Below, piece by piece: positions 1-64,000 of a stretch of 64,000 nucleotides of DNA. How positions within the stretch are numbered: the first letter of the stretch is position 1; the number at the start of each line of letters is the position of its first letter. This stretch comes from Syntrophales bacterium (GTDB lineage: Bacteria > Desulfobacterota > Syntrophia > Syntrophales > PHBD01), in NCBI GenBank assembly GCA_963668175.1, contig OY764159.1, positions 3,008,001 through 3,072,000 on the forward strand. Reading direction: 5' to 3'. A program made the translations under genes and the position numbers. The notes beneath the pieces are model-generated. The model saw only the letters and a list, made by a program, of their open reading frames with translations, was not told the DNA's origin and searched no databases.

Positions 1-1728
1 CTCATCCAGTACACGGGCATCTGCGACGACCGCAATTTCAAGGACCAGATCCTCGACAACATGGACATCGAAAGGGAGCGGGGCATCACGATCAAGAGCC
101 AGGCGATCTCCCTGCCCTACCGTGCCCGGAACGGCCGCGACTACACGCTGAACCTCATCGACACCCCCGGCCACGTCGATTTTTCCTACGAGGTCTCCCG
201 GTCGCTGGCCTCCTGCGAGGGCGTGCTGCTTCTGATCGACGCCGCCCAGGGCGTCCAGGCCCAGACCCTCGCCAACCTGTACATGGCCATGGAGAACAAC
301 CTCGAAGTCATCCCCGTCATCAACAAGATCGACCTGCCGTCGGCGGACGTCGAGCGCGTCATCGAGCAGATCGACTCGGAACTCGGCCTCGATCCGGACA
401 CGCACCTCAAGTGCTCCGCCAAGGAAGGTATCGGCATCGAGGATATCCTGGAGGCCATCGTGGAACGCATCCCGCCGCCCGAGGGCGACCCGGAGGCGCC
501 GCTCGCCGCCCTCATCTTCGACGCCAAGTACGACGCCTTCCGGGGCACGGTCATCCACTGCCGCGTTATCGACGGCGCGGTGAAGGCCGGGGACACGATC
601 CGCTTCATGTTCAACGGCGCGACCTACCGCGTCGAGGAGGTCGGCTACTTCCTCCTCAACCGCGAGAAGCGCGGCAGCCTGTCCGCCGGAGAGGTGGGCT
701 ACATCATCGCCGGCGTGAAGACCGTCTCCGACGTCCACACGGGCGACACGATCACCCTCAACAACCGGCCCTGCGAGAAAGCGCTGCCCGGATTCAAGGA
801 GGTCAAGCCCGTCGTCTTCGCCTCGATCTACCCCATCGCCTCCGACGACTACGAAGACCTCGCCGACTCCCTGGACAAGTTCAAGCTCAATGACGCCTCC
901 TTCGTCTACGAGAAGGACTCGTCCGTCGCGCTGGGTCAGGGCTTCCGTTGCGGATTCCTGGGACTCCTCCACCTCGACATCGTCCAGGAGAGGCTGGAGC
1001 GCGAGTACGACATCTCGATCATCCTCTCGGTGCCCTCCGTCCGCTACCGCTTTACCCTGAAGGACGGCACCGTCCTCGAGGTGGACAACCCCTCCAAGTA
1101 TCCCGACCCGGTGTCCGTTGCCAAATCGGAAGAGCCTTACATCCGCGCCGCCATGATGCTCCCCGAGCGGTATCTCGGCGCCGTGATGAAGCTCTGCACG
1201 GAGAAGCGGGGGGCCAACTCCCACCTGAGCTATCCCGGTCCCGGACGGGCCGAGCTGACCTACGAGATGCCCCTGGCGGAGGTCATCTACGACTTCTACG
1301 ACCGCTTCAAGTCCGTTACCCAGGGCTACGGCTCATTCGACTACGACATCATCGACTACCGCGAGAGCGACCTCGTGCTGCTCGACATCCTCGTGAACGG
1401 CGAGAAGGTGGACGCCCTCTCCCAGATCGTCCACCGCGACCGCGCCCGGGCCAGGGGCGTCCAGGCCTGCGACCGCCTGAAGGACGAGATTCCCCGCCAG
1501 ATGTTCAAGATCGCGATCCAGGGGGCCATCGGCGGCGAGATCGTCTCCCGGTCGACCATATCGCCCTTCCGCAAGGACGTGATTGCAAAGTGCTATGGCG
1601 GCGACATTACCCGGAAGCGCAAGCTCCTGGAAAAGCAGAAGAAGGGCAAGAAGCGGATGAAGATGATCGGCTCGGTGAGCATCCCCCAGAGCGCCTTCCT
1701 CGCGGTGCTCAAGTCCGATTCCGACTAG
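1..1728 (+). CDS. lepA: Translation elongation factor 4 (LepA), 5' end outside the window
   Basis: Frame open from base 1. ERERGITIK, LNLIDTPGHVDF, NKID GTPase motifs; LepA-specific GFRCGFLGLLH and C-terminal KCYGGDITRKRKLLEKQKKGKKRMK. Confidence 0.97.
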   Translation, partial: LIQYTGICDDRNFKDQILDNMDIERERGITIKSQAISLPYRARNGRDYTLNLIDTPGHVDFSYEVSRSLASCEGVLLLIDAAQGVQAQTLANLYMAMENNLEVIPVINKIDLPSADVERVIEQIDSELGLDPDTHLKCSAKEGIGIEDILEAIVERIPPPEGDPEAPLAALIFDAKYDAFRGTVIHCRVIDGAVKAGDTIRFMFNGATYRVEEVGYFLLNREKRGSLSAGEVGYIIAGVKTVSDVHTGDTITLNNRPCEKALPGFKEVKPVVFASIYPIASDDYEDLADSLDKFKLNDASFVYEKDSSVALGQGFRCGFLGLLHLDIVQERLEREYDISIILSVPSVRYRFTLKDGTVLEVDNPSKYPDPVSVAKSEEPYIRAAMMLPERYLGAVMKLCTEKRGANSHLSYPGPGRAELTYEMPLAEVIYDFYDRFKSVTQGYGSFDYDIIDYRESDLVLLDILVNGEKVDALSQIVHRDRARARGVQACDRLKDEIPRQMFKIAIQGAIGGEIVSRSTISPFRKDVIAKCYGGDITRKRKLLEKQKKGKKRMKMIGSVSIPQSAFLAVLKSDSD

Positions 1729-1790
1729 CGGCCCCGGAACGACACGCGCCCACGGCAATTCCGCTGCGGGCAGGCCTTGCGGAGACGGTT

Positions 1791-2924
1791 ATGAAAGAGA
1801 TATCCGAACAACGTTCCCCCGGCCTCTACATCCATGTTCCCTTCTGCGTGAGCAAGTGTCCGTACTGTAATTTCCACTCGACGACCGACCTCAACGCCGC
1901 GCCCCGCTACCTGGAAGCGCTCATGCGCGAAATGGCCCTCTTCCGCGGTACGTTCGCGGCCTTCGACACGATCTACCTGGGAGGAGGCACGCCTTCCGTT
2001 CTTACTGCCGGACAGATCGGGTCCATTCTGAACGGCGTCCGGAGAAGCTTCGACATCGCACAAAACGCGGAGATCACGGTCGAATGCAACCCGGCGGACA
2101 TCACCCTCCCCTATCTCGACGCCCTTTTGAACCTCGGCATCAACCGCCTCAACATCGGCGTCCAGTCCTTCCACAATCCGGTCCTCAGGTTCCTGGGACG
2201 CAGGCATAACGCCGCCGATGCCCTGGCCGCCGTCGATGCCGCCCTGAAAGCGGGCTTCCGCAACACGGGCATCGACCTTATCTACGGCGTTCCCGGCCAG
2301 GACATGGACGCCTGGCTCCAGACGCTCGCCGCCGCCGTCTCGTTCCGTCTTCCCCACTTATCGTGCTATCAGTTGACGGTCGAGGAGCATACGCCCCTGG
2401 GGGCAATGATCCGGCAGGGGAAATGCGCAGCTCCGTCGGAAGAAGCCCAGGTCGATTTCTTCATGACGACGTCGTCCATGCTCGCGGAGGCGGGCTACAT
2501 CCATTACGAGGTTTCCAACTTCGCCCTGACGGAGGCCAAAGCGTCCCGGCACAACCAGAAATACTGGGACCATACACCCTACCTCGGCCTGGGTCCGGCG
2601 GCCCATTCCTTCGCGAACGGGAAGCGCCGGTGGAATAAAAGCAGTGTAGCCGAATACTGCGGCGCACTGGAGGCAAACCGTTCGCCTGCGGCCGGCGAGG
2701 AAACGCTCTCGGCCGAAGAACTGGCCTTCGAAACGGTCTTTCTCGGTCTCCGGACGCGAAAAGGGATTCCCGAATCGCTTTTATACGGCGGGTCAGGTGT
2801 TCCGGCCCCGCAGGGAGCCCTCCTGGAGAGGCTGCTCGACGAAGGCTACCTGGAGAGGCGGGACGGCTTTTTAAAACCCACCCGGAAGGGGATGGCCGTC
2901 GCCGACAGCCTTGCCCTCCTCTGA
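1791..2924 (+). CDS. hemW: Radical SAM heme chaperone HemW / HemN-like protein
   Basis: LYIHVPFCVSKCPYCNF (CxxxCxxC), TIYLGGGTPS, HYEVSNFA, YLGLGPAAHS. Start reassigned to ATG 1791 after GGAG. Confidence 0.9.
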   Translation: MKEISEQRSPGLYIHVPFCVSKCPYCNFHSTTDLNAAPRYLEALMREMALFRGTFAAFDTIYLGGGTPSVLTAGQIGSILNGVRRSFDIAQNAEITVECNPADITLPYLDALLNLGINRLNIGVQSFHNPVLRFLGRRHNAADALAAVDAALKAGFRNTGIDLIYGVPGQDMDAWLQTLAAAVSFRLPHLSCYQLTVEEHTPLGAMIRQGKCAAPSEEAQVDFFMTTSSMLAEAGYIHYEVSNFALTEAKASRHNQKYWDHTPYLGLGPAAHSFANGKRRWNKSSVAEYCGALEANRSPAAGEETLSAEELAFETVFLGLRTRKGIPESLLYGGSGVPAPQGALLERLLDEGYLERRDGFLKPTRKGMAVADSLALL

Positions 2925-3097
2925 TGCCTGACGAAACGCCCGGTTCCCACGTCTCCGGTCACGCACAGCTCCGCTTTCCCATCCCGTGTCCCGCCTCTTT
3001 TCTTTCCCGGCCGAAATTTCTAGTCAATCTCTTCCTAACGTGGTATAAGCTACGCGTCCCGCAGCACAGCATGCCGTTACACCAGCGAGGTCGGGTT

Positions 3098-5842
3098 ATG
3101 AACGACGGGCAAGAAACCGGCTTGAAGATTTTGGAAAACGACCACCCCCCGGACCGGCAGACGTCCGGCCCGAAAGAAACAACCAAGGGCCGCCGGACCC
3201 CGCCGGCGTACCGCGCAGACGAGACGGACATCTTCAAACAGGCGATCGAACAGGCCTATGAGGGCATTGCCATCATCAGGGGCGGCCGCCACGTCTATTT
3301 CAATAAATCCTACCTGGAACTGACCGGTTATACCGATGCGGAGGAACTCTCCGCCCTTCCCGTCACCGCGCTCATTCACCCCGACGATACCGATCTTCTT
3401 CAGGCGGCGACGCGCGATCTCCCTCAGAACGAACCGGCCCGCAAGCCGCGGGAAAGCCGCCTCGTCCGGAAAGACGGCAGCCTCATTCCCATGGAAATAT
3501 CCTTTGCGGCGATTACCTACAGGGGGCAGCGTTCCATGCTCTGCTACCTCCGGGACATGACGGCCCAGAGGCGCGCCGAGGAGGCCCTGGAGGGCAGCGA
3601 AAAGAAATTCCGGATCATCATCGAGAACATCGCCGACCTCGTGGCAGAGGTCGACCATGATGGCTATTATACGTACGTCTCCCCGTCCTATAAGAAAATC
3701 CTCGGTTACGACCCCAAGGACCTCGTGAAAAAGCCCTGCGTCAAGTTCGTCCATCCGGACGACGCGCCGGGACTCCTTTCCCGGTTCAGGGATACGGTCC
3801 ACAAGAAGCGCGGCAACCTGCGGATCGAGTACCGGCTTCTCCATAAAAAAGGCGGATACCGCTGGATCGAGGCTCTCTTCACCTTCTTCTACACTCCCGA
3901 AGGCCACCTCGATTACCTCCATGTCGATTCCCGGGACAACACCGAGCTCAAGAAGGCCGAAGAGGCCCTTTCGGCCTCCGAAGTCGTCTACAGCAGCGTC
4001 TTCGAAAACACAGGCACGGTAATGCTTATCGTCGAAGACGACATGACGATCTCCCATGCCAATGCCGAGTTCGAGAACCTCACGGGCTATAAGCGCGACG
4101 AACTGACCGGGGGCAAAAAATGGAGCGACTTCGTGGAGAAGAGCGATCTGGACAACATGATCCGTCAGCACCATCTGCGAAGAACCCAGCCGGACACGGC
4201 CACCCGGAGCTACGAGTTCCGGCTCGTGAGAAGGGACGGCAGCCTGCGCAGCATTCTGCTTACCGTAGGCATTATCCCGGGGACGAAAAAGAGCGTTGCG
4301 TCGCTCCTCGATATCACCGAGCGTAAGAAGGCCGAGGAAGAAGCCAGGAGATACTCGGAAGAAATAAGCGATCTATACAACAACGCCCCCTGCGGGTACC
4401 ATTCCCTGGGACCCGACGGGACCTTTCTGCAGATGAACGATACGGAACTGCGCTGGCTGGGGTACGAAAGGGACGAGATCGTCGGCAGGAAGAAATGGGG
4501 AGAAATTCTTACCGCCAGAAGCCAGGCCCTCTACCGCAAGTCGTTCGCGCAGCTCAAAAGCCAGGGCTTCACAAGCAATCTCGAATTCGAACTCATCCGG
4601 AAGGACGGCACCATATTGCCCGTACTTCTCAACGCCACGGCGATCAGGGACGAAGACGGCCGCTTTCTCACGACCCGGACCACCCTCTTCGATATCACCG
4701 AACGCCGAAGACAGGAAACGCAGTGGTCCCATATCGAGAAGATGGAGGCCCTGGGGACTCTTTCCGGCGGCATCGCCCACGATTTCAACAACATTCTCAT
4801 GAGCATCCAGGGACTGGCTTCGTTGATGCGCTTCGACCTGAAGCCGAAGCACCCCCATTACGAAAACCTACAGAAGATCGAGGCCCAGGTCCGCACCGGC
4901 GCGAATCTCACCCGGCAGCTCCTGGGCTTTGCCCGGGGCGGCAAGTACGAGGTCAGGCCGACGGACGTTAACGGACTCGTCGAAAAGGTCGCCGTAATGT
5001 TCGGCCGGACCAACAAGGGCATCGCCATCAGCAGACGCTACCAGAAAGACATCTGGATCGTGGACGCCGACGAAGGGCAGATCGAACAGGTCCTGCTCAA
5101 TCTCTTCATCAACGCCGGCCATGCCATGACGGACGAAGGGGAACTCTACCTCACGACTGAAAATATCGTCCTGACGGATGCCGAAGCCAAACCTCACGGC
5201 GTCAAGAAGGGCCGGTACGTCATGTTCGCCCTGACCGATACCGGCATCGGCATGGACGATGAAACCCTGGAACACATCTTCGAGCCGTTCTTCACGACCA
5301 AGGATCCAGGCCAGGGAACGGGGCTGGGACTCGCGTCGGCCTACGGGATCGTCCGTAACCACGAAGGATATATTACCGTCGTAAGCGAACGCGGCAAAGG
5401 CTCCACCTTCTGCGTCTATCTGCCCGCCTCGGCCCAGGCAAAAGACGAAGAGGAACAGTGGCCGGAACAGATCCTGACCGGCCGGGAGACGATCCTCCTC
5501 GTGGACGATGAGGAACTGAACATCGCCATCATGAAGGACATCCTGGAGAAGCTCGGCTATAACATCATCACCGCCGGCGGAGGCCAGGAGGCTACGGCTA
5601 TCTTCATGGAGAAGTCGAAAGAGATCGATCTCGTCATCATGGACATGATCATGCCGGGGATGGGGGGGGTGAAGACCTTCGACTGCCTCCAGGAAATCGA
5701 CCCGAACGTCAAGGTCATCATCTGCAGCGGCTACAGCATGGACGGAGACGCCCAGAAGCTCCTGGACAAGGGCTGCCTCAGTTTCCTCCAGAAGCCGTTC
5801 CAGGTGCCCGAGCTCTCCCGGAAGATCCGGGAAGCCTTCTGA
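3098..5842 (+). CDS. Multi-PAS hybrid sensor histidine kinase with C-terminal receiver
   Basis: Four PAS/PAC repeats, H-box [10 protein letters not shown]-box [25 protein letters not shown], receiver LVDDE...DMIMP...KPF. Start uncertain. Confidence 0.9.
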
Positions 5843-5926
5843 TGCGGCCTGCCGGCGAAGGTCTTGCAGCCGTCGCCCGAAGCCGCCGTGCGTGAAAGGC
5901 GGCTTCTGTTGCGCCTGCCCCGTCCG

Positions 5927-6289
5927 TCAGCGGACGGCGGCCATGTCGGACGACAGGTCGAGTATCTCGTCCTTGGTGTAGAAGTAGAGTTCGTGGCCGA
6001 CGAGAGCCTGACGCTTCTCCGCCGTCTCCTTGAGCACCGGAACGATATCGAGCCCCTTGACGTCAAGCCACTGGCCGTTCATGCTGATGCGGACGACGGT
6101 CCCCTCGGCGTTCAGTTCATGGGGGATTTTATAGGAATTGAGGACCCGGACGACAAAGTCGTTCTTCTGTTTCGTGATGACGGCCGCCCTTTGCTGCATG
6201 GCGCGGAGCTTGCCGTCGTCCTGGGCATGGACCGCGGGCAGGACAGATAAAACGAACAGGACCGCAAGCGCCAGAATTCGTTTCTGCAT
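5927..6289 (-). CDS. Hypothetical secreted protein
   Basis: AGGAGGGAG RBS; N-terminal signal peptide MQKRILALAVLFVLSVLPAVHA. Confidence 0.7.
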   Translation of the reverse strand: MQKRILALAVLFVLSVLPAVHAQDDGKLRAMQQRAAVITKQKNDFVVRVLNSYKIPHELNAEGTVVRISMNGQWLDVKGLDIVPVLKETAEKRQALVGHELYFYTKDEILDLSSDMAAVR

Positions 6290-6560
6290 GGTGAACTCCC
6301 TCCTCCTGTTGATGGACGGGACGGGGGCGGATGCAGGGCAGGCGCCCTCCCGTCGAAGCGTACGACCCTAGTCTATAACACGGTCTTACAAAAACGCAAG
6401 ACGGAAAGAGGCCGCTCGCGGCCGGGCCGCGGTCTTGCGGCTATGGGATAAAAGGAAGGCAGCGCTTTCGATATCGGGACGCTGCCGATGTTCTCAGCCG
6501 TCGTATGAGGCTGAGCCGTTTCATTTTCGACATCTCGATCACAAGGGAGGAGGAGATACG

Positions 6561-7010
6561 ATGAAAAGGAAGCGTATGTTTACGGGTGCGTGGTTGGCGG
6601 CTCTGGCCGTGCTGTTCCTCGCATCATCCCTCACGGCGGCCGATACGACGGGACAGCTCATCACCAACATGGATGCCGTCCTGAAGGCGAATCCGATGCC
6701 CGCGGCCGACAAAATCCAGATGATCACCGTCGCCCAGGACGACAACCTTACGTTCTACGTGGCGCGTCTCGCGGAAGGCGCGGAGATCAAGCCCCATTAT
6801 CACAAGACCCACGACGAAACGGTCTATGTCTATCAAGGTACGGGTAAGATGCTCATCGACGGCAAATGGATCGACGTCGGCCCCGGGGCCGTTCATTTCA
6901 ACCCGATGACCAAGATCCATGCCACAAGGAACGCCGGCAAGGACCATCTGGTCATCATATCGATCTTCACGCCGGCAATGAAGAGTCCGGACCGCATTAT
7001 GGTCCAGTAA
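6561..7010 (+). CDS. Secreted cupin-domain protein
   Basis: GGAGGAGGAG RBS, signal peptide, cupin metal motif PHYHKTHDETVYVYQGTG and a second motif containing IHATRN. Confidence 0.85.
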   Translation: MKRKRMFTGAWLAALAVLFLASSLTAADTTGQLITNMDAVLKANPMPAADKIQMITVAQDDNLTFYVARLAEGAEIKPHYHKTHDETVYVYQGTGKMLIDGKWIDVGPGAVHFNPMTKIHATRNAGKDHLVIISIFTPAMKSPDRIMVQ

Positions 7011-7209
7011 AACTGGCCGACTTTACGGGATTTATGGCCGGTTCTCAAGTCCGGGGCGAATGAACGATCCGGACGGGGCGGGGTATTGTACCCCAAATCG
7101 CCCCTCTTTTCGCCTCGAACCCGGAGACGCGGTTCAGCGGACGTCACCCCGCATTTGAAGCCCCATCGCAGGCAAAGTCCTCGGAACAAAGAAAAAAACC
7201 ATTTTTATC

Positions 7210-7238
7210 TTGACAAGTGGCGGGGCGTTTAAGATAGT
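7210..7238 (+). promoter_or_regulatory. Putative sigma70 promoter of the TRAP operon
   Basis: TTGACA-N17-GATAGT with an upstream A/T tract. Confidence 0.5.
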
Positions 7239-7298
7239 CTCCCTGTCCTGTTGGGCATTCGTTCTTGAAAAATCGAAGATTGTGGAAGGAGAAAGCTT

Positions 7299-8327
7299 AT
7301 GGAATTAACCAGGCGCAGTTTCCTTATCAGCAGTCTGCTGGCAGTACCTTCAATCGCTATGATGGGGCCGGACGCATTCTCCGCAGCCTCGCAGAATTTG
7401 AAGATCTCTCACCAGTTCCCCGGTGGCACCATCACCGAAGGCGATTTTCGCGACCGTCTCTGCCGCATGTTTGCGGCGGACATTGCAAAACAAACCAAGA
7501 ACGCCCTTACCGGCACCGTCTATCCGGGCTCGTCCCTGATGAAGACGAACGCCCAGTTGAACGCTGCGCGCAAGGGCGCCCTCGACATGACGCTCTTCCC
7601 CATCGCCTACGCAGGCGGTGAAATCCCCGAATTGAACATCGGCCTCATGCCCGGCGTCGTCACTTCCTACGAACAGGGACTGTCGTGGAAGAACGCGGAA
7701 GTGGGCAAGCTTCTAACCGACATCCTCTATGAAAAAGGCATTATCATCGTCAGCTGGATATGGCAGGCCGGCGGCGTCGCCAGCCGCGTCAAGGGCGTCG
7801 TCGAGCCGACGGACGCCCAGAAGCTGAAAATCCGCGGCGGCAGCCGGGAAATGGATATGGTCCTCAAGGCCTGCGGCGCATCGGTCATTTCGCTGCCCTC
7901 GAACGAAATCTACCAGTCCATGCAGACAGGCGCCCTCGACGCCGCCATGACGTCCTCGACCAGCCTGATCTCCTTCCGCCTGGAGGAGGTTGCCGGGCAC
8001 CTGACCACCGGCCGCGGCAAGGCTTACTGGTTCATGTTCGAACCGCTCCTCATGTCGCGCATCGTCTTCGAAAAACTGCCCAGGAACCAGCAGCAGATCA
8101 TCATGTCGGCGGGGGCCGAAATGGAGAAATTCGCCCTCAAGGCCGCCAAGGCCGACGACCAGGCCGTCGCCGCCGTCTACCAGAAACACGGCGCCAGGGT
8201 CTACGACCTCTCCGCCGCAACGGTGAAGAAGTGGCAGGACATCGCCCGGCAGACGGCATGGAAGGATTTTGCCGGTAAGAACGAACGGTGTGCCCGACTG
8301 CTTAAGCTGGTAGAGAAGACCCTATGA
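7299..8327 (+). CDS. dctP: TRAP transporter substrate-binding protein with twin-arginine signal
   Basis: TRRSFL Tat motif; VYPGSSL, LKIRG, EIYQSMQTGALD; followed by dctQ and dctM. Confidence 0.9.
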   Translation: MELTRRSFLISSLLAVPSIAMMGPDAFSAASQNLKISHQFPGGTITEGDFRDRLCRMFAADIAKQTKNALTGTVYPGSSLMKTNAQLNAARKGALDMTLFPIAYAGGEIPELNIGLMPGVVTSYEQGLSWKNAEVGKLLTDILYEKGIIIVSWIWQAGGVASRVKGVVEPTDAQKLKIRGGSREMDMVLKACGASVISLPSNEIYQSMQTGALDAAMTSSTSLISFRLEEVAGHLTTGRGKAYWFMFEPLLMSRIVFEKLPRNQQQIIMSAGAEMEKFALKAAKADDQAVAAVYQKHGARVYDLSAATVKKWQDIARQTAWKDFAGKNERCARLLKLVEKTL

Positions 8328-8878
8328 GCGGCGGCCCTGATACCGAATCCACCGTATATCCGGAAAGTCCTTTCGGGAAAGTGCTGGATGTCCTCCTGAG
8401 GATCACGCTCCGCATCAACGAAGCGATTGTGATCGTCTCGTCGGCGGCCCTGTTCGGCGCTTCGCTGGTCCTCACCTTAAGCGTCGTCCTGCGCTATTTT
8501 CTCAAAGTGCCGACGGACTGGCAGGACGAAGTGGCCGTCTTCCTCATCGTCGGCTCCCTCTTCATGTGCAGCGCCTATGTCCAGTCCCTGCGCGGGCACG
8601 TAGGCATCGAGGCGCTGGCCGCTATCCTGCCCCGCACGGCAAACCGCGTCCGGTTCATTCTGATCGATATCGCCACGTTCGCCTTCTGTGCCTTCTTCTC
8701 ATGGAAGTCATGGTCCATGCTGATTGACGCCTTCGTCGAAGGCCATACGACCTCGTCCGCCTTCGCCCCGCCTCTCTGGATCCCTTACGGACTTCTGGCC
8801 GTCGGCATGACCAACCTGACCATCCAGCTCCTGCTGCAGATCCCCTCCCATTTCGCCGGCCGGAAGGTAGCCCCATGA
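8324..8878 (+). CDS. dctQ: TRAP transporter small permease
   Basis: Four TM segments, VVLRYFL..PTDWQDE, GHVGIE, PLWIPY; ATGA overlap with dctP. Confidence 0.9.
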   Translation: MSGGPDTESTVYPESPFGKVLDVLLRITLRINEAIVIVSSAALFGASLVLTLSVVLRYFLKVPTDWQDEVAVFLIVGSLFMCSAYVQSLRGHVGIEALAAILPRTANRVRFILIDIATFAFCAFFSWKSWSMLIDAFVEGHTTSSAFAPPLWIPYGLLAVGMTNLTIQLLLQIPSHFAGRKVAP

Positions 8879-10230
8879 GCGTAAGCGAAATCGGCATTCT
8901 TTACGGCGTCGTAACGCTCCTCGTCATGTTCACCGGCATGCCCATCGCCTTTTCCCTGGGCGCCGTCGCGGTCGCCTTCATGTACTTCTTCATGCCCGCA
9001 TCGGCCCTCGACACCGTCACGCAGAACGTTTACGAGGAGATGGCGAGCATCACACTGCTTTCTATCCCGCTCTTCATCCTCAAGGGCGTCGCCATCGGGA
9101 AATCCCCCGCCGGTTCCGATCTTTACTCGGCCCTGCATGCCTGGCTTCACAAGATACCGGGCGGTCTGGGCATCGCCAACGTCTTCGCCTGCGCCCTTTT
9201 CGCCGCCATGGCCGGATCGAGCCCGGCCACCTGCGCCGCCATCGGCAGCGCCGGCATCCCCGAAATGCGCAAGCGCGGCTATTCCGGCGCCTTTGCCTCC
9301 GGCATCATCGCCGCGGGCGGCACGTTGGGCATCCTGCTCCCGCCTTCCATCACCATGATCCTCTACGCCGTGGCCTCCGAACAGTCTCTGGGACGGCTCT
9401 TCCTGGCCGGCATCGGCCCCGGCTTCCTTCTCGTAACCCTCTTTTCGATCTATGCCGTATGGCGCTACCGGAGGGAATACCGGAAAGCCCTTGCCGTCTT
9501 CGAGTCCGGCGGCGGCAAGTCGGCCTACCTTGAAGAAGAATACCTGACGCTCGCCGACAAGGTGCGGATGCTGCCCAGGACGCTGCCCTTCGTCATCCTG
9601 CTCACGGGCGTCATGATCGCCCTTTACGGCGGATACGCCACGCCGTCGGAAACGGCGGGACTGGGCGCGGTGCTCGCGTTGATCCTCATCGCCGTCGTTT
9701 ACGGCGTCTGGCGGCCCCGCGACCTCCGGGTCATCTACACGACCACCTTGAAGGACTCGACCATGCTCATGTTCATCGTCGGCATGTCTCTCCTCTATTC
9801 CTATGTCATGAGCTACCTTCACATCAGCCAGTCCGCCGCGGAATGGATCGTTTCCATGGAGCTTTCCCGCTGGGTGCTGCTTTTCGCGATCCTGACGTTC
9901 GTCGTGGTGCTGGGCTTCTTCCTGCCGCCGGTCTCGATCATCCTCATGACGGCGCCGATCATCCTGCCGCCGCTGCGCGCCGCCGGCTTCGACCTCGTCT
10001 GGTTCGGCGTGGTCATGACGATCGTCATGGAGATGGGCCTCATCCATCCCCCCGTCGGCCTGAACATCTTCGTGATCAAGAACATCGCCCCGGACATCTC
10101 GCTGGCGGACGTCATCTGGGGGACGATTCCGTTTGTCCTTCTGATGATGGTCGCCGTGGTGATCATCTGCTGGCTGCCGGAAATCGCCGTGTGGCTGCCC
10201 AACCTCGTCATGGGCGAGAGCATGAGATAG
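8875..10230 (+). CDS. dctM: TRAP transporter large permease
   Basis: GMPIAFSLG, LSIPLFIL, GTLGILLPPS, TPSETA, HPPVGLN. Confidence 0.93.
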   Translation: MSVSEIGILYGVVTLLVMFTGMPIAFSLGAVAVAFMYFFMPASALDTVTQNVYEEMASITLLSIPLFILKGVAIGKSPAGSDLYSALHAWLHKIPGGLGIANVFACALFAAMAGSSPATCAAIGSAGIPEMRKRGYSGAFASGIIAAGGTLGILLPPSITMILYAVASEQSLGRLFLAGIGPGFLLVTLFSIYAVWRYRREYRKALAVFESGGGKSAYLEEEYLTLADKVRMLPRTLPFVILLTGVMIALYGGYATPSETAGLGAVLALILIAVVYGVWRPRDLRVIYTTTLKDSTMLMFIVGMSLLYSYVMSYLHISQSAAEWIVSMELSRWVLLFAILTFVVVLGFFLPPVSIILMTAPIILPPLRAAGFDLVWFGVVMTIVMEMGLIHPPVGLNIFVIKNIAPDISLADVIWGTIPFVLLMMVAVVIICWLPEIAVWLPNLVMGESMR

Positions 10231-10322
10231 AAGCGGCGCAGCCGAGACTCCGGGGTTCCGGTTTGAATATTGAACGGAGGGCCGTCGCCCCGGTACGACT
10301 TATTGATGGGAGGATGAGCGAT

Positions 10323-11537
10323 ATGGAGAGGGCCTTGCGGGGAATCCGCGTCGTCGACCTGAGTCACGTCCTGGCGGCGCCCACGACGACCATGATCCTG
10401 GCGGACCTGGGGGCCGAGGTCATCCACGTGGAGCCGCCCCACGGGGACGACGCCCGGACATTCGGGCCTTTCGTCGGCGTGCCGGACAAGAACCGCAGCG
10501 GCTACTTCATCAGCCTCAACCGCAACAAGAAGAGCATGGTCCTCGATCTTCGCAAGGAGAAAGGCCGGGAGATCCTCAAGAGCCTGATCGCCGTGTCCGA
10601 CGTCCTGGTCGAAAACTACCGTCCCACGACGATGAGAAAGCTCGGCTTCGGCTGGGATGTCATTCAGGAGATCAATCCGAGGATCGTCTATGCCTCGATC
10701 TCCGGCTTCGGGCAGGATACCCTCCCCGGATACGACGACCGGCCTTCCTATGATATGGTCGCCCAGGCCTACAGCGGCATCATGAGCATCACCGGCCCGG
10801 AGGACGGCCCCCCGTGCCGTGTGGGCTCCTCCGTGGGGGACATCGTCGCCGGCCACCAGGCCGCCATCGGCATCCTCGCCGCTCTTTTGCACCGGGAAAG
10901 AACGGGACGGGGGCAGCATTACGACGGCTCGATGATCGACGGACTCTTTTCCATTCTGGAAAACGCCGTCGTCCGTCATACGGTCAGCGGCGAAGTGCCG
11001 CAGCCGCTGGGCAGCAGACATCCCTCCATCGCCCCTTTCCAGGGATTTGCAACCAAGGATTCGTGGATCATCGTCGCCATCGGCAACGATACCCTCTGGT
11101 CGGGATTCTGCCGCGCCCTCGGCCGGGACGACCTGGCGGCGGACGAACGGTTCCGGACCAATCTCCTCCGGGTCCGGAACATCGACCTGTTGGAGCCCGC
11201 CCTCGCGGAGGAATTCCGGAAGAAGACCACCCGGGAATGGGCGGATATCTTCGACCGGACCGCCCTCCCCTATTCGCCTATCAACAGCATCGCCGATATC
11301 TGCGCCGATCCCCATATCGGCCACCGCCGCATGCTCGTGGATATCGAACAGCCGGGCGTGGGACCGATGCGGATCGTCGGCTCTTCCCTGCATCTTTCCG
11401 AAACGCCGGGGGCGGTTTACGGCCCGGCTCCGCTGCTCGGCCAGCATTCGGAACAAATCCTCCGGGACCTCCTCGGTCGTTCTCCGGCGGACATCGAGGC
11501 CTTGAAACGCGACGGCGTCATCAACACCGTCGTCTGA
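10323..11537 (+). CDS. Class III CoA-transferase (CaiB/BaiF family)
   Basis: LRGIRVVDLSHVLAAP, LADLGAEVIHVE, LNRNKKS, DVLVENYRP, SYDMVAQAYSG, APLLGQH. Start 10323 or 10314. Confidence 0.92.
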   Translation: MERALRGIRVVDLSHVLAAPTTTMILADLGAEVIHVEPPHGDDARTFGPFVGVPDKNRSGYFISLNRNKKSMVLDLRKEKGREILKSLIAVSDVLVENYRPTTMRKLGFGWDVIQEINPRIVYASISGFGQDTLPGYDDRPSYDMVAQAYSGIMSITGPEDGPPCRVGSSVGDIVAGHQAAIGILAALLHRERTGRGQHYDGSMIDGLFSILENAVVRHTVSGEVPQPLGSRHPSIAPFQGFATKDSWIIVAIGNDTLWSGFCRALGRDDLAADERFRTNLLRVRNIDLLEPALAEEFRKKTTREWADIFDRTALPYSPINSIADICADPHIGHRRMLVDIEQPGVGPMRIVGSSLHLSETPGAVYGPAPLLGQHSEQILRDLLGRSPADIEALKRDGVINTVV

Positions 11538-11677
11538 TCCCGCTGCGGACTCCAATCGCCGCCGTCCGCCTTGAAATTACCGTTGACTCGCCGGACCGAT
11601 CTCTCTATAGTAACACCGGGATCGGTGGAAGATTCACCGGCCGTATTTTCCCTTCCTGCACAACGGAGGGCATATCG

Positions 11678-13093
11678 ATGAAGCGATCTTTTCCTGCCGC
11701 TTCGGCGGTCTTCGTCTTTCTTTGCAGCGTGACGTTTTCACTTGCGGCCATGAAAACATTTGTCCGCGAGTATACGTACGAGGCCGGGGAGGTTGACAGC
11801 AAGGCCACCTGCCGGACTATCGCCTTGGAGCAGGTCAAGCGGCAGATCCTGGAAGAACTGGGCACCTACGTGGAATCGACGACCGTCGTCAAGGACATGC
11901 AGGTGAACCGGGACGATATCAGGACCATGACGGCCGGTGTCGTCCAGACGACGGTGCTGGACGAGACATGGGACGGGCGGGCGTACTGGCTCAAGGCCCA
12001 GGTAAAGGCCGACCCCGACGATGTCGCCGCCTCCATCGACAAAATGCGCAAAGACGATCAGCTGATGAAGGACCTCGAACAGTCGCGCCTGGAGACCGCC
12101 CTCGCCCTGGATGAAATCCAACAGCTCAAGGACAAGCTCGCGAAGACCGAAGGGGACAACAAACAGGTCCAGGAGCAGTATACGGAAGCCGTCAACCAGA
12201 TCGCCGCGGCGAATCTGTTCGAGCAGGGCACGGCCTACTCCCAGGCCGGCAATTACGATGCCGCCGCCCGTTCCTTCAATCAGGCCGTCATCCTCCGGCC
12301 GCAGGACCCCAAGATCTACATGAACCGCAGCATCGCCTATATCCAGACGGGGAATTACGAGTATGCGGCCCGCGATCTGGACAGGGCCGCATCGCTGAAC
12401 GCAGCCGGTGCGGGCGTCTATATCAGCCGTGCCGCGGCCTATAAACAGGCATACGAGGCGCGCAGGCCCGCGTCAGCGGGACGGGCGACGCCGCAAACCA
12501 GACCCGGTTACGATCTTCGCGGCGGGAGCGATCCCCTGCAACGGATCATCGACGCCAGGCGGTCCCGGCTGAACGCCGAAAAGAGATCACCATCGCCTCC
12601 GCCGGAATTGCGGCGCAGCGAACAGGTCCCTTCGCCCGGCACGGCTGCGCGTTTCCGTCAGCCCCATCTCCCGGAATCGCCGGACGCGAAACGTCAGACG
12701 AGTCGCGAACAGCTGCGGAAAGAGAGGGAGGAGGCCAGGAAGTCGCGGCTTCAGGACCTCAACAAGAAGCGAGAAGATGAACGCGCCGACCGGAGAAGAG
12801 AAATGAAAAGACCGGAGCGCATGAAGGCGGAACAGCCGAAAATGGACGCATCCGGAAAGGAACAGCGCGGGAAGGAACCGACGAGGCCGGAGCGGCCAAA
12901 GATCGACAAATCCGGAAAGGAACGCCCGCAAAAGGACGCGGCCAAAACCGAGCGGCCAAAGATCGACAAGTCCGGCAAGGAACATCTGCAAAGAGACACG
13001 ACCAAACCCGAGCGGCCCAAAATCGATCGCGACACAGACCGGAAAGACAAGCCGGACAGGACGGAACGCAAAAGCCGCGATCAGGAGCGGTAG
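11678..13093 (+). CDS. Secreted TPR protein with coiled coil and a charged repetitive C-terminal tail
   Basis: GGAGG RBS, signal peptide, TPR motifs (GNYDAAARSFNQAVILRP; YMNRSIAYIQTGNYEYAARDLDRA). Confidence 0.75.
   Translation: MKRSFPAASAVFVFLCSVTFSLAAMKTFVREYTYEAGEVDSKATCRTIALEQVKRQILEELGTYVESTTVVKDMQVNRDDIRTMTAGVVQTTVLDETWDGRAYWLKAQVKADPDDVAASIDKMRKDDQLMKDLEQSRLETALALDEIQQLKDKLAKTEGDNKQVQEQYTEAVNQIAAANLFEQGTAYSQAGNYDAAARSFNQAVILRPQDPKIYMNRSIAYIQTGNYEYAARDLDRAASLNAAGAGVYISRAAAYKQAYEARRPASAGRATPQTRPGYDLRGGSDPLQRIIDARRSRLNAEKRSPSPPPELRRSEQVPSPGTAARFRQPHLPESPDAKRQTSREQLRKEREEARKSRLQDLNKKREDERADRRREMKRPERMKAEQPKMDASGKEQRGKEPTRPERPKIDKSGKERPQKDAAKTERPKIDKSGKEHLQRDTTKPERPKIDRDTDRKDKPDRTERKSRDQER
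12826..13030 (+). repeat. 60-bp (20-aa) degenerate tandem repeat, about 3.4 copies
   Basis: The motif GAGCGGCCAAAGATCGACAARTCCGGMAAGGAAC recurs, with variation, at a 60-nt period and encodes ERPKIDKSGKE-x9. Confidence 0.9.
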
Positions 13094-13104
13094 AAAGCGA
13101 AAAC

Positions 13105-13605
13105 ATGGCGGGAAGCCCTCGGGAAATCGCGATTCCGATCTACATCCTGGAGGTCCTGGCGGCCTGCCTCATCTGCTATCTCCTCTACCTGGCCTTTCCC
13201 GGTTATAAGCTTATCTGGGCGCTGATCTTTGTTCCGGTGGTCCTGTCCCCCATCCGTGACAAGTCCCGAAAGCTTGCCCTAAGCAGGATCGAGGCCAACT
13301 TCCTCGGCGCATCCGTCGGTTTTCTCCTGCTGCTCGCGGGCAAACCGGCACTTCTGTCCTTCTGTCTCGGCGCGGCGGCGACCATTCTCATCTGTCACGC
13401 CTTGTCGATCGTCGACACGGCCCGGTCGGCCCTCCTCACCCTCGTTACGGTCGCAATCCCCCAATACACGGAGCCGGGATACGTCGTAGCGGCGGAGAGA
13501 ATCCTCTTCGTCACGACCGGCTGCCTGATCGCCCTCCTCGTTGTCCTCGCAACCGACCGTCTGCTGCAATTGCGGCCGAAGCGGCGCAGGGAGGAGACGA
13601 CATGA
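13105..13605 (+). CDS. FUSC/ArAE-like small membrane protein (copy 1)
   Basis: Hydrophobic; WALI..VVLSP, RIEANFLGASVG, ARSAL, ERIL..TTGCLIA pattern of FUSC-type membrane domains. Confidence 0.7.
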   Translation: MAGSPREIAIPIYILEVLAACLICYLLYLAFPGYKLIWALIFVPVVLSPIRDKSRKLALSRIEANFLGASVGFLLLLAGKPALLSFCLGAAATILICHALSIVDTARSALLTLVTVAIPQYTEPGYVVAAERILFVTTGCLIALLVVLATDRLLQLRPKRRREETT

Positions 13606-14129
13606 AGGGAACGCGGAAACCGGCGGCTTCTCTGGCGGGCCATCCCGTGGCTGTCTATATCCTGGAGTTCTGGACGGCCTCCGCCGCCGCTTACGGCCTG
13701 CTCCTGCTCTACCCCCGTCACAGGCTGGTCTGGGCGATGACCTCGATCGCCCTGGTCCTTTCCGTAAAAAGCTCGGAGTCGAAGAAATCGATTTACGGCC
13801 GGATCAAGGCCAATGTGCTCGGCGCCGCAGTCGGAGGGATACTGATGCTCGTCCCGCTGCCGGATTTCGTCCTGTTCTGCGCGGGCGTATGCTGCACCGT
13901 TTTTTGCTGCAAATACCTCGGCATCTATTCCGTAGTCCGCACGGCGCTGGTGGCCCTGGTCATCGTCATGATCCCCGCTTACGAGGAGGGACGCACGATT
14001 GCCGCCGTCGAGCGCGTGTCCTGCGTTGCGATCGGCTGCCTTATCGCTTTCGCCGTTACATGGCTCTTCGATTGTATCCTGGGGAAAATAGAGGCGCCGG
14101 AAGAAAAACCTTCGGCCGGCGGAGCTTGA
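13602..14129 (+). CDS. FUSC/ArAE-like small membrane protein (copy 2)
   Basis: WAMTSIALVLS, RIKANVLGAAVG, RTAL, ERVSCVAIGCLIA; paralogue of the upstream gene, ATGA overlap. Confidence 0.7.
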   Translation: MKGTRKPAASLAGHPVAVYILEFWTASAAAYGLLLLYPRHRLVWAMTSIALVLSVKSSESKKSIYGRIKANVLGAAVGGILMLVPLPDFVLFCAGVCCTVFCCKYLGIYSVVRTALVALVIVMIPAYEEGRTIAAVERVSCVAIGCLIAFAVTWLFDCILGKIEAPEEKPSAGGA

Positions 14130-14150
14130 CCGGCGGCAGCGGCGCCGTTT

Positions 14151-16976
14151 TCAGGCCCGGAACGGTTTGTCGAGTTCGTTCCTTACGGCCTGGCCCAGCC
14201 GTTCCATGATGTACGGCTTGCGGACATAGGTGCCGACGCCGAGCAACCGGACCTCGTCCACCCGGTCCATCTCGGCGAAGCCGCTGACGATGATCGCCTT
14301 CTGTCGGGGATGGATTTCCAGGATTCTCCGATAGGCTTCCATCCCGTCGATGCCGGGGTCCATGATCATGTCCAGGACGATCAGGTCCACTTGATTGAGC
14401 ATCATGTAAGCTACCGCCTCTTCGCCGCTCGATACGGACGTCACCCGGTAGTTCAGCTTGGAGAGCATCCGCACGGCCAGGTCCCGCTGCCCTTTCACAT
14501 CGTCCACGACCAGGACGGTCTCCCCGTTGCCCATGTATTCCGATACCGGCACCGCGGCGTCCTGTTCCGTCAGGGGCTCCGAAGTCACCGGGAAGTAGAG
14601 GGTCAGGGTCGTCCCGCAGCCGAGCTTGCTTTCCACGTCGATGTATCCGTTATGGTCCTTGACCGTTCCCCAGACCACGGACAGTCCCAGGCCCGTGCCG
14701 CTCCGGCCCATGACCTTTTTCGTATAGAATGGCTCGAATATCCGCTTCAGGTCCGCCGCAGGAATCCCGACCCCCGTGTCCGATACGGACAGGACGACGT
14801 AATCTCCCTCCCGGACATGGTCGTATCCCTGGATGGGTTTGTCCAGGTAGCGGTTCCCCGTGCGGACGGTGAGGAGACCCCCGTCCGGCATGGCCTCCAT
14901 GGCGTTGGAGAACAGGTTCATAACGGTCTTCGCCAGATGGACGGGAGACCCCACGATGTTCGGCAGGCCGCCTTCCAGGTCGGTCGTGATCTGGACTTTC
15001 GGACACATGGAGCGGAGCTTGTAAAATTCCGGCGCCATCTGGTAGTCCATGACGATCGTATTGAGGTTGACGACCTTCCCGGTCTTGACGCCTCTCCTGG
15101 CCAGGGTCAGTAAGTCCTGGACGATCGCCGACGCCCTTTCGCCGCCTCTCATGATGTTTTCGGCATGCTCCCGGAAAGGATGAGATTCGTTCGTCTCGGA
15201 CATGAGCATCTCCGCATAGCCGACGACGACGCCGAGGACGTTGTTGAGATCGTGGGCGACTCCGCCGGCCAGCGTGCCCAGGGCTTCCATCTTCTCCGCC
15301 CGCTGCAGACGCTCCTCCAGGATCGCGCGGTCCAGTTCGGAGTCCTTGCGTTCCGTGATGTCCCGAAGGACGCCGTCGCTTTTCAGATACTGTCCCCCTT
15401 CATCGAATGCGGCGCGATTGTTCAGTTCGAACCAGTAGGATGTGCCGTCCTTCGCCAGGCCTTTGAATTGCAGGCCGCGGACAAATTCCCGCCGCTCTTC
15501 AATCGCGGCCCGATACGTGACGGCGAGGCGGTCGATATCCTCCGGATGGATGAACTCCCGGAAGTGGCGGCCCACAACGTCCCGGTTTTCGTAACCGTAG
15601 CGGTGCAGAACGTCTTCGCTCACCGTCGTGATGTTTCCTTCGGAGTCCAGCGAATAGATGAGATCGGGAATGTTGTTGGTCAGGGTCCTGTATTTTTCTT
15701 CGCTGGCCTTGAGGGCGTTTTCGGCCTGTTTGCGCTCCGTGATGTCCCTCGTGATTCCCAGGATGCCGACGGGGTTCCCGGCCGTATCCCGGATGAACGT
15801 CATCTTGATGTCGGCGCGGACGATTTTTCCCGCCCGGCTTATGTGCTCGATCTCGACGGTCCGCGTGCGGTCGATATCGCGGTCCGGCCTCTTTTCCGCT
15901 TCCATCTCTTCGGCAAAGACCTGCAGGCAATAATCCAGCGAGGAGGGCATCATGATGACCCGAAGGGGCAGCTTCACGAATTCATCGGGTTCGTATCCGA
16001 GGATTTGCCGCACGTAGGGGCTGATGTATGTGAAGTTCAGGTCCATGTCCATCAACCAGATGGCGTCCCGGAGATTTTCGGTCATCAGCCGGAATCGTTC
16101 CTCGCTCACCCGCAGGGCCTCCGCCGCCCGTTTCTGATCGGTGATATCGCGGGCGATAAAGAGGACGCCGGAAGGCTTCCCTCGATCCATGAGAAGGGAC
16201 GAGCGGATGTCCATCAGGAACACGGACCCGTCGTGCGGCGATACGACCCGCCACTCGTACGAGAGCGTATCGGCAAGGCCGTGGCGGCGCGCTTCCAGCA
16301 TGGTCAGATGGGCGGGAACGGTTTCCGGCGATAACAAGTCCTTCATCGCCATGCCGGTCACGTCCCTACCTCCGCATAGCTCGGCACATGCCCTGTTGAC
16401 GTACGTCACGATGCCGTCCAGGTTGATCGTAATGATAATGTCGTGGGCCGTTTCGGCGAGGTTCCGGTACATGTCCTCCGACCGGCGCACCGCTTCTTCC
16501 GCCAGTTTTCTTTCCGTGATATCCCTGACGTAGCCAAGGGAGGCGGACTGCCCCTGGTAGGAGATCAGCGACGACGATATCTCGACGTTGAGGATTCTTC
16601 CGTCCTTGCGGACGACCCGGCATTCGTATTGCCGGTTGACGGGTTCGCCCCGCTGCCTCTTCCGGGCATAATCCCTCACCATTTCCGCGTCATCGGGGTG
16701 TACCCCGGCAAAAGCCGGCCGGGACGCCAGATCCTCATGGTCGTCGTAACCCAGCAACTCCATGTATTGTTGATTGAAATAGAGACACTGCTCGCCCCGC
16801 AAAATCACGACGCCGTCGTTGGCATGCTCGATGGCGAAACGATAGTAGTCGTCCTTGTCCCCGGGATGAGCCGATACCGTCCGAGCCGCCGAAGATTCCT
16901 TTTCCAGCACATCGATACGCCGATGCAGCGCGGCGATCTCTTCCCGAAGGCGTTCGTTGGTTTTATCTTCTTCCAT
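14151..16976 (-). CDS. Multi-PAS hybrid histidine kinase with receiver
   Basis: Four PAS domains, AHDLNN, NLFSNA, DTGVG, FEPFYT, GTGLGL, receiver VVDD...DMIM...KPY. Start set at MEEDK. Confidence 0.9.
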   Translation of the reverse strand: MEEDKTNERLREEIAALHRRIDVLEKESSAARTVSAHPGDKDDYYRFAIEHANDGVVILRGEQCLYFNQQYMELLGYDDHEDLASRPAFAGVHPDDAEMVRDYARKRQRGEPVNRQYECRVVRKDGRILNVEISSSLISYQGQSASLGYVRDITERKLAEEAVRRSEDMYRNLAETAHDIIITINLDGIVTYVNRACAELCGGRDVTGMAMKDLLSPETVPAHLTMLEARRHGLADTLSYEWRVVSPHDGSVFLMDIRSSLLMDRGKPSGVLFIARDITDQKRAAEALRVSEERFRLMTENLRDAIWLMDMDLNFTYISPYVRQILGYEPDEFVKLPLRVIMMPSSLDYCLQVFAEEMEAEKRPDRDIDRTRTVEIEHISRAGKIVRADIKMTFIRDTAGNPVGILGITRDITERKQAENALKASEEKYRTLTNNIPDLIYSLDSEGNITTVSEDVLHRYGYENRDVVGRHFREFIHPEDIDRLAVTYRAAIEERREFVRGLQFKGLAKDGTSYWFELNNRAAFDEGGQYLKSDGVLRDITERKDSELDRAILEERLQRAEKMEALGTLAGGVAHDLNNVLGVVVGYAEMLMSETNESHPFREHAENIMRGGERASAIVQDLLTLARRGVKTGKVVNLNTIVMDYQMAPEFYKLRSMCPKVQITTDLEGGLPNIVGSPVHLAKTVMNLFSNAMEAMPDGGLLTVRTGNRYLDKPIQGYDHVREGDYVVLSVSDTGVGIPAADLKRIFEPFYTKKVMGRSGTGLGLSVVWGTVKDHNGYIDVESKLGCGTTLTLYFPVTSEPLTEQDAAVPVSEYMGNGETVLVVDDVKGQRDLAVRMLSKLNYRVTSVSSGEEAVAYMMLNQVDLIVLDMIMDPGIDGMEAYRRILEIHPRQKAIIVSGFAEMDRVDEVRLLGVGTYVRKPYIMERLGQAVRNELDKPFRA

Positions 16977-17163
16977 GAAGGCCAGCAACTCCCGATGATA
17001 TCGTCGGTTGTAGAGCCGATCCCGAGCACATATCAGTCCTTGCAGCAAATGAGGGCGAGGATTTCCGGGAAAGGCTGACAAGCCGGATGTTTCCCGGTCC
17101 AACCGGCAATGTGCGGCAATATTTGATTGATGTTGATTTATTGTACCAGAACTATTTCAGATT

Positions 17164-20100
17164 TCAAGACTTGAAAATGTCTCTCGCCGGGGCGGCATCT
17201 CTCTTTACATCCGGATCGGGTCTTCTGTCCAGGAGCCTGCGGACGGCTTCCGCGAGTTGATGCCTCCGGACCGGCTTCGGCAGAAATTGCGTTATGCCGG
17301 AAATATACTGCTGTTCCATGTCTTCTTTTTCCTGGAATCCCGAACACAGGATGATCGGGATATCCGCACGTATCCCCCTGATCTTCCGCGCTACGTCGAA
17401 TCCCGTCATGCGGGGCATCGTTTTATCCGTAATGACCATGTCGAATGCGTCTTTGTCCCGCTCGAATATCTCTACCGCCTTCAGTGGATCCGTTTCCGCA
17501 ACGACACTGTAGCCAAGCGTTTCCAGCAGCTCCCTGCCCATATCCGCCAGGATCGCCTCGTCGTCGATAAAGAGAATCCGTTCGTTTCCCAGCGGGGGGC
17601 CCGCTTCGTCAGGAAGATCTCCGGAACCGGTACCCTCACCGGCCTGCTTCAGATATACGTGGAAGACGCTGCCCTTGTCGGGTTCGCTGTAGACCTTGAT
17701 CATGCCTCCATGATCCTGGACGATGCCCATGGCCACGGCGAGGCCCAGTCCCGTTCCTTCCCCTGTTTTCCTTGTCGTGAAGTAAGGTTCGAATATCTTC
17801 TCCATATCCTCCTGCCCGATGCCGCAGCCCGTGTCGCGGACGAACATATCGAGATAGCGGCCGGGGACCAGGGAGGGGTAAGCAGCCTTATTCTCTTCGC
17901 CGACGACGGTATCGGCGAGCCCCAACTCCAGGATGCCGCCGCTGTGCGTCATGGCGTAACCGGCATTCGTACAGAGGTTCATCAGCACCTGGTGGATTTT
18001 CGTCGGGTCGGCGATGGTCAGATCCGAAGCCGTGTTTATATTCAGCCTGATATCGATGGTCGTCGGCAGGGACGCCCTCATGAACTTGGCGACCTCCTTC
18101 ACCATGGGGACAAGCATCGTCGGCGTCTTTTCCTGTTCGGTCTGGCGGCTGAACAGAAGGATCTGTTTGACCAGGTCCTTCGCCCGGACGGCTGCCTTGA
18201 CGACCTGCTCCATGCTGTGGAAGACCTTCGGCCGGTCGCGGACCATCTCCTTGTAGAGTTCGGAATAGCCCATGATGGCGCTCAGAATATTGTTGAAGTC
18301 GTGGGCGATCCCGCCCGCAAGACGGCCGATGGATTCCATCTTCTGCGCCCGAAAGAGATGGGCCTGGAGCTTCTCCCGCTCTTCCCCGGCCCTCACCCGC
18401 TCCGTGATGTCCTGCGCGGTCTGGATGGCGCCGATGATCTCTCCCTGCTCGTTGTAGAGACGGGCCGCCCTGATAAACTGGGTCCTTTCTTCTCCGTTGA
18501 GCCATATCGTGTCGATGCTCTCAAAGGCGCTCGCCAGAAGATCGCTCTTCCTGATCCCTTTGTCGCTGCATGTCTCCACGATCTCGTCGTCGCTCATCAC
18601 CAGAATCAGTTCGGCCATGGTCCTGGGCTTCCGCCCCTGATTAAGAAAACTGAGATCAAGTGGCTTGCCCAGAACCTCTTCCTTCGCCTTTCCCGTATAG
18701 ACGGCGTTGCTTTGATTCCAGTGGATGACGTTCAGGTCGCGGTCGATGACGAAAGTGGGCACGGGAATGCCGTCGAGGATGGAAACGAGCAGGGCGTGTT
18801 CGGCCGACAGGGCCACTTCCATGGAATGCCGCTCGCTGATATCCCGAATCGTTTCTATGGCGGCGATGACCTCGCCTGTGGAATCGCGCAGGACGGAGGC
18901 CGTGGCCGAAAGATGGGTCTTGCCCGCGGGAAGGTTCGGCGTAAAGGCTTCGCCGAAGAAAATATCCCCGACTTTGCGGATGGTCGTGTAGAGATTCTCC
19001 ATGTCGGGTTCGGGGTGGAGGGCGAAATCGATCAGAATGGGCCTCCTCTCCCCGTAAAAGGGTATGGCGTATTCCCGGTCGCCCTTACCGAGCATGTCTT
19101 CCGCTTTGATGCCCGTCATGGCCTCGATGGCCTTATTCCAGGCAATCACTTTGCCGTCCCGGTCGATCACCAGGGTGGCGTCGGGCAGGAAGTCGATGAT
19201 ATCGGACAGCCGCCGCTGGGATTCCCGGAGTTCCTCCTGCATCTGCCTGCGGGCCGTCGTATCCTCGCCCGTGCCCTCGTAACAGATGACCTCTCCCTTT
19301 TCGTCCCGGACGACCCTGGCGTTGATGTGGACCCAGATCGTCCCGCCGCTCCGATGTCGGAACGCGGCTTCGAACCCCCTGACGACGCCCGCTGTTTCGA
19401 GCAAATGGATGAACTGCCCGCGGTTGTCCGGATCGGCATAGAGTTGCCGTCCTATATTCGTGACATCGGCCAGCATTGCCTCCGGCGTTTCGTAGCCGAA
19501 CATCCTGGCCAGGGCCGGATTGACCTTCAGAAGTTTTCCCTCCGGCGTCGTCTGGAAGAACCCTTCGACGGCGCTGTCGAAGATGCGGCGGTATTCTTCC
19601 TCGCTCTTCCTGAGGGCCGCCTCCGCCTTGATGCGCGATTCCTGCTCAAGGAGAACGATAGCCAGCAGAAGGGTGCCCAGCGGATAGATGACGATCACCG
19701 GCAGACCGACCCGGGACAGGGTATCGTATGTGAGACCGGCGGGCAGGGTTGCGGTCAGGACCAGCATCCAGGCATGGACGACAAAGCCGAATTCAAGAAG
19801 GTGGATGGGTTTAACAAAATCGGGCCGACGGCGGCGCAGGTGATAGTAGGCGACACCGATCGCGGCCGAGGAGACGATGACGGAAACGCCCATGACGGTG
19901 CCGGGTCCCCCGAGCGATACCCGGTAGACGATGGCGATGACGGCGGCAATGGCGGCAGTGACCCAGCCGCCGATGAAACCGGCGATGCTGATGACGATCG
20001 AACGGCCGTCGAAGATAAGCCCTTTCGAAAGGACAAACGGGTTGAGCATCCCGATGACGGCCACTGCCCCGAAGAGGAGGCCGGAAACGATCATACGGGC

Positions 20101-20196
20101 GGGCGACTGGTGTTCCCAGCGGCGCGCAATGAGGCTGTAGAAGATACTTAAAGCAACGATCAGGGTGATGTTGTTGACGAAGGTCAAAGGGAACAT
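17164..20196 (-). CDS. Membrane (5TMR-LYT-like) PAS hybrid histidine kinase with receiver
   Basis: N-terminal TM block with GLIFDGR (LytS/YhcK-type), three PAS domains, AHDFNN, NLCTNA, FEPYFTT, GTGLGL, receiver. GGAGA RBS before ATG 20196. Confidence 0.9.
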   Translation of the reverse strand: MFPLTFVNNITLIVALSIFYSLIARRWEHQSPARMIVSGLLFGAVAVIGMLNPFVLSKGLIFDGRSIVISIAGFIGGWVTAAIAAVIAIVYRVSLGGPGTVMGVSVIVSSAAIGVAYYHLRRRRPDFVKPIHLLEFGFVVHAWMLVLTATLPAGLTYDTLSRVGLPVIVIYPLGTLLLAIVLLEQESRIKAEAALRKSEEEYRRIFDSAVEGFFQTTPEGKLLKVNPALARMFGYETPEAMLADVTNIGRQLYADPDNRGQFIHLLETAGVVRGFEAAFRHRSGGTIWVHINARVVRDEKGEVICYEGTGEDTTARRQMQEELRESQRRLSDIIDFLPDATLVIDRDGKVIAWNKAIEAMTGIKAEDMLGKGDREYAIPFYGERRPILIDFALHPEPDMENLYTTIRKVGDIFFGEAFTPNLPAGKTHLSATASVLRDSTGEVIAAIETIRDISERHSMEVALSAEHALLVSILDGIPVPTFVIDRDLNVIHWNQSNAVYTGKAKEEVLGKPLDLSFLNQGRKPRTMAELILVMSDDEIVETCSDKGIRKSDLLASAFESIDTIWLNGEERTQFIRAARLYNEQGEIIGAIQTAQDITERVRAGEEREKLQAHLFRAQKMESIGRLAGGIAHDFNNILSAIMGYSELYKEMVRDRPKVFHSMEQVVKAAVRAKDLVKQILLFSRQTEQEKTPTMLVPMVKEVAKFMRASLPTTIDIRLNINTASDLTIADPTKIHQVLMNLCTNAGYAMTHSGGILELGLADTVVGEENKAAYPSLVPGRYLDMFVRDTGCGIGQEDMEKIFEPYFTTRKTGEGTGLGLAVAMGIVQDHGGMIKVYSEPDKGSVFHVYLKQAGEGTGSGDLPDEAGPPLGNERILFIDDEAILADMGRELLETLGYSVVAETDPLKAVEIFERDKDAFDMVITDKTMPRMTGFDVARKIRGIRADIPIILCSGFQEKEDMEQQYISGITQFLPKPVRRHQLAEAVRRLLDRRPDPDVKRDAAPARDIFKS

Positions 20197-20340
20197 CGTG
20201 TCTCCATCATGTTCAGCCCTTTGCAGCCTTCGACGTTCAAGCGGCCGCGACATCCCGGAGTACGGACTGGTCGGATCAGGGCTTCCGGCCGGGTTTCTTC
20301 AGGATGCCCGGCGGATTCAGGGGACGGCGCGTCGATGCCG

Positions 20341-20868
20341 TCAGAGATTGAAATACCTGTTCATCAGCTCTCTCACCTGTTCCTTCTCCTTTTCGTCGCC
20401 GCCCAGTCTTTCAACGATCAGGGGCAGCCACTTGTCCCACTCGGCACCCAGGAAGTGGTCCTGGATGTCTTTATACAATTCCTCCGAAAGATCGCGATAG
20501 TTCAGGAGGCTCCACAAGGCCTCGATCTTGATCTCGTATTGCGGAGCGGTTTTCCAGAGGCCGTAGAGAAAGGCCTTGAGGTCTTCGTAATCGTGAAAAT
20601 GGCGCAGCAGCCGGATGGCAAATTGACGGAGCAGGAGGCTCTTGTCGGCGGCCGAGGCTATGTCCTTCAGGATCGCCCTGTCGCCGTCGGCGATCTCCGC
20701 CAAACAGTAATTGAAAAGGGGATAGGCGTTTAAATGGGGCAGCAACCCGTCTTCCAGGTCTTCCCCGCTTCTGAGATCCTGGATCGCTTTCCTGGCCGCG
20801 TACCGGTATAGAATTTCCTGTCTTCCCGTATCCATAACCGTCGTCTTTAACTGCGATTCGCGATGCAT
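20341..20868 (-). CDS. Hypothetical alpha-helical protein
   Basis: ORF lies co-directionally between the HDOD gene and the kinase; no motif recognised; start uncertain. Confidence 0.6.
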   Translation of the reverse strand: MHRESQLKTTVMDTGRQEILYRYAARKAIQDLRSGEDLEDGLLPHLNAYPLFNYCLAEIADGDRAILKDIASAADKSLLLRQFAIRLLRHFHDYEDLKAFLYGLWKTAPQYEIKIEALWSLLNYRDLSEELYKDIQDHFLGAEWDKWLPLIVERLGGDEKEKEQVRELMNRYFNL

Positions 20869-20902
20869 CCCCGGTGCGTCTCATCGTCCGGGCATGGTCA
20901 GG

Positions 20903-21769
20903 TCAGGATTGACCTTGACCCATGATAAAATCCCTGTATTCCGGGTATTCCTCTTCAATCTTCTGCCGTATGGCGTCCCTTTTCTTACGGCTCGGGAGTT
21001 TCAGAGCGTCCCACTCATTCTTCGCCAGGGTATTCGGATGGGCCAGTCCTATTCCGAGGTCCGAACAGATTACGTCCGCCGCTTTGGTGATCAGGACGAT
21101 CTTTCTCAACAGGGGGTCGGAAATCTCGTCCAGGAGGCCGTCCTTATGATGGCTGACGATGACGAATCTCAGATTTTCCGGGAGATGCCACTGGTCGGCA
21201 ACGAACCCGCCGACATCGCAATGGTCGAATCCCAGGAGTTCTTTTTCCGCTTCCTCGAAAGGAATACCCCTTTCCCTGACCGTCCGGATCACGTCGGCAT
21301 AGCGGTCCCGCATGTTGAGGTTGATAACGACCTTGCCGATATCGTGGAGGAGGCCGTAGATGAGCGGTTCATCCGCGGGCAGAAGGCCCGTTTCCCTCGC
21401 GATGATCGTGGCCCCGACGGAAACGGCCATGTTGTGTTCCCAAAGGGCCCGGTCCGTCTCGTCCGCGGGTCGCAAAACGTCTTTCAGGGATGCCGCGAAG
21501 AGATAGGCTTTCGTGGCCGTGAAACCGATGCGGATGACGGCGCCGGTAACATCCGCCACGCTGCTGTCCCTTCTGTAGAAGGCCGAATTGCCGATTCGCA
21601 GGAGCCGGGACGCAAAGGACTGGTCGAGGGAGATAACCTTGATCAATTCTTTGAGCGACGAGGCCTCGTCGGCAATGACTTGCAGGACTTTGACGGCCAC
21701 CGCGGGAAGCGAAGGGACATCGGTGACGATTTCGCTTATATCTTTCGATTTATCCATCATTGATAACAT
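20903..21769 (-). CDS. HDOD-domain signalling protein
   Basis: VPSLPAVA, DQSFASRLLRIGNSAFY, LWEHN, GLLHDIGK, GFDHCDVG, WHLP. Start at 21769, 21760 or 21757. Confidence 0.9.
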   Translation of the reverse strand: MLSMMDKSKDISEIVTDVPSLPAVAVKVLQVIADEASSLKELIKVISLDQSFASRLLRIGNSAFYRRDSSVADVTGAVIRIGFTATKAYLFAASLKDVLRPADETDRALWEHNMAVSVGATIIARETGLLPADEPLIYGLLHDIGKVVINLNMRDRYADVIRTVRERGIPFEEAEKELLGFDHCDVGGFVADQWHLPENLRFVIVSHHKDGLLDEISDPLLRKIVLITKAADVICSDLGIGLAHPNTLAKNEWDALKLPSRKKRDAIRQKIEEEYPEYRDFIMGQGQS

Positions 21770-22164
21770 CACGCCATTTCCGGAATCTCGGACGGAGAGA
21801 GGACAACGCCGAGAAGCGTCTCGATCTTGAAGCCGCAATGGCCGTTCATACCGAACGGATCTTATGTCTCCCCCCATCTCAACGACTGTAATGTACATCA
21901 CATAATGGCGCTTTTCAAATATATTTCTATCGCCGCCGCCGATTTTTTCCGCGTATCCTGAAGGACCGAAGAAACCGGTCCGGATATCCATATCCCGACC
22001 CGTCCGACGGTCTTCGCCGGACCGCTTCCGAATGCATTTCGGGGGACCGGGCGTTTCCCTTTTCCGGATTGATTGTGAAGCCGATGGGATGCACAAGAAA
22101 AACAGCAAACAGAGGGGCTTGGCAGCAATGCGCGACCGTCGTCAGCGCCTGCGGAACGATTCCA

Positions 22165-23685
22165 TCACAGCAGCCTGTCCAGCTCGCAACGGATGGTCCG
22201 CGCCAGCGTTTCCATCACGTAGGGCTTGCGGACGCATGCCCCTGCGCCCAGGGCCTGCGCCTGCCGGATACGGTCCTGATGTGAAAAACCGCTCGCCAGG
22301 ACCGCCCGCTGCCGCGGACGGATCTTCGTAATCTCTCTATACGTATCCAGGCCGTCCATTCCGGGCGGCATGATCATATCGAGAAGTACGATGTCGACAC
22401 GGTTCCTTTGCAGATATCTCAGCGCCTCTTGGCCGCTGGCCGCCGTCGTTACCAGATAGTTCAGCCGCATGAGCATCCCCGCCGCCAGTTCGCGCTGCCC
22501 CTTGACATCGTCCACAACAAGTACGGATTCCGCCCGTCCCCGGTAAGCCGACGCCGTAAGCAGATTCCGCTCCGATGCCGCCTCGTCACGCCGGGCGGGG
22601 AGATAGAGGGCGACCGTCGTTCCCTTTCCGGGTTCGCTCTTGATATCGATATAGCCCGACTGCTCCGCGACGGTTTCCCTCACCAGGGCCGGCGACGGCC
22701 TGCACACATTCCCGGCAGGCGCGTGTTCGAAATATTTTCTTATTTCCCCCGGAGATAATCCCGTTCCCGTATCGGCAACCGTCAAAACGGCATACTCGCC
22801 TTCCGGTATGTCTTCGTATCCCCGGACAGGTTGGTCCAGATAGCGGTTCTCCGTGCGGATGGAGAGGAGTCCGCCCTCCGGCATGGCTTCGACGCCGTGC
22901 ACGACCAGGTTTGCCAGGATTTTGCCCAAAGCGGCGAGCGATCCGTTCACGTTGAGGAGGTCTATATCCAGCGCAGTCTGCACCCGGATACGATTACGCG
23001 TTCCTGTTAAGGCGGCGAATTCCGGAGACTTGATGTATTGACCGACTATTGCATTGAGATTCACGGTCTGTCCGGCCGGGCCGCCTTTCCGGGCCAGGGA
23101 CACAAGGTCCTGAACAATGGCCGCCGCCCGTTCCCCTCCTTCGACGATGTTGCCGGCATGCTCCCGAAGGGGGCTTCCCGCCGGAAGGTCGTGGAGCAGT
23201 AATTCCGCGTATCCCACGAGGATGCCCAGGGCGTTGTTCAGGTCGTGGGCGACTGCTCCGGCAACGATGCCCAAGGCTTCTGCCTTTTCGGCACGGTGAA
23301 GGCGCTCCAGGAACTCCGTCCGCTCAGTTTCCTCTATCTTGCGCCGGGTGACGTCCATCCACACGCCCTGCATCCCGTGATTGCCGCTGCCGTCACGGAC
23401 CGGCCAGCAGGAAGACAGCACCCACAATGTTTCCCCCGTCTTGCTTACGATCCGGTACTCCGCCTCTCCGACGTCCCCGTTCACGCATTGATAGAAGTGG
23501 CCCTTGAACGCTCCGGCGTCCTCGCCGTGGAGGAAATCGAAAAGGGACTGCCCCGTCATCTCTGCGGGAGAATAACCGAGGATGGGTTCCACGGCCGGAT
23601 TGACGTAGGTCACCTTCGCTTCCGCATCAGCGGTGTAAATCATGTCCCGGAAATTTTCTACAAGCCCGCGGTAATCCGTCTCCAT
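22165..23685 (-). CDS. PAS-HisKA-degenerate HATPase-receiver protein (probable pseudokinase)
   Basis: H-box AHDLNN and receiver DMIMP are intact; N-box reads NLVVHG and the F/G2 boxes are replaced. Confidence 0.85.
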   Translation of the reverse strand: METDYRGLVENFRDMIYTADAEAKVTYVNPAVEPILGYSPAEMTGQSLFDFLHGEDAGAFKGHFYQCVNGDVGEAEYRIVSKTGETLWVLSSCWPVRDGSGNHGMQGVWMDVTRRKIEETERTEFLERLHRAEKAEALGIVAGAVAHDLNNALGILVGYAELLLHDLPAGSPLREHAGNIVEGGERAAAIVQDLVSLARKGGPAGQTVNLNAIVGQYIKSPEFAALTGTRNRIRVQTALDIDLLNVNGSLAALGKILANLVVHGVEAMPEGGLLSIRTENRYLDQPVRGYEDIPEGEYAVLTVADTGTGLSPGEIRKYFEHAPAGNVCRPSPALVRETVAEQSGYIDIKSEPGKGTTVALYLPARRDEAASERNLLTASAYRGRAESVLVVDDVKGQRELAAGMLMRLNYLVTTAASGQEALRYLQRNRVDIVLLDMIMPPGMDGLDTYREITKIRPRQRAVLASGFSHQDRIRQAQALGAGACVRKPYVMETLARTIRCELDRLL

Positions 23686-24065
23686 TCTTACTCTTTCCAA
23701 CCTTTTTCGCCGCTTCGGCACGGGATGCAGAAACACCATATATAACGCGATGTATTCTTCCCGGTCGACGAGCCCGCAATATAAAAGATCAGGCTCATTG
23801 TGTGCATTACATATATATACTTAATATTATATTGTATTACTGATATCTTTCGCCTGATGCCGCCTTGATGCAATATCTTGTATTACATATTTCTTCATAA
23901 ATAAAGTCTTTTTTCCGAAAATATGCAGTATAAGCACCATCGGTCAGCGACGATTTTTGAATTGCCGATATTTTTTGACATCTATCGGGAACTTACGTCA
24001 GTTCGCGATTGACAGGTCCGCCGGCATCCGTTAAGGTACGGCTGTTTTTATAATTCCATTTCGAG

Positions 24066-24875
24066 GTGAAGACGATGAAGAAATTCTCCTGTGTCGTTCT
24101 GGCAACGCTTTTAACCCTGGCTCTTTCGGCATCCTGTTTCGCCGCATCCGGAATCGACAGGATTCTCAAAAAGAAAGAGCTCGTCGTCGGGACGTCGGGC
24201 ACCTATCCTCCGCTGACCTTCAAGGCGAAAGACGGTAAGATTTACGGATTCGACGCCGATCTGGCCAAGGCTGTCGCCGACGCCATGGGCGTCAAACTCC
24301 GCATGGCCGTCATTCCCTTCGACGAGTTGATTCCTTCTCTGCTTAAAGGCAAGGTGGACCTGATCCTCTCCTGCATGACCGCGACGCCCGAGAGGAACCT
24401 TCGCGTCGCCTTCGTCGGCCCCTACTTCGTTTCCGGCCAGTCCATCCTCACGACCAAGGATGTGGCCGAGAGCATTAAAACCCCCGCCGACATCAACCGT
24501 CCCGATTTCTCCATCGCCGTTCCCAAGGGAACGACGACGGAAGCGATCGCCCGGGGCATTCTCCCCAAGGCCGACATCAAGGTCGTGAAATCGACCGGTG
24601 ATGCCCTGGAGCTGCTCAAGAACCAGAAAGTGATGGCCGTCATGGCGGATTACCCGTTTGTCGCCGTCGAATCTTTCCGCTACCAGGACCGGGGCTTCGT
24701 GGCCAATCCGCCTTTCACCGTCGAACCCATCGGTATTGCGGTAAGGCCCGACGATACGCACATGATCAATTTCCTGTCGAACCTTCTCGCCCAGATGAGA
24801 ACAGCCGGCCAGCTCGATACGTTGACCAAGCGCTGGTTCACCGACACGGCCTGGATGGAGAAGCTTCCCAAATAG
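24066..24875 (+). CDS. Polar amino-acid ABC substrate-binding protein (family 3), orphan
   Basis: Signal peptide, LVVGTSGTYPPL, GFDADLA, GKVDLI, TPER, PYFVSGQ, EPIGIAVR, RWF. Confidence 0.9.
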   Translation: MKTMKKFSCVVLATLLTLALSASCFAASGIDRILKKKELVVGTSGTYPPLTFKAKDGKIYGFDADLAKAVADAMGVKLRMAVIPFDELIPSLLKGKVDLILSCMTATPERNLRVAFVGPYFVSGQSILTTKDVAESIKTPADINRPDFSIAVPKGTTTEAIARGILPKADIKVVKSTGDALELLKNQKVMAVMADYPFVAVESFRYQDRGFVANPPFTVEPIGIAVRPDDTHMINFLSNLLAQMRTAGQLDTLTKRWFTDTAWMEKLPK

Positions 24876-24877
24876 TC

Positions 24878-24929
24878 AAAAACCCCGGCGGCGGGAAGGA
24901 TATTCCGGCGGCCGGGGTATCTCCTTTTT
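24878..24929. terminator. Probable bidirectional intrinsic terminator
   Basis: ACCCCGG...CCGGGGT GC-rich hairpin with an A tract before and a T tract after, between convergent genes. Confidence 0.6.
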
Positions 24930-24966
24930 ATCTATCACAACTTTCACTTTTTATGAGTGTTGGGAT

Positions 24967-25908
24967 TCAAGCCTCGGACTTGGCCGTTCTCGACCGCCAT
25001 TTCCCGCGAATATCGAGCCAGACCAGAAAAAGGATCATGAAGATGCTCGATACGGCCGCAGGAAGGGCCGCCTCCTCCGGAAAAAGCGACAACGCCAGGC
25101 CGCCCGCCAAGCCCTGATTCTTCATCGTCCCCAGGAGGACGAGGCTCACGACATCCGCGGGCTCAACCTTGAAGAGCGTGCCGAAGGCCTCAATGAGAAA
25201 CCCGAGCAGGAAAGTCGCCGCAAACAGGATCGCGGAGACAGGAAGGATGCCGAGAGGTTCCTTGAAGATCAGGTTCCGGTTCAGGCCGATCAGGGTGTAC
25301 AGGACGATGAAGAAACCCCAATCCGTCAGGAATCCTCTCCAGGAGCCGAGACGCTTGTCTGCACCGACCTTCAGGAGGATGCGCGACGCGGCCAGGGGCA
25401 GGATGATGAGGAGGCAGACGATCGTCAGCAATTTTACGGGACCCACGGCGGAGGTGCCGAGCAATCCCAGGAACACGGCGGGCAGGATAACGAGGGCCGC
25501 CAGATAGGATGCCACCGTACCCGCGAGTGAAAAAGGCACATTGCCGTTCAAAAGGCCGGAAAAGGGAATGACGGCCACGGCGGGCGGCGCGGCGGCCATG
25601 ATAACGCAGCCCGTCCAGAGATTCTCCCGGTCGATCAGCCAGGCGGCGCTTGCCAGAATGATGCCGCCCTGGAGGAGATAGCTCATGAGGATGCCGCCGA
25701 GGGACGGCATGATGAGCGACCGTGGCCTGTGGAAGAAATCGTTCGGGACGTTCATGGTCGCCAGGGCCATGATGAAGGCCAGGACGGGCAGGACGAGGGG
25801 TTCGCACCAGGACGCCGCTCCGGGGACGGAGAGCCCCAGGACGATGGCCATAAGCAGAATAACATTGCGGTTGCGCAACAGTCTGATCAGCACCATCCCG
25901 ACATGCAT
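24967..25908 (-). CDS. Bile acid:sodium symporter (BASS)-like transporter
   Basis: Roughly 9-10 TM segments, AAAPPAVAVIPF..LLNGN and GTMKNQGLA crossover-like motifs. Start uncertain. Confidence 0.7.
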   Translation of the reverse strand: MHVGMVLIRLLRNRNVILLMAIVLGLSVPGAASWCEPLVLPVLAFIMALATMNVPNDFFHRPRSLIMPSLGGILMSYLLQGGIILASAAWLIDRENLWTGCVIMAAAPPAVAVIPFSGLLNGNVPFSLAGTVASYLAALVILPAVFLGLLGTSAVGPVKLLTIVCLLIILPLAASRILLKVGADKRLGSWRGFLTDWGFFIVLYTLIGLNRNLIFKEPLGILPVSAILFAATFLLGFLIEAFGTLFKVEPADVVSLVLLGTMKNQGLAGGLALSLFPEEAALPAAVSSIFMILFLVWLDIRGKWRSRTAKSEA

Positions 25909-26105
25909 CCTTTCCCTGGATTCTCTCCGGGCGCTCCCGCCGGCCCTCTTCACGCGGGGAGCGGCGCCGCAGGCATCGCATCGAAAATGTTCTTCGCCGC
26001 CATTGACTTCGGCGGTCTCATCCCTTATATATCATCGCACTACGGAGAGTATCAAATCTGCTTGAACATGAACAGTATCGGCAGGACGGCGCACGGGAAA
26101 AAAGA

Positions 26106-26133
26106 CTTGACATATAATCATTATATCATATAA
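26106..26133 (+). promoter_or_regulatory. sigma70 promoter with embedded palindromic operator (copy A)
   Basis: CTTGACATATAATCATTATATCATATAA: TTGACA-N16-TATAAC containing the inverted repeat TATAAT-C-ATTATA; 27/28 identical to 32917-32944 on the minus strand. Confidence 0.8.
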
Positions 26134-26143
26134 CGTTTATATC

Positions 26144-26788
26144 ATGAAACCGACAAAATCGAGCGACGCGGTGATTAAGGTGCTTCTGGACCTGATCATG
26201 AAGGGGGAGATCAAGCCGGGCGACAAGCTCCCCTCCGCCGAAAACATCGCTAAAAGTACGGGCACGAGCGTCATAACGGCCCGGGAGGCCGTTCAAAACC
26301 TGGCGGCCATCGGCCTCGTGGAGATCATGCACGGCCGGGGGATATTCCTGACGGAAGGCGCACCCGTTATCGATGAGCTTCTGGAGGCCCGGAAGGTCAT
26401 CGAGTCGAGTACGGTCGTCATGGCGACGCGAAATCTCGATTCCGCCGGCCTCGATGCGATCGCTCGCCTCCTCGACAGGATGGAAGCAAGCCTTGCCGCC
26501 GGCAACACGGAGCTTTTCAGCGAACTCGATTACGAGTTTCACTTCTTCCTCGCCAAGGCATCGGGCAACCGCATCCTGCTCAAGACCCTGGAAAACATCA
26601 AGGAACTCCTCCGTTACCAGCAGTCCACGATCAACCGGCTGCCTTACATCGTCCACACCTCGGCGTTGCGGCACCGGGAGATATTCACCGCCTTGAAGAA
26701 CGGCAACGCCGAACTGGCGGGGTCCATCATGGACAGCCATATCAGCGAGGTGATCGACGCCTGGAAAAACAGCACCGCCCCCGTTTGA
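26144..26788 (+). CDS. GntR/FadR-family transcriptional regulator
   Basis: wHTH GEIKPGDKLPS..TAREAVQNL..GRGIF; FCD domain EARKVIE, DYEFH, SGNRIL, HREIF. Confidence 0.93.
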   Translation: MKPTKSSDAVIKVLLDLIMKGEIKPGDKLPSAENIAKSTGTSVITAREAVQNLAAIGLVEIMHGRGIFLTEGAPVIDELLEARKVIESSTVVMATRNLDSAGLDAIARLLDRMEASLAAGNTELFSELDYEFHFFLAKASGNRILLKTLENIKELLRYQQSTINRLPYIVHTSALRHREIFTALKNGNAELAGSIMDSHISEVIDAWKNSTAPV

Positions 26789-26863
26789 TTTTCTCACGGC
26801 GGCCCCGTCTTTCCCACTACGCCCCGCCCGGTTTTCCGCAAACCGCAACTTCTGAACAGCAAG

Positions 26864-28144
26864 TCAAGGTCCCTGATAGACGGGTATGACGTAAGGCCCT
26901 TCGGGAATGACGGCGACCCTGCGTTCGCCGTGCATCGCAACGCTCTCCCGGACGGCCGCCTCGACGTCAGAGACGATGCGGACGCCCGTCAACCGCCTTT
27001 CGTCCGGAGACAGTCCTTCCGTGTAAAGCCATACCCGGGCTTTCTTCATCGCCCGGACCTGCATTTCCGTCTGCCATTCGTCGACGGCGGCGGACCGCTT
27101 CCCCATAAGCTCCGCAAGGAGTCGTTCGGGACCCAGGCCGAGCAGCCGCTCCTGAGCCGCGGCGTATTCGGCACTCCCCAGCCCCTCCGAGCATTCCGAC
27201 GCGATGATGAGTGTCCCGCCGTCGGCTACGATGTCCATGGCGCCTACCATGCCCTTCACCGTCTGGTAGTAATTCTTGTCCAGGGGATACCCGGCCGCGC
27301 TCGCAAAGACCGTGAGGTACTTTCTTTTCACGGGAATCTCCGCGTAGGGACGGACGAAGGCGACGGCGTCCAGGTGGCTCGCCTCCATAGCGCCGAAATT
27401 GACGCAGGAGAGACGCCGTTCCTCGTCGATGACGCAGTTGACGGCGAAGCATTCGCCCACCATCCCGAGTATCGCCATCTGGGCGTCATGCAGGGGATTG
27501 CCTTCGAGGATGCAATTCGCCGCCCGGCAATCTTCCAGGATGCCGGCGGCATGGAGCATCCGGATGGTCTCTTCGTGGGCGATGCCCGGGGCGACGAGTT
27601 TCCGGCCGCCCGAGTATCCGGCCATGAAGTGCGGCTCGACAAGGCCCACGGCGATGCGCAAGCCCGCGTCGAGAAATCGGCGGTCGATCCGGACAGGTAT
27701 CCCGGAGACGTCGCCCAGGCGGCGGTGGTCTTCGTCTTTTCGGGCGTAGTGATTGACGACGGAAACCGTCTCCATGACCCAGTCGCTGCCGACCACCTCC
27801 CGCAACTCGTCGCCGAGATTCGGCCGGTGGAGGCCCGTAGCGACGAGAACGGTAATGGCTCCGGGCGCGATGCCGGCCGCAATCAGTTCCTTGACGAGTC
27901 CGGGCAGAACGATGCCGTTGGGAACGGGACGGGTGATATCGCAGATGAGGATGCAGGCGCTCTTGCAGCGACGGGCCACTTCGGTAAGGGGACGGCATCC
28001 GACGGGATTCTCCCATGCCGCGGCCACGCTTCTTTCCGGGTCGGCAAGGACAGGCATGGCCTTCTTGCGGATGACGTCGATCTCCAGGTCGGGACCTAGA
28101 TCGACGGCCAACCCCCCTTTGCCGTATTTCATGTCGATGCGCAC
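26864..28144 (-). CDS. larA: LarA-family nickel-pincer-nucleotide-dependent 2-hydroxy-acid racemase/epimerase
   Basis: DITRPVP, ATGLHR, EPHFMAGYSGGRK, downstream His (RMLH), GYPLDKNYYQTVKG, IPEGPY. Confidence 0.88.
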   Translation of the reverse strand: MRIDMKYGKGGLAVDLGPDLEIDVIRKKAMPVLADPERSVAAAWENPVGCRPLTEVARRCKSACILICDITRPVPNGIVLPGLVKELIAAGIAPGAITVLVATGLHRPNLGDELREVVGSDWVMETVSVVNHYARKDEDHRRLGDVSGIPVRIDRRFLDAGLRIAVGLVEPHFMAGYSGGRKLVAPGIAHEETIRMLHAAGILEDCRAANCILEGNPLHDAQMAILGMVGECFAVNCVIDEERRLSCVNFGAMEASHLDAVAFVRPYAEIPVKRKYLTVFASAAGYPLDKNYYQTVKGMVGAMDIVADGGTLIIASECSEGLGSAEYAAAQERLLGLGPERLLAELMGKRSAAVDEWQTEMQVRAMKKARVWLYTEGLSPDERRLTGVRIVSDVEAAVRESVAMHGERRVAVIPEGPYVIPVYQGP

Positions 28145-28211
28145 TGTCGGGCCTGTCTTTCGATAAAACGGCGATTATGAAAACGGCCTTCCGCCGCTTT
28201 TCTGTCCCGGC

Positions 28212-28916
28212 CTACATCCCCAGGTACGCCTTCCGCACCAGGTCGGACTGGAGAAGTTCGTCCCCCTTGCCGGAAAGGACGATCCGTCCCGTTTGTAATA
28301 CATACGCCCGGTGGGATATCTGGAGGGCTTCATGGACGTTCTGCTCCACCAGGAGGACCGTGACGCCGTTGCAGTTGATGTCCTGCACGATCCGGAAGAT
28401 TTCGCCGACGAGCTTGGGAGAAAGGCCGAGCGACGGTTCGTCCAAAAGAAGGAGCGACGGATGGGACATGAGCCCCCGCGCGATGGCCAGCATCTGCTGC
28501 TCGCCGCCGCTGAAGGTGTCGGACCGCTGGTCTTTCCTTTCCTTCAGGATCGGGAAGAGCTTGAACACTCTCTCCAGCATGGATGCGATCTCCTCCTTCG
28601 ATTTCAGGGCGTAGGCCCCGAGGAGCAGGTTGTCCAGGACGGAGAGGCGGCCGAAGAGGCGCCGGCCCTCCGGAATCATGGATATCTTCTTTTTCACGAT
28701 GTCGTAAGGCGGCATCCGGTGGATCGGCGTGTCGCCGAAGACGATCTCGCCCTGCGTCGGCTGAAGGAGCCCCGCGATGGTCTTCACGAGGGTCGTCTTG
28801 CCGGCGCCGTTCGAGCCTACGAGGCTGACGATCTCCCCCTGCTCGATCCGGAGGGATACGTCCGTGATGGCCAACAGGCCCTTGTAACCGACGGAAATGT
28901 TATTGACAGACAGCAC
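28212..28916 (-). CDS. Liv-type ABC transporter ATP-binding protein (LivF-like)
   Basis: GSNGAGKTT, SGGEQQMLAIAR, LDEPSLGL, LVEQN, AYLG. Confidence 0.92.
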   Translation of the reverse strand: MLSVNNISVGYKGLLAITDVSLRIEQGEIVSLVGSNGAGKTTLVKTIAGLLQPTQGEIVFGDTPIHRMPPYDIVKKKISMIPEGRRLFGRLSVLDNLLLGAYALKSKEEIASMLERVFKLFPILKERKDQRSDTFSGGEQQMLAIARGLMSHPSLLLLDEPSLGLSPKLVGEIFRIVQDINCNGVTVLLVEQNVHEALQISHRAYVLQTGRIVLSGKGDELLQSDLVRKAYLGM

Positions 28917-29640
28917 GATACTTGTCCCCCAGATAGGCTTGAATGACTTCCTGGCAGCTCACGACGTCCTTCGGCGGCCCCTCCATGATCTTCTTCCCCT
29001 CGTTCAGGACGATCACCCGGTCCGATATCTCCATCACCGCTTCCATGACGTGCTCGACGACGACGAGCGTCATGCCCTGGTCGCGGATCTTCTTGATGAG
29101 GTCGATGATCTCCCGCAGTTCCACCGGGTTCAGGCCCGCCATGGACTCGTCCAGCATCAGGAGCTTGGGCTGGGTCGCGAGCGCCATGGAGACTTCGAGG
29201 CGCTTCTTGTCGGCGATGGTCAGCTCCGTTCCGAGAAAGGACTTCTTCTCCATGAGGCCGGTAAAGCAGAGGACCTCCATGGCTTTCTCCGTAGCCGGGC
29301 CTGTCCTGCCGTAGCGGAGCAAGGCGCCGGTGACGACGTTTTCCAGGACCGTCATGTCGCTGATGATCTGCACGACCTGGAACGTCCTCGCGATGCCCAG
29401 TTTGCAGACCTTGTCGGCCCGCATGCGGTAGATGTCCCTGCCGTAGAACGAGGCCTTGCCCGTATCGGGCTTGTAGAAACCCGTGATGCAGTTGAAGAGC
29501 GTCGATTTGCCCGCGCCGTTCGGCCCGATGATGCTGACGATCTCCCCTTCCTCGATGAAGAAGTCGATCTCGTAATTGGCGGCCAGACCGCCGAACCACT
29601 TCGTCATCCCTTTGACGTCCAGACAGATGGCTTTGCTCAT
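28900..29640 (-). CDS. Liv-type ABC transporter ATP-binding protein (LivG-like)
   Basis: FGGLAA, GPNGAGKST, GIARTFQ, LDESMAGLN, VEHVM. Start reassigned to MSKAI. Confidence 0.92.
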   Translation of the reverse strand: MSKAICLDVKGMTKWFGGLAANYEIDFFIEEGEIVSIIGPNGAGKSTLFNCITGFYKPDTGKASFYGRDIYRMRADKVCKLGIARTFQVVQIISDMTVLENVVTGALLRYGRTGPATEKAMEVLCFTGLMEKKSFLGTELTIADKKRLEVSMALATQPKLLMLDESMAGLNPVELREIIDLIKKIRDQGMTLVVVEHVMEAVMEISDRVIVLNEGKKIMEGPPKDVVSCQEVIQAYLGDKYRAVCQ

Positions 29641-30602
29641 TTCACCCTGCTTCCTAATTTCGCGAAGAATCCCCAGACCCCCTGGGGCTGGTAAACCGAA
29701 ATGATCGTGATCATGAAACCGTAGATCAGCATGTCCACGCCCGTGCCCTGGTGCCCCAGCCAGACCCGCGTCACTTCCGCAATCGGGATCAGGACGGCGG
29801 CCCCGATAACCGGACCCATGATCGTTCCTGCGCCGCCCAGCATGGAGAGCAGCACGATCTGGACGGAGATGGCGAGAAGCATCACGCTTTCCGGATCGAT
29901 GTAGAGCACGTACTGGGCATAGAACGTCCCGGCCATGGCGGAGAGGAAGGCGCTGATCATGATGGCCATGAGACGGTAGCGGACCACGTTGACGCCCAGG
30001 ACTTCCGCCACGTCGTGGCTCTCCTTGATCGCCCGGAAGTAGTAGCCCATCTTCGACGTCGCCACGAAATAACAGATGGCGATGCCGATGAGGAGAAAGG
30101 CCAGGATGATGTAATAGTAGGGTACCTTGGACGTGTGGAACATGAAATTGGCGAGCGACTCGTCGAGCATCGGCAGCGATATGCCCTCCGCGGCGTTCAC
30201 GAGCTTCCAGTTGTTGAAATGGGTCCGCACGATCTCGGCGAAGGCGATGCTCGCGATGGCGAAGTAGTGCCCCCGCAGGTTGGAGCAGGGATAACCGATG
30301 GCCGCGGCGACCAGGGCGGCCATGACGCCCCCGGCGATCAGCCCCAGCCAGGGATTGACCTGGTACGTCACGAGGAGATAGGAAGACGTATAGGCCCCGA
30401 TCCCGAAGAAGGCCGCCTGTCCGAAGGAAAACATGCCGGCGTACCCGCCCATGATGTTCCAGCCCGTACCCAGCAGGGCGTACATAAAAACGAGGATCAT
30501 GATCTGGAGGGGAAAGATGTCCGTGACAACGAGCGGAAAGGCCAGGAGTACCGCCAGCACTCCGATCACCACCGCTATTTGTTTGGTCGTAAATTTTTTC
30601 AT
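29637..30602 (-). CDS. Liv-type ABC transporter permease (LivM-like)
   Basis: GWNIMGGYAGMFSFGQAAFFGIGAY, LRGHYFAIAS, LGGAGTIMGP. Confidence 0.92.
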   Translation of the reverse strand: MKKFTTKQIAVVIGVLAVLLAFPLVVTDIFPLQIMILVFMYALLGTGWNIMGGYAGMFSFGQAAFFGIGAYTSSYLLVTYQVNPWLGLIAGGVMAALVAAAIGYPCSNLRGHYFAIASIAFAEIVRTHFNNWKLVNAAEGISLPMLDESLANFMFHTSKVPYYYIILAFLLIGIAICYFVATSKMGYYFRAIKESHDVAEVLGVNVVRYRLMAIMISAFLSAMAGTFYAQYVLYIDPESVMLLAISVQIVLLSMLGGAGTIMGPVIGAAVLIPIAEVTRVWLGHQGTGVDMLIYGFMITIISVYQPQGVWGFFAKLGSRVK

Positions 30603-30605
30603 AGG

Positions 30606-31466
30606 TCACCACCCCAACAGGCCCTGGGGCCTGATCCAGATCGTAATGAGATAGATCCCGAAGACGATGGCGTACTTGTAAGCGGGATCGAAATAGAAAC
30701 CGCCCAGCGTCTGCGCCAGTCCGACCAGGATACCCGCGATGAAGGCCCCCTCGATGCTTCCGAAACCGCCCAGGGCGACGATGGAAAAGGCGATGGTGCC
30801 GAAGAGCCCCCCGACCTGCGGATAGATATAATAGTAGGTTGAGAGAAACGCCCCGGCGACGCCGACCAAGGCCGCCCCGATGCCGAAGGACAGGGAGTTG
30901 ATGCGCTCCGTGTTGATGCCCATAAGGAGGGCCGACTCCCGGTCCATCTCGGTGGCTAAAATCGCCTTCCCCGTCTTCGTCTTTTTAAGAAAAAGGAAGA
31001 GACAGACCGAGGTGACGATGCTGCCCACCGATGCGACCGTCTTGGGGACACTGAGCTGGATGTCGCCGAATTCCCACGTACCCTGAAGGATCGTCGGGGG
31101 TATGAGGCGGAAATCGGGCGTCCACAGGTAGACCGCCAGGTTGGCAAGAAAGATGCTGATACCGAAGGTGACGACAAGCTGGGCGAGCATCGGCCCTTTC
31201 ATCACCTTGCTCACGATGAAGCGGTAGATCAGGATCCCCATGATGAAAAGGAGCAGGAAGCATATGGGAATGGAAAAAAGGGGGTCCAGGCCGTACAGTG
31301 TGAACAGCCAGAAGGACGTGAACATCCCGATCATCAGGAAATCGCCGTGGGCGAAATTGACGATGTTCATAACGCCCCAGATCATCGTAAGACCGATGGC
31401 GATCAGCGAATACATGAAGCCTATGAGAAGGCCGTTGACAAGCTGCTGGAGTAACTGCTCTGGCAT
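30606..31466 (-). CDS. Liv-type ABC transporter permease (LivH-like)
   Basis: QQLVNGLLIG, VNFAHG, LGGFGS, RPQGLLG. Confidence 0.92.
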   Translation of the reverse strand: MPEQLLQQLVNGLLIGFMYSLIAIGLTMIWGVMNIVNFAHGDFLMIGMFTSFWLFTLYGLDPLFSIPICFLLLFIMGILIYRFIVSKVMKGPMLAQLVVTFGISIFLANLAVYLWTPDFRLIPPTILQGTWEFGDIQLSVPKTVASVGSIVTSVCLFLFLKKTKTGKAILATEMDRESALLMGINTERINSLSFGIGAALVGVAGAFLSTYYYIYPQVGGLFGTIAFSIVALGGFGSIEGAFIAGILVGLAQTLGGFYFDPAYKYAIVFGIYLITIWIRPQGLLGW

Positions 31467-31546
31467 GATTTCGAACCTCGCATGCTCCCGGCCGGGCGGG
31501 AGCTTGGCACAGTTCCCGACCGGCCGGTTCGGACTTGCTTATGCCG

Positions 31547-32812
31547 TTATTTTTTCCACCCCGGAAACGGCCACACAACGTTCTTGGCAGCCGACTCGAA
31601 GGGCCATATCGTTACGTAGTCCATGTTTTGCACCTGGACCAGGCCGCCCTGGGCGAAGATATTCTGGTGCGACTGGGGATCGAACTTGACACCCTTCCAG
31701 GGGTAGATGACCTGGTCGCCGGGGATATTCGTAGCGAGCAGGGCTTTCACGACCGCTTCGCTCTCCGTCGTCTTGGCGCGGTTGATCGCATCGGCGAGGA
31801 CAAACGGCGCGGTGAAGCTCCGGGCCGCGTTCTCGCTCATCTCGATCCCGTATTTCTTCTTGAAGAGAGCGGCCACCTTGCCGACGAGGGGTTTCTTCTT
31901 GGCAAGGTCGAGCGCGAAGGTCGAACGGACGATGATGTTGTTCCCGTCGGCCTTGACCGCCGGCAGGTAACCCGGCTCGATGTAGCCGGCCATGGTCAGG
32001 ATGCCCTGGGGCTTGAAGCCCATTTCCTTGAAGGTCTTCGTGAAGAGGATGGCGTCGGTGATATAGGAGGCATGCATCAGGACGTCCGGCTTGCTCTTGA
32101 TCAGGGTGCCGACCTCGCTCGTCACGTCGGTGGCGTTGGCCGGATAGGAGATGTCGGCAACGACCTGGTACCCGAAGTCACCGGCGTATTTCTTGGCGTA
32201 CTTGCCGACGTTGGCACCGAACTCGGTGTTTTCGTACAGAAGGGCGACTGTTTTCACCTTCTTGCCTGTCTTCTTTTCGAGGTCCTTCAGGTACTGGAAC
32301 CAGTCACGGGCGAAGATCGCGTCGTGGGGGCTGACCCTGAAGAAATACTTAAAGTTCCTCTCGGTGAGCGTCGGCGAGGATGAGTCGGAGCAGACGTACG
32401 GCACTTTCAGCCTTTCCGTGGCCTGGCTCGCCGTCTTGGTCACCGAGCTCTGATAGGCCCCGATGATCGCCGACACCTTTTCCTGGGTGATCAGGCGTTC
32501 CGCCTCGGACATGCCGTTCTTCGGATCGCCCTTCGTGTCGGCATAGACGATTTCCAGCTTCGCGCCACCAAGGTTCGGCAATCCCCCCGATTTCGCCATG
32601 GGCAGGTTGAGGTCCTTTCCGTATTTGCCGTTGATGATGTCCACCGCCAGGTCGACGCCGCGCTTACAGTCGAGCCCGGTGGAGGCGATGTTTCCCGACA
32701 GGGGGTAGACGGCCCCGATCTTGATGACTTTCTGCTGCGCCATAACTCCCGTGGAGAAGGCAAACAGCACTACCAGAGACAGACAGACACCGAACCATAC
32801 TTTGCATCTCAT
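31547..32812 (-). CDS. Liv-type ABC transporter substrate-binding protein
   Basis: GGGAGG RBS, signal peptide, IKIGAVYPLSG, IIGAYQSSVT, YFFRVSP, YENTEFG. Confidence 0.92.
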   Translation of the reverse strand: MRCKVWFGVCLSLVVLFAFSTGVMAQQKVIKIGAVYPLSGNIASTGLDCKRGVDLAVDIINGKYGKDLNLPMAKSGGLPNLGGAKLEIVYADTKGDPKNGMSEAERLITQEKVSAIIGAYQSSVTKTASQATERLKVPYVCSDSSSPTLTERNFKYFFRVSPHDAIFARDWFQYLKDLEKKTGKKVKTVALLYENTEFGANVGKYAKKYAGDFGYQVVADISYPANATDVTSEVGTLIKSKPDVLMHASYITDAILFTKTFKEMGFKPQGILTMAGYIEPGYLPAVKADGNNIIVRSTFALDLAKKKPLVGKVAALFKKKYGIEMSENAARSFTAPFVLADAINRAKTTESEAVVKALLATNIPGDQVIYPWKGVKFDPQSHQNIFAQGGLVQVQNMDYVTIWPFESAAKNVVWPFPGWKK

Positions 32813-32903
32813 CCTGGCACCTCCCTCAAATATGGGTTTCTTTGAATCGGTTAAGGGTGGAACAACGCTTCTTCGGGTATTTATTTCATGTTCTCTTGGT
32901 TTC

Positions 32904-32944
32904 GTATGATCATACTTTATATGATATAATGATTATACGTCAAG
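32904..32944 (-). promoter_or_regulatory. sigma70 promoter with embedded operator (copy B) plus a 12-bp palindrome
   Basis: Minus strand reads CTTGACGTATAATCATTATATCATATAA, followed by the perfect palindrome GTATGATCATAC (32904-32915). Confidence 0.8.
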
Positions 32945-33017
32945 CTGTTTTTTCCGCAACGTCTGTCGGTGGTTAGAGCATAACGGCGGTTTTATCGCGG
33001 CGGCGTCGCCGCCGCTT

Positions 33018-34346
33018 TCATTCGATCAGGACGGTCTGGATGTCCATCACGTTCGTGCCCGTGGGCCCCGTGGTGAAGAGGCCGCCCTCGGCCTTGAAGA
33101 AGGTATAGGAGTCGTTGTTCGTGAGGTATGATTCGGCCGACATTCCCATTTTCGCCGCCCGTTCAAGCGTAGCCCCGTCGGCGAAGGCCCCGGCGGCGTC
33201 CGTCGGACCGTCCGTCCCGTCCGTACCGGCGGAGAGGAGCGTGATGCCCTCCGTCCCGGCAATGGCTTCGGCAAAGGCCAGCGCCAGTTCCATGTTCCGC
33301 CCTCCCCTGCCGCCGCCCCGGACGGCAACCGTCGTTTCGCCGCCGGCGATCAGGCAGATTTTCCTGCCCTGGTTGCCTGCGAGAGTCCGCTTGGCCTCAC
33401 GCGCCTTCCCGGCCAGCCACCGGCCGGCATCGGCTGCCTCGCCCGTGAGCTCCGCCGTGAGGATCTCCGTTTCGCAGCCGGCCTCCCGGGACTTGGCCGC
33501 AGCGACACCCAGGGCGATCCGGCTGTTACCGATAATGATGTTTTTCACTTTCGCGAAGACGGTGTCCCCGGCCTTCGGCGTTTCCGGAAGTTCCCGGCGG
33601 ACGCCCTTCTCCAGGGTTTCCGTCACGGCGCGGGGAATCCTGCCGCGCAGTTTATATCGGTCGATGACGGCCAGGGCGTCCCCGTAGGTCGTCTCGTCCG
33701 GCGCCGTGGGGCCCGAGGCGATCACGTCGAGGGGGTCGCCGATCACGTCGGAAAGGATGAGGGATAGGACCTCCGCCGGATAGGCGATCTCCGCGAGCCT
33801 CCCGCCCTTGACGCGCGAGACATGCTTCCGGACGGTATTCAATTCCCTAATGTCGGCGCCGGCCGTAAGCAGCGCCTGGGTAAGTTCACGCTTTTCCTGA
33901 AGAGTGACAGGGGGAAGCGGCGCGGCCAAAAGGGCCGATCCGCCGCCGGAGACGAGACACAAGACGAGCGTCCGTTCGTCGGCCTCCTGCAGGGCGCGGA
34001 CGATTTCGACGGTTGCGTTCAGGCCGTTTTCGTCGGGTACGGGATGGGCCGCCTCGAAACACGCGATGGCCCCGGGCAGGGCCTCGGTGCCGAAGTGGCC
34101 GTATTTGGTGACGATCTTGCCGCCCGTCGCGATATCGAAGGATGTATCCGCCACGGCCTTCGCCATGGGATAGGCCGCCTTGCCGAAACCGACGACGAGA
34201 AGCCGGTTGAAATTTCCGCGGCGGCGGGTCTCGCCGATCCGGCCGAGTTCATTTTTAACCAGGGTGTAGGGGTCCACGGCTTTGATGACGGCCTGGAAGA
34301 TATCGGCGAGCAGCCGGCGGTTCTCTTCAGGGATTGTCCGGTCCAT
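33018..34346 (-). CDS. Glycerate 2-kinase (GckA/TtuD, MOFRL family)
   Basis: VVGFGKAA, EAAHPVPD, SGGGSAL, RKHVSRVKGG, SDVIGD, GGETTV, GGRNMEL, GTDGTDGPTDAAG, TGPTGTNVMD. Confidence 0.92.
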   Translation of the reverse strand: MDRTIPEENRRLLADIFQAVIKAVDPYTLVKNELGRIGETRRRGNFNRLLVVGFGKAAYPMAKAVADTSFDIATGGKIVTKYGHFGTEALPGAIACFEAAHPVPDENGLNATVEIVRALQEADERTLVLCLVSGGGSALLAAPLPPVTLQEKRELTQALLTAGADIRELNTVRKHVSRVKGGRLAEIAYPAEVLSLILSDVIGDPLDVIASGPTAPDETTYGDALAVIDRYKLRGRIPRAVTETLEKGVRRELPETPKAGDTVFAKVKNIIIGNSRIALGVAAAKSREAGCETEILTAELTGEAADAGRWLAGKAREAKRTLAGNQGRKICLIAGGETTVAVRGGGRGGRNMELALAFAEAIAGTEGITLLSAGTDGTDGPTDAAGAFADGATLERAAKMGMSAESYLTNNDSYTFFKAEGGLFTTGPTGTNVMDIQTVLIE

Positions 34347-34594
34347 AAGCGTCGATGAGCCCTCCGATCCGGTCCATCGTGAAGACTGGCGCGAAGACGG
34401 GGTTTAAGGGAATACGGTACGCCGCGGGCTGATGAAAAACTGTTGTTGCTGCCTTTTTCAATTTACGCGAGGAATCGTATTCAGTCAATGTCAAAATTTC
34501 TCGTGCAATCGGGTGCCCCTATCATTTATAATCTTGTCGTCTCCACGGGACATATCCTTTCTCCCGTATTTCCTTCAACCGAGGTGATGGCGCA

Positions 34595-35758
34595 TTGGAA
34601 TTCATGGGTTTCCGCCGTCCGGACGGTAAAGTCGGCATTCGCAACGAGGTTATCGTCATCCCGTCGGTCGCCTGCGCGAACCGCGTCGCCCGCGGCATTG
34701 CGCAGCTTGCGTCCGGGTCGGTCTGGGTCGAGCACCAGCACGGCTGCACGCAGCTCGGCGCCGACGCGGAACTGACCAGACGGGTCCTTGTCGGGCACGG
34801 CACCCATCCCAACGTCGCGGGCGTTGTCGTCGTGGGCCTGGGTTGCGAGACCATACGGGCCGAGGACATCGCCGCCGACATTGGGCGTATCGCGCCCTAT
34901 AAACCCGTCCGCCTCGTCAATATTCAGATGGAAGGCGGGTCTGTCAAGGCCGTTGCCGCCGGGGCCGCCGCCGCGAGCACCCTCCTGGAAGAGGCGTCCC
35001 GCCTTGCGCGCACACCCGTAGACGCCACCGAACTGATTCTCGGCACGGAATGCGGCGGTTCGGACGCCTGCTCGGGCCTCTCGGCCAACCCGGCCCTGGG
35101 AACGGCCTGCGACCTTCTGATCGAGGCCGGAGGGACGGTTATCCTTGCGGAAACGACCGAACTCATCGGCGCCGAACATCTCCTCGCCGCCCGGGCCGTG
35201 AACGAACGCGTCGCCGCCCGCTGCTTCGAGGTGATCGCAGCCTGCGAAGACGCCGCGAAGAGGATGGGCGTCGACATGCGGGGCGGCCAGCCCACGCCCG
35301 GCAATATCGAAGGGGGGCTTTCTACCATCGAGGAGAAGTCCCTCGGCTGCATCTACAAGGCCGGCAGGCACCCCCTCCGCGATGTTATCGACTACGCCGC
35401 CCCCGTTGCGGGTAAGGGCCTCATCTGGATGGACACGCCGGGCCACGACATCGAACAGATGACGGGCATGGTCGCCGGCGGCTGCCATCTCATCGCCTTC
35501 ACGACGGGCCGGGGCACCTGTTGCGGCTCGCCCGTGGCGCCGACGATCAAGATAGCCTCCAACACGGCTATGTACAACCATATGAAGGACAACATGGACA
35601 TGAACGCCGGGACGATTGTCTCCGGCGACGAGACGGCAGCGGAAGTCGGCCGCCGGATTTTCGCCGAGATCCTGGCCGTGGCGTCTGGCAGACGATGCCG
35701 CGCGGAGATCCTCGGGTTCAACGACTTCGCCATACGTAGAATAGGACCGAGCATGTAG
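34595..35758 (+). CDS. UxaA/GarD/SuyB-family dehydratase or lyase, large (catalytic) subunit
   Basis: GFRRPDGKVGIRN, HQHGC, HPNV, GLGCE, ECGGSD, NPALG, GGLSTIEEKSLG, MDTPG, FTTGRG. TTG start after GAGGTG. Confidence 0.92.
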   Translation: MEFMGFRRPDGKVGIRNEVIVIPSVACANRVARGIAQLASGSVWVEHQHGCTQLGADAELTRRVLVGHGTHPNVAGVVVVGLGCETIRAEDIAADIGRIAPYKPVRLVNIQMEGGSVKAVAAGAAAASTLLEEASRLARTPVDATELILGTECGGSDACSGLSANPALGTACDLLIEAGGTVILAETTELIGAEHLLAARAVNERVAARCFEVIAACEDAAKRMGVDMRGGQPTPGNIEGGLSTIEEKSLGCIYKAGRHPLRDVIDYAAPVAGKGLIWMDTPGHDIEQMTGMVAGGCHLIAFTTGRGTCCGSPVAPTIKIASNTAMYNHMKDNMDMNAGTIVSGDETAAEVGRRIFAEILAVASGRRCRAEILGFNDFAIRRIGPSM

Positions 35759-35771
35759 GGGAACCGGGAGG

Positions 35772-36068
35772 ATGGCGATGCCGAAAGAGATAGCCCTCGT
35801 CATGGAAGCCCATGACAACGTGGCCACGGCCCTGGAAGAGATCGCGCCGGACACGGAGGTCACGTTGACCGTCGCGGGCGTGTCCGTCCGGGTCAGGATT
35901 TCCGAACGCATCCCCTTCGCCCATAAATTCGCCCTGGCGGACATTCCGGAGGGCGCTCTCGTCGTCAAATACGGGCAGGCCATCGGTGCGGCCACGGCTG
36001 CAATCCCAGCCGGCCGCCACGTGCACATCCATAACCTCGAAAGCAGACGGGGACGGGGGGACCGATAG
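35772..36068 (+). CDS. UxaA/SuyA-family SAF-domain small subunit
   Basis: DNVATAL, IPFAHKFAL, VKYGQAIG, GRHVHIHNLES. Confidence 0.92.
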   Translation: MAMPKEIALVMEAHDNVATALEEIAPDTEVTLTVAGVSVRVRISERIPFAHKFALADIPEGALVVKYGQAIGAATAAIPAGRHVHIHNLESRRGRGDR

Positions 36069-36144
36069 TTCCCGGCGATTCTTTATTCACCTTCAAAGAA
36101 AGACGATCGCATTCACCGATGCGAAAGCGGAAAGGACTTGCGTT

Positions 36145-37020
36145 ATGGAAAAGATCGGCTGGATCGGTACGGGCGTCATGGGAAATGCGATGTGCCGTCA
36201 CATCATGAACAAGGGTTATGCCTTGTCCGTCTATAACCGGACGAGGGACAAATGCGACGAGCTGTGCGGATGCGGGGCCGTATGGTGCAGCAGCCCCGGC
36301 GACGTGGCCGCCCGAAGCGACATCGTCTTTACGATGGTGGGCGAGCCCCCCGACGTCGAGGAAGTCATCCTCGGCGAAGGCGGCATTCTCGCGAAGGCCC
36401 GGCCCGGCTCCGTCATCGTGGACATGACGACCTCGGAGCCTTTCCTCGCACAGCGGATATACCGGGAGGCGAAGGCCAAATCCGTGGCGTCCCTCGATGC
36501 CCCCGTTTCCGGCGGCGACATCGGCGCCCGGGAAGGAACGCTCGCCATCATGGCGGGCGGCGACGAAACGGCCTTCAAGCGGGTCCTGCCGGTGTTCGAA
36601 CTGATGGGCAAAAACATCGCCCTCATGGGCGGACCGGGCATGGGGCAGCATACGAAGATGAGCAACCAGATCCTCATCGCCGCCAACATGATCGGCGTCG
36701 TCGAGGCCCTCCTTTACGCCCGCAAATCAGGCCTGGACCCGGCGCGCGTCATCGACGTCGTCGGCCAGGGCGCAGCGGCTTCCTGGTGTCTGAACCAGCT
36801 CGGACGGCGGATTCTCAAGGGCGATTTCGCGCCCGGTTTCTATATCCGCCATTTCGTGAAAGACATGGGCATCGCGCTTGCCGAGGCGAGGAGAATGAAG
36901 CTTTCGCTGCCGGGGCTCGCGCTCGTCAACCAGTTCTACCTCGCCGCCGTGGCGGAAGGTCTGGAGACGGACGGAACGCAGGCCCTCTACAAGGTCCTGG
37001 AAAGAATGAATACCCTGTAG
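36145..37020 (+). CDS. NAD(P)-dependent beta-hydroxyacid dehydrogenase (tartronate semialdehyde reductase / 3-hydroxyisobutyrate dehydrogenase family)
   Basis: IGWIGTGVMG, DAPVSGG, LAIMAGG, GQHTKMSNQ, FVKDMGIA. Confidence 0.9.
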   Translation: MEKIGWIGTGVMGNAMCRHIMNKGYALSVYNRTRDKCDELCGCGAVWCSSPGDVAARSDIVFTMVGEPPDVEEVILGEGGILAKARPGSVIVDMTTSEPFLAQRIYREAKAKSVASLDAPVSGGDIGAREGTLAIMAGGDETAFKRVLPVFELMGKNIALMGGPGMGQHTKMSNQILIAANMIGVVEALLYARKSGLDPARVIDVVGQGAAASWCLNQLGRRILKGDFAPGFYIRHFVKDMGIALAEARRMKLSLPGLALVNQFYLAAVAEGLETDGTQALYKVLERMNTL

Positions 37021-37050
37021 CTTCCTTAAACACTTAGGGAGGGAAAAGGA

Positions 37051-37707
37051 ATGACGGCAACAACCGTTATTGTCGCTGCGGCCGTTCCCCTTTTGGCCGG
37101 CCTGCTCCTCGCCGCCTCGCGGGAATCTCTGGGCGGAACGCTCCTGACGAAGCCCCTGCTCTCCGCCCTGTTCGTCGCGACGGTCTGGACGGCCCCCCAT
37201 CGGGACCCGCTCTATTTCGGCCTGGTAACGGCCGGACTGGTCCTGTGCCTGGCCGGCGACGTCTTCCTCATCTTCACGCGGTCGGCCAATCTTTTCCTGG
37301 CGGGACTCGTATCGTTCCTTCTGGGGCATATCCTTTACGGGACGGCCTTCTTCGCCGTATCTTCTCCGGGGGCCTGGACCGCGGCGGCTGCGATTGTCCT
37401 TGCAGCCCTCGGCATCGCCGTTTTTAACTGGCTGAAACCGCACCTGGGCAGGATGAAAATTCCCGTAACGGCATATCTTACGGCCATCACCCTCATGGTC
37501 GTCGCCGCCGCAACGCTTGCCGGAGACCGCGGCCATCCTTTCACCGGCCGCATGCTGGCCCTTATCGGCGCGGTCCTCTTCTACGCCTCGGACATCTTCG
37601 TGGCCCGGCATCGTTTCGTCCGGAAGGAATTCCGGAACCGCCTGATCGGGTTGCCTCTCTACTATGCAGGCCAGTTCATGATCGCCGCTTCCGTCCGTTT
37701 CTTTTAG
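37051..37707 (+). CDS. YhhN/lysoplasmalogenase-family membrane protein
   Basis: KPLLS, GLVLCLAGDVFL, FLAGLVSFLLGHILY, LFYASD, LYYAGQ. Confidence 0.85.
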   Translation: MTATTVIVAAAVPLLAGLLLAASRESLGGTLLTKPLLSALFVATVWTAPHRDPLYFGLVTAGLVLCLAGDVFLIFTRSANLFLAGLVSFLLGHILYGTAFFAVSSPGAWTAAAAIVLAALGIAVFNWLKPHLGRMKIPVTAYLTAITLMVVAAATLAGDRGHPFTGRMLALIGAVLFYASDIFVARHRFVRKEFRNRLIGLPLYYAGQFMIAASVRFF

Positions 37708-37731
37708 GAAACGGCACCGGCCGATCCCGTC

Positions 37732-38607
37732 TCAGGCCTTCAAATAGGCGTCGAACCAGGCAAGGCATCTCCTCCAGCCGTCCTTCGCGGCCTCTTCCCG
37801 GTAGCTCGGCCGGTAATCGGCGAAGAAGGCATGGGGCGCCTTGGGATAGACGACGAATTCGCACGTCTTACCCGCCGCCTTGAGACGCGCCTCCATCTCC
37901 TTCACGTCGGCCACGGGAATCCCCAGGTCTTCCGCCCCGTACAGACCGAGGACAGGGGCCTTGATGTCTGCGGCGACATCGAGCGGACCGAAGGTGCGGA
38001 CGCCGGGCGTTACGTCCGGCTTGATCTGGCCGTACCAGGCGACGGCGGCCATGACGTCGCGGTTATGGGCCGCGAAGAGGAGCGTGTACATCCCGCCCCG
38101 GCAGAATCCTGTCACGCCGATACGGTCGGCCCTGGCCGCCGGATGCGTCTTGGCGTAGGCTGTCAGGGCGTCCAGGTCGCCCATGACGCGCGCGTCGGGA
38201 ACAGGATCGACGACTTTGCGCACGGCGGCGATATCGGGCAGCGTCAGGACGCCTCCTTCTCGGGCGTACGGCTCGAAGGTCAAGCTGAGGAATCCCGCAT
38301 GGGCGAATCGCCTCGTCACATCCTTGATATGCTCGTGCATGCCGAACACTTCCGGAATGACCAGGACTACCGGGTACTTCCCGGCCTTCGCCGGCCGCGC
38401 CTCGTAGACGGGCATCGGGAACGTTCCCGAGGGAACGGTCCCTTCCCTGACCTCGATGCCGGTGAGCGTCGTGTTGATAATCTCGCCCGCCACGGGCGAG
38501 GCGGCCATGGCAAACCCCGCAAGCGACACGCCGGCGATGCCGGCCTTCGCCAGGAACTGCCTCCGCGACATACCTTCATACGCATTGGCCAGCCAGTCTT
38601 CGACCAT
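37732..38607 (-). CDS. Dienelactone hydrolase-family protein with a twin-arginine-like N-terminus
   Basis: EVFG, GFCRGG nucleophile elbow, catalytic Asp (AEDLGI) and His (PHAF), RPSY; SRRQFL motif. Confidence 0.9.
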   Translation of the reverse strand: MVEDWLANAYEGMSRRQFLAKAGIAGVSLAGFAMAASPVAGEIINTTLTGIEVREGTVPSGTFPMPVYEARPAKAGKYPVVLVIPEVFGMHEHIKDVTRRFAHAGFLSLTFEPYAREGGVLTLPDIAAVRKVVDPVPDARVMGDLDALTAYAKTHPAARADRIGVTGFCRGGMYTLLFAAHNRDVMAAVAWYGQIKPDVTPGVRTFGPLDVAADIKAPVLGLYGAEDLGIPVADVKEMEARLKAAGKTCEFVVYPKAPHAFFADYRPSYREEAAKDGWRRCLAWFDAYLKA

Positions 38608-38722
38608 AAGGACCTCCTGATTTGATATGAACAGATGGTTTGTCTGACGGATTAACGCTCTTGATCGAACCGGTAAACGACTTTGTATAAAAGGCGGATC
38701 TTTCGTCGGAAGATAAAAAACA

Positions 38723-38913
38723 ACTGCCGGCTGAGTGAATCTTTATTCCCGAGGGCTCGGCCGGCAGTCTCTTATCCAAGGACTCCCCCCGTCCTTGGGT
38801 TTATTTCGGTGTGTGAAGACATTCTTTGGCTTGGAGGATTGGAGGCGTTTGGTGTCCTACAGGCTTCCTCCCTGCCCGGCATGAAACCTTTCCCGCGTAA
38901 GGAGATCTCACAC
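38723..38913 (+). ncRNA. Candidate structured RNA, family not recognised
   Basis: Three consecutive stem-loop domains, each with G-U pairs only on the plus strand (see findings). Confidence 0.3.
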
Positions 38914-39035
38914 TTGAATTACATTTAACAACATTTTATCTCATGTTTCAAGAAAAAAAGCGCGGAGCGCACAGCCGGAGAGTCTTCAGTCAACCTAATC
39001 GTTTGTCCTGTAAGTTGTTTCGCCGATTGCCAGTT

Positions 39036-40259
39036 CTACTTTCCGGATGGATTTGCCGGATGCGGCAGGAGTCGTTGGTCTTGAACGAGGGTTCGCGCCA
39101 GCGTTTCGGCGACAAGGGTGTTGCCCCTCTCATTGAAGTGCAACTCGTCGTAGAACGCCGACGTATCCTTCGGAATCTGCGACGCCAGGTCGATGCACAT
39201 CACGCCTCGCGTGCGGCAGACGTCGAGGAGCGTTTCGTTGTAGCGCTTCATCCCTTCCATCAGTGCCCTGGCCGTGTAGTAGCGCCGGGACTTGAGGCTC
39301 TCGATCCACCCGCACCACAGGAGGTCGTTCTCCCTGTCCGTAAGATCGGCCCGCCACATGGAAGGCTGGGTCATGAAGAGAATCCGGATCGACCGGGCTT
39401 CGGCCATGTCGATGATTGTGTTCAGGTTCCTGCGGTATTCCCCCAGGGCCGGCCCCAGGTCGGGCAGGGTGTCGACAAATGCCGCCGCTTCCTTTCTCTG
39501 TTTCCGCAGATTGACGAACATGCCGCCCGCCTGGTCCTGATAGAGGTCCTTGTGGGTGCGTTGCTCCTTCCATTTCTTGTAGAGGCTGCCGATGGCGGAC
39601 TCGTCGTAATACCCGAACCGGAGACGGTATTTCCCGGGGAAATAGGGAACGACCGTGAAAGCCCCGCGGATGAGCCTTTGCTTCCAGGCTTCGTAGTGGT
39701 CGAGGAAATCAGGGTCGTACTTGTCGTCTTCGATGAGTCGCCGGAGGAGATCGTTGCCGCCGGTAAGTATAACGACCATATCGATTTTCGGCAACTGAGG
39801 GACGAGGTACTTCATGTGCATGTAGTGTTCACGCGTGTCGAGGCCGCTCTTGCCTGCGCTTCCGACCCAGACGGAGCCGGGACGGACCGCGTTGATCCTG
39901 CGTTGCAGGGCATAGGGCCAGGAGAGTTCCTGATCGATATAGAGGCACTCCGTCGTGCTGCCGCCGACCGTCAATATCTTGAAGACCTGCCCTTTCGGGA
40001 TATCGTCGCCCCGCAATCCCTCCCTGTTCGTCAGAAACCGTCCCTCCTTCGTCACGCCGGGCATAACCCCCGCCGCCGGCCGGTAAACGGTCTTCATATT
40101 CGGCGGCCAGACGTAATATTTGTTGTCCTTCTGATGAGCCAGGTAGAAACGCAGGCCGAATTCGCCCATCACAAGCGATAAGACAAGCCCGAAGACGACG
40201 AGGATCAGGCGGTAGAGGTTCTCGCGGTTGAATATCGTTTTCAAGATACGCTTCAGCAT
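39036..40259 (-). CDS. Membrane-anchored SGNH/GDSL hydrolase-family protein
   Basis: N-terminal TM, KILTVGGSTTE (block I), GGNDL (block III), FYDELHFN (DxxH). Confidence 0.8.
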   Translation of the reverse strand: MLKRILKTIFNRENLYRLILVVFGLVLSLVMGEFGLRFYLAHQKDNKYYVWPPNMKTVYRPAAGVMPGVTKEGRFLTNREGLRGDDIPKGQVFKILTVGGSTTECLYIDQELSWPYALQRRINAVRPGSVWVGSAGKSGLDTREHYMHMKYLVPQLPKIDMVVILTGGNDLLRRLIEDDKYDPDFLDHYEAWKQRLIRGAFTVVPYFPGKYRLRFGYYDESAIGSLYKKWKEQRTHKDLYQDQAGGMFVNLRKQRKEAAAFVDTLPDLGPALGEYRRNLNTIIDMAEARSIRILFMTQPSMWRADLTDRENDLLWCGWIESLKSRRYYTARALMEGMKRYNETLLDVCRTRGVMCIDLASQIPKDTSAFYDELHFNERGNTLVAETLARTLVQDQRLLPHPANPSGK

Positions 40260-40316
40260 ATGATGTCAAGGCGGTCTCCGCCTTCCCGTGAAAGCCCGTC
40301 GGGTTGTCTTAAAGTA

Positions 40317-40826
40317 TTACCTTACACATTGGCCGAGGGAACCTTCTTTGCACTTGCTGCCGTCCATCCAGATGGCATCGTCGAACCTGGTTCCGGTAAT
40401 ATTGGCCCCCGTGAGATTCGCGCCGACGAGGTTGGCGCGGGAAAGATCGGCGCCCGTGAGATTCGCCCCGGTGAGGTTCGTACCGGCGAACCACGCATCG
40501 GCGAGCCTGGCCCCGGTGAGGTTCGCACCGCTCAAATTCGCGTCCCTCAGGTTCGCTTTGGAAAGGATGGCTCTCGTAAGATTGGCGCGGGACAGGTTCG
40601 TCCCGTACAGCGACGCATTGGTCAGGTTGGCGCGGCTCAAATTGGCCTCGCTCAGGTTCATATTCACCTTCCTGGCGTTAATCATTTCGGCCCCCGAAAG
40701 ATCGCATTTCGGGCAATCCTCCATCTTGTTCACCCTGATAAGTTCGCCCTGGTTGAATCCCTGGACCGCACCGGCCCAGAGCATACAGAATGTGCCGATA
40801 AATATCGTGAACCATGTCTTTCGCAT
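40317..40826 (-). CDS. Secreted pentapeptide-repeat protein
   Basis: Signal peptide; tandem A(N/D)L(S/T)x repeats flanked by CPKC and C-x7-C. Confidence 0.9.
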   Translation of the reverse strand: MRKTWFTIFIGTFCMLWAGAVQGFNQGELIRVNKMEDCPKCDLSGAEMINARKVNMNLSEANLSRANLTNASLYGTNLSRANLTRAILSKANLRDANLSGANLTGARLADAWFAGTNLTGANLTGADLSRANLVGANLTGANITGTRFDDAIWMDGSKCKEGSLGQCVR

Positions 40827-40862
40827 GCCCCCTCCTTCGAAGAAATTCCATTTGAGGAATCC

Positions 40863-41558
40863 TTATTGAATATCATCTTTCTTGTGTTTCTTGCTGTGCC
40901 GTTTCAGGGTGTCCAGTATTTTTTCCCGATAAACAAAAGCCGGAACAATGACGACGACACTTGCGACAACAACGATAAACAAAAGCAGGTACTGCTCGCT
41001 GCGCACGCAGTGCCCGCAGACGGAAAGCATCGCCGTTCCCATAAGCCGTCCCACCGTCGAGATTACAAGAAACGTGACGACGGGCATATGACTCAAGCCC
41101 ATGATATAACAGAGATAATCCTTAGGGAATCCCGGGATCACGAAGAGCAGGAAGGAGACAACCGCCCCCTGGTGCTCCATGAAGAGGTCGAATTTCCTGA
41201 TGGCCTCAGGGCTGACGACCTTCTCCACGAACTGCATCCCGAAGAAACGGGAAAGCATGAAGGCCAGCCAGGAGCCTATGGTCAGGCCGATCGTGGAATA
41301 GACGGTCCCCATAACGGGACCGTAAAGGTATCCCCCGATGAGGCCGGTCGCCTCGCCGGGTATGGGCGCGGCGACCACCTGGCCGATTTGCAATATGATG
41401 AAGATGATTCGATCGTACGGATGATAAGCATTGAGGAGCTGTATGGCTTTGTCCCGATCGACGAAATAGACATACCAGCCGTAATGAAAGAAAAGATACG
41501 CCCCCAACGCGACCATGATGACGAAGGACAATATCTTGAGAAAGGGGCGCAGATTCAT
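40863..41558 (-). CDS. TVP38/TMEM64 (DedA superfamily) membrane protein
   Basis: QVVAAPIPGE, GGYLYG, IPGFPKDYLCYIMGLS, GRL. Confidence 0.88.
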   Translation of the reverse strand: MNLRPFLKILSFVIMVALGAYLFFHYGWYVYFVDRDKAIQLLNAYHPYDRIIFIILQIGQVVAAPIPGEATGLIGGYLYGPVMGTVYSTIGLTIGSWLAFMLSRFFGMQFVEKVVSPEAIRKFDLFMEHQGAVVSFLLFVIPGFPKDYLCYIMGLSHMPVVTFLVISTVGRLMGTAMLSVCGHCVRSEQYLLLFIVVVASVVVIVPAFVYREKILDTLKRHSKKHKKDDIQ

Positions 41559-41580
41559 GGGGATGATTCGGCGTATCCGT

Positions 41581-41781
41581 CTATTCCTTCTTGTCTTCCG
41601 GCTTCTTGGCCGCGGGAATCTCTTCCGGCTTCTTATCAGGTTCCTCCATGGCCCGCTTGAACCCCTTTATGGCTTTACCGATGGATCCGCCCAATTCCGG
41701 CAGTTTGCCGGGTCCGAAAACAACCAGGACGATAATCAGGATCACGATCAGATGCATCGGCTGAAAAAGGCCTTCGAACAT
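41581..41781 (-). CDS. tatA: Twin-arginine translocase subunit TatA/E
   Basis: TM segment, then FGPGKLPELGGSIGKAIKGFK amphipathic helix; GGAGG RBS. Confidence 0.92.
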   Translation of the reverse strand: MFEGLFQPMHLIVILIIVLVVFGPGKLPELGGSIGKAIKGFKRAMEEPDKKPEEIPAAKKPEDKKE

Positions 41782-41913
41782 GATCTTTCCTCCCTTGTTT
41801 ATATTTCCTGTTATCCACCCTATAGCAGATACGGCAAGGTGTCAAATAAATATCATCGGAAGGAATGCCGGGGAAAGGGAGGATATAACAAAAGGTTATA
41901 TACTGTCGTGGTG

Positions 41914-42387
41914 TTAGGAACCCAGTCGATGCTCTGCCATATAGGAGCGGATTCTTGCCGCGTGGTCCTTGTCGGCCTCGTTCAACTCCTTGAAAATATC
42001 GTCGATTCTCGCAATCGACTCGCCGCTCATGTATTTCTGGTAATGGATTTCGCCCGCGGTCTCTTCGATATCGACCGCGGCAAGAAAGGCCTCCCGCCTC
42101 GACGGCGGTGTGCTTCGGTATCGTTCGATCAGGGCGCCGATTTTGGCATTGGAGCGTTTAAGCTCCTCCCGCGGTGCGGTAAACAGGCCGGACGGAACCA
42201 GACCTATCGTCAGAAAGAAATCCTTGACGGTGCGAATGAGGGCCGCATGGTTTTTCTCTTCGTCGGCCAATCGATCCCAGAAGTCCGCATCCTCCGGAAA
42301 GGCTTCCTTGAAGAGGGAATAGAGTCTCGCGACATTCTTTTCGAGAAGAACGGCTTCGGCGATAAGTTGTTCCAACTCGTCGTCCAT
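41914..42387 (-). CDS. Ferritin-like / rubrerythrin-family di-iron protein
   Basis: LEKNVARLY, FWDRLADEEKNHA (ExxH), AVDIE, ADKDH. Confidence 0.75.
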   Translation of the reverse strand: MDDELEQLIAEAVLLEKNVARLYSLFKEAFPEDADFWDRLADEEKNHAALIRTVKDFFLTIGLVPSGLFTAPREELKRSNAKIGALIERYRSTPPSRREAFLAAVDIEETAGEIHYQKYMSGESIARIDDIFKELNEADKDHAARIRSYMAEHRLGS

Positions 42388-42407
42388 GGCTCCCGCCTCC
42401 TTCAGCG

Positions 42408-43880
42408 TTACTTCGTTTTCTGTTCACCCTTCCCGTCCGCCGGCGCTTTTCCCGCATCCACGCGATCGCCGTTCAGCACGGACACGTCCCATCCTCCCCC
42501 CAGGGCCTTGATCAGGAGGACCGACGCCGTCTGTCTCTGGCCGGCGATGCCTACTGCCGTCCTTTCGTTCGTCAGGGCGATCGCCTGGGTGGTGATGACG
42601 TTCAGATAACTGACAATGCCCGCCTTATACTGGTTGGCGGTCAGAAGAACCGATTCCCTGGCGGAGGCCACCGCCCGTTCCTGGACATGCCCTTCCTCCT
42701 CCAGGATGCGGAGCGCCGCAAGGTTGTCCTCCACCTGCTGGAAACCCGAGAGAACCGTCTGACGGTACACGGCCACTGTTGCATCATACGAGGCGATAGC
42801 CTGATCCGTCAACGATTTTCGCGCCCCGGCGTCGAAAATCGTCTGCGCGAGCGTCGCCGGCCCCAGGGCCCAGAAGAAGCTGGGCGCCCGGAAAAGATCG
42901 GCCAGGGCCGAGCTCTGGTATCCCGTGGAGGCGCTGAGAGAAAGCGACGGATAGTAGGCCGCCTTCGCCACGCCGATCTGGGCGTTCGCCGCGGCGACTC
43001 TCCGCTCGGCGGCGGCGATATCGGGGCGCCGTTCCAGCATTTCGGAAGGTATGGCCGTAGGAATTTGCGGCAGCGCCATGGCGACGGGCGTTTCCCCGAT
43101 GGATAACTCCGCGGGCGATTTGCCGACGAGGACGGCGATGGCGTGTTCCAGTTGGGCGCGCTCCACGCCGATGTCGATGGCCTGCGCCTGCGTCGTTTCG
43201 AGCTGCGTCTGGGCCGCTGCGACGTCGGCCTTGGCGGCCACGCCCGCCGCGTAGCGGTTTTTCGTAAGCTGAAGGGCCTTCTCGTAGGCCGCAATCGTAT
43301 CCTTATAGAGCTTCGTCTGCGCATCCAGCGTCTTCAATTGGAAATAATTCTGGGCCAGTTGCGCCTGGAGGGAAAGCGTCAGGGCGCGGAGGTCGGCATC
43401 GCTCGCCTGGGCCGAAGCGGACGCCGACTCGACCTGGCGCCGCACCTTCCCCCACAGGTCGATCTCCCAGTTCGCATTGAGTTGCAGCGAATAGCTGGTG
43501 GTCGTCTCCTGGGGCGATGTGGCGGTCGCCGGTCCCCGGGAACGGCTGGCGGCTGCCGCGCCGCCCAGCGTGGGGAAGTAGTTCGCCCTTGCCCCCCGGA
43601 CAATAGCCTGGGCCTGGCGGAACTGCGCCTCCGCCTGGGCCAGGGACTGGTTGGAGACAGTCACCTGCTCCTCGAGGGCGTTCAGTTGCGGATCGTTGAA
43701 GACCTTCCACCAGTCCGAGGATATTCTTCCGTCGCGGGGCGTCGCCTCTTTCCAGTTCTTCGCCTCTTTGAAGGCCCCGGGAACGTCCACCGGGGGACGG
43801 GTATAGTCCGGCCCCACCGCGCAGGCGGAAAGGGCTGCCAGGGTCATAAACAGGGCATATCGCAGGAACGTCTTCGTCAC
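42408..43880 (-). CDS. RND efflux outer-membrane lipoprotein (NodT/OprM family)
   Basis: Lipobox [32 protein letters not shown]. Confidence 0.93.
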
Positions 43881-46800
43881 GGTCGGATTCCTCCAGGTTC
43901 GCCTACGGCGAGTTTATGGTTACGGCCCTTTCGGCCGAAAACGGACAGGCAGAAAAGCCGAAAGCGGTCCAGATACAGGTAGACCACCGGCGTCGTGTAC
44001 AGGGTGAGCATCTGGCTCACGATCAGGCCGCCGACGATGGAAATACCCAGGGGGCGGCGCAGTTCCGAACCTTCCCCCGAACCGATCATGAGCGGGACCG
44101 CCCCGAGCAGCGCCGCCAGGGTGGTCATCATGATCGGCCGGAAGCGGATCAGGCAGGCCTCGTAAATGGCCTCCTGCGGCGGTTTTCCCTGCTTCCTCTC
44201 CACGTCGAGGGCGAAGTCGATCATCATGATGGCGTTCTTCTTGACGATGCCGATGAGGAGGATGACGCCGATCAGGGCCATGATGCTGAATTCCGTCCGG
44301 AAAAGCAAGAGGGCCAGCAGCGCGCCGACACCTGCCGAGGGCAGCGTGGAGAGAATCGTGACCGGATGGACGTAGCTTTCATAGAGGATGCCGAGGACGA
44401 TGTAAATGCTGACAAGGGCCGCGAGAATAAGCCAGGGCTGGCTCTCCAAGGACGTCTGGAACGTCCGGGCAGTCCCCTGGAAGCTCCCCCGGATGGAATC
44501 GGGCACGCCGATCCGGTTCATCATGTCGCCGATAGCCGCCGTCGCATGGGAAAGAGATACGTTGGGCGGCAGGTTGAAGGAGATCGTCGATGCGGCAAAC
44601 TGCCCCTGGTGGTTGACCTGGAGGGGCGTATTGCTGAGGTCGTAGGAGGCGAACGTCCTGAGGGGCACCTGGGCGCCCGCCGTCAGGAGCGTGGAAGCGG
44701 GCACGGTCACATACACGTTCTGAAGGGCCTCGGCGCTTTCCGAATAGCGGGGGGCCACTTCCATGACGACCCGGTACTGGTTGAGGGGGTTGTAGATCGT
44801 CGATATCTGGCGCTGGCCGAAGGAGTCGTACAGGGTGGCGTCGACGAGGGCCGCCGTCGCCCCCAGGCGCGACGCCGCTTCCCGGTCGATAGTCACGGCC
44901 GTCTGCAGCGCCCGGTCCTGCTCGTCGGTGTTGACGTCCACCAGTTCCGGCAGCTGCCCCATGGCCTCCCGTATCTTCTTCTCCCAGAACCGCAGTTCCG
45001 TGAGATCGTCGCTCTGAATGGTGTATTGGTAAAGGGCGCCCCCGGCGCGTCCGCCCACGCGGATATCCTGCGCCGGCTGCAGGAAGAGGCGGGCTCCCGG
45101 CTCCCGGGCGAGTTTCGGACGGAGCCGAGCCATGACCCGGTCCACGTTGACCTTCCTTTCCTTAAGGGGCTTCAGGGTAACGAACATGTAGCCGGCGTTC
45201 GTCTGGCCGCCGCCGATGAAGCCGGCAGCGCTCTCCACGGCCGGGTCCTGCCGGATGATCGTCATGATGTTGACCAGCTTCTGCTGCATCGCCTTGAAGG
45301 AGATGTTTTGATCGGCCTGGATCATGCCCATCAGCCTCCCGATGTCCTGCTGCGGGAAGAATCCTTTCGGAATCGTCGCATAGAGATAAAAGTTCAGGCA
45401 TACCGTGAGAAGAAGGACAACCATCGTGAAGCGGCTGTGACGAAGCGCCCAGTTGAGGGAACGCTCGTACCGGCTGTGCATCCAGTTAAAGACATGTTCG
45501 CTGATGCGGTTGAACCGGCCGGTCTTTTTCTCCTCTTTTGCCTTGAGTAAACGGGCGCACATCATCGGTGTCGTCGTCAGGGAAACGACGAGGGAAACGA
45601 GGACCGCCGCCGAGAGCGTGACGGCGAATTCGCGGAATATCCGGCCGATGACGCCCCCCATGAGGAGGATCGGGATGAAGACCGCAACCAGGGAAAGGCT
45701 CATGGAGAGCACTGTGAAGCCCACCTCGCGGGCTCCCTGAAGCGCGGCCCGGAAGGGCTTCATGCCCGCCTCGATGTGGCGGGAGATATTCTCCAGGACG
45801 ACGATCGCGTCGTCGACGACAAATCCCGTGGCCACGGTCAGCGCCATGAGGGACAGGTTGTCTATGCTGTAGTCGGCAAGATACATGACTCCGAAGGTGC
45901 CAACAAGGGACACGGGCACCGCCACGCTGGGAATCAACGTGGACCTGAAATTGCGCAGAAAGAGAAAGACGACCATGATGACGAGGCCGATGGCGATCAC
46001 CAGGGTCCGCTCGACCTCGTTCAGGGAGGCGCGGATGCTGGGCGTGCGGTCCATGGCCACCGTGATCTTGATGGCGGCGGGCACCGAGGCCCGGAGTTGT
46101 TCCAGCTGTTCCTTGATGCTGTTGATGGTCTCGATAACATTGGCGCCCGGCTGCTTGGTGATGATGAGAAGAACCGCCTGTTTGGCGTCGTACAAACCTT
46201 CGTTGCGGATGTCCTGGACGGAGTCGACAACCTCCCCGAGATCGCCCAGGCGGATGGCGGCCCCCTTCTGGTACGTGACGATCACCGGGATATAGTCCTT
46301 CGCCCGCTTGGCCTGGTCGTTGGCGTAGATCTGCCAGTGGCGCTCGTTGTCTTCGAGGGAGCCCTTGGGCCGGTTGACGTTGGCGGCGGCGACAGCCAGC
46401 CGGACGGACTCCAAGCCGATGCCGTACTGGTTGAGGCGCGTGGGGTTGAGCTCGATACGGACCGCCGGGAGCGAACTTCCGCCCACGTTGACCTGGCCGA
46501 CGCCCTTCACCTGGGAGAGCTTCTGGGCCAGCATCGTCGAGGCCACATCGTACATCTGGCCGCGGGTCATCGTGTCGGACGTCATGGCGAGGATCATGAT
46601 CGGCGCATCGGCCGGATTGACCTTCCGGTAGGTCGGGTTGTTCGGCAAACCGGACGGCAGGAGGCTCCTGGAGGCGTTGATCGCCGCCTGCACGTCCCGG
46701 GCGGCCCCGTCGATGTTGCGGTCCAGGTCGAACTGGAGCGTGACGCGCGAGTTCCCCAGGGTGCTGACGGACGTCATCTCCGTGACGCCGGCGATGCGCC

Positions 46801-47014
46801 CGAGCGAGCGCTCCAGGGGCGTCGCCACCGTCGCGGCCATGGTCTCCGGGCTTGCCCCCGGCATGGAGGCGTTTACCGATATGGTCGGGAAATCGACCTG
46901 GGGTAACGGCGCCACGGGCAGGAAGATCAAGGCGACGGCGCCGGCCAGGAGAACGCCGACCGTGAGCAGGGTCGTCGCTACGGGCCTGCGGATGAAGGGC
47001 GTGGATACACTCAT
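43877..47014 (-). CDS. mdtC: RND efflux permease MdtC-like
   Basis: [43 protein letters not shown]; second of two tandem RND genes. Confidence 0.88.
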
Positions 47015-50000
47015 GCAACCCTCCCTTCTTCGTCGCCGTCTTCGTCAACGGGATTGAACGGCGATTCGAAGCGCCGGCTGAGGCGGTCGAAGGCCAGGTA
47101 GATGACCGGCGTGGTGAAGAGCGTGAGAATCTGGCTTAAGATGAGCCCCCCGACCATCGTGATCCCCAGGGGATGGCGCAGTTCCGAACCGACGCCCGTA
47201 CCCACCATCAGCGGCAGGGCGCCAAGCAGCGCCGACATGGTCGTCATGAGGATCGGACGGAAACGGAGCAGGCAGGCCTGGAAGATGGCCTCGCGGGGCG
47301 GTTTGCCCTCCTTGCGTTCCAAATCGAGGGCGAAGTCGATCATCATGATGGCGTTCTTCTTGACGATGCCGATCAGAAGGACGATCCCGATGATGCCGAT
47401 GATGCCGAGATCGGTCCTTGAGATCATGAGGGCAAGCAGAGCCCCGACCCCCGCCGACGGCAGGGTCGAGAGGATCGTGATCGGATGGATGTAACTCTCG
47501 TAAAGGATGCCGAGGACGATGTAAACGGCCACGATGGCGGCGAGGATCAGAAGGAGCGTGCTCGTCAGGGAGGCGCGGAACGCCAGGGCGGCGCCCTGGA
47601 AGCCGGTCTTGATGCTTACGGGCATGCCGATCTCCCGTTCGGTCTTTTCGATAACGTCGACGGCGTCGCCCAGGGAGACGCCGTCCGCCAGGTTGAAGGA
47701 GATCGTCGCCGCGGGAAACTGGCCGATATGGTTGACGACGAGGTTCGTCGGCTTCTCCTGGACCGAAACGATCGAGCTTAGGGGCAGTTGGGTCCCCGCC
47801 GTCGAGGCGACATAGAGATCGTTCAGGGAGGAAAGGCCCTTTTTGTATTCGGGCTGCACCTCCAGGACGACACGGTACTGGTTAGATTGGGTGAAGATCG
47901 TGGAGACAAGCCTCTGGCCGAAGGCGTCGTACAGGATGTTGTCGATGGCGGCCATCGTCACGCCCATACGCCCGGCGGCGTCGCGGTCGACGGCGACGTA
48001 GGCCTGGAGTCCCTTGTCCTGCAGGTCGCTTGCCACGTCGGCCAGTTGCGGCAGGCGGACGAGCTTGTCCACGAGCAGGCCGTTCCAGCGGCTGAGCTCC
48101 TCGGAATCGGCGGTCTCCATGGTGAACTGATACTGCGTGCGGCTCACCCGGTCTTCGATGGTAAGGTCCTGAACGGGCTGCATATAGAGGGCGATGCCTT
48201 CAACGCCCGCGAGCTTCTTCTGCAGGCGGCGGATCACCCCCATGGCGTCGAGGTTGCGTTCGTGCTTCGGTTTGAGATTGATGAGCATGCGCCCGCTATT
48301 GAGCGTCACGTTGGTCCCGTCGACGCCGATGAACGACGACAGGCTCTCGACGGCCGGGTCCTGAAGGATGACTTTGGCGAGGGCCTGCTGCCGCTCCGCC
48401 ATCGCCGGGAAGGAGATGGACTGCGGGGCTTCCGATATGCCCTGGATCATCCCTGTATCCTGGACGGGGAAGAAGCCCTTGGGGATGAAGACATAGAGCA
48501 GGACCGTGAGGATCAGGGTGCCGATGGCGACGATCAGGGTCGAGCGCTGGTGGTCGAGAACCCAGTTGAGCATCTCGCCGTAACGGGCGATGACCCGCTC
48601 GAAGAAGAGGCCGCTCGCGTGATAGAAGCGCCCCTGCTTCTCCTCGGGCACGTGGTGCAGCAATTTAGCGCACATCATGGGCGTCAGCGTCAGAGACACC
48701 ACGGCGGAGATGAGGATCGACACAGCCAGGGTGATGGCGAATTCGCGGAAGAGACGGCCGACGACCTCTCCCATGAAAAGAAGCGGAATCAGGACCGCGA
48801 CGAGGGAAAAGGTCAGGGAGATGATCGTGAAGCCGATCTGCTCCGAGCCCTTGATTGCCGCCTCCAGGGGCGGATCGCCTCTCTCGATGTAGCGGGCGAT
48901 GTTTTCGATGACGACGATGGCGTCGTCCACGACGAAACCCGTGGATATCGTGAGGGCCATGAGCGTCAGGTTGTTGATGCTGAACCCCGCGAGATACATG
49001 ACGCCGAAGGTGCCCACGAGGGAGAGCGGGACGGCGACGCTTGGAATCACCGTGGCCGACAGGTTGCGCAGGAAGAGGAAGATCACCATAACGACGAGCG
49101 CCACGGCGAGGATCAGTTCGAACTGGACATCCTGGACGGAGGCACGGATCGTCGTCGTCCGGTCCGACAGGAGCGTGATGTCCACGGAAGCCGGGATGGA
49201 CGCCCGCAGCTGCGGCATGACGCGCTTGATCCGGTCCACGACCTCGATCACGTTGGCGCCGGGCTGGCGCTGGATGTTGACGATGACGGCGGGGACGTCG
49301 TTATACCATGCGGCCAGGCGGACGTTCTCCGCATCGTCGCGGAGGACCGCGACGTCCGACAGGCGGATGGGGGCGCCGTTACGGTAGGCGACGACGAGGC
49401 GCTCGTAATCGGTCGCCGACTTGAGCTGGTCGTTCGCGTCGATCAGGGACGCACGGGACGGCCCGTCGAAGCTCCCTTTCGCCTGGTTGACATTGGCCGT
49501 ATTGATGACCGTGCGCAGGTCTTCGAGGGTCAGTTTATAGGAGGCCAGCGCCCGGGGATTCGCCTGGATGCGGACCGCCGGCCGCTGCCCGCCGCTGATG
49601 CTGACAAGCCCCACCCCCGGAAGCTGCGATATCTTCTGCGCGAGGCGCGTATCGACGAGGTCCTGGACCTTGGGCAGCGACAGCGTCTTGGACGTCACGG
49701 CCAGGGTCAGGATCGGCGCATCGGCCGGGTTGACCTTGCTGTAGATCGGCGGCATGGGCAGATCGGTGGGCAGAAGGTTGCTCGCCGCGTTGATCGCCGC
49801 TTGCACCTCTTGCTCGGCCACGTCGAGATCGAGGCTGAGTGCGAATTGCAGGGTAATGACCGACGCCCCCCCGGAACTCGTGGAGGACATGCGGTTCAAG
49901 CCCGGCATCTGTCCGAACTGGCGCTCCAGGGGCGCCGTGATGGAGGATGTGATGACTTCGGGGCTGGCGCCCGGATACAGGGTGACGACCTGGATGGTCG

Positions 50001-50127
50001 GATAATCCACCTGCGGCAGGGCCGAAATCGACAGCACCTTGTAGGCGATAAGGCCCGACAGGAAGATGGCCGCCATGAAGAGGGATGTGGCTACAGGTCT
50101 CAGGATGAAAGGTCGCGAGGGGTTCAT
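47011..50127 (-). CDS. mdtB: RND efflux permease MdtB-like
   Basis: [47 protein letters not shown]. Confidence 0.9.
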
Positions 50128-50181
50128 AGGTCAGCACCTGTTGCGGCAAAGGCGGCCGCGGAATCGTTCATTCAATAGTCT

Positions 50182-51450
50182 TCAGCGTTTCTCCTTGCGG
50201 GCTCCGTCCCGGGGCCTTTTTCCGCCCTGGGCCGATGCACCTGCCGCGCCGTCGCCCGTGACCGTTTCCACTTTAGTGCCCTCCCGCAGCTTGTCCCCGC
50301 CGACGACGACAACCCATTCCCCCGGGGCAAGACCGGCCGTGACGGCCACATTCTCGCCCTCTGCGGGTCCGAGCGTCACCTGGCGGACGGCAATGCTCTT
50401 GTCCTCTTTAACGATATAGACAAAAGTGCCGATGGAACCCCGCTGAATCGCGGCAGTAGGCATGACGGTCGCGCCCTCAAGCGTATCGATCTTCATGACG
50501 ATGTTGACGAACTGGTTGGCGAATAGCTCGTTTTTCTTGTTTTCAAACCGGGCCTTCATCTTGATGGTGCCCGTTGTGGTGTCTATCTGGTTGTCGACGG
50601 CCAGCAGCGTCCCCTCGGCGATCTGCGTCTTGCCGTCCTGGCTCCAGGCGGAGACGGGGATCTCATCCCCGGATCTTACCCGTTTCATGATTGCGGGCAG
50701 ATTGTCCTGGGGCACGGAGAAGACGACGTTGATGGGCTGAAGCTGCGTGACCACGGCGATTCCGGTCGAGTCGTTCGCCTGGACCATGTTTCCGGGGTCC
50801 ACAAGCCTGAGGCCGATGCGCCCCGATATGGGCGAAACGATGCGCGAGTAGGTGAGCTGCAATTTGGCGTTGGCGACCTGCCCCCGGTCGGTCTTCACGG
50901 CCCCCCGGTATTGCTGGACGAGCGATTCCTGGGTTGTCACCTGCTGATCGGCGATGGAATCCTGCGACAGAAGCAGTTTGTAGCGTGCCAGATCGCCCTC
51001 GGCGTTTTTCAGGAGGGATTCGTCGCGGGCCAGTTGGCCTTCCGCCTGCATGAGCTGGACTTCAAAGGGACGGGGGTCGATCTCGGCCAGAAGCGTGCCG
51101 GCCTTGACGATCTGTCCTTCATTATAATGGACCCTGAGGAGCTGGCCGCTGACCTGGCATTTCACGGTGACCGTATAGACCGGCGTTACGGTGCCCAGGG
51201 CCCGCAGGTTGACATTCATATCGGCCTTCAGGGCCTGTTTGGCCGTAACCGGCAGGGGGCGCTGCCCTTCCGCCATGCCCTTCCGGTCCGCCCCGTTCTG
51301 AGCCGGTTTTAAAACACCGATATAGATAACGGCGGCCGCTCCCGCGACGATCAGGAGCCAGAGCCACCATCGCCTCTTCAGGTGTGACAGGATGCCCGCC
51401 GTCCTGCGGGGTTTTTCGGCTTCCGTTCCTGGCTGTGTGTCCATGTCCAC
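50182..51450 (-). CDS. mdtA: RND periplasmic adaptor MdtA-like
   Basis: N-terminal TM, ALGTVTP, EIDPRPF, SPISGRIGLRLVDPG, DNQIDTTTGTIK. Start GTG 51450 or ATG 51444. Confidence 0.9.
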   Translation of the reverse strand: MDMDTQPGTEAEKPRRTAGILSHLKRRWWLWLLIVAGAAAVIYIGVLKPAQNGADRKGMAEGQRPLPVTAKQALKADMNVNLRALGTVTPVYTVTVKCQVSGQLLRVHYNEGQIVKAGTLLAEIDPRPFEVQLMQAEGQLARDESLLKNAEGDLARYKLLLSQDSIADQQVTTQESLVQQYRGAVKTDRGQVANAKLQLTYSRIVSPISGRIGLRLVDPGNMVQANDSTGIAVVTQLQPINVVFSVPQDNLPAIMKRVRSGDEIPVSAWSQDGKTQIAEGTLLAVDNQIDTTTGTIKMKARFENKKNELFANQFVNIVMKIDTLEGATVMPTAAIQRGSIGTFVYIVKEDKSIAVRQVTLGPAEGENVAVTAGLAPGEWVVVVGGDKLREGTKVETVTGDGAAGASAQGGKRPRDGARKEKR

Positions 51451-51542
51451 GCTCGTTCCCCCTCCTGCACGATATTAAAATACCATATATAGCGCTGTCT
51501 GCGCCTTTCCGCCCGGGACATGTCCGGGACAGACGACCCTAT

Positions 51543-51566
51543 ACTCCGGGCATCGCTTTTTTGCAA
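51543..51566 (-). promoter_or_regulatory. Possible sigma70 promoter upstream of mdtA
   Basis: Minus strand TTGCAA-N17-TATAGG (the -10 hexamer extends to 51538). Confidence 0.4.
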
Positions 51567-51639
51567 GGCGCCTCACCGTGACGCCCTTCCGGACAGTATC
51601 GGCCCATCGGTGTTTCCCGTCATGATGGGAGCAGAATGA

Positions 51640-51655
51640 AGCAAACGCCATGCCA
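51640..51655 (-). promoter_or_regulatory. sigma54 (-24/-12) promoter facing mdtA
   Basis: Minus strand TGGCATGGCGTTTGCT matches TGGCAYRNNNNTTGCW with exact GG-N10-GC spacing. Confidence 0.75.
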
Positions 51656-51723
51656 TCCGGTCCGCCTCATTTGCAAGTACACGATTATATAGCATAGATG
51701 ATCCGGGAAGCCAAGAAGACGCT

Positions 51724-51792
51724 TGGATATATAGGTTCCATAGATGGATAAAGAGTATCCACCGCGGTATCCACCTGCGTAGAATGTATCCA
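51724..51792. promoter_or_regulatory. Tandem inverted repeats, candidate upstream activator sequence
   Basis: TGGA-N9-TCCA at 51724-51740 and 51745-51761 (21-bp period), plus extra TATCCA at 51768 and 51787. Confidence 0.55.
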
Positions 51793-51853
51793 GTCATGCC
51801 TTGGTTCCCCGCGCCATAAACGCTGCTGCGCTTCTCTTCTCAATATTACCGCC

Positions 51854-51882
51854 TTGACAAGAAACGGTTTCTCCATTATACT
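51854..51882 (+). promoter_or_regulatory. sigma70 promoter of the marR-molybdoenzyme operon
   Basis: TTGACA-N17-TATACT, followed by palindromes ATACTAGTAT and TGGCATGCCA (candidate MarR operator). Confidence 0.8.
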
Positions 51883-51924
51883 CGCATACTAGTATATGGC
51901 ATGCCAAATTATTGCAGGCGAGCA

Positions 51925-52344
51925 ATGGACTCTCAAGCGTGCATCTTCTTCAATCTCTCCAAGGCCAACCAGGCGGCCCTGCGCTTTCTCGCGCAGAAGG
52001 TCGCGGAGCTCCATATTACGCCCGTGCAGGCCATGGTCCTCGGGTTTCTCCACCGCGGCGACCGCGTTACGTCGAGCGCCCTCGGAAAGATGACGGAACT
52101 GGACAGCGCCACCCTGACGGGCATCCTCGACCGCCTGGAGACCGCCGGGCACATCAGGCGTCATATGCATCCCCATGACCGGCGCTCCATCGAAATCCAT
52201 CTGACACCGGAAGGAAAAGAACTGGCCGCGTTGTCCGTCGGGGCCATCGACGAGGCGAACCGTGAATTCCTGGCGGCTTTCACTCCGGCCGACCGGAGCG
52301 GGCTTCTGGAGTTGCTCGGAAAATTGCGGGACAAGTCGCCGTAA
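51925..52344 (+). CDS. MarR-family transcriptional regulator
   Basis: ITPVQ, LDSATLTGILDRLE..GHIRR, DRRSIEIHLTPEG. Start set at MDSQA; 51901 also possible. Confidence 0.92.
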   Translation: MDSQACIFFNLSKANQAALRFLAQKVAELHITPVQAMVLGFLHRGDRVTSSALGKMTELDSATLTGILDRLETAGHIRRHMHPHDRRSIEIHLTPEGKELAALSVGAIDEANREFLAAFTPADRSGLLELLGKLRDKSP

Positions 52345-52390
52345 GAGAATATATCTTTTATAACATCGCTTTAAGAAAAGGGGGTCTTCT

Positions 52391-54625
52391 ATGGGTACGG
52401 TGCACACCACGGGCTGCGTCCTTTGCGCCCAGAATTGCGGCCTCAAGGTGGAAGTCGAGAACAACCGCATGGTCAAGGCGAAGGGGGATAAGGAAAACCT
52501 CCGCAGCGAGGGTTACGTCTGCCGGAAGGGCATGAACGTCGCCTATCACCAGCACAACGCCGACCGCCTGAAATACCCCCTGAAGCGTTCGGGCGATTCG
52601 TGGGAGCGCATCTCCTGGGACCAGGCCTTAGACGAAATCGCCGCGAGACTGAAAAATATTGTGACCGAGCACGGCGCCCGGTCCTTCGCCTACATGGGCG
52701 GCGGCGGCCAGGGATGCCACTTCGAGGCCGCCTTCGGCGTCCGTCTTCTGCGAGGTTTGGGCTCCCAGTATCACTATAACGCCATCGGCCAGGAATTCTC
52801 CGGCATGTTCTGGGTGCACGGCCGCACGTACGGCCGCCAGTACCTCTACACCGAACCGGATATCGAGGAAACGGACATGCTGCTCGCCATCGGCTGGAAC
52901 GGCATGCAGAGCCACCAGATCCCCCAGGCCCCCAGGCACATCCAGCGGCTATCCAGGGACCCGGACAAGCTTTTGGTCGTCGTCGACCCGAGAAAGTCGG
53001 AAACGGCGGCGCTGGCCGACATCCATCTGCCCATCCGCCCCGGGACCGACGCCCTCCTCCTTCGCGCCATGATCGCCATCGTGCTTCAGGAAGGTTGGGA
53101 GAACAAGGAGTACATAGAAAAGCATACCACCGGATTCGATGCGATCAGGCCCCTTTTCGCCGGATTCGACACCGAAGCCGCCGTCCGCACCTGCGGTCTC
53201 GATTACACCCGAATCCGCGAGGTCTGCCGCCTTTTTGCTACCCGTAAATCGTCCCTGCGGAACGACCTCGGCATCTACATGAACCGCCACAGCACCGCCG
53301 CATCGTACCTGGAGGTCGTCTTCCTCGCCCTTTGCGGGCGCATCGGCGTCCGGGGCGGCAACATCTTTCACGGCCACCTCATGCCCATCGGCGCCCACTG
53401 CGACGAACGGAACCCCAAGACATGGAAGACCGTCGCCACGGGCTTCCATCCCGTGCTGAGCGTCTTTCCGCCGAACTGTCTCCCGGAGGAGATTCTCTCG
53501 GACCGTCCGGAGCGCATCCGGGCCGTCTACGTCACCGGCGCGAACCCCCTGCGTTCCTTCGCCGACACAACCGCCTACGAAAAGGCCTTCGGGAAGCTCG
53601 ATCTCCTCGTCACGGCGGAAATGGCCATGACGGAGACGGCGGCGCTCTCCCACTACGTCCTGCCGTCGCTTTCGGCATATGAGTCCTGGGACGGGACGTT
53701 CTTCGCCCACACCTTCCCGGGCATCTTCTTCCAGATGCGCCGTCCCATCGTGGCGGCGGAGGGAGAGCCCCTGGAGATCGCCGAAATCCATCTCCGCCTC
53801 GCCGACCGCCTCGGGCTGATCCCGCCCATCCCGGACAGCCTGCACGAGGCCGCCAAGGCCGACCGCATGACCTTCGGCATGGCCCTCCTCGATTTCGTCC
53901 AGAAGGAGCCGGCGGCCGTGAAGTCCCTGCCCTTCATCCTGGGCAAGACCCTGGGCCGGGCCATGGGGTCCGTGAATCTCGCCGCACTCTGGGGCATGCT
54001 CCAGACGCTGCCAAAAACCTTCCGCAAACATGCCGCCCGGGCGGGGTTTCCCACGGGTCTGGAAATGGGCGAAGCACTTTATCAGAAAATCGTGGACCAT
54101 CCCGAAGGGCTCTGGATCGGACAGACCGACCCGGAGAAGAACATGGAAAACCTCCAGACGGAGGACGGAAAGATCAACCTCGTCATCCCCGAATTGAATT
54201 CCTGGATCGAGGGCATCACTGCGGAGAACGAGGAAGCGGCCCTCAAGCCCGATGCGGCTTTCCCGTTCGTCCTCATGGCCGGGCGGCACTTCAGCATGAA
54301 CGCGAACACCCTGATGCGGGACCCCGCCTGGAACGAAGGCAAGAGGGATTGCACGCTCCTTATGCACCCCGAAGACGCAGCCGACCTTTCCCTCGCCGAC
54401 GGTCAGACCGTCCGCGTGACGACGGAGGCGGGTGCCGCGGATATAGCCGTCGAACTGACGGACACGGCCCACCGGGGCCACGTGGTCATTCCCCACGGCT
54501 TCGGCCTCGTCTATGACGGCAAGGTTTACGGCGTCAACGTGAACCGCCTCACGAAGAACACCCACCGGGACCCGCTGGGAACGCCGATCCACCGCTACGT
54601 CCCCTGCCGGATCGAGGCGGTATGA
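52391..54625 (+). CDS. Molybdopterin (bis-MGD) oxidoreductase, DMSO reductase superfamily, cytoplasmic, uncharacterised clade
   Basis: CVLCAQNC...CRKG [4Fe-4S] motif, DRLKYPLKR, ISWDQALDEIA, VVDPRKSETA, IRPGTD, ETAALSHYVLP, C-terminal MHPEDA...PHG. Confidence 0.9.
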   Translation: MGTVHTTGCVLCAQNCGLKVEVENNRMVKAKGDKENLRSEGYVCRKGMNVAYHQHNADRLKYPLKRSGDSWERISWDQALDEIAARLKNIVTEHGARSFAYMGGGGQGCHFEAAFGVRLLRGLGSQYHYNAIGQEFSGMFWVHGRTYGRQYLYTEPDIEETDMLLAIGWNGMQSHQIPQAPRHIQRLSRDPDKLLVVVDPRKSETAALADIHLPIRPGTDALLLRAMIAIVLQEGWENKEYIEKHTTGFDAIRPLFAGFDTEAAVRTCGLDYTRIREVCRLFATRKSSLRNDLGIYMNRHSTAASYLEVVFLALCGRIGVRGGNIFHGHLMPIGAHCDERNPKTWKTVATGFHPVLSVFPPNCLPEEILSDRPERIRAVYVTGANPLRSFADTTAYEKAFGKLDLLVTAEMAMTETAALSHYVLPSLSAYESWDGTFFAHTFPGIFFQMRRPIVAAEGEPLEIAEIHLRLADRLGLIPPIPDSLHEAAKADRMTFGMALLDFVQKEPAAVKSLPFILGKTLGRAMGSVNLAALWGMLQTLPKTFRKHAARAGFPTGLEMGEALYQKIVDHPEGLWIGQTDPEKNMENLQTEDGKINLVIPELNSWIEGITAENEEAALKPDAAFPFVLMAGRHFSMNANTLMRDPAWNEGKRDCTLLMHPEDAADLSLADGQTVRVTTEAGAADIAVELTDTAHRGHVVIPHGFGLVYDGKVYGVNVNRLTKNTHRDPLGTPIHRYVPCRIEAV

Positions 54626-54792
54626 CCTGAGAGCGTCGGGATCACCGTAATAGAATGCCTTCCTGCCGCGTCATTGCGGCTTCAAGAAGGGCATGTTCCC
54701 CGCCGTTTCGCCGTGCACCGCTGCCTATGCCATGCCCTGCCCTCTTTCCTGCCGGGTGTACAAAAAGAGGCCCGTTTTCCTTGATCGCCCGT

Positions 54793-54821
54793 CTTGACAT
54801 TTTTCAAATCGTGACCATCTA
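54793..54821 (+). promoter_or_regulatory. Putative sigma32 (RpoH)-type promoter of htpG
   Basis: CTTGAC-N15-ACCATCT resembles CTTGAA-N13-17-CCCATNT and lies upstream of a heat-shock gene. Confidence 0.5.
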
Positions 54822-54926
54822 TATTTCATAATCAGATCCCTGCATTTTTAATCTTATCACAGCAAGTCCCCTTTTCCCCGAAAGACAGGGCGAAAACCGG
54901 GGACGGATTTATTGAGGAGGATATGT

Positions 54927-56834
54927 ATGTCGGCAAAGAAAGAGACCCACGCATTCAAGACCGAAGTTCAGCAGTTACTAAAAATTATTATCAACTCCCT
55001 CTATTCGCATCCGGAGATCTTCCTGCGGGAGCTGATATCGAACGCCTCGGACGCCATCGACAAGCTGCGCTTCCGGGCCCAGACGGACGGCGACATCCTG
55101 GGTGACGACACGGAATTCAGGATCAAGATTATCCCGGACAGAAAGAAGCGGACGCTTACGATCGCCGACAACGGCATCGGGATGACCTACGACGAGGTCG
55201 TGGAGAACATCGGGACAATCGCCCGCAGCGGGACGGCGGGCTTCCTCGAAGCCGCGGCGGCGGGCAAGGACGCATCTTTGCCCGAACTGATCGGCCAGTT
55301 CGGCGTAGGTTTCTACAGCGCGTTCATCGTGGCCGACAAGGTCACGCTGATCACGAAGGCCGCCGGGAGCGACCGGGCGGTCAAATGGGAGTCGGACGGC
55401 GCCGGCGATTATACCATCGAGGAGACGGAGAAAGACAGTCGGGGGACGACCGTCGTCCTGAAGCTGAAAAAGGCCGAAAAAGACGGCCAGGATTTCACCG
55501 ACGAATGGACGATCCGGCAGATCGTCAAGACCCATTCCGACTTCGTCGCCTATCCCGTCGTCATGGACGTCGAAAAGAGCGAACCCGTCCTCGACAAGGA
55601 CGGGAAACCCGAGAAAGACGCGACAGCCAAGGTCGTCCGGGAAGAGACCCTGAACTCCATGAAGGCGATCTGGAGCAGGGATAAAAAGGAAGTCACGGAG
55701 GAGGAGTACGAGGAGTTCTACCGCCACATCGGCCACGATTGGAACCCGCCCCTGGCCCGGCTCCACGTCAAACTGGAAGGGGCTACGGAATATAACGCCC
55801 TCCTGTACATCCCGTCGCGGGCGCCATTCGACCTCTTCCACCGGGAAAAGAAGCACGGCATCCAGCTTTACTGTAAGCGTGTCTTCATCATGGACAACTG
55901 CGAGGAGCTGATGCCCCCTTACCTCTCCTTCATCAAGGGCGTCGTGGACGCCCCGGACCTGAGCCTCAACATCAGCCGCGAGATCCTCCAGCAGGACGCC
56001 CTCGTCCGGAACATCCGCAAGAACCTCGTCAAGAAAATCCTGGACCTCCTGGACGGCATGGAGAAGGAAAAATACGACGCCTTCTTCAAGGAATTCGGGC
56101 CGGTCTTCAAGGCGGGCATCGCCCAGGATACGGACAACAGGGCGAAACTGACGGAGCTTCTGCGCTTCCGGTCGACAAAATCCGACGGCGCCTGGATATC
56201 GCTCAAGGAGTATGCGGAGCGGATGCCCGCCGAGCAGAAAGAAATCTACTACATCACGGGCGACAGCCTGAACACGCTCCTCAACAGTCCGCACCTGGAG
56301 CGCCTCAAGGCCCGGGAGTACGAAGTGCTCCTCATGACGGACCCTATCGACGAGCTCGTCATCGGCTACCTCAACGAATACGATAAGAATCCTTTCAAGA
56401 GCGCCGAGAAGGGCGATCTGGACCTTGACGCCGGCGACGACGGGAAGAAGGAGGCATTTAAGGACCTCTTCGCCTTCATCAAAACCAGACTGGAAGAGAA
56501 GGTCAAGGATGTCAAGCCTTCCACCCATCTGCAGGATTCGGTGGCCTGCCTGTCGGGCGACAGCCACGACATGAGCGCTTATATGGAGAAGATTCTGAAG
56601 GCCGCCGGGCAGGAGACGCCCCCGGTCAAGCGCGTTCTGGAACTCAACATGGGGCACCCTCTGGTTGGGAAAATCAAGGAGATGTACGAGACGAACAAGG
56701 ATTCCGCCGTTCTGGGAGATTTATGCCTTCTCATCTTCGACATGGCGGTGATCGCCGAAGGAGGCAAGCCGGAGAACCCATCCCGGTTCGGAAAAATGAT
56801 CGGCGACCTGATGGCCACGGCCCTGGATTCGTGA
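54927..56834 (+). CDS. htpG: Molecular chaperone HtpG (Hsp90)
   Basis: [65 protein letters not shown]. Confidence 0.97.
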
Positions 56835-56946
56835 AGGGTCGTGTCCAAAAGGCCGCCGTTCCGGCAGTATATATAGAGTCATTGGCATGGGTGAGGGGTG
56901 AACAAGGATACGGGAGGCTGCAAGCAGCCCCCCGCTTGGTGAGGAG

Positions 56947-57612
56947 CTAGAAACCCATGCCAATGACGTTTTTCATGACCAAGCGCGCCTTCTCTTCCAG
57001 GGCCTTGACGGCAGCGGCGAGAGGCTGCCCGTTTTCGCGATACTGCATATCGTAGACCGCCATAATCGCTTCACGCTCCGGTCCCTTGGGAGCCGCTTCC
57101 AGCTTCTCCCGAAACTCCTCGATCCACGCTACGTGGTCGCGGTAGGCCCCGACGACGGTGACTGCTTCGGCGTCGAGTTCCGGGAAATAGAGGCTGGCGA
57201 TGAGGTGGATCGTGTTGATCGGCGGCGGAGACGTCTCGGCGGACGGTCTGAAGATCATGACGTCCCGCTCCCTTTCTTGCCAGTGATCGAGTTCAAACAG
57301 GGCCGTCAGCAGTTCCTCCAGCTTATAGCGCCTCAGGGTGTTGTATTCCTTCAGGGCCCAGTCTTTTCTTTCAAGCCGGGATTTATCGTCGGCATCCGCC
57401 GGCGGCGCTTCATCGCGGCGATGAGGGATGACGCCGTATCGCGTTTTGAAGGCAAACATCCGCATGCGCCCGCGGAAGAACTCGCTGATGAAACTGCCGG
57501 CGCAGGCGGCGGAAAACATCAGGACCGTGAAGACGAAATAGAATTTTCCTGAAAAGAATACCTGGCTGTCGATCATTTGTCTGGCCGTTTCGTAGGCCGC
57601 GGCGGTGTTCAT
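56947..57612 (-). CDS. Hypothetical single-pass membrane protein
   Basis: GGAGA RBS, one hydrophobic segment, then a helical domain. Confidence 0.6.
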   Translation of the reverse strand: MNTAAAYETARQMIDSQVFFSGKFYFVFTVLMFSAACAGSFISEFFRGRMRMFAFKTRYGVIPHRRDEAPPADADDKSRLERKDWALKEYNTLRRYKLEELLTALFELDHWQERERDVMIFRPSAETSPPPINTIHLIASLYFPELDAEAVTVVGAYRDHVAWIEEFREKLEAAPKGPEREAIMAVYDMQYRENGQPLAAAVKALEEKARLVMKNVIGMGF

Positions 57613-57911
57613 ATCTTCTCCGCTTACCTTATCTATTGTATCAGAATGCCGTTCCGGCGGAACCCTTTTGACGCTGCCATAGGCGCATGGGGCGGTGTCT
57701 CGTATTGCGTGACCTTGCGGGCCCGGCCGTTTCTTTTGCTGCGGCGGGTCGGAATGAGGAAACAGTTCTCCGTTGCTCCGTCACGTTTTGAGCGATAATA
57801 AACGGGCCGGTCTGAAAATTCGGTGATTCAGATCACAAAAAATCGAGAATCGACGCCGGGATAAATCGGGCGGAAATGCCGGGTGCGGCGGGTCTTAAAC
57901 GCACCTTCCTC

Positions 57912-59015
57912 TTAGAGGCGCAGTGCGAGTTTTTCTTTGAGATCATACGGATAGGGAGGGCAGCCCCTGACGGCGACGTCGCAGGACCGGCCCTTCTTGA
58001 CGCTGCAGTTGCCGAAGGCGATCCGGCACCCGGAATCGCCCGGGACGCGTGCCTTTTTCGACCCCAGGAAAACGTGCAATTTTTCCGGAATCTCTTGTCC
58101 CAGTATCTCGAATGAAAGGTACAGGGCATTCATGCAGGAACTGCATGCATCGCTTTCATGGATGGTACATCCCGGCGGCACCTTCGCAGCGACCGCCGCT
58201 TTTTTGAAAGGATGCTTCACGGCGTCCACCGTTTCGCCGACCGTCTCGATCCGGGCAGGATCGATGCCGTTGTCCCTGAGGTAGAGATCGAGGTGTTTCA
58301 CGTCGTCCAGGGTATGCTCCATGATCCGGGCGCCGACGCAATCGACCTCGGCGCTCGACACCCCGGCGATGACGAGGTTGAGATCGACGGGGTCCCCGCC
58401 CCGCGGCCCCATGCGCTCCATGCAGCGTGTGGCGTCCACGATGTTGAGGTCCGGCTTGATCGTGCTGTTCAGGTCGACGATGGCCCTATCCAGCCCGGCT
58501 TCGTGGAAATGCCTCTTCGCATCCAGCACCAGGAGGCCTTTCAGGTTCTTCAGGGCCAGGGTGATGCCTGCGGCGTAGTGGACCTTCATGACGGGGATGT
58601 TGATGATCCGGTCGGCCGCGAAGACCTCCCGGGCGATCTTCAGGGTCTTCATGACATGCGGGTTTTTGACGGGCACGTCCACCGCCTGCGACCGGTTCAG
58701 GTTCATGAGCGAGATGCCGTAGCGCGAAGCGAGATCGGCATAGCCCGATTTTGCGAAGAACATGTCGGTCATCTTTTCGCTGCCGAAGGTCGCCTCGCCG
58801 ATGAAGATCTTCCTCGCGCTCATATCCTTGAGAAGCACGATGAGCGATTCCACGAGTTCAAGGCTCGTTACGCCCTCCGTGCCGTTGATGTTCGGTTTGA
58901 GCATGATGACGTCCCGGGGGCGCACGAAGGCCCCGAGCCCCCCGATCAGATCGAGGGCCTTAACCAGCGCGGGGGCGATGCCTGAGTCTGTCCTGACGAT
59001 GCTTACTTTTCCCAT
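57912..59015 (-). CDS. DUF362-domain protein with Cys-rich C-terminal domain
   Basis: ALDLIGG, MLKPN, IGEA, INIPVMKVH, TLALKNLKG, GP; tail ACSSC...FGNC...GCPP. Confidence 0.85.
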   Translation of the reverse strand: MGKVSIVRTDSGIAPALVKALDLIGGLGAFVRPRDVIMLKPNINGTEGVTSLELVESLIVLLKDMSARKIFIGEATFGSEKMTDMFFAKSGYADLASRYGISLMNLNRSQAVDVPVKNPHVMKTLKIAREVFAADRIINIPVMKVHYAAGITLALKNLKGLLVLDAKRHFHEAGLDRAIVDLNSTIKPDLNIVDATRCMERMGPRGGDPVDLNLVIAGVSSAEVDCVGARIMEHTLDDVKHLDLYLRDNGIDPARIETVGETVDAVKHPFKKAAVAAKVPPGCTIHESDACSSCMNALYLSFEILGQEIPEKLHVFLGSKKARVPGDSGCRIAFGNCSVKKGRSCDVAVRGCPPYPYDLKEKLALRL

Positions 59016-59098
59016 GATGTCCTTTCCGTTACGCTACTTTTTCCAACACCCGCCCGTCGTTCCGGTCTTCCCGTCAATGTACCGCCCTTTGCACGAAC

Positions 59099-59881
59099 CT
59101 ATTTCCCTTCCTGTTTGAAGACATCCGTCAGGGGGATGCTCAATCCCACTTCGGGCCGGTAGCGGAGAAACGCCGGGATGGGATAGCGGACGCCCTTCTC
59201 GTGGGTCCGGGCGAGCCCCTCGACAAGATCGGCCAGATGGGACGCCGGAAGCGCATAGGCCATCTCGTGGTCCTGGGCCGTGGCCCAGACGCGGTCGCCG
59301 TTGCCCGGCACCACGACCTTCGGGAGCTGGTCGAGATGGGCGGCAATAACGCCTTCCGTACAGGAAGCCGCCCGGCCTGAGAAAGAGGAGACGACGGCCC
59401 GGCCCGTGCGATACGTGCTGCCGTGGAGACAGCGCATCAGCTGGGCCGGATTCATGTAGATGAGAACGACATCCGGTTCGACCTTCGTCCGCTCCAAAGG
59501 GGAATAGACCATGGCCTCGCACTGCCCCGGCGCCAGCGTCCGGAAGGAGGATAAAATCGTCTCGGCGGCCTCGCTGTCGGCGGCATAGTTCATCTTGAGG
59601 AGGAAGGCCATCGCCCCTTCTTTCCGGGCAGGCTCCCAGCCGTACGTGTGGTTGGCAATGGCGCAGCCCGAATCATCCTTCGTCAGGGCGACCGTCCAGC
59701 CGTACTTGCGCGCCATGGCCTGCAGCTGGCAGTGCGCCATGCGGACACCGAGGTCCTTGACCGGCGTCCGCGTCCCCGCAGGGATATCCCCGCTGTTCTT
59801 ACAGAATTTCACCGCCACGGGAAGCGTTTCGGTTTTCAGGTACTGATTCAACTCACCGCCAAGCTCCTGCCATGCCTTCAT
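59099..59881 (-). CDS. DUF169-domain protein
   Basis: YLKTETLPVAVKF, HCQ, GCA, PDVVLIYMNPAQLM, ASC, GDR, EMAYALP. Confidence 0.8.
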   Translation of the reverse strand: MKAWQELGGELNQYLKTETLPVAVKFCKNSGDIPAGTRTPVKDLGVRMAHCQLQAMARKYGWTVALTKDDSGCAIANHTYGWEPARKEGAMAFLLKMNYAADSEAAETILSSFRTLAPGQCEAMVYSPLERTKVEPDVVLIYMNPAQLMRCLHGSTYRTGRAVVSSFSGRAASCTEGVIAAHLDQLPKVVVPGNGDRVWATAQDHEMAYALPASHLADLVEGLARTHEKGVRYPIPAFLRYRPEVGLSIPLTDVFKQEGK

Positions 59882-59999
59882 GTTTCCCCCCTTATTTATA
59901 GCAAGTTGGATTTATGGTCCTTGAACAAATGAGTCGTCCAGGACAGACGGCAGCGTCTTCCTTGTTCGTTCCGGGAAGGACGGCTCTATGTATTTTCGC

Positions 60000-60965
60000 T
60001 TACGGTCCGGAAACATCGACCACGCGTTTCTGCAGGGCTTCCGCCAACGATCTTGCCGCTTGCTCATCCTTGAATCGGATGGCGCCGATAAGATGTTTTC
60101 CCCGGCGGCCGACGATGACCTTTCCAAAGAGCGGGTCGGCGGCGGCGACAAAGCCGCCCTCTCCGATGCCCTTGTCGTTCGGCTTTCCCAGGTAGGCCAG
60201 GTATTCGCCCAGGGCCTTCCGGGCCGCGGCTTCCGAATCCTCGATAACGGCGAAAACCTGAATGCGTTCACCGGAAAGCAAGGCCTCGGCGACGATGCCC
60301 CGGCGGAAGAAGGCATATCCCAGAAGGCTTTTGGCGATATACCGCTCGCTTTTCGGAATGACGCCCTGAAGGGCGAACGCTTCAAGCTCGCGCGGCTTGG
60401 CGGCCGACGGCGGCAGACGCCGGGAGATATCCCGGGCCAGCCCGGTCAGGATTTCCTGATCGAGCTTATCCGCCCCGGAGACGGAGAGCCTCACGAAATA
60501 GCGGTCCTGGTAGAAGAGGAGCTGCGCCGAAGAGACGAATCCCTCGGCCCCGACCTTCACGGCCGTCGTATCGTCCGAGCGCCGGTAATTGGAGTAGATG
60601 CCGAAGGCGTCGAGCAGCGAGCCCATCCGGTAAACGTCAGCGACGACGGCCAGATCGGCGTTGGCGGCGTTTATATACGTCACCGCGGCAAGCTCGGCAA
60701 AGCCGTAAGGCATATAGAGTTCCGCCTCGCCGTCAATATGGTCGAAAAGATTATCTTTATCGAAAAGACGGACCGGACCCTCGGCCTTCCAGCCCCGGGC
60801 AAAGGCGGGTATGGGCAGCGCATCCGCCGTCGATTTCATCTCTTTTATGGCCGCGGCCTTCGCATCGGCTGCCGGTCGGTCATCGGCGGCCGCCCAGGTC
60901 GAAGCCCCCGGGGCAAGGAATAGGATGACGGCGGCCAGAACCGCCGCTAACTTCATTCTGATCAT
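60000..60965 (-). CDS. Secreted hypothetical protein (DUF6599-like)
   Basis: Signal peptide; NLFDHIDGEAELY..YGF, DVYRM...AFGIYS, YFVR. Family assigned from recall. Confidence 0.65.
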   Translation of the reverse strand: MIRMKLAAVLAAVILFLAPGASTWAAADDRPAADAKAAAIKEMKSTADALPIPAFARGWKAEGPVRLFDKDNLFDHIDGEAELYMPYGFAELAAVTYINAANADLAVVADVYRMGSLLDAFGIYSNYRRSDDTTAVKVGAEGFVSSAQLLFYQDRYFVRLSVSGADKLDQEILTGLARDISRRLPPSAAKPRELEAFALQGVIPKSERYIAKSLLGYAFFRRGIVAEALLSGERIQVFAVIEDSEAAARKALGEYLAYLGKPNDKGIGEGGFVAAADPLFGKVIVGRRGKHLIGAIRFKDEQAARSLAEALQKRVVDVSGP

Positions 60966-61003
60966 GTCATTCTCTCGTTGTCTTGTTTAACAGGCCCTGT
61001 TCA

Positions 61004-62179
61004 TCAGGCGAAGAGCCGCCGCGCCCGCGCCATCTTCCCGGCGACGTCGAGGCCGTTGACGCACCTGGCCGTGCACGTGGCGCAATCTCCGCACGCCGCC
61101 GCCGACCGGTCCGGCGGTATCTCGCCGTATGCGGAACGGGCCAGCGCGACATCCCCGTATCCGTCGGCATACATGAGGCTGCGGTTGACCACGCTGATTT
61201 TCACGCCGCGGGGGCACCCCTTTTCGCAACGGGTGCAAAGGTGGCAATAGTAAGGTTTGATCGCCGCCCCGTAACTTTTCAGGATCATCTTGTCGAGAAC
61301 GCCGAATTTCATCCCCATGACGGCGACGTCCTCCATGAGGTGGGACATGTCCCTCATGCCGGGGATGGCGTTCGTGATATGGGGACTCTGCAGGGCCCAC
61401 TTGAGGGTCGCCTGGTGGGAGCTGATAGGACCGAGGGAATCCGTCGGATAGCCGCCGGCCTGGGTCTTCATGGCGATGATCCCGATACCGGCCCGGGCCG
61501 CACGGGCCACGGCCTCCCGGATGTCGGCGCTGCTCTGGAAGTTGTAGGCCACGAGGGCCGTGTCGAAGAATCTGTCCTTGTCATCGACGAGGCCATTGAC
61601 GACTTCCGCCTGGTTGCTGTGGGTCGTGATCCCGAAAAACCGGACTTTGCCCTGCTCCCGGAGCCGGACCAGGGCCTCACGGGTCTCCATATTGTAAATC
61701 CTCTCCGTGTCGGTGAGGCTGTGGAGCTGGATGACGTCGATGTGGTCGGTGCCAAGCGCCTTCAGGCTGGTCTCCACGTCGTTCGTGATCGCCTTCCGGG
61801 ACTTCGAGGAAGGCTGTGTCTTCGTGGCGACGTAGACCTTATCCCGTAGTCCCTTAAGCGCCCGGCCGACGATCTCCTCGTTCCGGCCGCCCATATAGCG
61901 CCGGGCCGTATCGACATAATTGATGCCGTGCTCGAAGGCGACGCGGATCACCTCCGACTCCGGCGTCAGCATGGCCCCGAAGCTCACGATGGTGACCTTC
62001 AATCCCGTCCGGCCGAGGGTCCTGTAAACGGGCTTGGGAAAGATGAAGTTCGCCGGCGCCGCATGCGCGATACTTTCGGCCAGTATCTCGCCGCCGAGAA
62101 CGGCCGACGCCGTCCCGGCCAGGCCCGCCTTGAGAAAATCCCGGCGGTTCATCCCCTTCCCTTCCGTCCTGATGCGCAT
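61004..62179 (-). CDS. Aldo/keto reductase with twin-arginine signal and C-terminal Fe-S Cys motifs
   Basis: NRRDFLK, YRTLGRTG, GINYVDTARRY, VATK, DHIDVIQLH, AMK; CHLCTRCEKGCP and CGDCATCTARC. Alternative start 62152. Confidence 0.9.
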   Translation of the reverse strand: MRIRTEGKGMNRRDFLKAGLAGTASAVLGGEILAESIAHAAPANFIFPKPVYRTLGRTGLKVTIVSFGAMLTPESEVIRVAFEHGINYVDTARRYMGGRNEEIVGRALKGLRDKVYVATKTQPSSKSRKAITNDVETSLKALGTDHIDVIQLHSLTDTERIYNMETREALVRLREQGKVRFFGITTHSNQAEVVNGLVDDKDRFFDTALVAYNFQSSADIREAVARAARAGIGIIAMKTQAGGYPTDSLGPISSHQATLKWALQSPHITNAIPGMRDMSHLMEDVAVMGMKFGVLDKMILKSYGAAIKPYYCHLCTRCEKGCPRGVKISVVNRSLMYADGYGDVALARSAYGEIPPDRSAAACGDCATCTARCVNGLDVAGKMARARRLFA

Positions 62180-62248
62180 ATCGTCCTCCTTTATAAAAAG
62201 CCTGTCCCGTTTCTATCCCTTCCGGTGTCAACGCACCGCAACGCCTCA

Positions 62249-63832
62249 TCAATAGCCCAGCCGGACGGCATTCTTTCGCGCCTGCTCCTTGAGGGGTCCC
62301 GAGAAACCGACCTGTACATAAATGTCGTAGGCCTGGCGATAATAACGGCCCGCCGCGTCGCGGTCCTTTTTCTTCTCCATCGCGACGCCCATATTATACA
62401 TAAGGTTGGCGTAATCGGCCGTGTTCTGGAGCTTCAGGGCGTCCCGGATCGCCTGTGCCTCGCGGTACACGCCGAGGGCCCGGTCCGTGTCGCCCTTGCC
62501 GGTATAGGCCACCCCCATGTTCGCCAGGAGGTTGGCATAGGGCCCCGTCTGCTGGAGGCCCAGCGTGTCCCGGAGGGACCGGGAATCCTCATAGAACCTG
62601 AGGGCCTCGTCCGTCCGGCCCTGCCGCCGGTGGATGACACCGATGTTCATGAGGAGCAGGGCGTACTGGGATGTATTCTTCCGGCCCAGCTGGTCGCGAA
62701 TCGCCTGGGAATCGAGGTAATACCTGAGGGCCTGGTCGTTGTCGTTCTTCTTGTCGTAAGCGACGCCGATATTCATGAGCACAAGGGCATACTGCTCCGT
62801 ATTCTGCTGGCCGAGTTTGTCGCGGATATCCCGGCACTCCTGAAAGTACCTCAGCGCCTCGTCCGCCTGCCCCTTGACCAGGTAAGCATTGCCCATGCTC
62901 AGGAGCACGTTCGCGTATTCGCCCGTCGTCTGCATATGGAGCTGCTCGCGCAACCGCCGGGCGTCTTCGTAATAGACCAAGGCCGTATCCGGCTGTCCCT
63001 TGGCATTATAGATACTGCCCAGGGTCACATTGAATTTTGCGTAGTCCGACGAATTCACGTCCTTTCTTTCTTTAAAGATCCGATCCGCTCTCCCCAGGTA
63101 GGCCAGGCTCTCCTCAAACCGGTTGAGCGTGTTTCCCGAGACGTAACCGGCCTGGATCAGGGCATCGATATACCGGCTGTCCTTTTCCAGGGCCTGTTGG
63201 AAAAGGGCGAGGGAACCGCGGGGGTTCGTTCCCATCAACTGCAGCCCTTTTGCATAGAGCTCGTAGGCATCCTTATTGGTCCGCTGCTTCCCGGCGATCT
63301 TCTTCTTCTCGTCGTCGGCGATTCTTATCTGGGGAATGTGGGCGATCTGAACTTTTTCCGTTTCCGAAAGCAGGCTGAAAACAACCCGGTCCTGAAGATC
63401 GAAGATACCGTCCATCACACCGTCCAGCTTGGTCGTGCTTTCGACCCTGCCCGATTCGACGTTCATCAGTTTGGCGTTGACCCTGATCCTGTCTCCCGCC
63501 ACGAGGTAACTTCCCGAGAAGATGATGTTGGCCCCCGTCATCTTGCCGATGGCGACCATGTTTTCCTCGCTCGCCATACCGGAGCGGCTGAATTTCATCT
63601 CCTCCAGGGCGCGCTTCCGGTCGCTTTCCGAAACGACGGAAATTTCCTTGATCTTTCCGAGATCGGAGATCACCGTGTCTGTCATGCCTGCCGATATCCA
63701 GGCAAATTTCTGGTCGCCCGTGTTCTCGAAGGGATAGACGAGGATGTTCATTTGCCTTGCCTGCGCCGGACCGGACACGAGGATGGCGACAGCCGCCAGG
63801 ACTGCAATGTGTAAAGGACAATGTTTACGCAT
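62249..63832 (-). CDS. Secreted FlgO/TolB-N-like domain protein with 42-aa TPR array
   Basis: Signal peptide, ILVYPFENTG...SGSY...IRVNAKL..VESG, then about six 42-aa TPRs (YA.LLMNIG..Y...G..DEAL.YY). Confidence 0.85.
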   Translation of the reverse strand: MRKHCPLHIAVLAAVAILVSGPAQARQMNILVYPFENTGDQKFAWISAGMTDTVISDLGKIKEISVVSESDRKRALEEMKFSRSGMASEENMVAIGKMTGANIIFSGSYLVAGDRIRVNAKLMNVESGRVESTTKLDGVMDGIFDLQDRVVFSLLSETEKVQIAHIPQIRIADDEKKKIAGKQRTNKDAYELYAKGLQLMGTNPRGSLALFQQALEKDSRYIDALIQAGYVSGNTLNRFEESLAYLGRADRIFKERKDVNSSDYAKFNVTLGSIYNAKGQPDTALVYYEDARRLREQLHMQTTGEYANVLLSMGNAYLVKGQADEALRYFQECRDIRDKLGQQNTEQYALVLMNIGVAYDKKNDNDQALRYYLDSQAIRDQLGRKNTSQYALLLMNIGVIHRRQGRTDEALRFYEDSRSLRDTLGLQQTGPYANLLANMGVAYTGKGDTDRALGVYREAQAIRDALKLQNTADYANLMYNMGVAMEKKKDRDAAGRYYRQAYDIYVQVGFSGPLKEQARKNAVRLGY

Positions 63833-64000
63833 GGTGGACCTCGCTGAACTGGATTCTGTTCTCATTTGGGAAAGGGGCATGCCGGTTGATCGCCGACGGG
63901 AAGGTCAGCCTTGTTGCTTCACCGGCCTGCGCATTTATACATCAACCGCGCCGAAACCTCAAGTTTGCTCTTTGAGTCCGGATGGTTCGCCCGTCTTCAC

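Follow-up and report, generated by a model that had tools for sequence, protein, structure and literature searches.

Gene content of the locus

The locus lies within a 64,000-nucleotide stretch of Syntrophales DNA (the window). It consists of a Liv-type ABC operon whose final gene encodes a LarA homologue (LarAH), a MOFRL kinase gene, and a divergent operon for a two-subunit UxaA-family dehydratase and a β-hydroxyacid dehydrogenase. The features, in window coordinates, are as follows.

24967–25953, minus strand: membrane protein, weakly BASS/SBF-like (TIGR00841, 32.5 bits, cut-off 326; Pfam SBF, E = 0.0014)
26094–26136, plus strand: putative promoter/operator element, copy 1 of a 43-nt pair, upstream of the regulator gene
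26144–26788, plus strand: GntR/FCD (FadR-subfamily) regulator (Pfam GntR, E = 2.6e-15; FCD, E = 6.4e-26)
26864–28144, minus strand: LarA homologue, LarAH2/Sar-like clade (Lar_N, E = 2.6e-50, 170.9 bits; LarA_C, E = 1.7e-19, 70.7 bits)
28212–28916, minus strand: LivF-like ABC ATPase (ABC_tran; LivF model, 252 bits)
about 28900–29640, minus strand: LivG-like ABC ATPase (ABC_tran; LivG model, 208 bits)
29637–30602, minus strand: LivM-like ABC permease (BPD_transp_2, E = 6.9e-40)
30606–31466, minus strand: LivH-like ABC permease (BPD_transp_2, E = 5.4e-37)
31547–32812, minus strand: periplasmic solute-binding protein (Peripla_BP_6, E = 3.5e-56)
32914–32956, minus strand: putative promoter/operator element, copy 2 of the 43-nt pair, upstream of the binding-protein gene
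33018–34346, minus strand: MOFRL/DUF4147 kinase, glycerate 2-kinase homologue (DUF4147, E = 3.4e-84, 282.4 bits; MOFRL, E = 5.2e-40, 136.4 bits)
34595–35758, plus strand: UxaA/GarD-family dehydratase, large (catalytic) subunit (GD_AH_second and GD_AH_C)
35772–36068, plus strand: SAF-domain small subunit of the dehydratase (Pfam SAF, E = 1e-7)
about 36145–37020, plus strand: β-hydroxyacid dehydrogenase, tartronate-semialdehyde-reductase-like (NAD_binding_2 and NAD_binding_11)

The start of the LivG-like gene is placed at an ATG overlapping the LivM stop, the model match beginning at residue 24 of the 264-aa reading, and that of the dehydrogenase at the Met preceding the Rossmann motif. All of the operons and genes named in the original prediction were found where it had put them, with three amendments. 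Both dehydratase genes are present, but the small subunit gene lies downstream of the large subunit gene rather than upstream. The FadR-type regulator is indeed encoded, but on the plus strand; a 240-aa minus-strand ORF at that position has no family match. The BASS-like transporter is only weakly backed: its TIGR00841 score falls far below the cut-off, no homologue of the ORF at 24967–25953 was found in 160 related loci, and it is doubtful that this ORF is part of the locus.

Homologues of the regulator, 55–70% identical, adjoin the importer in related loci L037, L039, L040, and L051. The two 43-nt elements form an inverted-repeat pair, I1, that is 86% complementary, and an identical 21-nt core occurs in the regulator promoter and in the importer promoter; shuffled sequences give an expectation of 0 such matches. 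A sigma-70-like hexamer pair is found at 32943-32914 in the binding-protein promoter. The kinase/dehydratase intergenic region yielded no copy of the 21-nt core, and therefore the operator gives no sign that the two blocks are co-regulated.

The LarA homologue and the nickel-pincer cofactor

Lar_N and LarA_C together span the full length of the LarAH, both above the Pfam cut-off, and the protein is predicted to be a nickel-pincer-nucleotide (NPN)-dependent 2-hydroxy-acid racemase. By genome search it is single-copy. The motifs DITR, GLH, EPHFM, GGRK, His198, and YYQTVK are all present, bearing out the motif reading of the original prediction down to its PHFM variant. The DITR, EPH, GGRK, and YQTVK motifs line up with those of structure 9EID, and His106, His172, Lys182, and His198 occupy invariant columns of the alignment. 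With both catalytic His residues, the Lys, and the Ni-binding His, the racemase seems catalytically complete.

A profile search of the genome located larC (222 bits), larE (342 bits), and larB (306 bits), all above cut-off and adjacent at C1:3712477-3715041, about 640 kb from the locus. The original prediction had made its case depend on these genes being in the genome, and it had correctly noted that the window itself has neither larB/C/E nor an aldolase; a Pfam scan of ORFs from the window gave no match to a lar biosynthesis family or to an aldolase family.

The LarAH reaches no named equivalog. The NCBIfam LarA model NF033504 gives 335.8 bits against a cut-off of 460, and the malate and LarAH10 equivalogs give 284.1 against 500, 255 against 462, and 225.2 against 540. 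The four specificity positions are F, M, W, and Q; judged from its residues, the pocket is of the lactate/short-chain type, not of the gluconate-epimerase or malate type. The best solved relative is LarAH2/Sar of Isosphaera pallida (LarA_Ip; 9EID/9EIA, 332 bits over the whole length). The two proteins have in common the catalytic His pair, the NPN-binding Arg/Lys/His, and W-Q at the C-terminal specificity positions, but LarA_Ip has Leu-Met in place of Phe-Met after the second His and QWQL in place of EWQT. LarA_Ip is described as a broad short-chain racemase, acting best on lactate and 2-hydroxybutyrate and then on L-glycerate (bioRxiv 10.1101/2024.11.28.625916), and this preference for lactate over glycerate argues against the glycerate reading proposed below. 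In 2020 the LarAH2/Sar group, group 2 in Table S1 of PMC7583248, was listed without a conserved gene context, whereas here the gene closes an importer operon beside a kinase gene.

That lactate-racemase-type enzymes racemize glycerate is documented in PMC11770544. LarAH43 of Enterocloster asparagiformis, which has Gln at the position of LarA1 T359, as does our LarAH, interconverts L- and D-glycerate in vitro and prefers glycerate; it is likened to our LarAH by this published description. According to PMC11770544, the physiological role of the activity is not established. By analogy with these in vitro data on relatives, our LarAH is predicted to have glycerate racemase activity.

The importer

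The HAAT (Liv-type) importer is complete in one operon, with a Peripla_BP_6 binding protein, two BPD_transp_2 permeases, and two ABC ATPases. The best solved relative of the binding protein is the L-pyroglutamate-binding SAR11_0655 (8WCH, 318 bits), a HAAT-family protein whose ligand is a small α-substituted carboxylate rather than a branched-chain amino acid (PMC11485210). The same source places SAR11_0655 next to 5-oxoprolinase genes, whereas the window binding protein has a racemase and a kinase among its neighbors, with no oxoprolinase. The relationship also weighs against the glycerate reading, since L-pyroglutamate is no hydroxy acid.

The two-subunit dehydratase

The GD_AH_second, GD_AH_C, and SAF domains of the UxaA/GarD superfamily are all present, divided over two genes, and by genome search the large subunit is the sole member of its family. 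The SAF small subunit matches positions 5–78 of the galactarate dehydratase model, and the genes for the two subunits are adjacent in 67 of 80 related UxaA loci. Four cysteines of the large subunit are kept, Cys27, Cys51, and Cys84 in 127 of 129 aligned homologues and Cys153 in all 129, and they line up with those of GarD. Among solved structures, the large subunit is closest to E. coli GarD (PDB 6U7L, 218 bits), which likewise contains GD_AH_second and GD_AH_C. GarD and UxaA are one-piece enzymes, whereas here a downstream gene encodes the SAF domain as its own protein and the locus provides no aldolase partner; the galactarate dehydratase equivalog gives 241 bits, its cut-off being 731. UxaA, GarD, and SuyAB all take a proton from C2 and a leaving group from C3 (PMC6336799). 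C2 is thus both the center inverted by LarA enzymes and the one deprotonated by the UxaA family, which supports the pairing of racemase and dehydratase.

The retained four-cysteine, dehydratase-type active site and the closeness of the large subunit to GarD, tartrate being a four-carbon aldarate, would suit a C4 dihydroxy-acid route. The racemase would epimerize C2 of a tartrate isomer, threonate/erythronate, or 2,3-dihydroxybutyrate, and the dehydratase would yield oxaloacetate, 4-hydroxy-2-oxobutanoate, or 2-oxobutanoate. Tartrates and all 2,3-dihydroxybutyrate stereoisomers are epimerized by LarAHs in vitro, but the malate/tartrate-active enzymes have H/Q and K where the pocket here has the lactate-type W and Q (PMC11770544). 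Moreover, an oxaloacetate or 2-oxobutanoate product leaves the kinase and reductase unexplained, and the same binding protein is found in UxaA-free loci with a kinase, reductase, and isomerase. We consider this route improbable.

Like the window enzyme, SuyAB is a two-subunit UxaA-family lyase with an SAF small subunit and a large subunit, and its C2-proton/C3-leaving-group chemistry yields pyruvate (PMC6336799, PMC6278857). The locus might accordingly serve sulfonate respiration, with the LarAH racemizing sulfolactate (or DHPS after a DhpA-like oxidation), a SuyAB-like lyase forming pyruvate and sulfite, and the organism's dissimilatory sulfite reductase consuming the sulfite. The genome carries dsrAB (574.6 bits). 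The known racemization of sulfolactate uses two dehydrogenases, SlcC and ComC (PMC10507020), and would be unavailable here because the genome has no ComC-type Ldh_2 gene. A racemase would have its use, as SuyAB is (R)-specific, while the sulfolactate found in nature is believed to be chiefly the (S) form (PMC11193023). The window dehydrogenase is of one family with DhpA from Desulfovibrio DF1 (PMC6278857), and a TauE-family gene follows the dehydrogenase gene in 4 related loci. However, the window large subunit has all four cysteines, and SuyAB, compared by description only, is excepted from their conservation in PMC6336799. The order large then small also differs from that in Desulfovibrio DF1, where suyA is upstream of suyB (PMC6278857), and a separate cysteine-poor, small-then-large UxaA type in the same phylum is only 36–37% identical to the window type. 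The kinase is unexplained, the locus has no sulfolactaldehyde dehydrogenase, and no TauE homologue above 60 bits was found in the genome. The four cysteines, together with the occurrence of the same binding protein in loci with a kinase and no UxaA, weaken the sulfolactate option of the original prediction, and we regard sulfonate respiration as quite improbable.

The kinase and the dehydrogenase

The best solved relative of the MOFRL kinase is 2B8N, Thermotoga TM1585, 'glycerate kinase, putative' (329.5 bits). Two curated equivalogs, both archaeal models, give 230.9 against 550 and 221.9 against 670, neither being reached. For the dehydrogenase, TIGR01505 is the top-scoring model (276.1 bits, short of the cut-off of 340.75), above HIBADH, threonate dehydrogenase, and sulfolactaldehyde reductase; among solved structures, PDB 3W6U gives 239 bits and the TSR 1YB4 gives 208 bits. 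Because kinase and dehydrogenase both fall below every NCBIfam equivalog cut-off, their specificity is not assured.

Gar operons group a dehydratase, a tartronate semialdehyde reductase, and a glycerate kinase, and the locus likewise groups its dehydratase genes with a tartronate-semialdehyde-reductase-like gene and a homologue of glycerate kinase. This is the basis for a lower aldarate/aldonate pathway, the other option of the original prediction, in which a C5/C6 sugar acid would be epimerized, dehydrated, and split into pyruvate and tartronate semialdehyde by an aldolase from another part of the genome, the semialdehyde then being reduced and phosphorylated. The proposed search for a GarL-type aldolase did find one HpcH-family aldolase, but it is the only one of its type in the genome and lies 1.26 Mb from the locus. 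Among the UxaA relatives, aldolases accompany only the subgroup of 58–68% identity, which has the opposite subunit order. With a racemase pocket that is not of the gluconate-epimerase type and a binding protein in a small-carboxylate-binding branch, such a pathway is highly improbable.

Recurrence in related loci

Two sets of loci were compared, around 80 LarAH relatives (55–69% identity) and 80 UxaA relatives (58–77% identity). To judge from these relatives, the genes of the locus are conserved genes, not chance ORFs. The importer and LarAH core is found in 22 of the 80 LarAH loci, with binding proteins 70–87% identical; a MOFRL gene is nearby in 16, a β-hydroxyacid dehydrogenase gene in 11, and a hydroxypyruvate-isomerase-like TIM-barrel gene in 5. 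In a quick tree, these gene sets fall into three LarAH clades, occur in Nitrospirota, Acidobacteriota, and Thermodesulfobacteriota, and have differing gene orders. Where a kinase gene is present without UxaA, the binding protein is 79–87% identical.

Only among Syntrophaceae-like relatives does the split UxaA pair accompany the importer/LarAH core, and it does so in three arrangements. L025, L027, L028, and eight metagenome loci have the full cluster; they are close kin (importer 80–94% identical) and so are not independent observations. In L024, L126, and L141, UxaA and the binding-protein gene are immediate divergent neighbors without a kinase gene between them, and in L093/L094 UxaA lies 6 kb from the importer. 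The LarA/ABC and UxaA/kinase blocks thus co-occur elsewhere, as the original prediction required. Most close UxaA homologues (70–77% identity) are solitary among unrelated genes, and five follow a quite different LarAH, of 27% identity, whose residues at W358/T359 are Val and Ala; therefore, the common substrate of the close UxaA homologues need not be glycerate.

These distributions bear on the possibility that two unrelated modules are adjacent by lineage-specific chance, an importer/LarAH/kinase module for lactate, glycerate, or another short 2-hydroxy acid and a UxaA/dehydrogenase module for an unrelated dihydroxy acid. The restriction of UxaA plus importer to close kin is in keeping with it, as are the absence of the regulator/importer operator from the kinase/UxaA intergenic region and the neighbors of the solitary homologues (an aminotransferase with Crp, a PrpR-type sigma-54 activator with an SDR, an MFS protein, a transketolase). 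On the other hand, UxaA is kept near the importer in all three arrangements, including the kinase-free one, and at least five further settings place a LarA-superfamily gene next to a UxaA-family gene (L043, loci of the L100 type, loci of the group-22 type, L176/L177, and L208). This recurrent adjacency argues for a functional link between the LarA and UxaA families, and we think chance adjacency unlikely. The occurrence of LarA beside UxaA genes in several unrelated LarAH lineages also favors the original idea of a C2-inverting nickel-pincer enzyme that serves stereospecific enzymes.

A proposed glycerate pathway

We tentatively propose that the locus encodes the regulated uptake and catabolism of a small 2-hydroxy acid, for which DL-glycerate is the leading candidate, with two exits. 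The Liv-type importer would take up the acid, under a promoter that has the 21-nt operator core in common with that of the adjacent GntR/FCD regulator. The LarAH, loaded with NPN through the distant larC-larE-larB genes, would invert C2 and so interconvert the L and D forms. At the first exit, the MOFRL kinase would phosphorylate the D form to 2-phosphoglycerate; at the second, the two-subunit four-cysteine dehydratase would β-eliminate the C3 hydroxyl of the D form to give pyruvate. The tartronate-semialdehyde-reductase-like dehydrogenase would connect glycerate with tartronate semialdehyde. The identity of the substrate, its stereochemistry, and the use of glycerate by the dehydratase are what we infer; the gene families, catalytic residues, cofactor genes, recurring gene sets, and the operator common to two promoters are established here.

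The classical enzymes of the glycerate pathway are a kinase, a reductase, and an isomerase. L-glycerate is the sole compound handled by this set that needs a racemase, and therefore the LarAH context fits glycerate. Further, the kinase-only, dehydratase-only, and combined gene sets all fit two exits from one hub. Three families of the known pathway (the tartronate semialdehyde reductases GlxR/GarR, hydroxypyruvate isomerase, and the MOFRL kinase TM1585 of Thermotoga) are found repeatedly alongside the LarAH and importer genes of related loci. Unlike that pathway, the locus has a racemase and an importer in place of a feeding glyoxylate carboligase or aldolase, and its homologues score below all curated cut-offs. 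Against the glycerate reading, the kinase and dehydratase exits are energetically equivalent and look redundant, and we know of no UxaA-family glycerate dehydratase.

Among the options of the original prediction, one-step racemization of glycerate, the substrate we favor, fits best. The literature searched holds no description of the pathway context of this locus. If the glycerate reading is true, the locus would provide the first plausible cellular role for this racemase family.

Gene Organization of the Locus

The gene map of the locus, 24967..37020, was drawn from the ORF listing and Pfam/NCBIfam scans of the window, as follows.

Genes of the locus (coordinates, strand, product)
24967-25953, minus strand: ORF, faintly BASS-like, with no counterpart in related loci
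26144-26788, plus strand: GntR/FCD regulator
26864-28144, minus strand: LarA homologue, with Lar_N and LarA_C domains
28212-28916, minus strand: LivF-like ATPase
about 28900-29640, minus strand: LivG-like ATPase
29637-30602, minus strand: LivM-like permease
30606-31466, minus strand: LivH-like permease
31547-32812, minus strand: binding protein (Peripla_BP_6)
33018-34346, minus strand: DUF4147/MOFRL kinase homologue
34595-35758, plus strand: UxaA-family large subunit
35772-36068, plus strand: SAF small subunit, 98 aa
about 36145-37020, plus strand: beta-hydroxyacid dehydrogenase

The map bears out the gene set of the original prediction, with three corrections: the UxaA subunits are encoded in the order large then small, the regulator gene is on the plus strand, and the earlier call of a BASS-like transporter is weak. 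Upstream of the importer operon, and in the same orientation, is the kinase gene, with a sigma-70-like hexamer pair ahead of it at 34488-34460. The UxaA-SAF-dehydrogenase operon is divergent from the kinase gene, and the regulator and LarA genes are convergent.

Elsewhere in the window, four multi-PAS hybrid histidine kinases with receiver domains are encoded within 24 kb (2924-5842, 14151-17102, 17164-20253, and 22165-23739), beside an HDOD-domain protein (20903-22108). A cupin gene followed by a complete TRAP transporter (DctP, DctQ, DctM) occupies 6435-10230, and nothing ties this transporter to the studied locus. Three consecutive plus-strand ORFs of 412, 466, and 364 aa (38943-42609), with no Pfam family at E<=1e-8, lie in the stretch of lowest G+C in the window (0.534 at 40-42 kb).

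The Racemase and Its Cofactor

The genome is a single contig of 4.57 Mb, in which the window is C1:3008001-3072000. A profile search of this genome located the genes for biosynthesis of the nickel-pincer (NPN) cofactor that the original prediction had proposed to look for: larC, larE, and larB are adjacent at 3712477-3715041, each over its curated cut-off. The LarA homologue (LarAH) of the window is the sole Lar_N match in the genome, so the cofactor has no other visible client. Its two catalytic histidines are intact, as are the lysine for the cofactor and the histidine for nickel. With these residues kept and the cofactor genes present, the racemase can, as far as its sequence tells, be made active.

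Against all named NCBIfam racemase equivalogs the LarAH scores below cut-off. The solved relative that matches it best is the broad-spectrum Isosphaera LarAH2/Sar (332 bits), for which L-lactate and 2-hydroxybutyrate are described as the best substrates and L-glycerate as the next (bioRxiv 10.1101/2024.11.28.625916). According to PMC11770544, nickel-pincer racemases act in vitro on many 2-hydroxy acids; glycerate is racemized by enzymes of the lactate-racemase type and is preferred by one of these, which carries Gln at the T359 position. The same paper names four specificity positions, where the LarAH of the window has F, M, W, and Q. For glycerate, as for most of the other acids assayed, the role in the cell is described by its authors as undetermined (PMC11770544).

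Racemase Neighborhoods in Related Genomes

A scan of one genome per species gave 80 loci with LarAHs 55-69% identical to that of the window, and these loci were searched by tblastn with the window proteins. Many of the contigs are short, so absences among these loci are uninformative. The importer of the window, with a binding protein 70-87% identical, is present in 22 of the 80 loci and a MOFRL gene is nearby in 16. A beta-hydroxyacid dehydrogenase gene is nearby in 11, as is a GntR homologue, which in 4 of its 11 loci is 55-70% identical and adjoins the importer; the UxaA pair is nearby in 5/80. Clustering of the neighboring ORFs added larC in 17 loci, larE-like genes in 15, and larB in 14, chiefly in Alpha- and Betaproteobacteria, as well as a recurrent FAD-linked oxidase (9 loci) and a hydroxypyruvate-isomerase-like TIM-barrel gene (5 loci).

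In a quick maximum-likelihood tree of the LarAHs, the contexts with importer, kinase, dehydrogenase, or isomerase fall in three groups. The first, of 20 rows including the window, comprises Syntrophaceae, Acidobacteriota, and Nitrospirota; the second is a 9-row clade (support 99) and the third a 5-row clade (support 100). LarAHs with an FAD-oxidase or lar-gene context branch outside these three groups. There is good support for treating importer, racemase, and kinase as a single conserved functional set that serves a small 2-hydroxy acid. The classical glycerate pathway consists of a kinase, tartronate semialdehyde reductase, and hydroxypyruvate isomerase. Among the compounds that kinase, reductase, and isomerase handle, L-glycerate alone needs a C2 racemase, and it is chiefly on this ground that glycerate is named as the acid.

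Transport and Regulation

The closest solved relative of the binding protein is SAR11_0655 (318 bits), reported to bind L-pyroglutamate with nanomolar affinity (PMC11485210). This ligand indicates that the branch binds small alpha-substituted carboxylates and not branched-chain amino acids.

A 43-nt element occurs as an inverted pair, at the regulator promoter (26094-26136, plus strand) and at the importer promoter (32914-32956, minus strand). Its 21-nt core, TATAATCATTATATCATATAA, is identical in both copies, gave 0 matches in 100 shuffles, and holds two overlapping perfect palindromes. The element is likely the operator of the GntR/FCD regulator, a reading that would imply autoregulation and control of the importer-racemase operon. 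The core is absent from the intergenic region between the kinase and UxaA genes even with up to 3 mismatches allowed, and hence it gives no sign that this second block is co-regulated. That intergenic region has a strongly conserved segment of its own, ...CTTCGTCAATTTGTTTTTTAT..TTGCCAAATTGATTATAATAGC, in L025, L027, L028, L096, L104, and other Syntrophaceae-like relatives, which resembles a promoter with a further site ahead of it; the counterpart in the window, ATCATTTATAATC, is only loosely similar.

The Split UxaA Enzyme, a Probable Dehydratase

The large subunit is the sole GD_AH_C match in the genome. Very many 387-aa homologues, 70-77% identical and named "altronate dehydratase large subunit" or "UxaA family hydrolase", occur in Syntrophales and Negativicutes, and its ESM Atlas matches are to generic "UxaA family hydrolase" clusters only. 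A phylum-wide search found a UxaA homologue in 80 of 401 genomes, the best beyond the window genome being 56% identical, with the 70-77% metagenome group unsampled. The SAF gene adjoins the large-subunit gene in 67 of 80 metagenome loci. It lies downstream in the 70-77% group, as in the window, and upstream in a 58-68% group, which is accompanied by DHDPS-type or HpcH-type aldolases and looks like ordinary sugar-acid catabolism. A role for the split enzyme as a substitute for dihydroxy-acid dehydratase (IlvD) was rejected, since the genome carries a normal IlvD (465 bits).

The complete arrangement of the window recurs in eight metagenome loci (L096, L104, L105, L106, L111, L114, L122, L123) and in the genome loci L025, L027, and L028; shorter contigs show partial forms. 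In L024, L126, and L141, the UxaA genes and the binding-protein gene are immediate divergent neighbors, with no kinase gene between, and in L093 and L094 the UxaA genes lie ~6 kb from the kinase gene. The loci with both UxaA and importer are one lineage with rearrangements, close kin with importers 80-94% identical. Further 70-77% homologues are solitary, with unrelated genes around them. In L096, L110, L111, and L122, a gene for a TauE/SafE-family membrane protein is downstream of the dehydrogenase gene, and a conserved 336-aa protein with no Pfam family also follows the UxaA-SAF-dehydrogenase operon in close relatives; the window's genome has no homologue of either above 60 bits.

Is the split enzyme a dehydratase or a sulfo-lyase? 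Four cysteines are described as conserved throughout the superfamily except in (R)-sulfolactate sulfo-lyase, SuyAB, then the only heteromeric member (PMC6336799). We aligned 129 sequences: the large subunit of the window, 120 close homologues, and 8 proteins from other loci. All four cysteines are present in the window protein and 126 others. The two exceptions, from L208 and L209, are 36-37% identical and have three of the four family cysteines replaced. In both loci the gene order is small then large, the order given for suyAB in Desulfovibrio DF1 (PMC6278857). Indirectly, by way of the published description of SuyB, the retained cysteines place the enzyme of the window with the dehydratases. 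The alignment points to a distinct branch for the SuyAB-like type, and the L208 lyase looks SuyAB-like. Among the best 40 of 470 plasmid records matched, all below 60% identity, none is annotated as a sulfolactate lyase.

These results bear on the alternative that the locus handles sulfolactate via a sulfo-lyase. Such a role would fit with the presence of dsrAB and the absence of ComC in the genome, with the TauE gene in four related loci, and with the membership of DhpA in the same dehydrogenase family as the window's dehydrogenase (PMC6278857). However, it leaves the kinase unexplained, the TauE gene has no homologue above 60 bits in this genome, and kinase-only loci are served by the same binding protein. 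Both routes of the original prediction, through aldarates and through sulfolactate, are weakened and stand as less likely alternatives.

Pairing of LarA and UxaA Genes

From a 2-hydroxy acid, UxaA-family enzymes take away the C2 proton and a leaving group at C3, and C2 is the carbon inverted by LarA enzymes. The two families would be paired because LarA inverts the same C2 whose proton UxaA enzymes remove. Pairs with other LarAHs are found as follows. In five metagenome loci (L098, L099, L100, L108, L119), a different LarAH gene is directly upstream of a 70-73% UxaA homologue. These LarAHs are 27% identical to that of the window, malate-racemase-like by NCBIfam, and below all NCBIfam cut-offs, with Val and Ala at the positions of lactate-racemase W358 and T359; in L098, the LarAH gene comes after genes for a TRAP permease and a split transketolase. 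A "group 22" NPN isomerase (563 bits, over the cut-off) adjoins a 65-69% UxaA pair in 7 loci, and in Dethiosulfatarculus (L043) a Sar-like LarAH is beside a 44% pair. On a Sulfitobacter faviae plasmid (L176, 6653-10719), a fused altronate-dehydratase-family (UxaA) gene precedes a LarA-domain gene and larC. Sporomusa termitida pSPTER (L177, 2215-8161) has a TctCBA transporter, a LarA-domain gene, SAF, and the UxaA large subunit, with a GntR gene near. Finally, L208 (7625-13453, in genome G079 of the same phylum) encodes a sigma-54 activator, SAF, the UxaA large subunit, an MFS transporter, a LarAH5-family "malate racemase" (543.6 bits, over the cut-off), and DctA. Table S1 of PMC7583248 lists COG2721 with LarAH group 5, proposing no function there, and gives group 2 without context.

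Proposed Pathway and Its Implications

As our best inference, offered tentatively, the acid would be glycerate and the split UxaA enzyme would provide a second exit, to pyruvate. A bolder proposal, which we regard as rather unlikely, takes the split, four-cysteine UxaA pair to catalyze glycerate dehydration, so far not assigned to the family, and to open, with the racemase, a path to pyruvate from both enantiomers of glycerate that is independent of ATP. More widely, C2-inverting nickel-pincer enzymes would have been recruited repeatedly, in at least four of the LarAH lineages found here, as stereo-adapters for UxaA lyases. In the cysteine-poor, SuyAB-like loci of sulfate-reducer-like genomes (L208), the LarAH5-family "malate racemase" may be a one-step sulfolactate racemase, sulfolactate being an isostere of malate.

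Every component comes from a known family; what is new is the combination and the suggested physiological role. The literature searched held no published description of such a pathway context, and no paper matching glycerate racemase or sulfolactate with nickel-pincer enzymes; PMC11796402 does not mention glycerate, a kinase, a dehydratase, or gene context.

In this locus and its relatives, across several phyla, a racemase gene at the end of an importer operon lies beside a glycerate kinase homologue, with the dehydratase added in one lineage. The result is a concrete hypothesis, L-glycerate catabolism through a racemase. If true, it would extend the UxaA family to a new class of substrate and explain the LarA/UxaA pairing, so far one line in a supplementary table (PMC7583248, Table S1). 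Given the LarAH5-family gene near the SuyAB-like genes of L208, the pairing may likewise matter for how sulfate reducers respire sulfonates.
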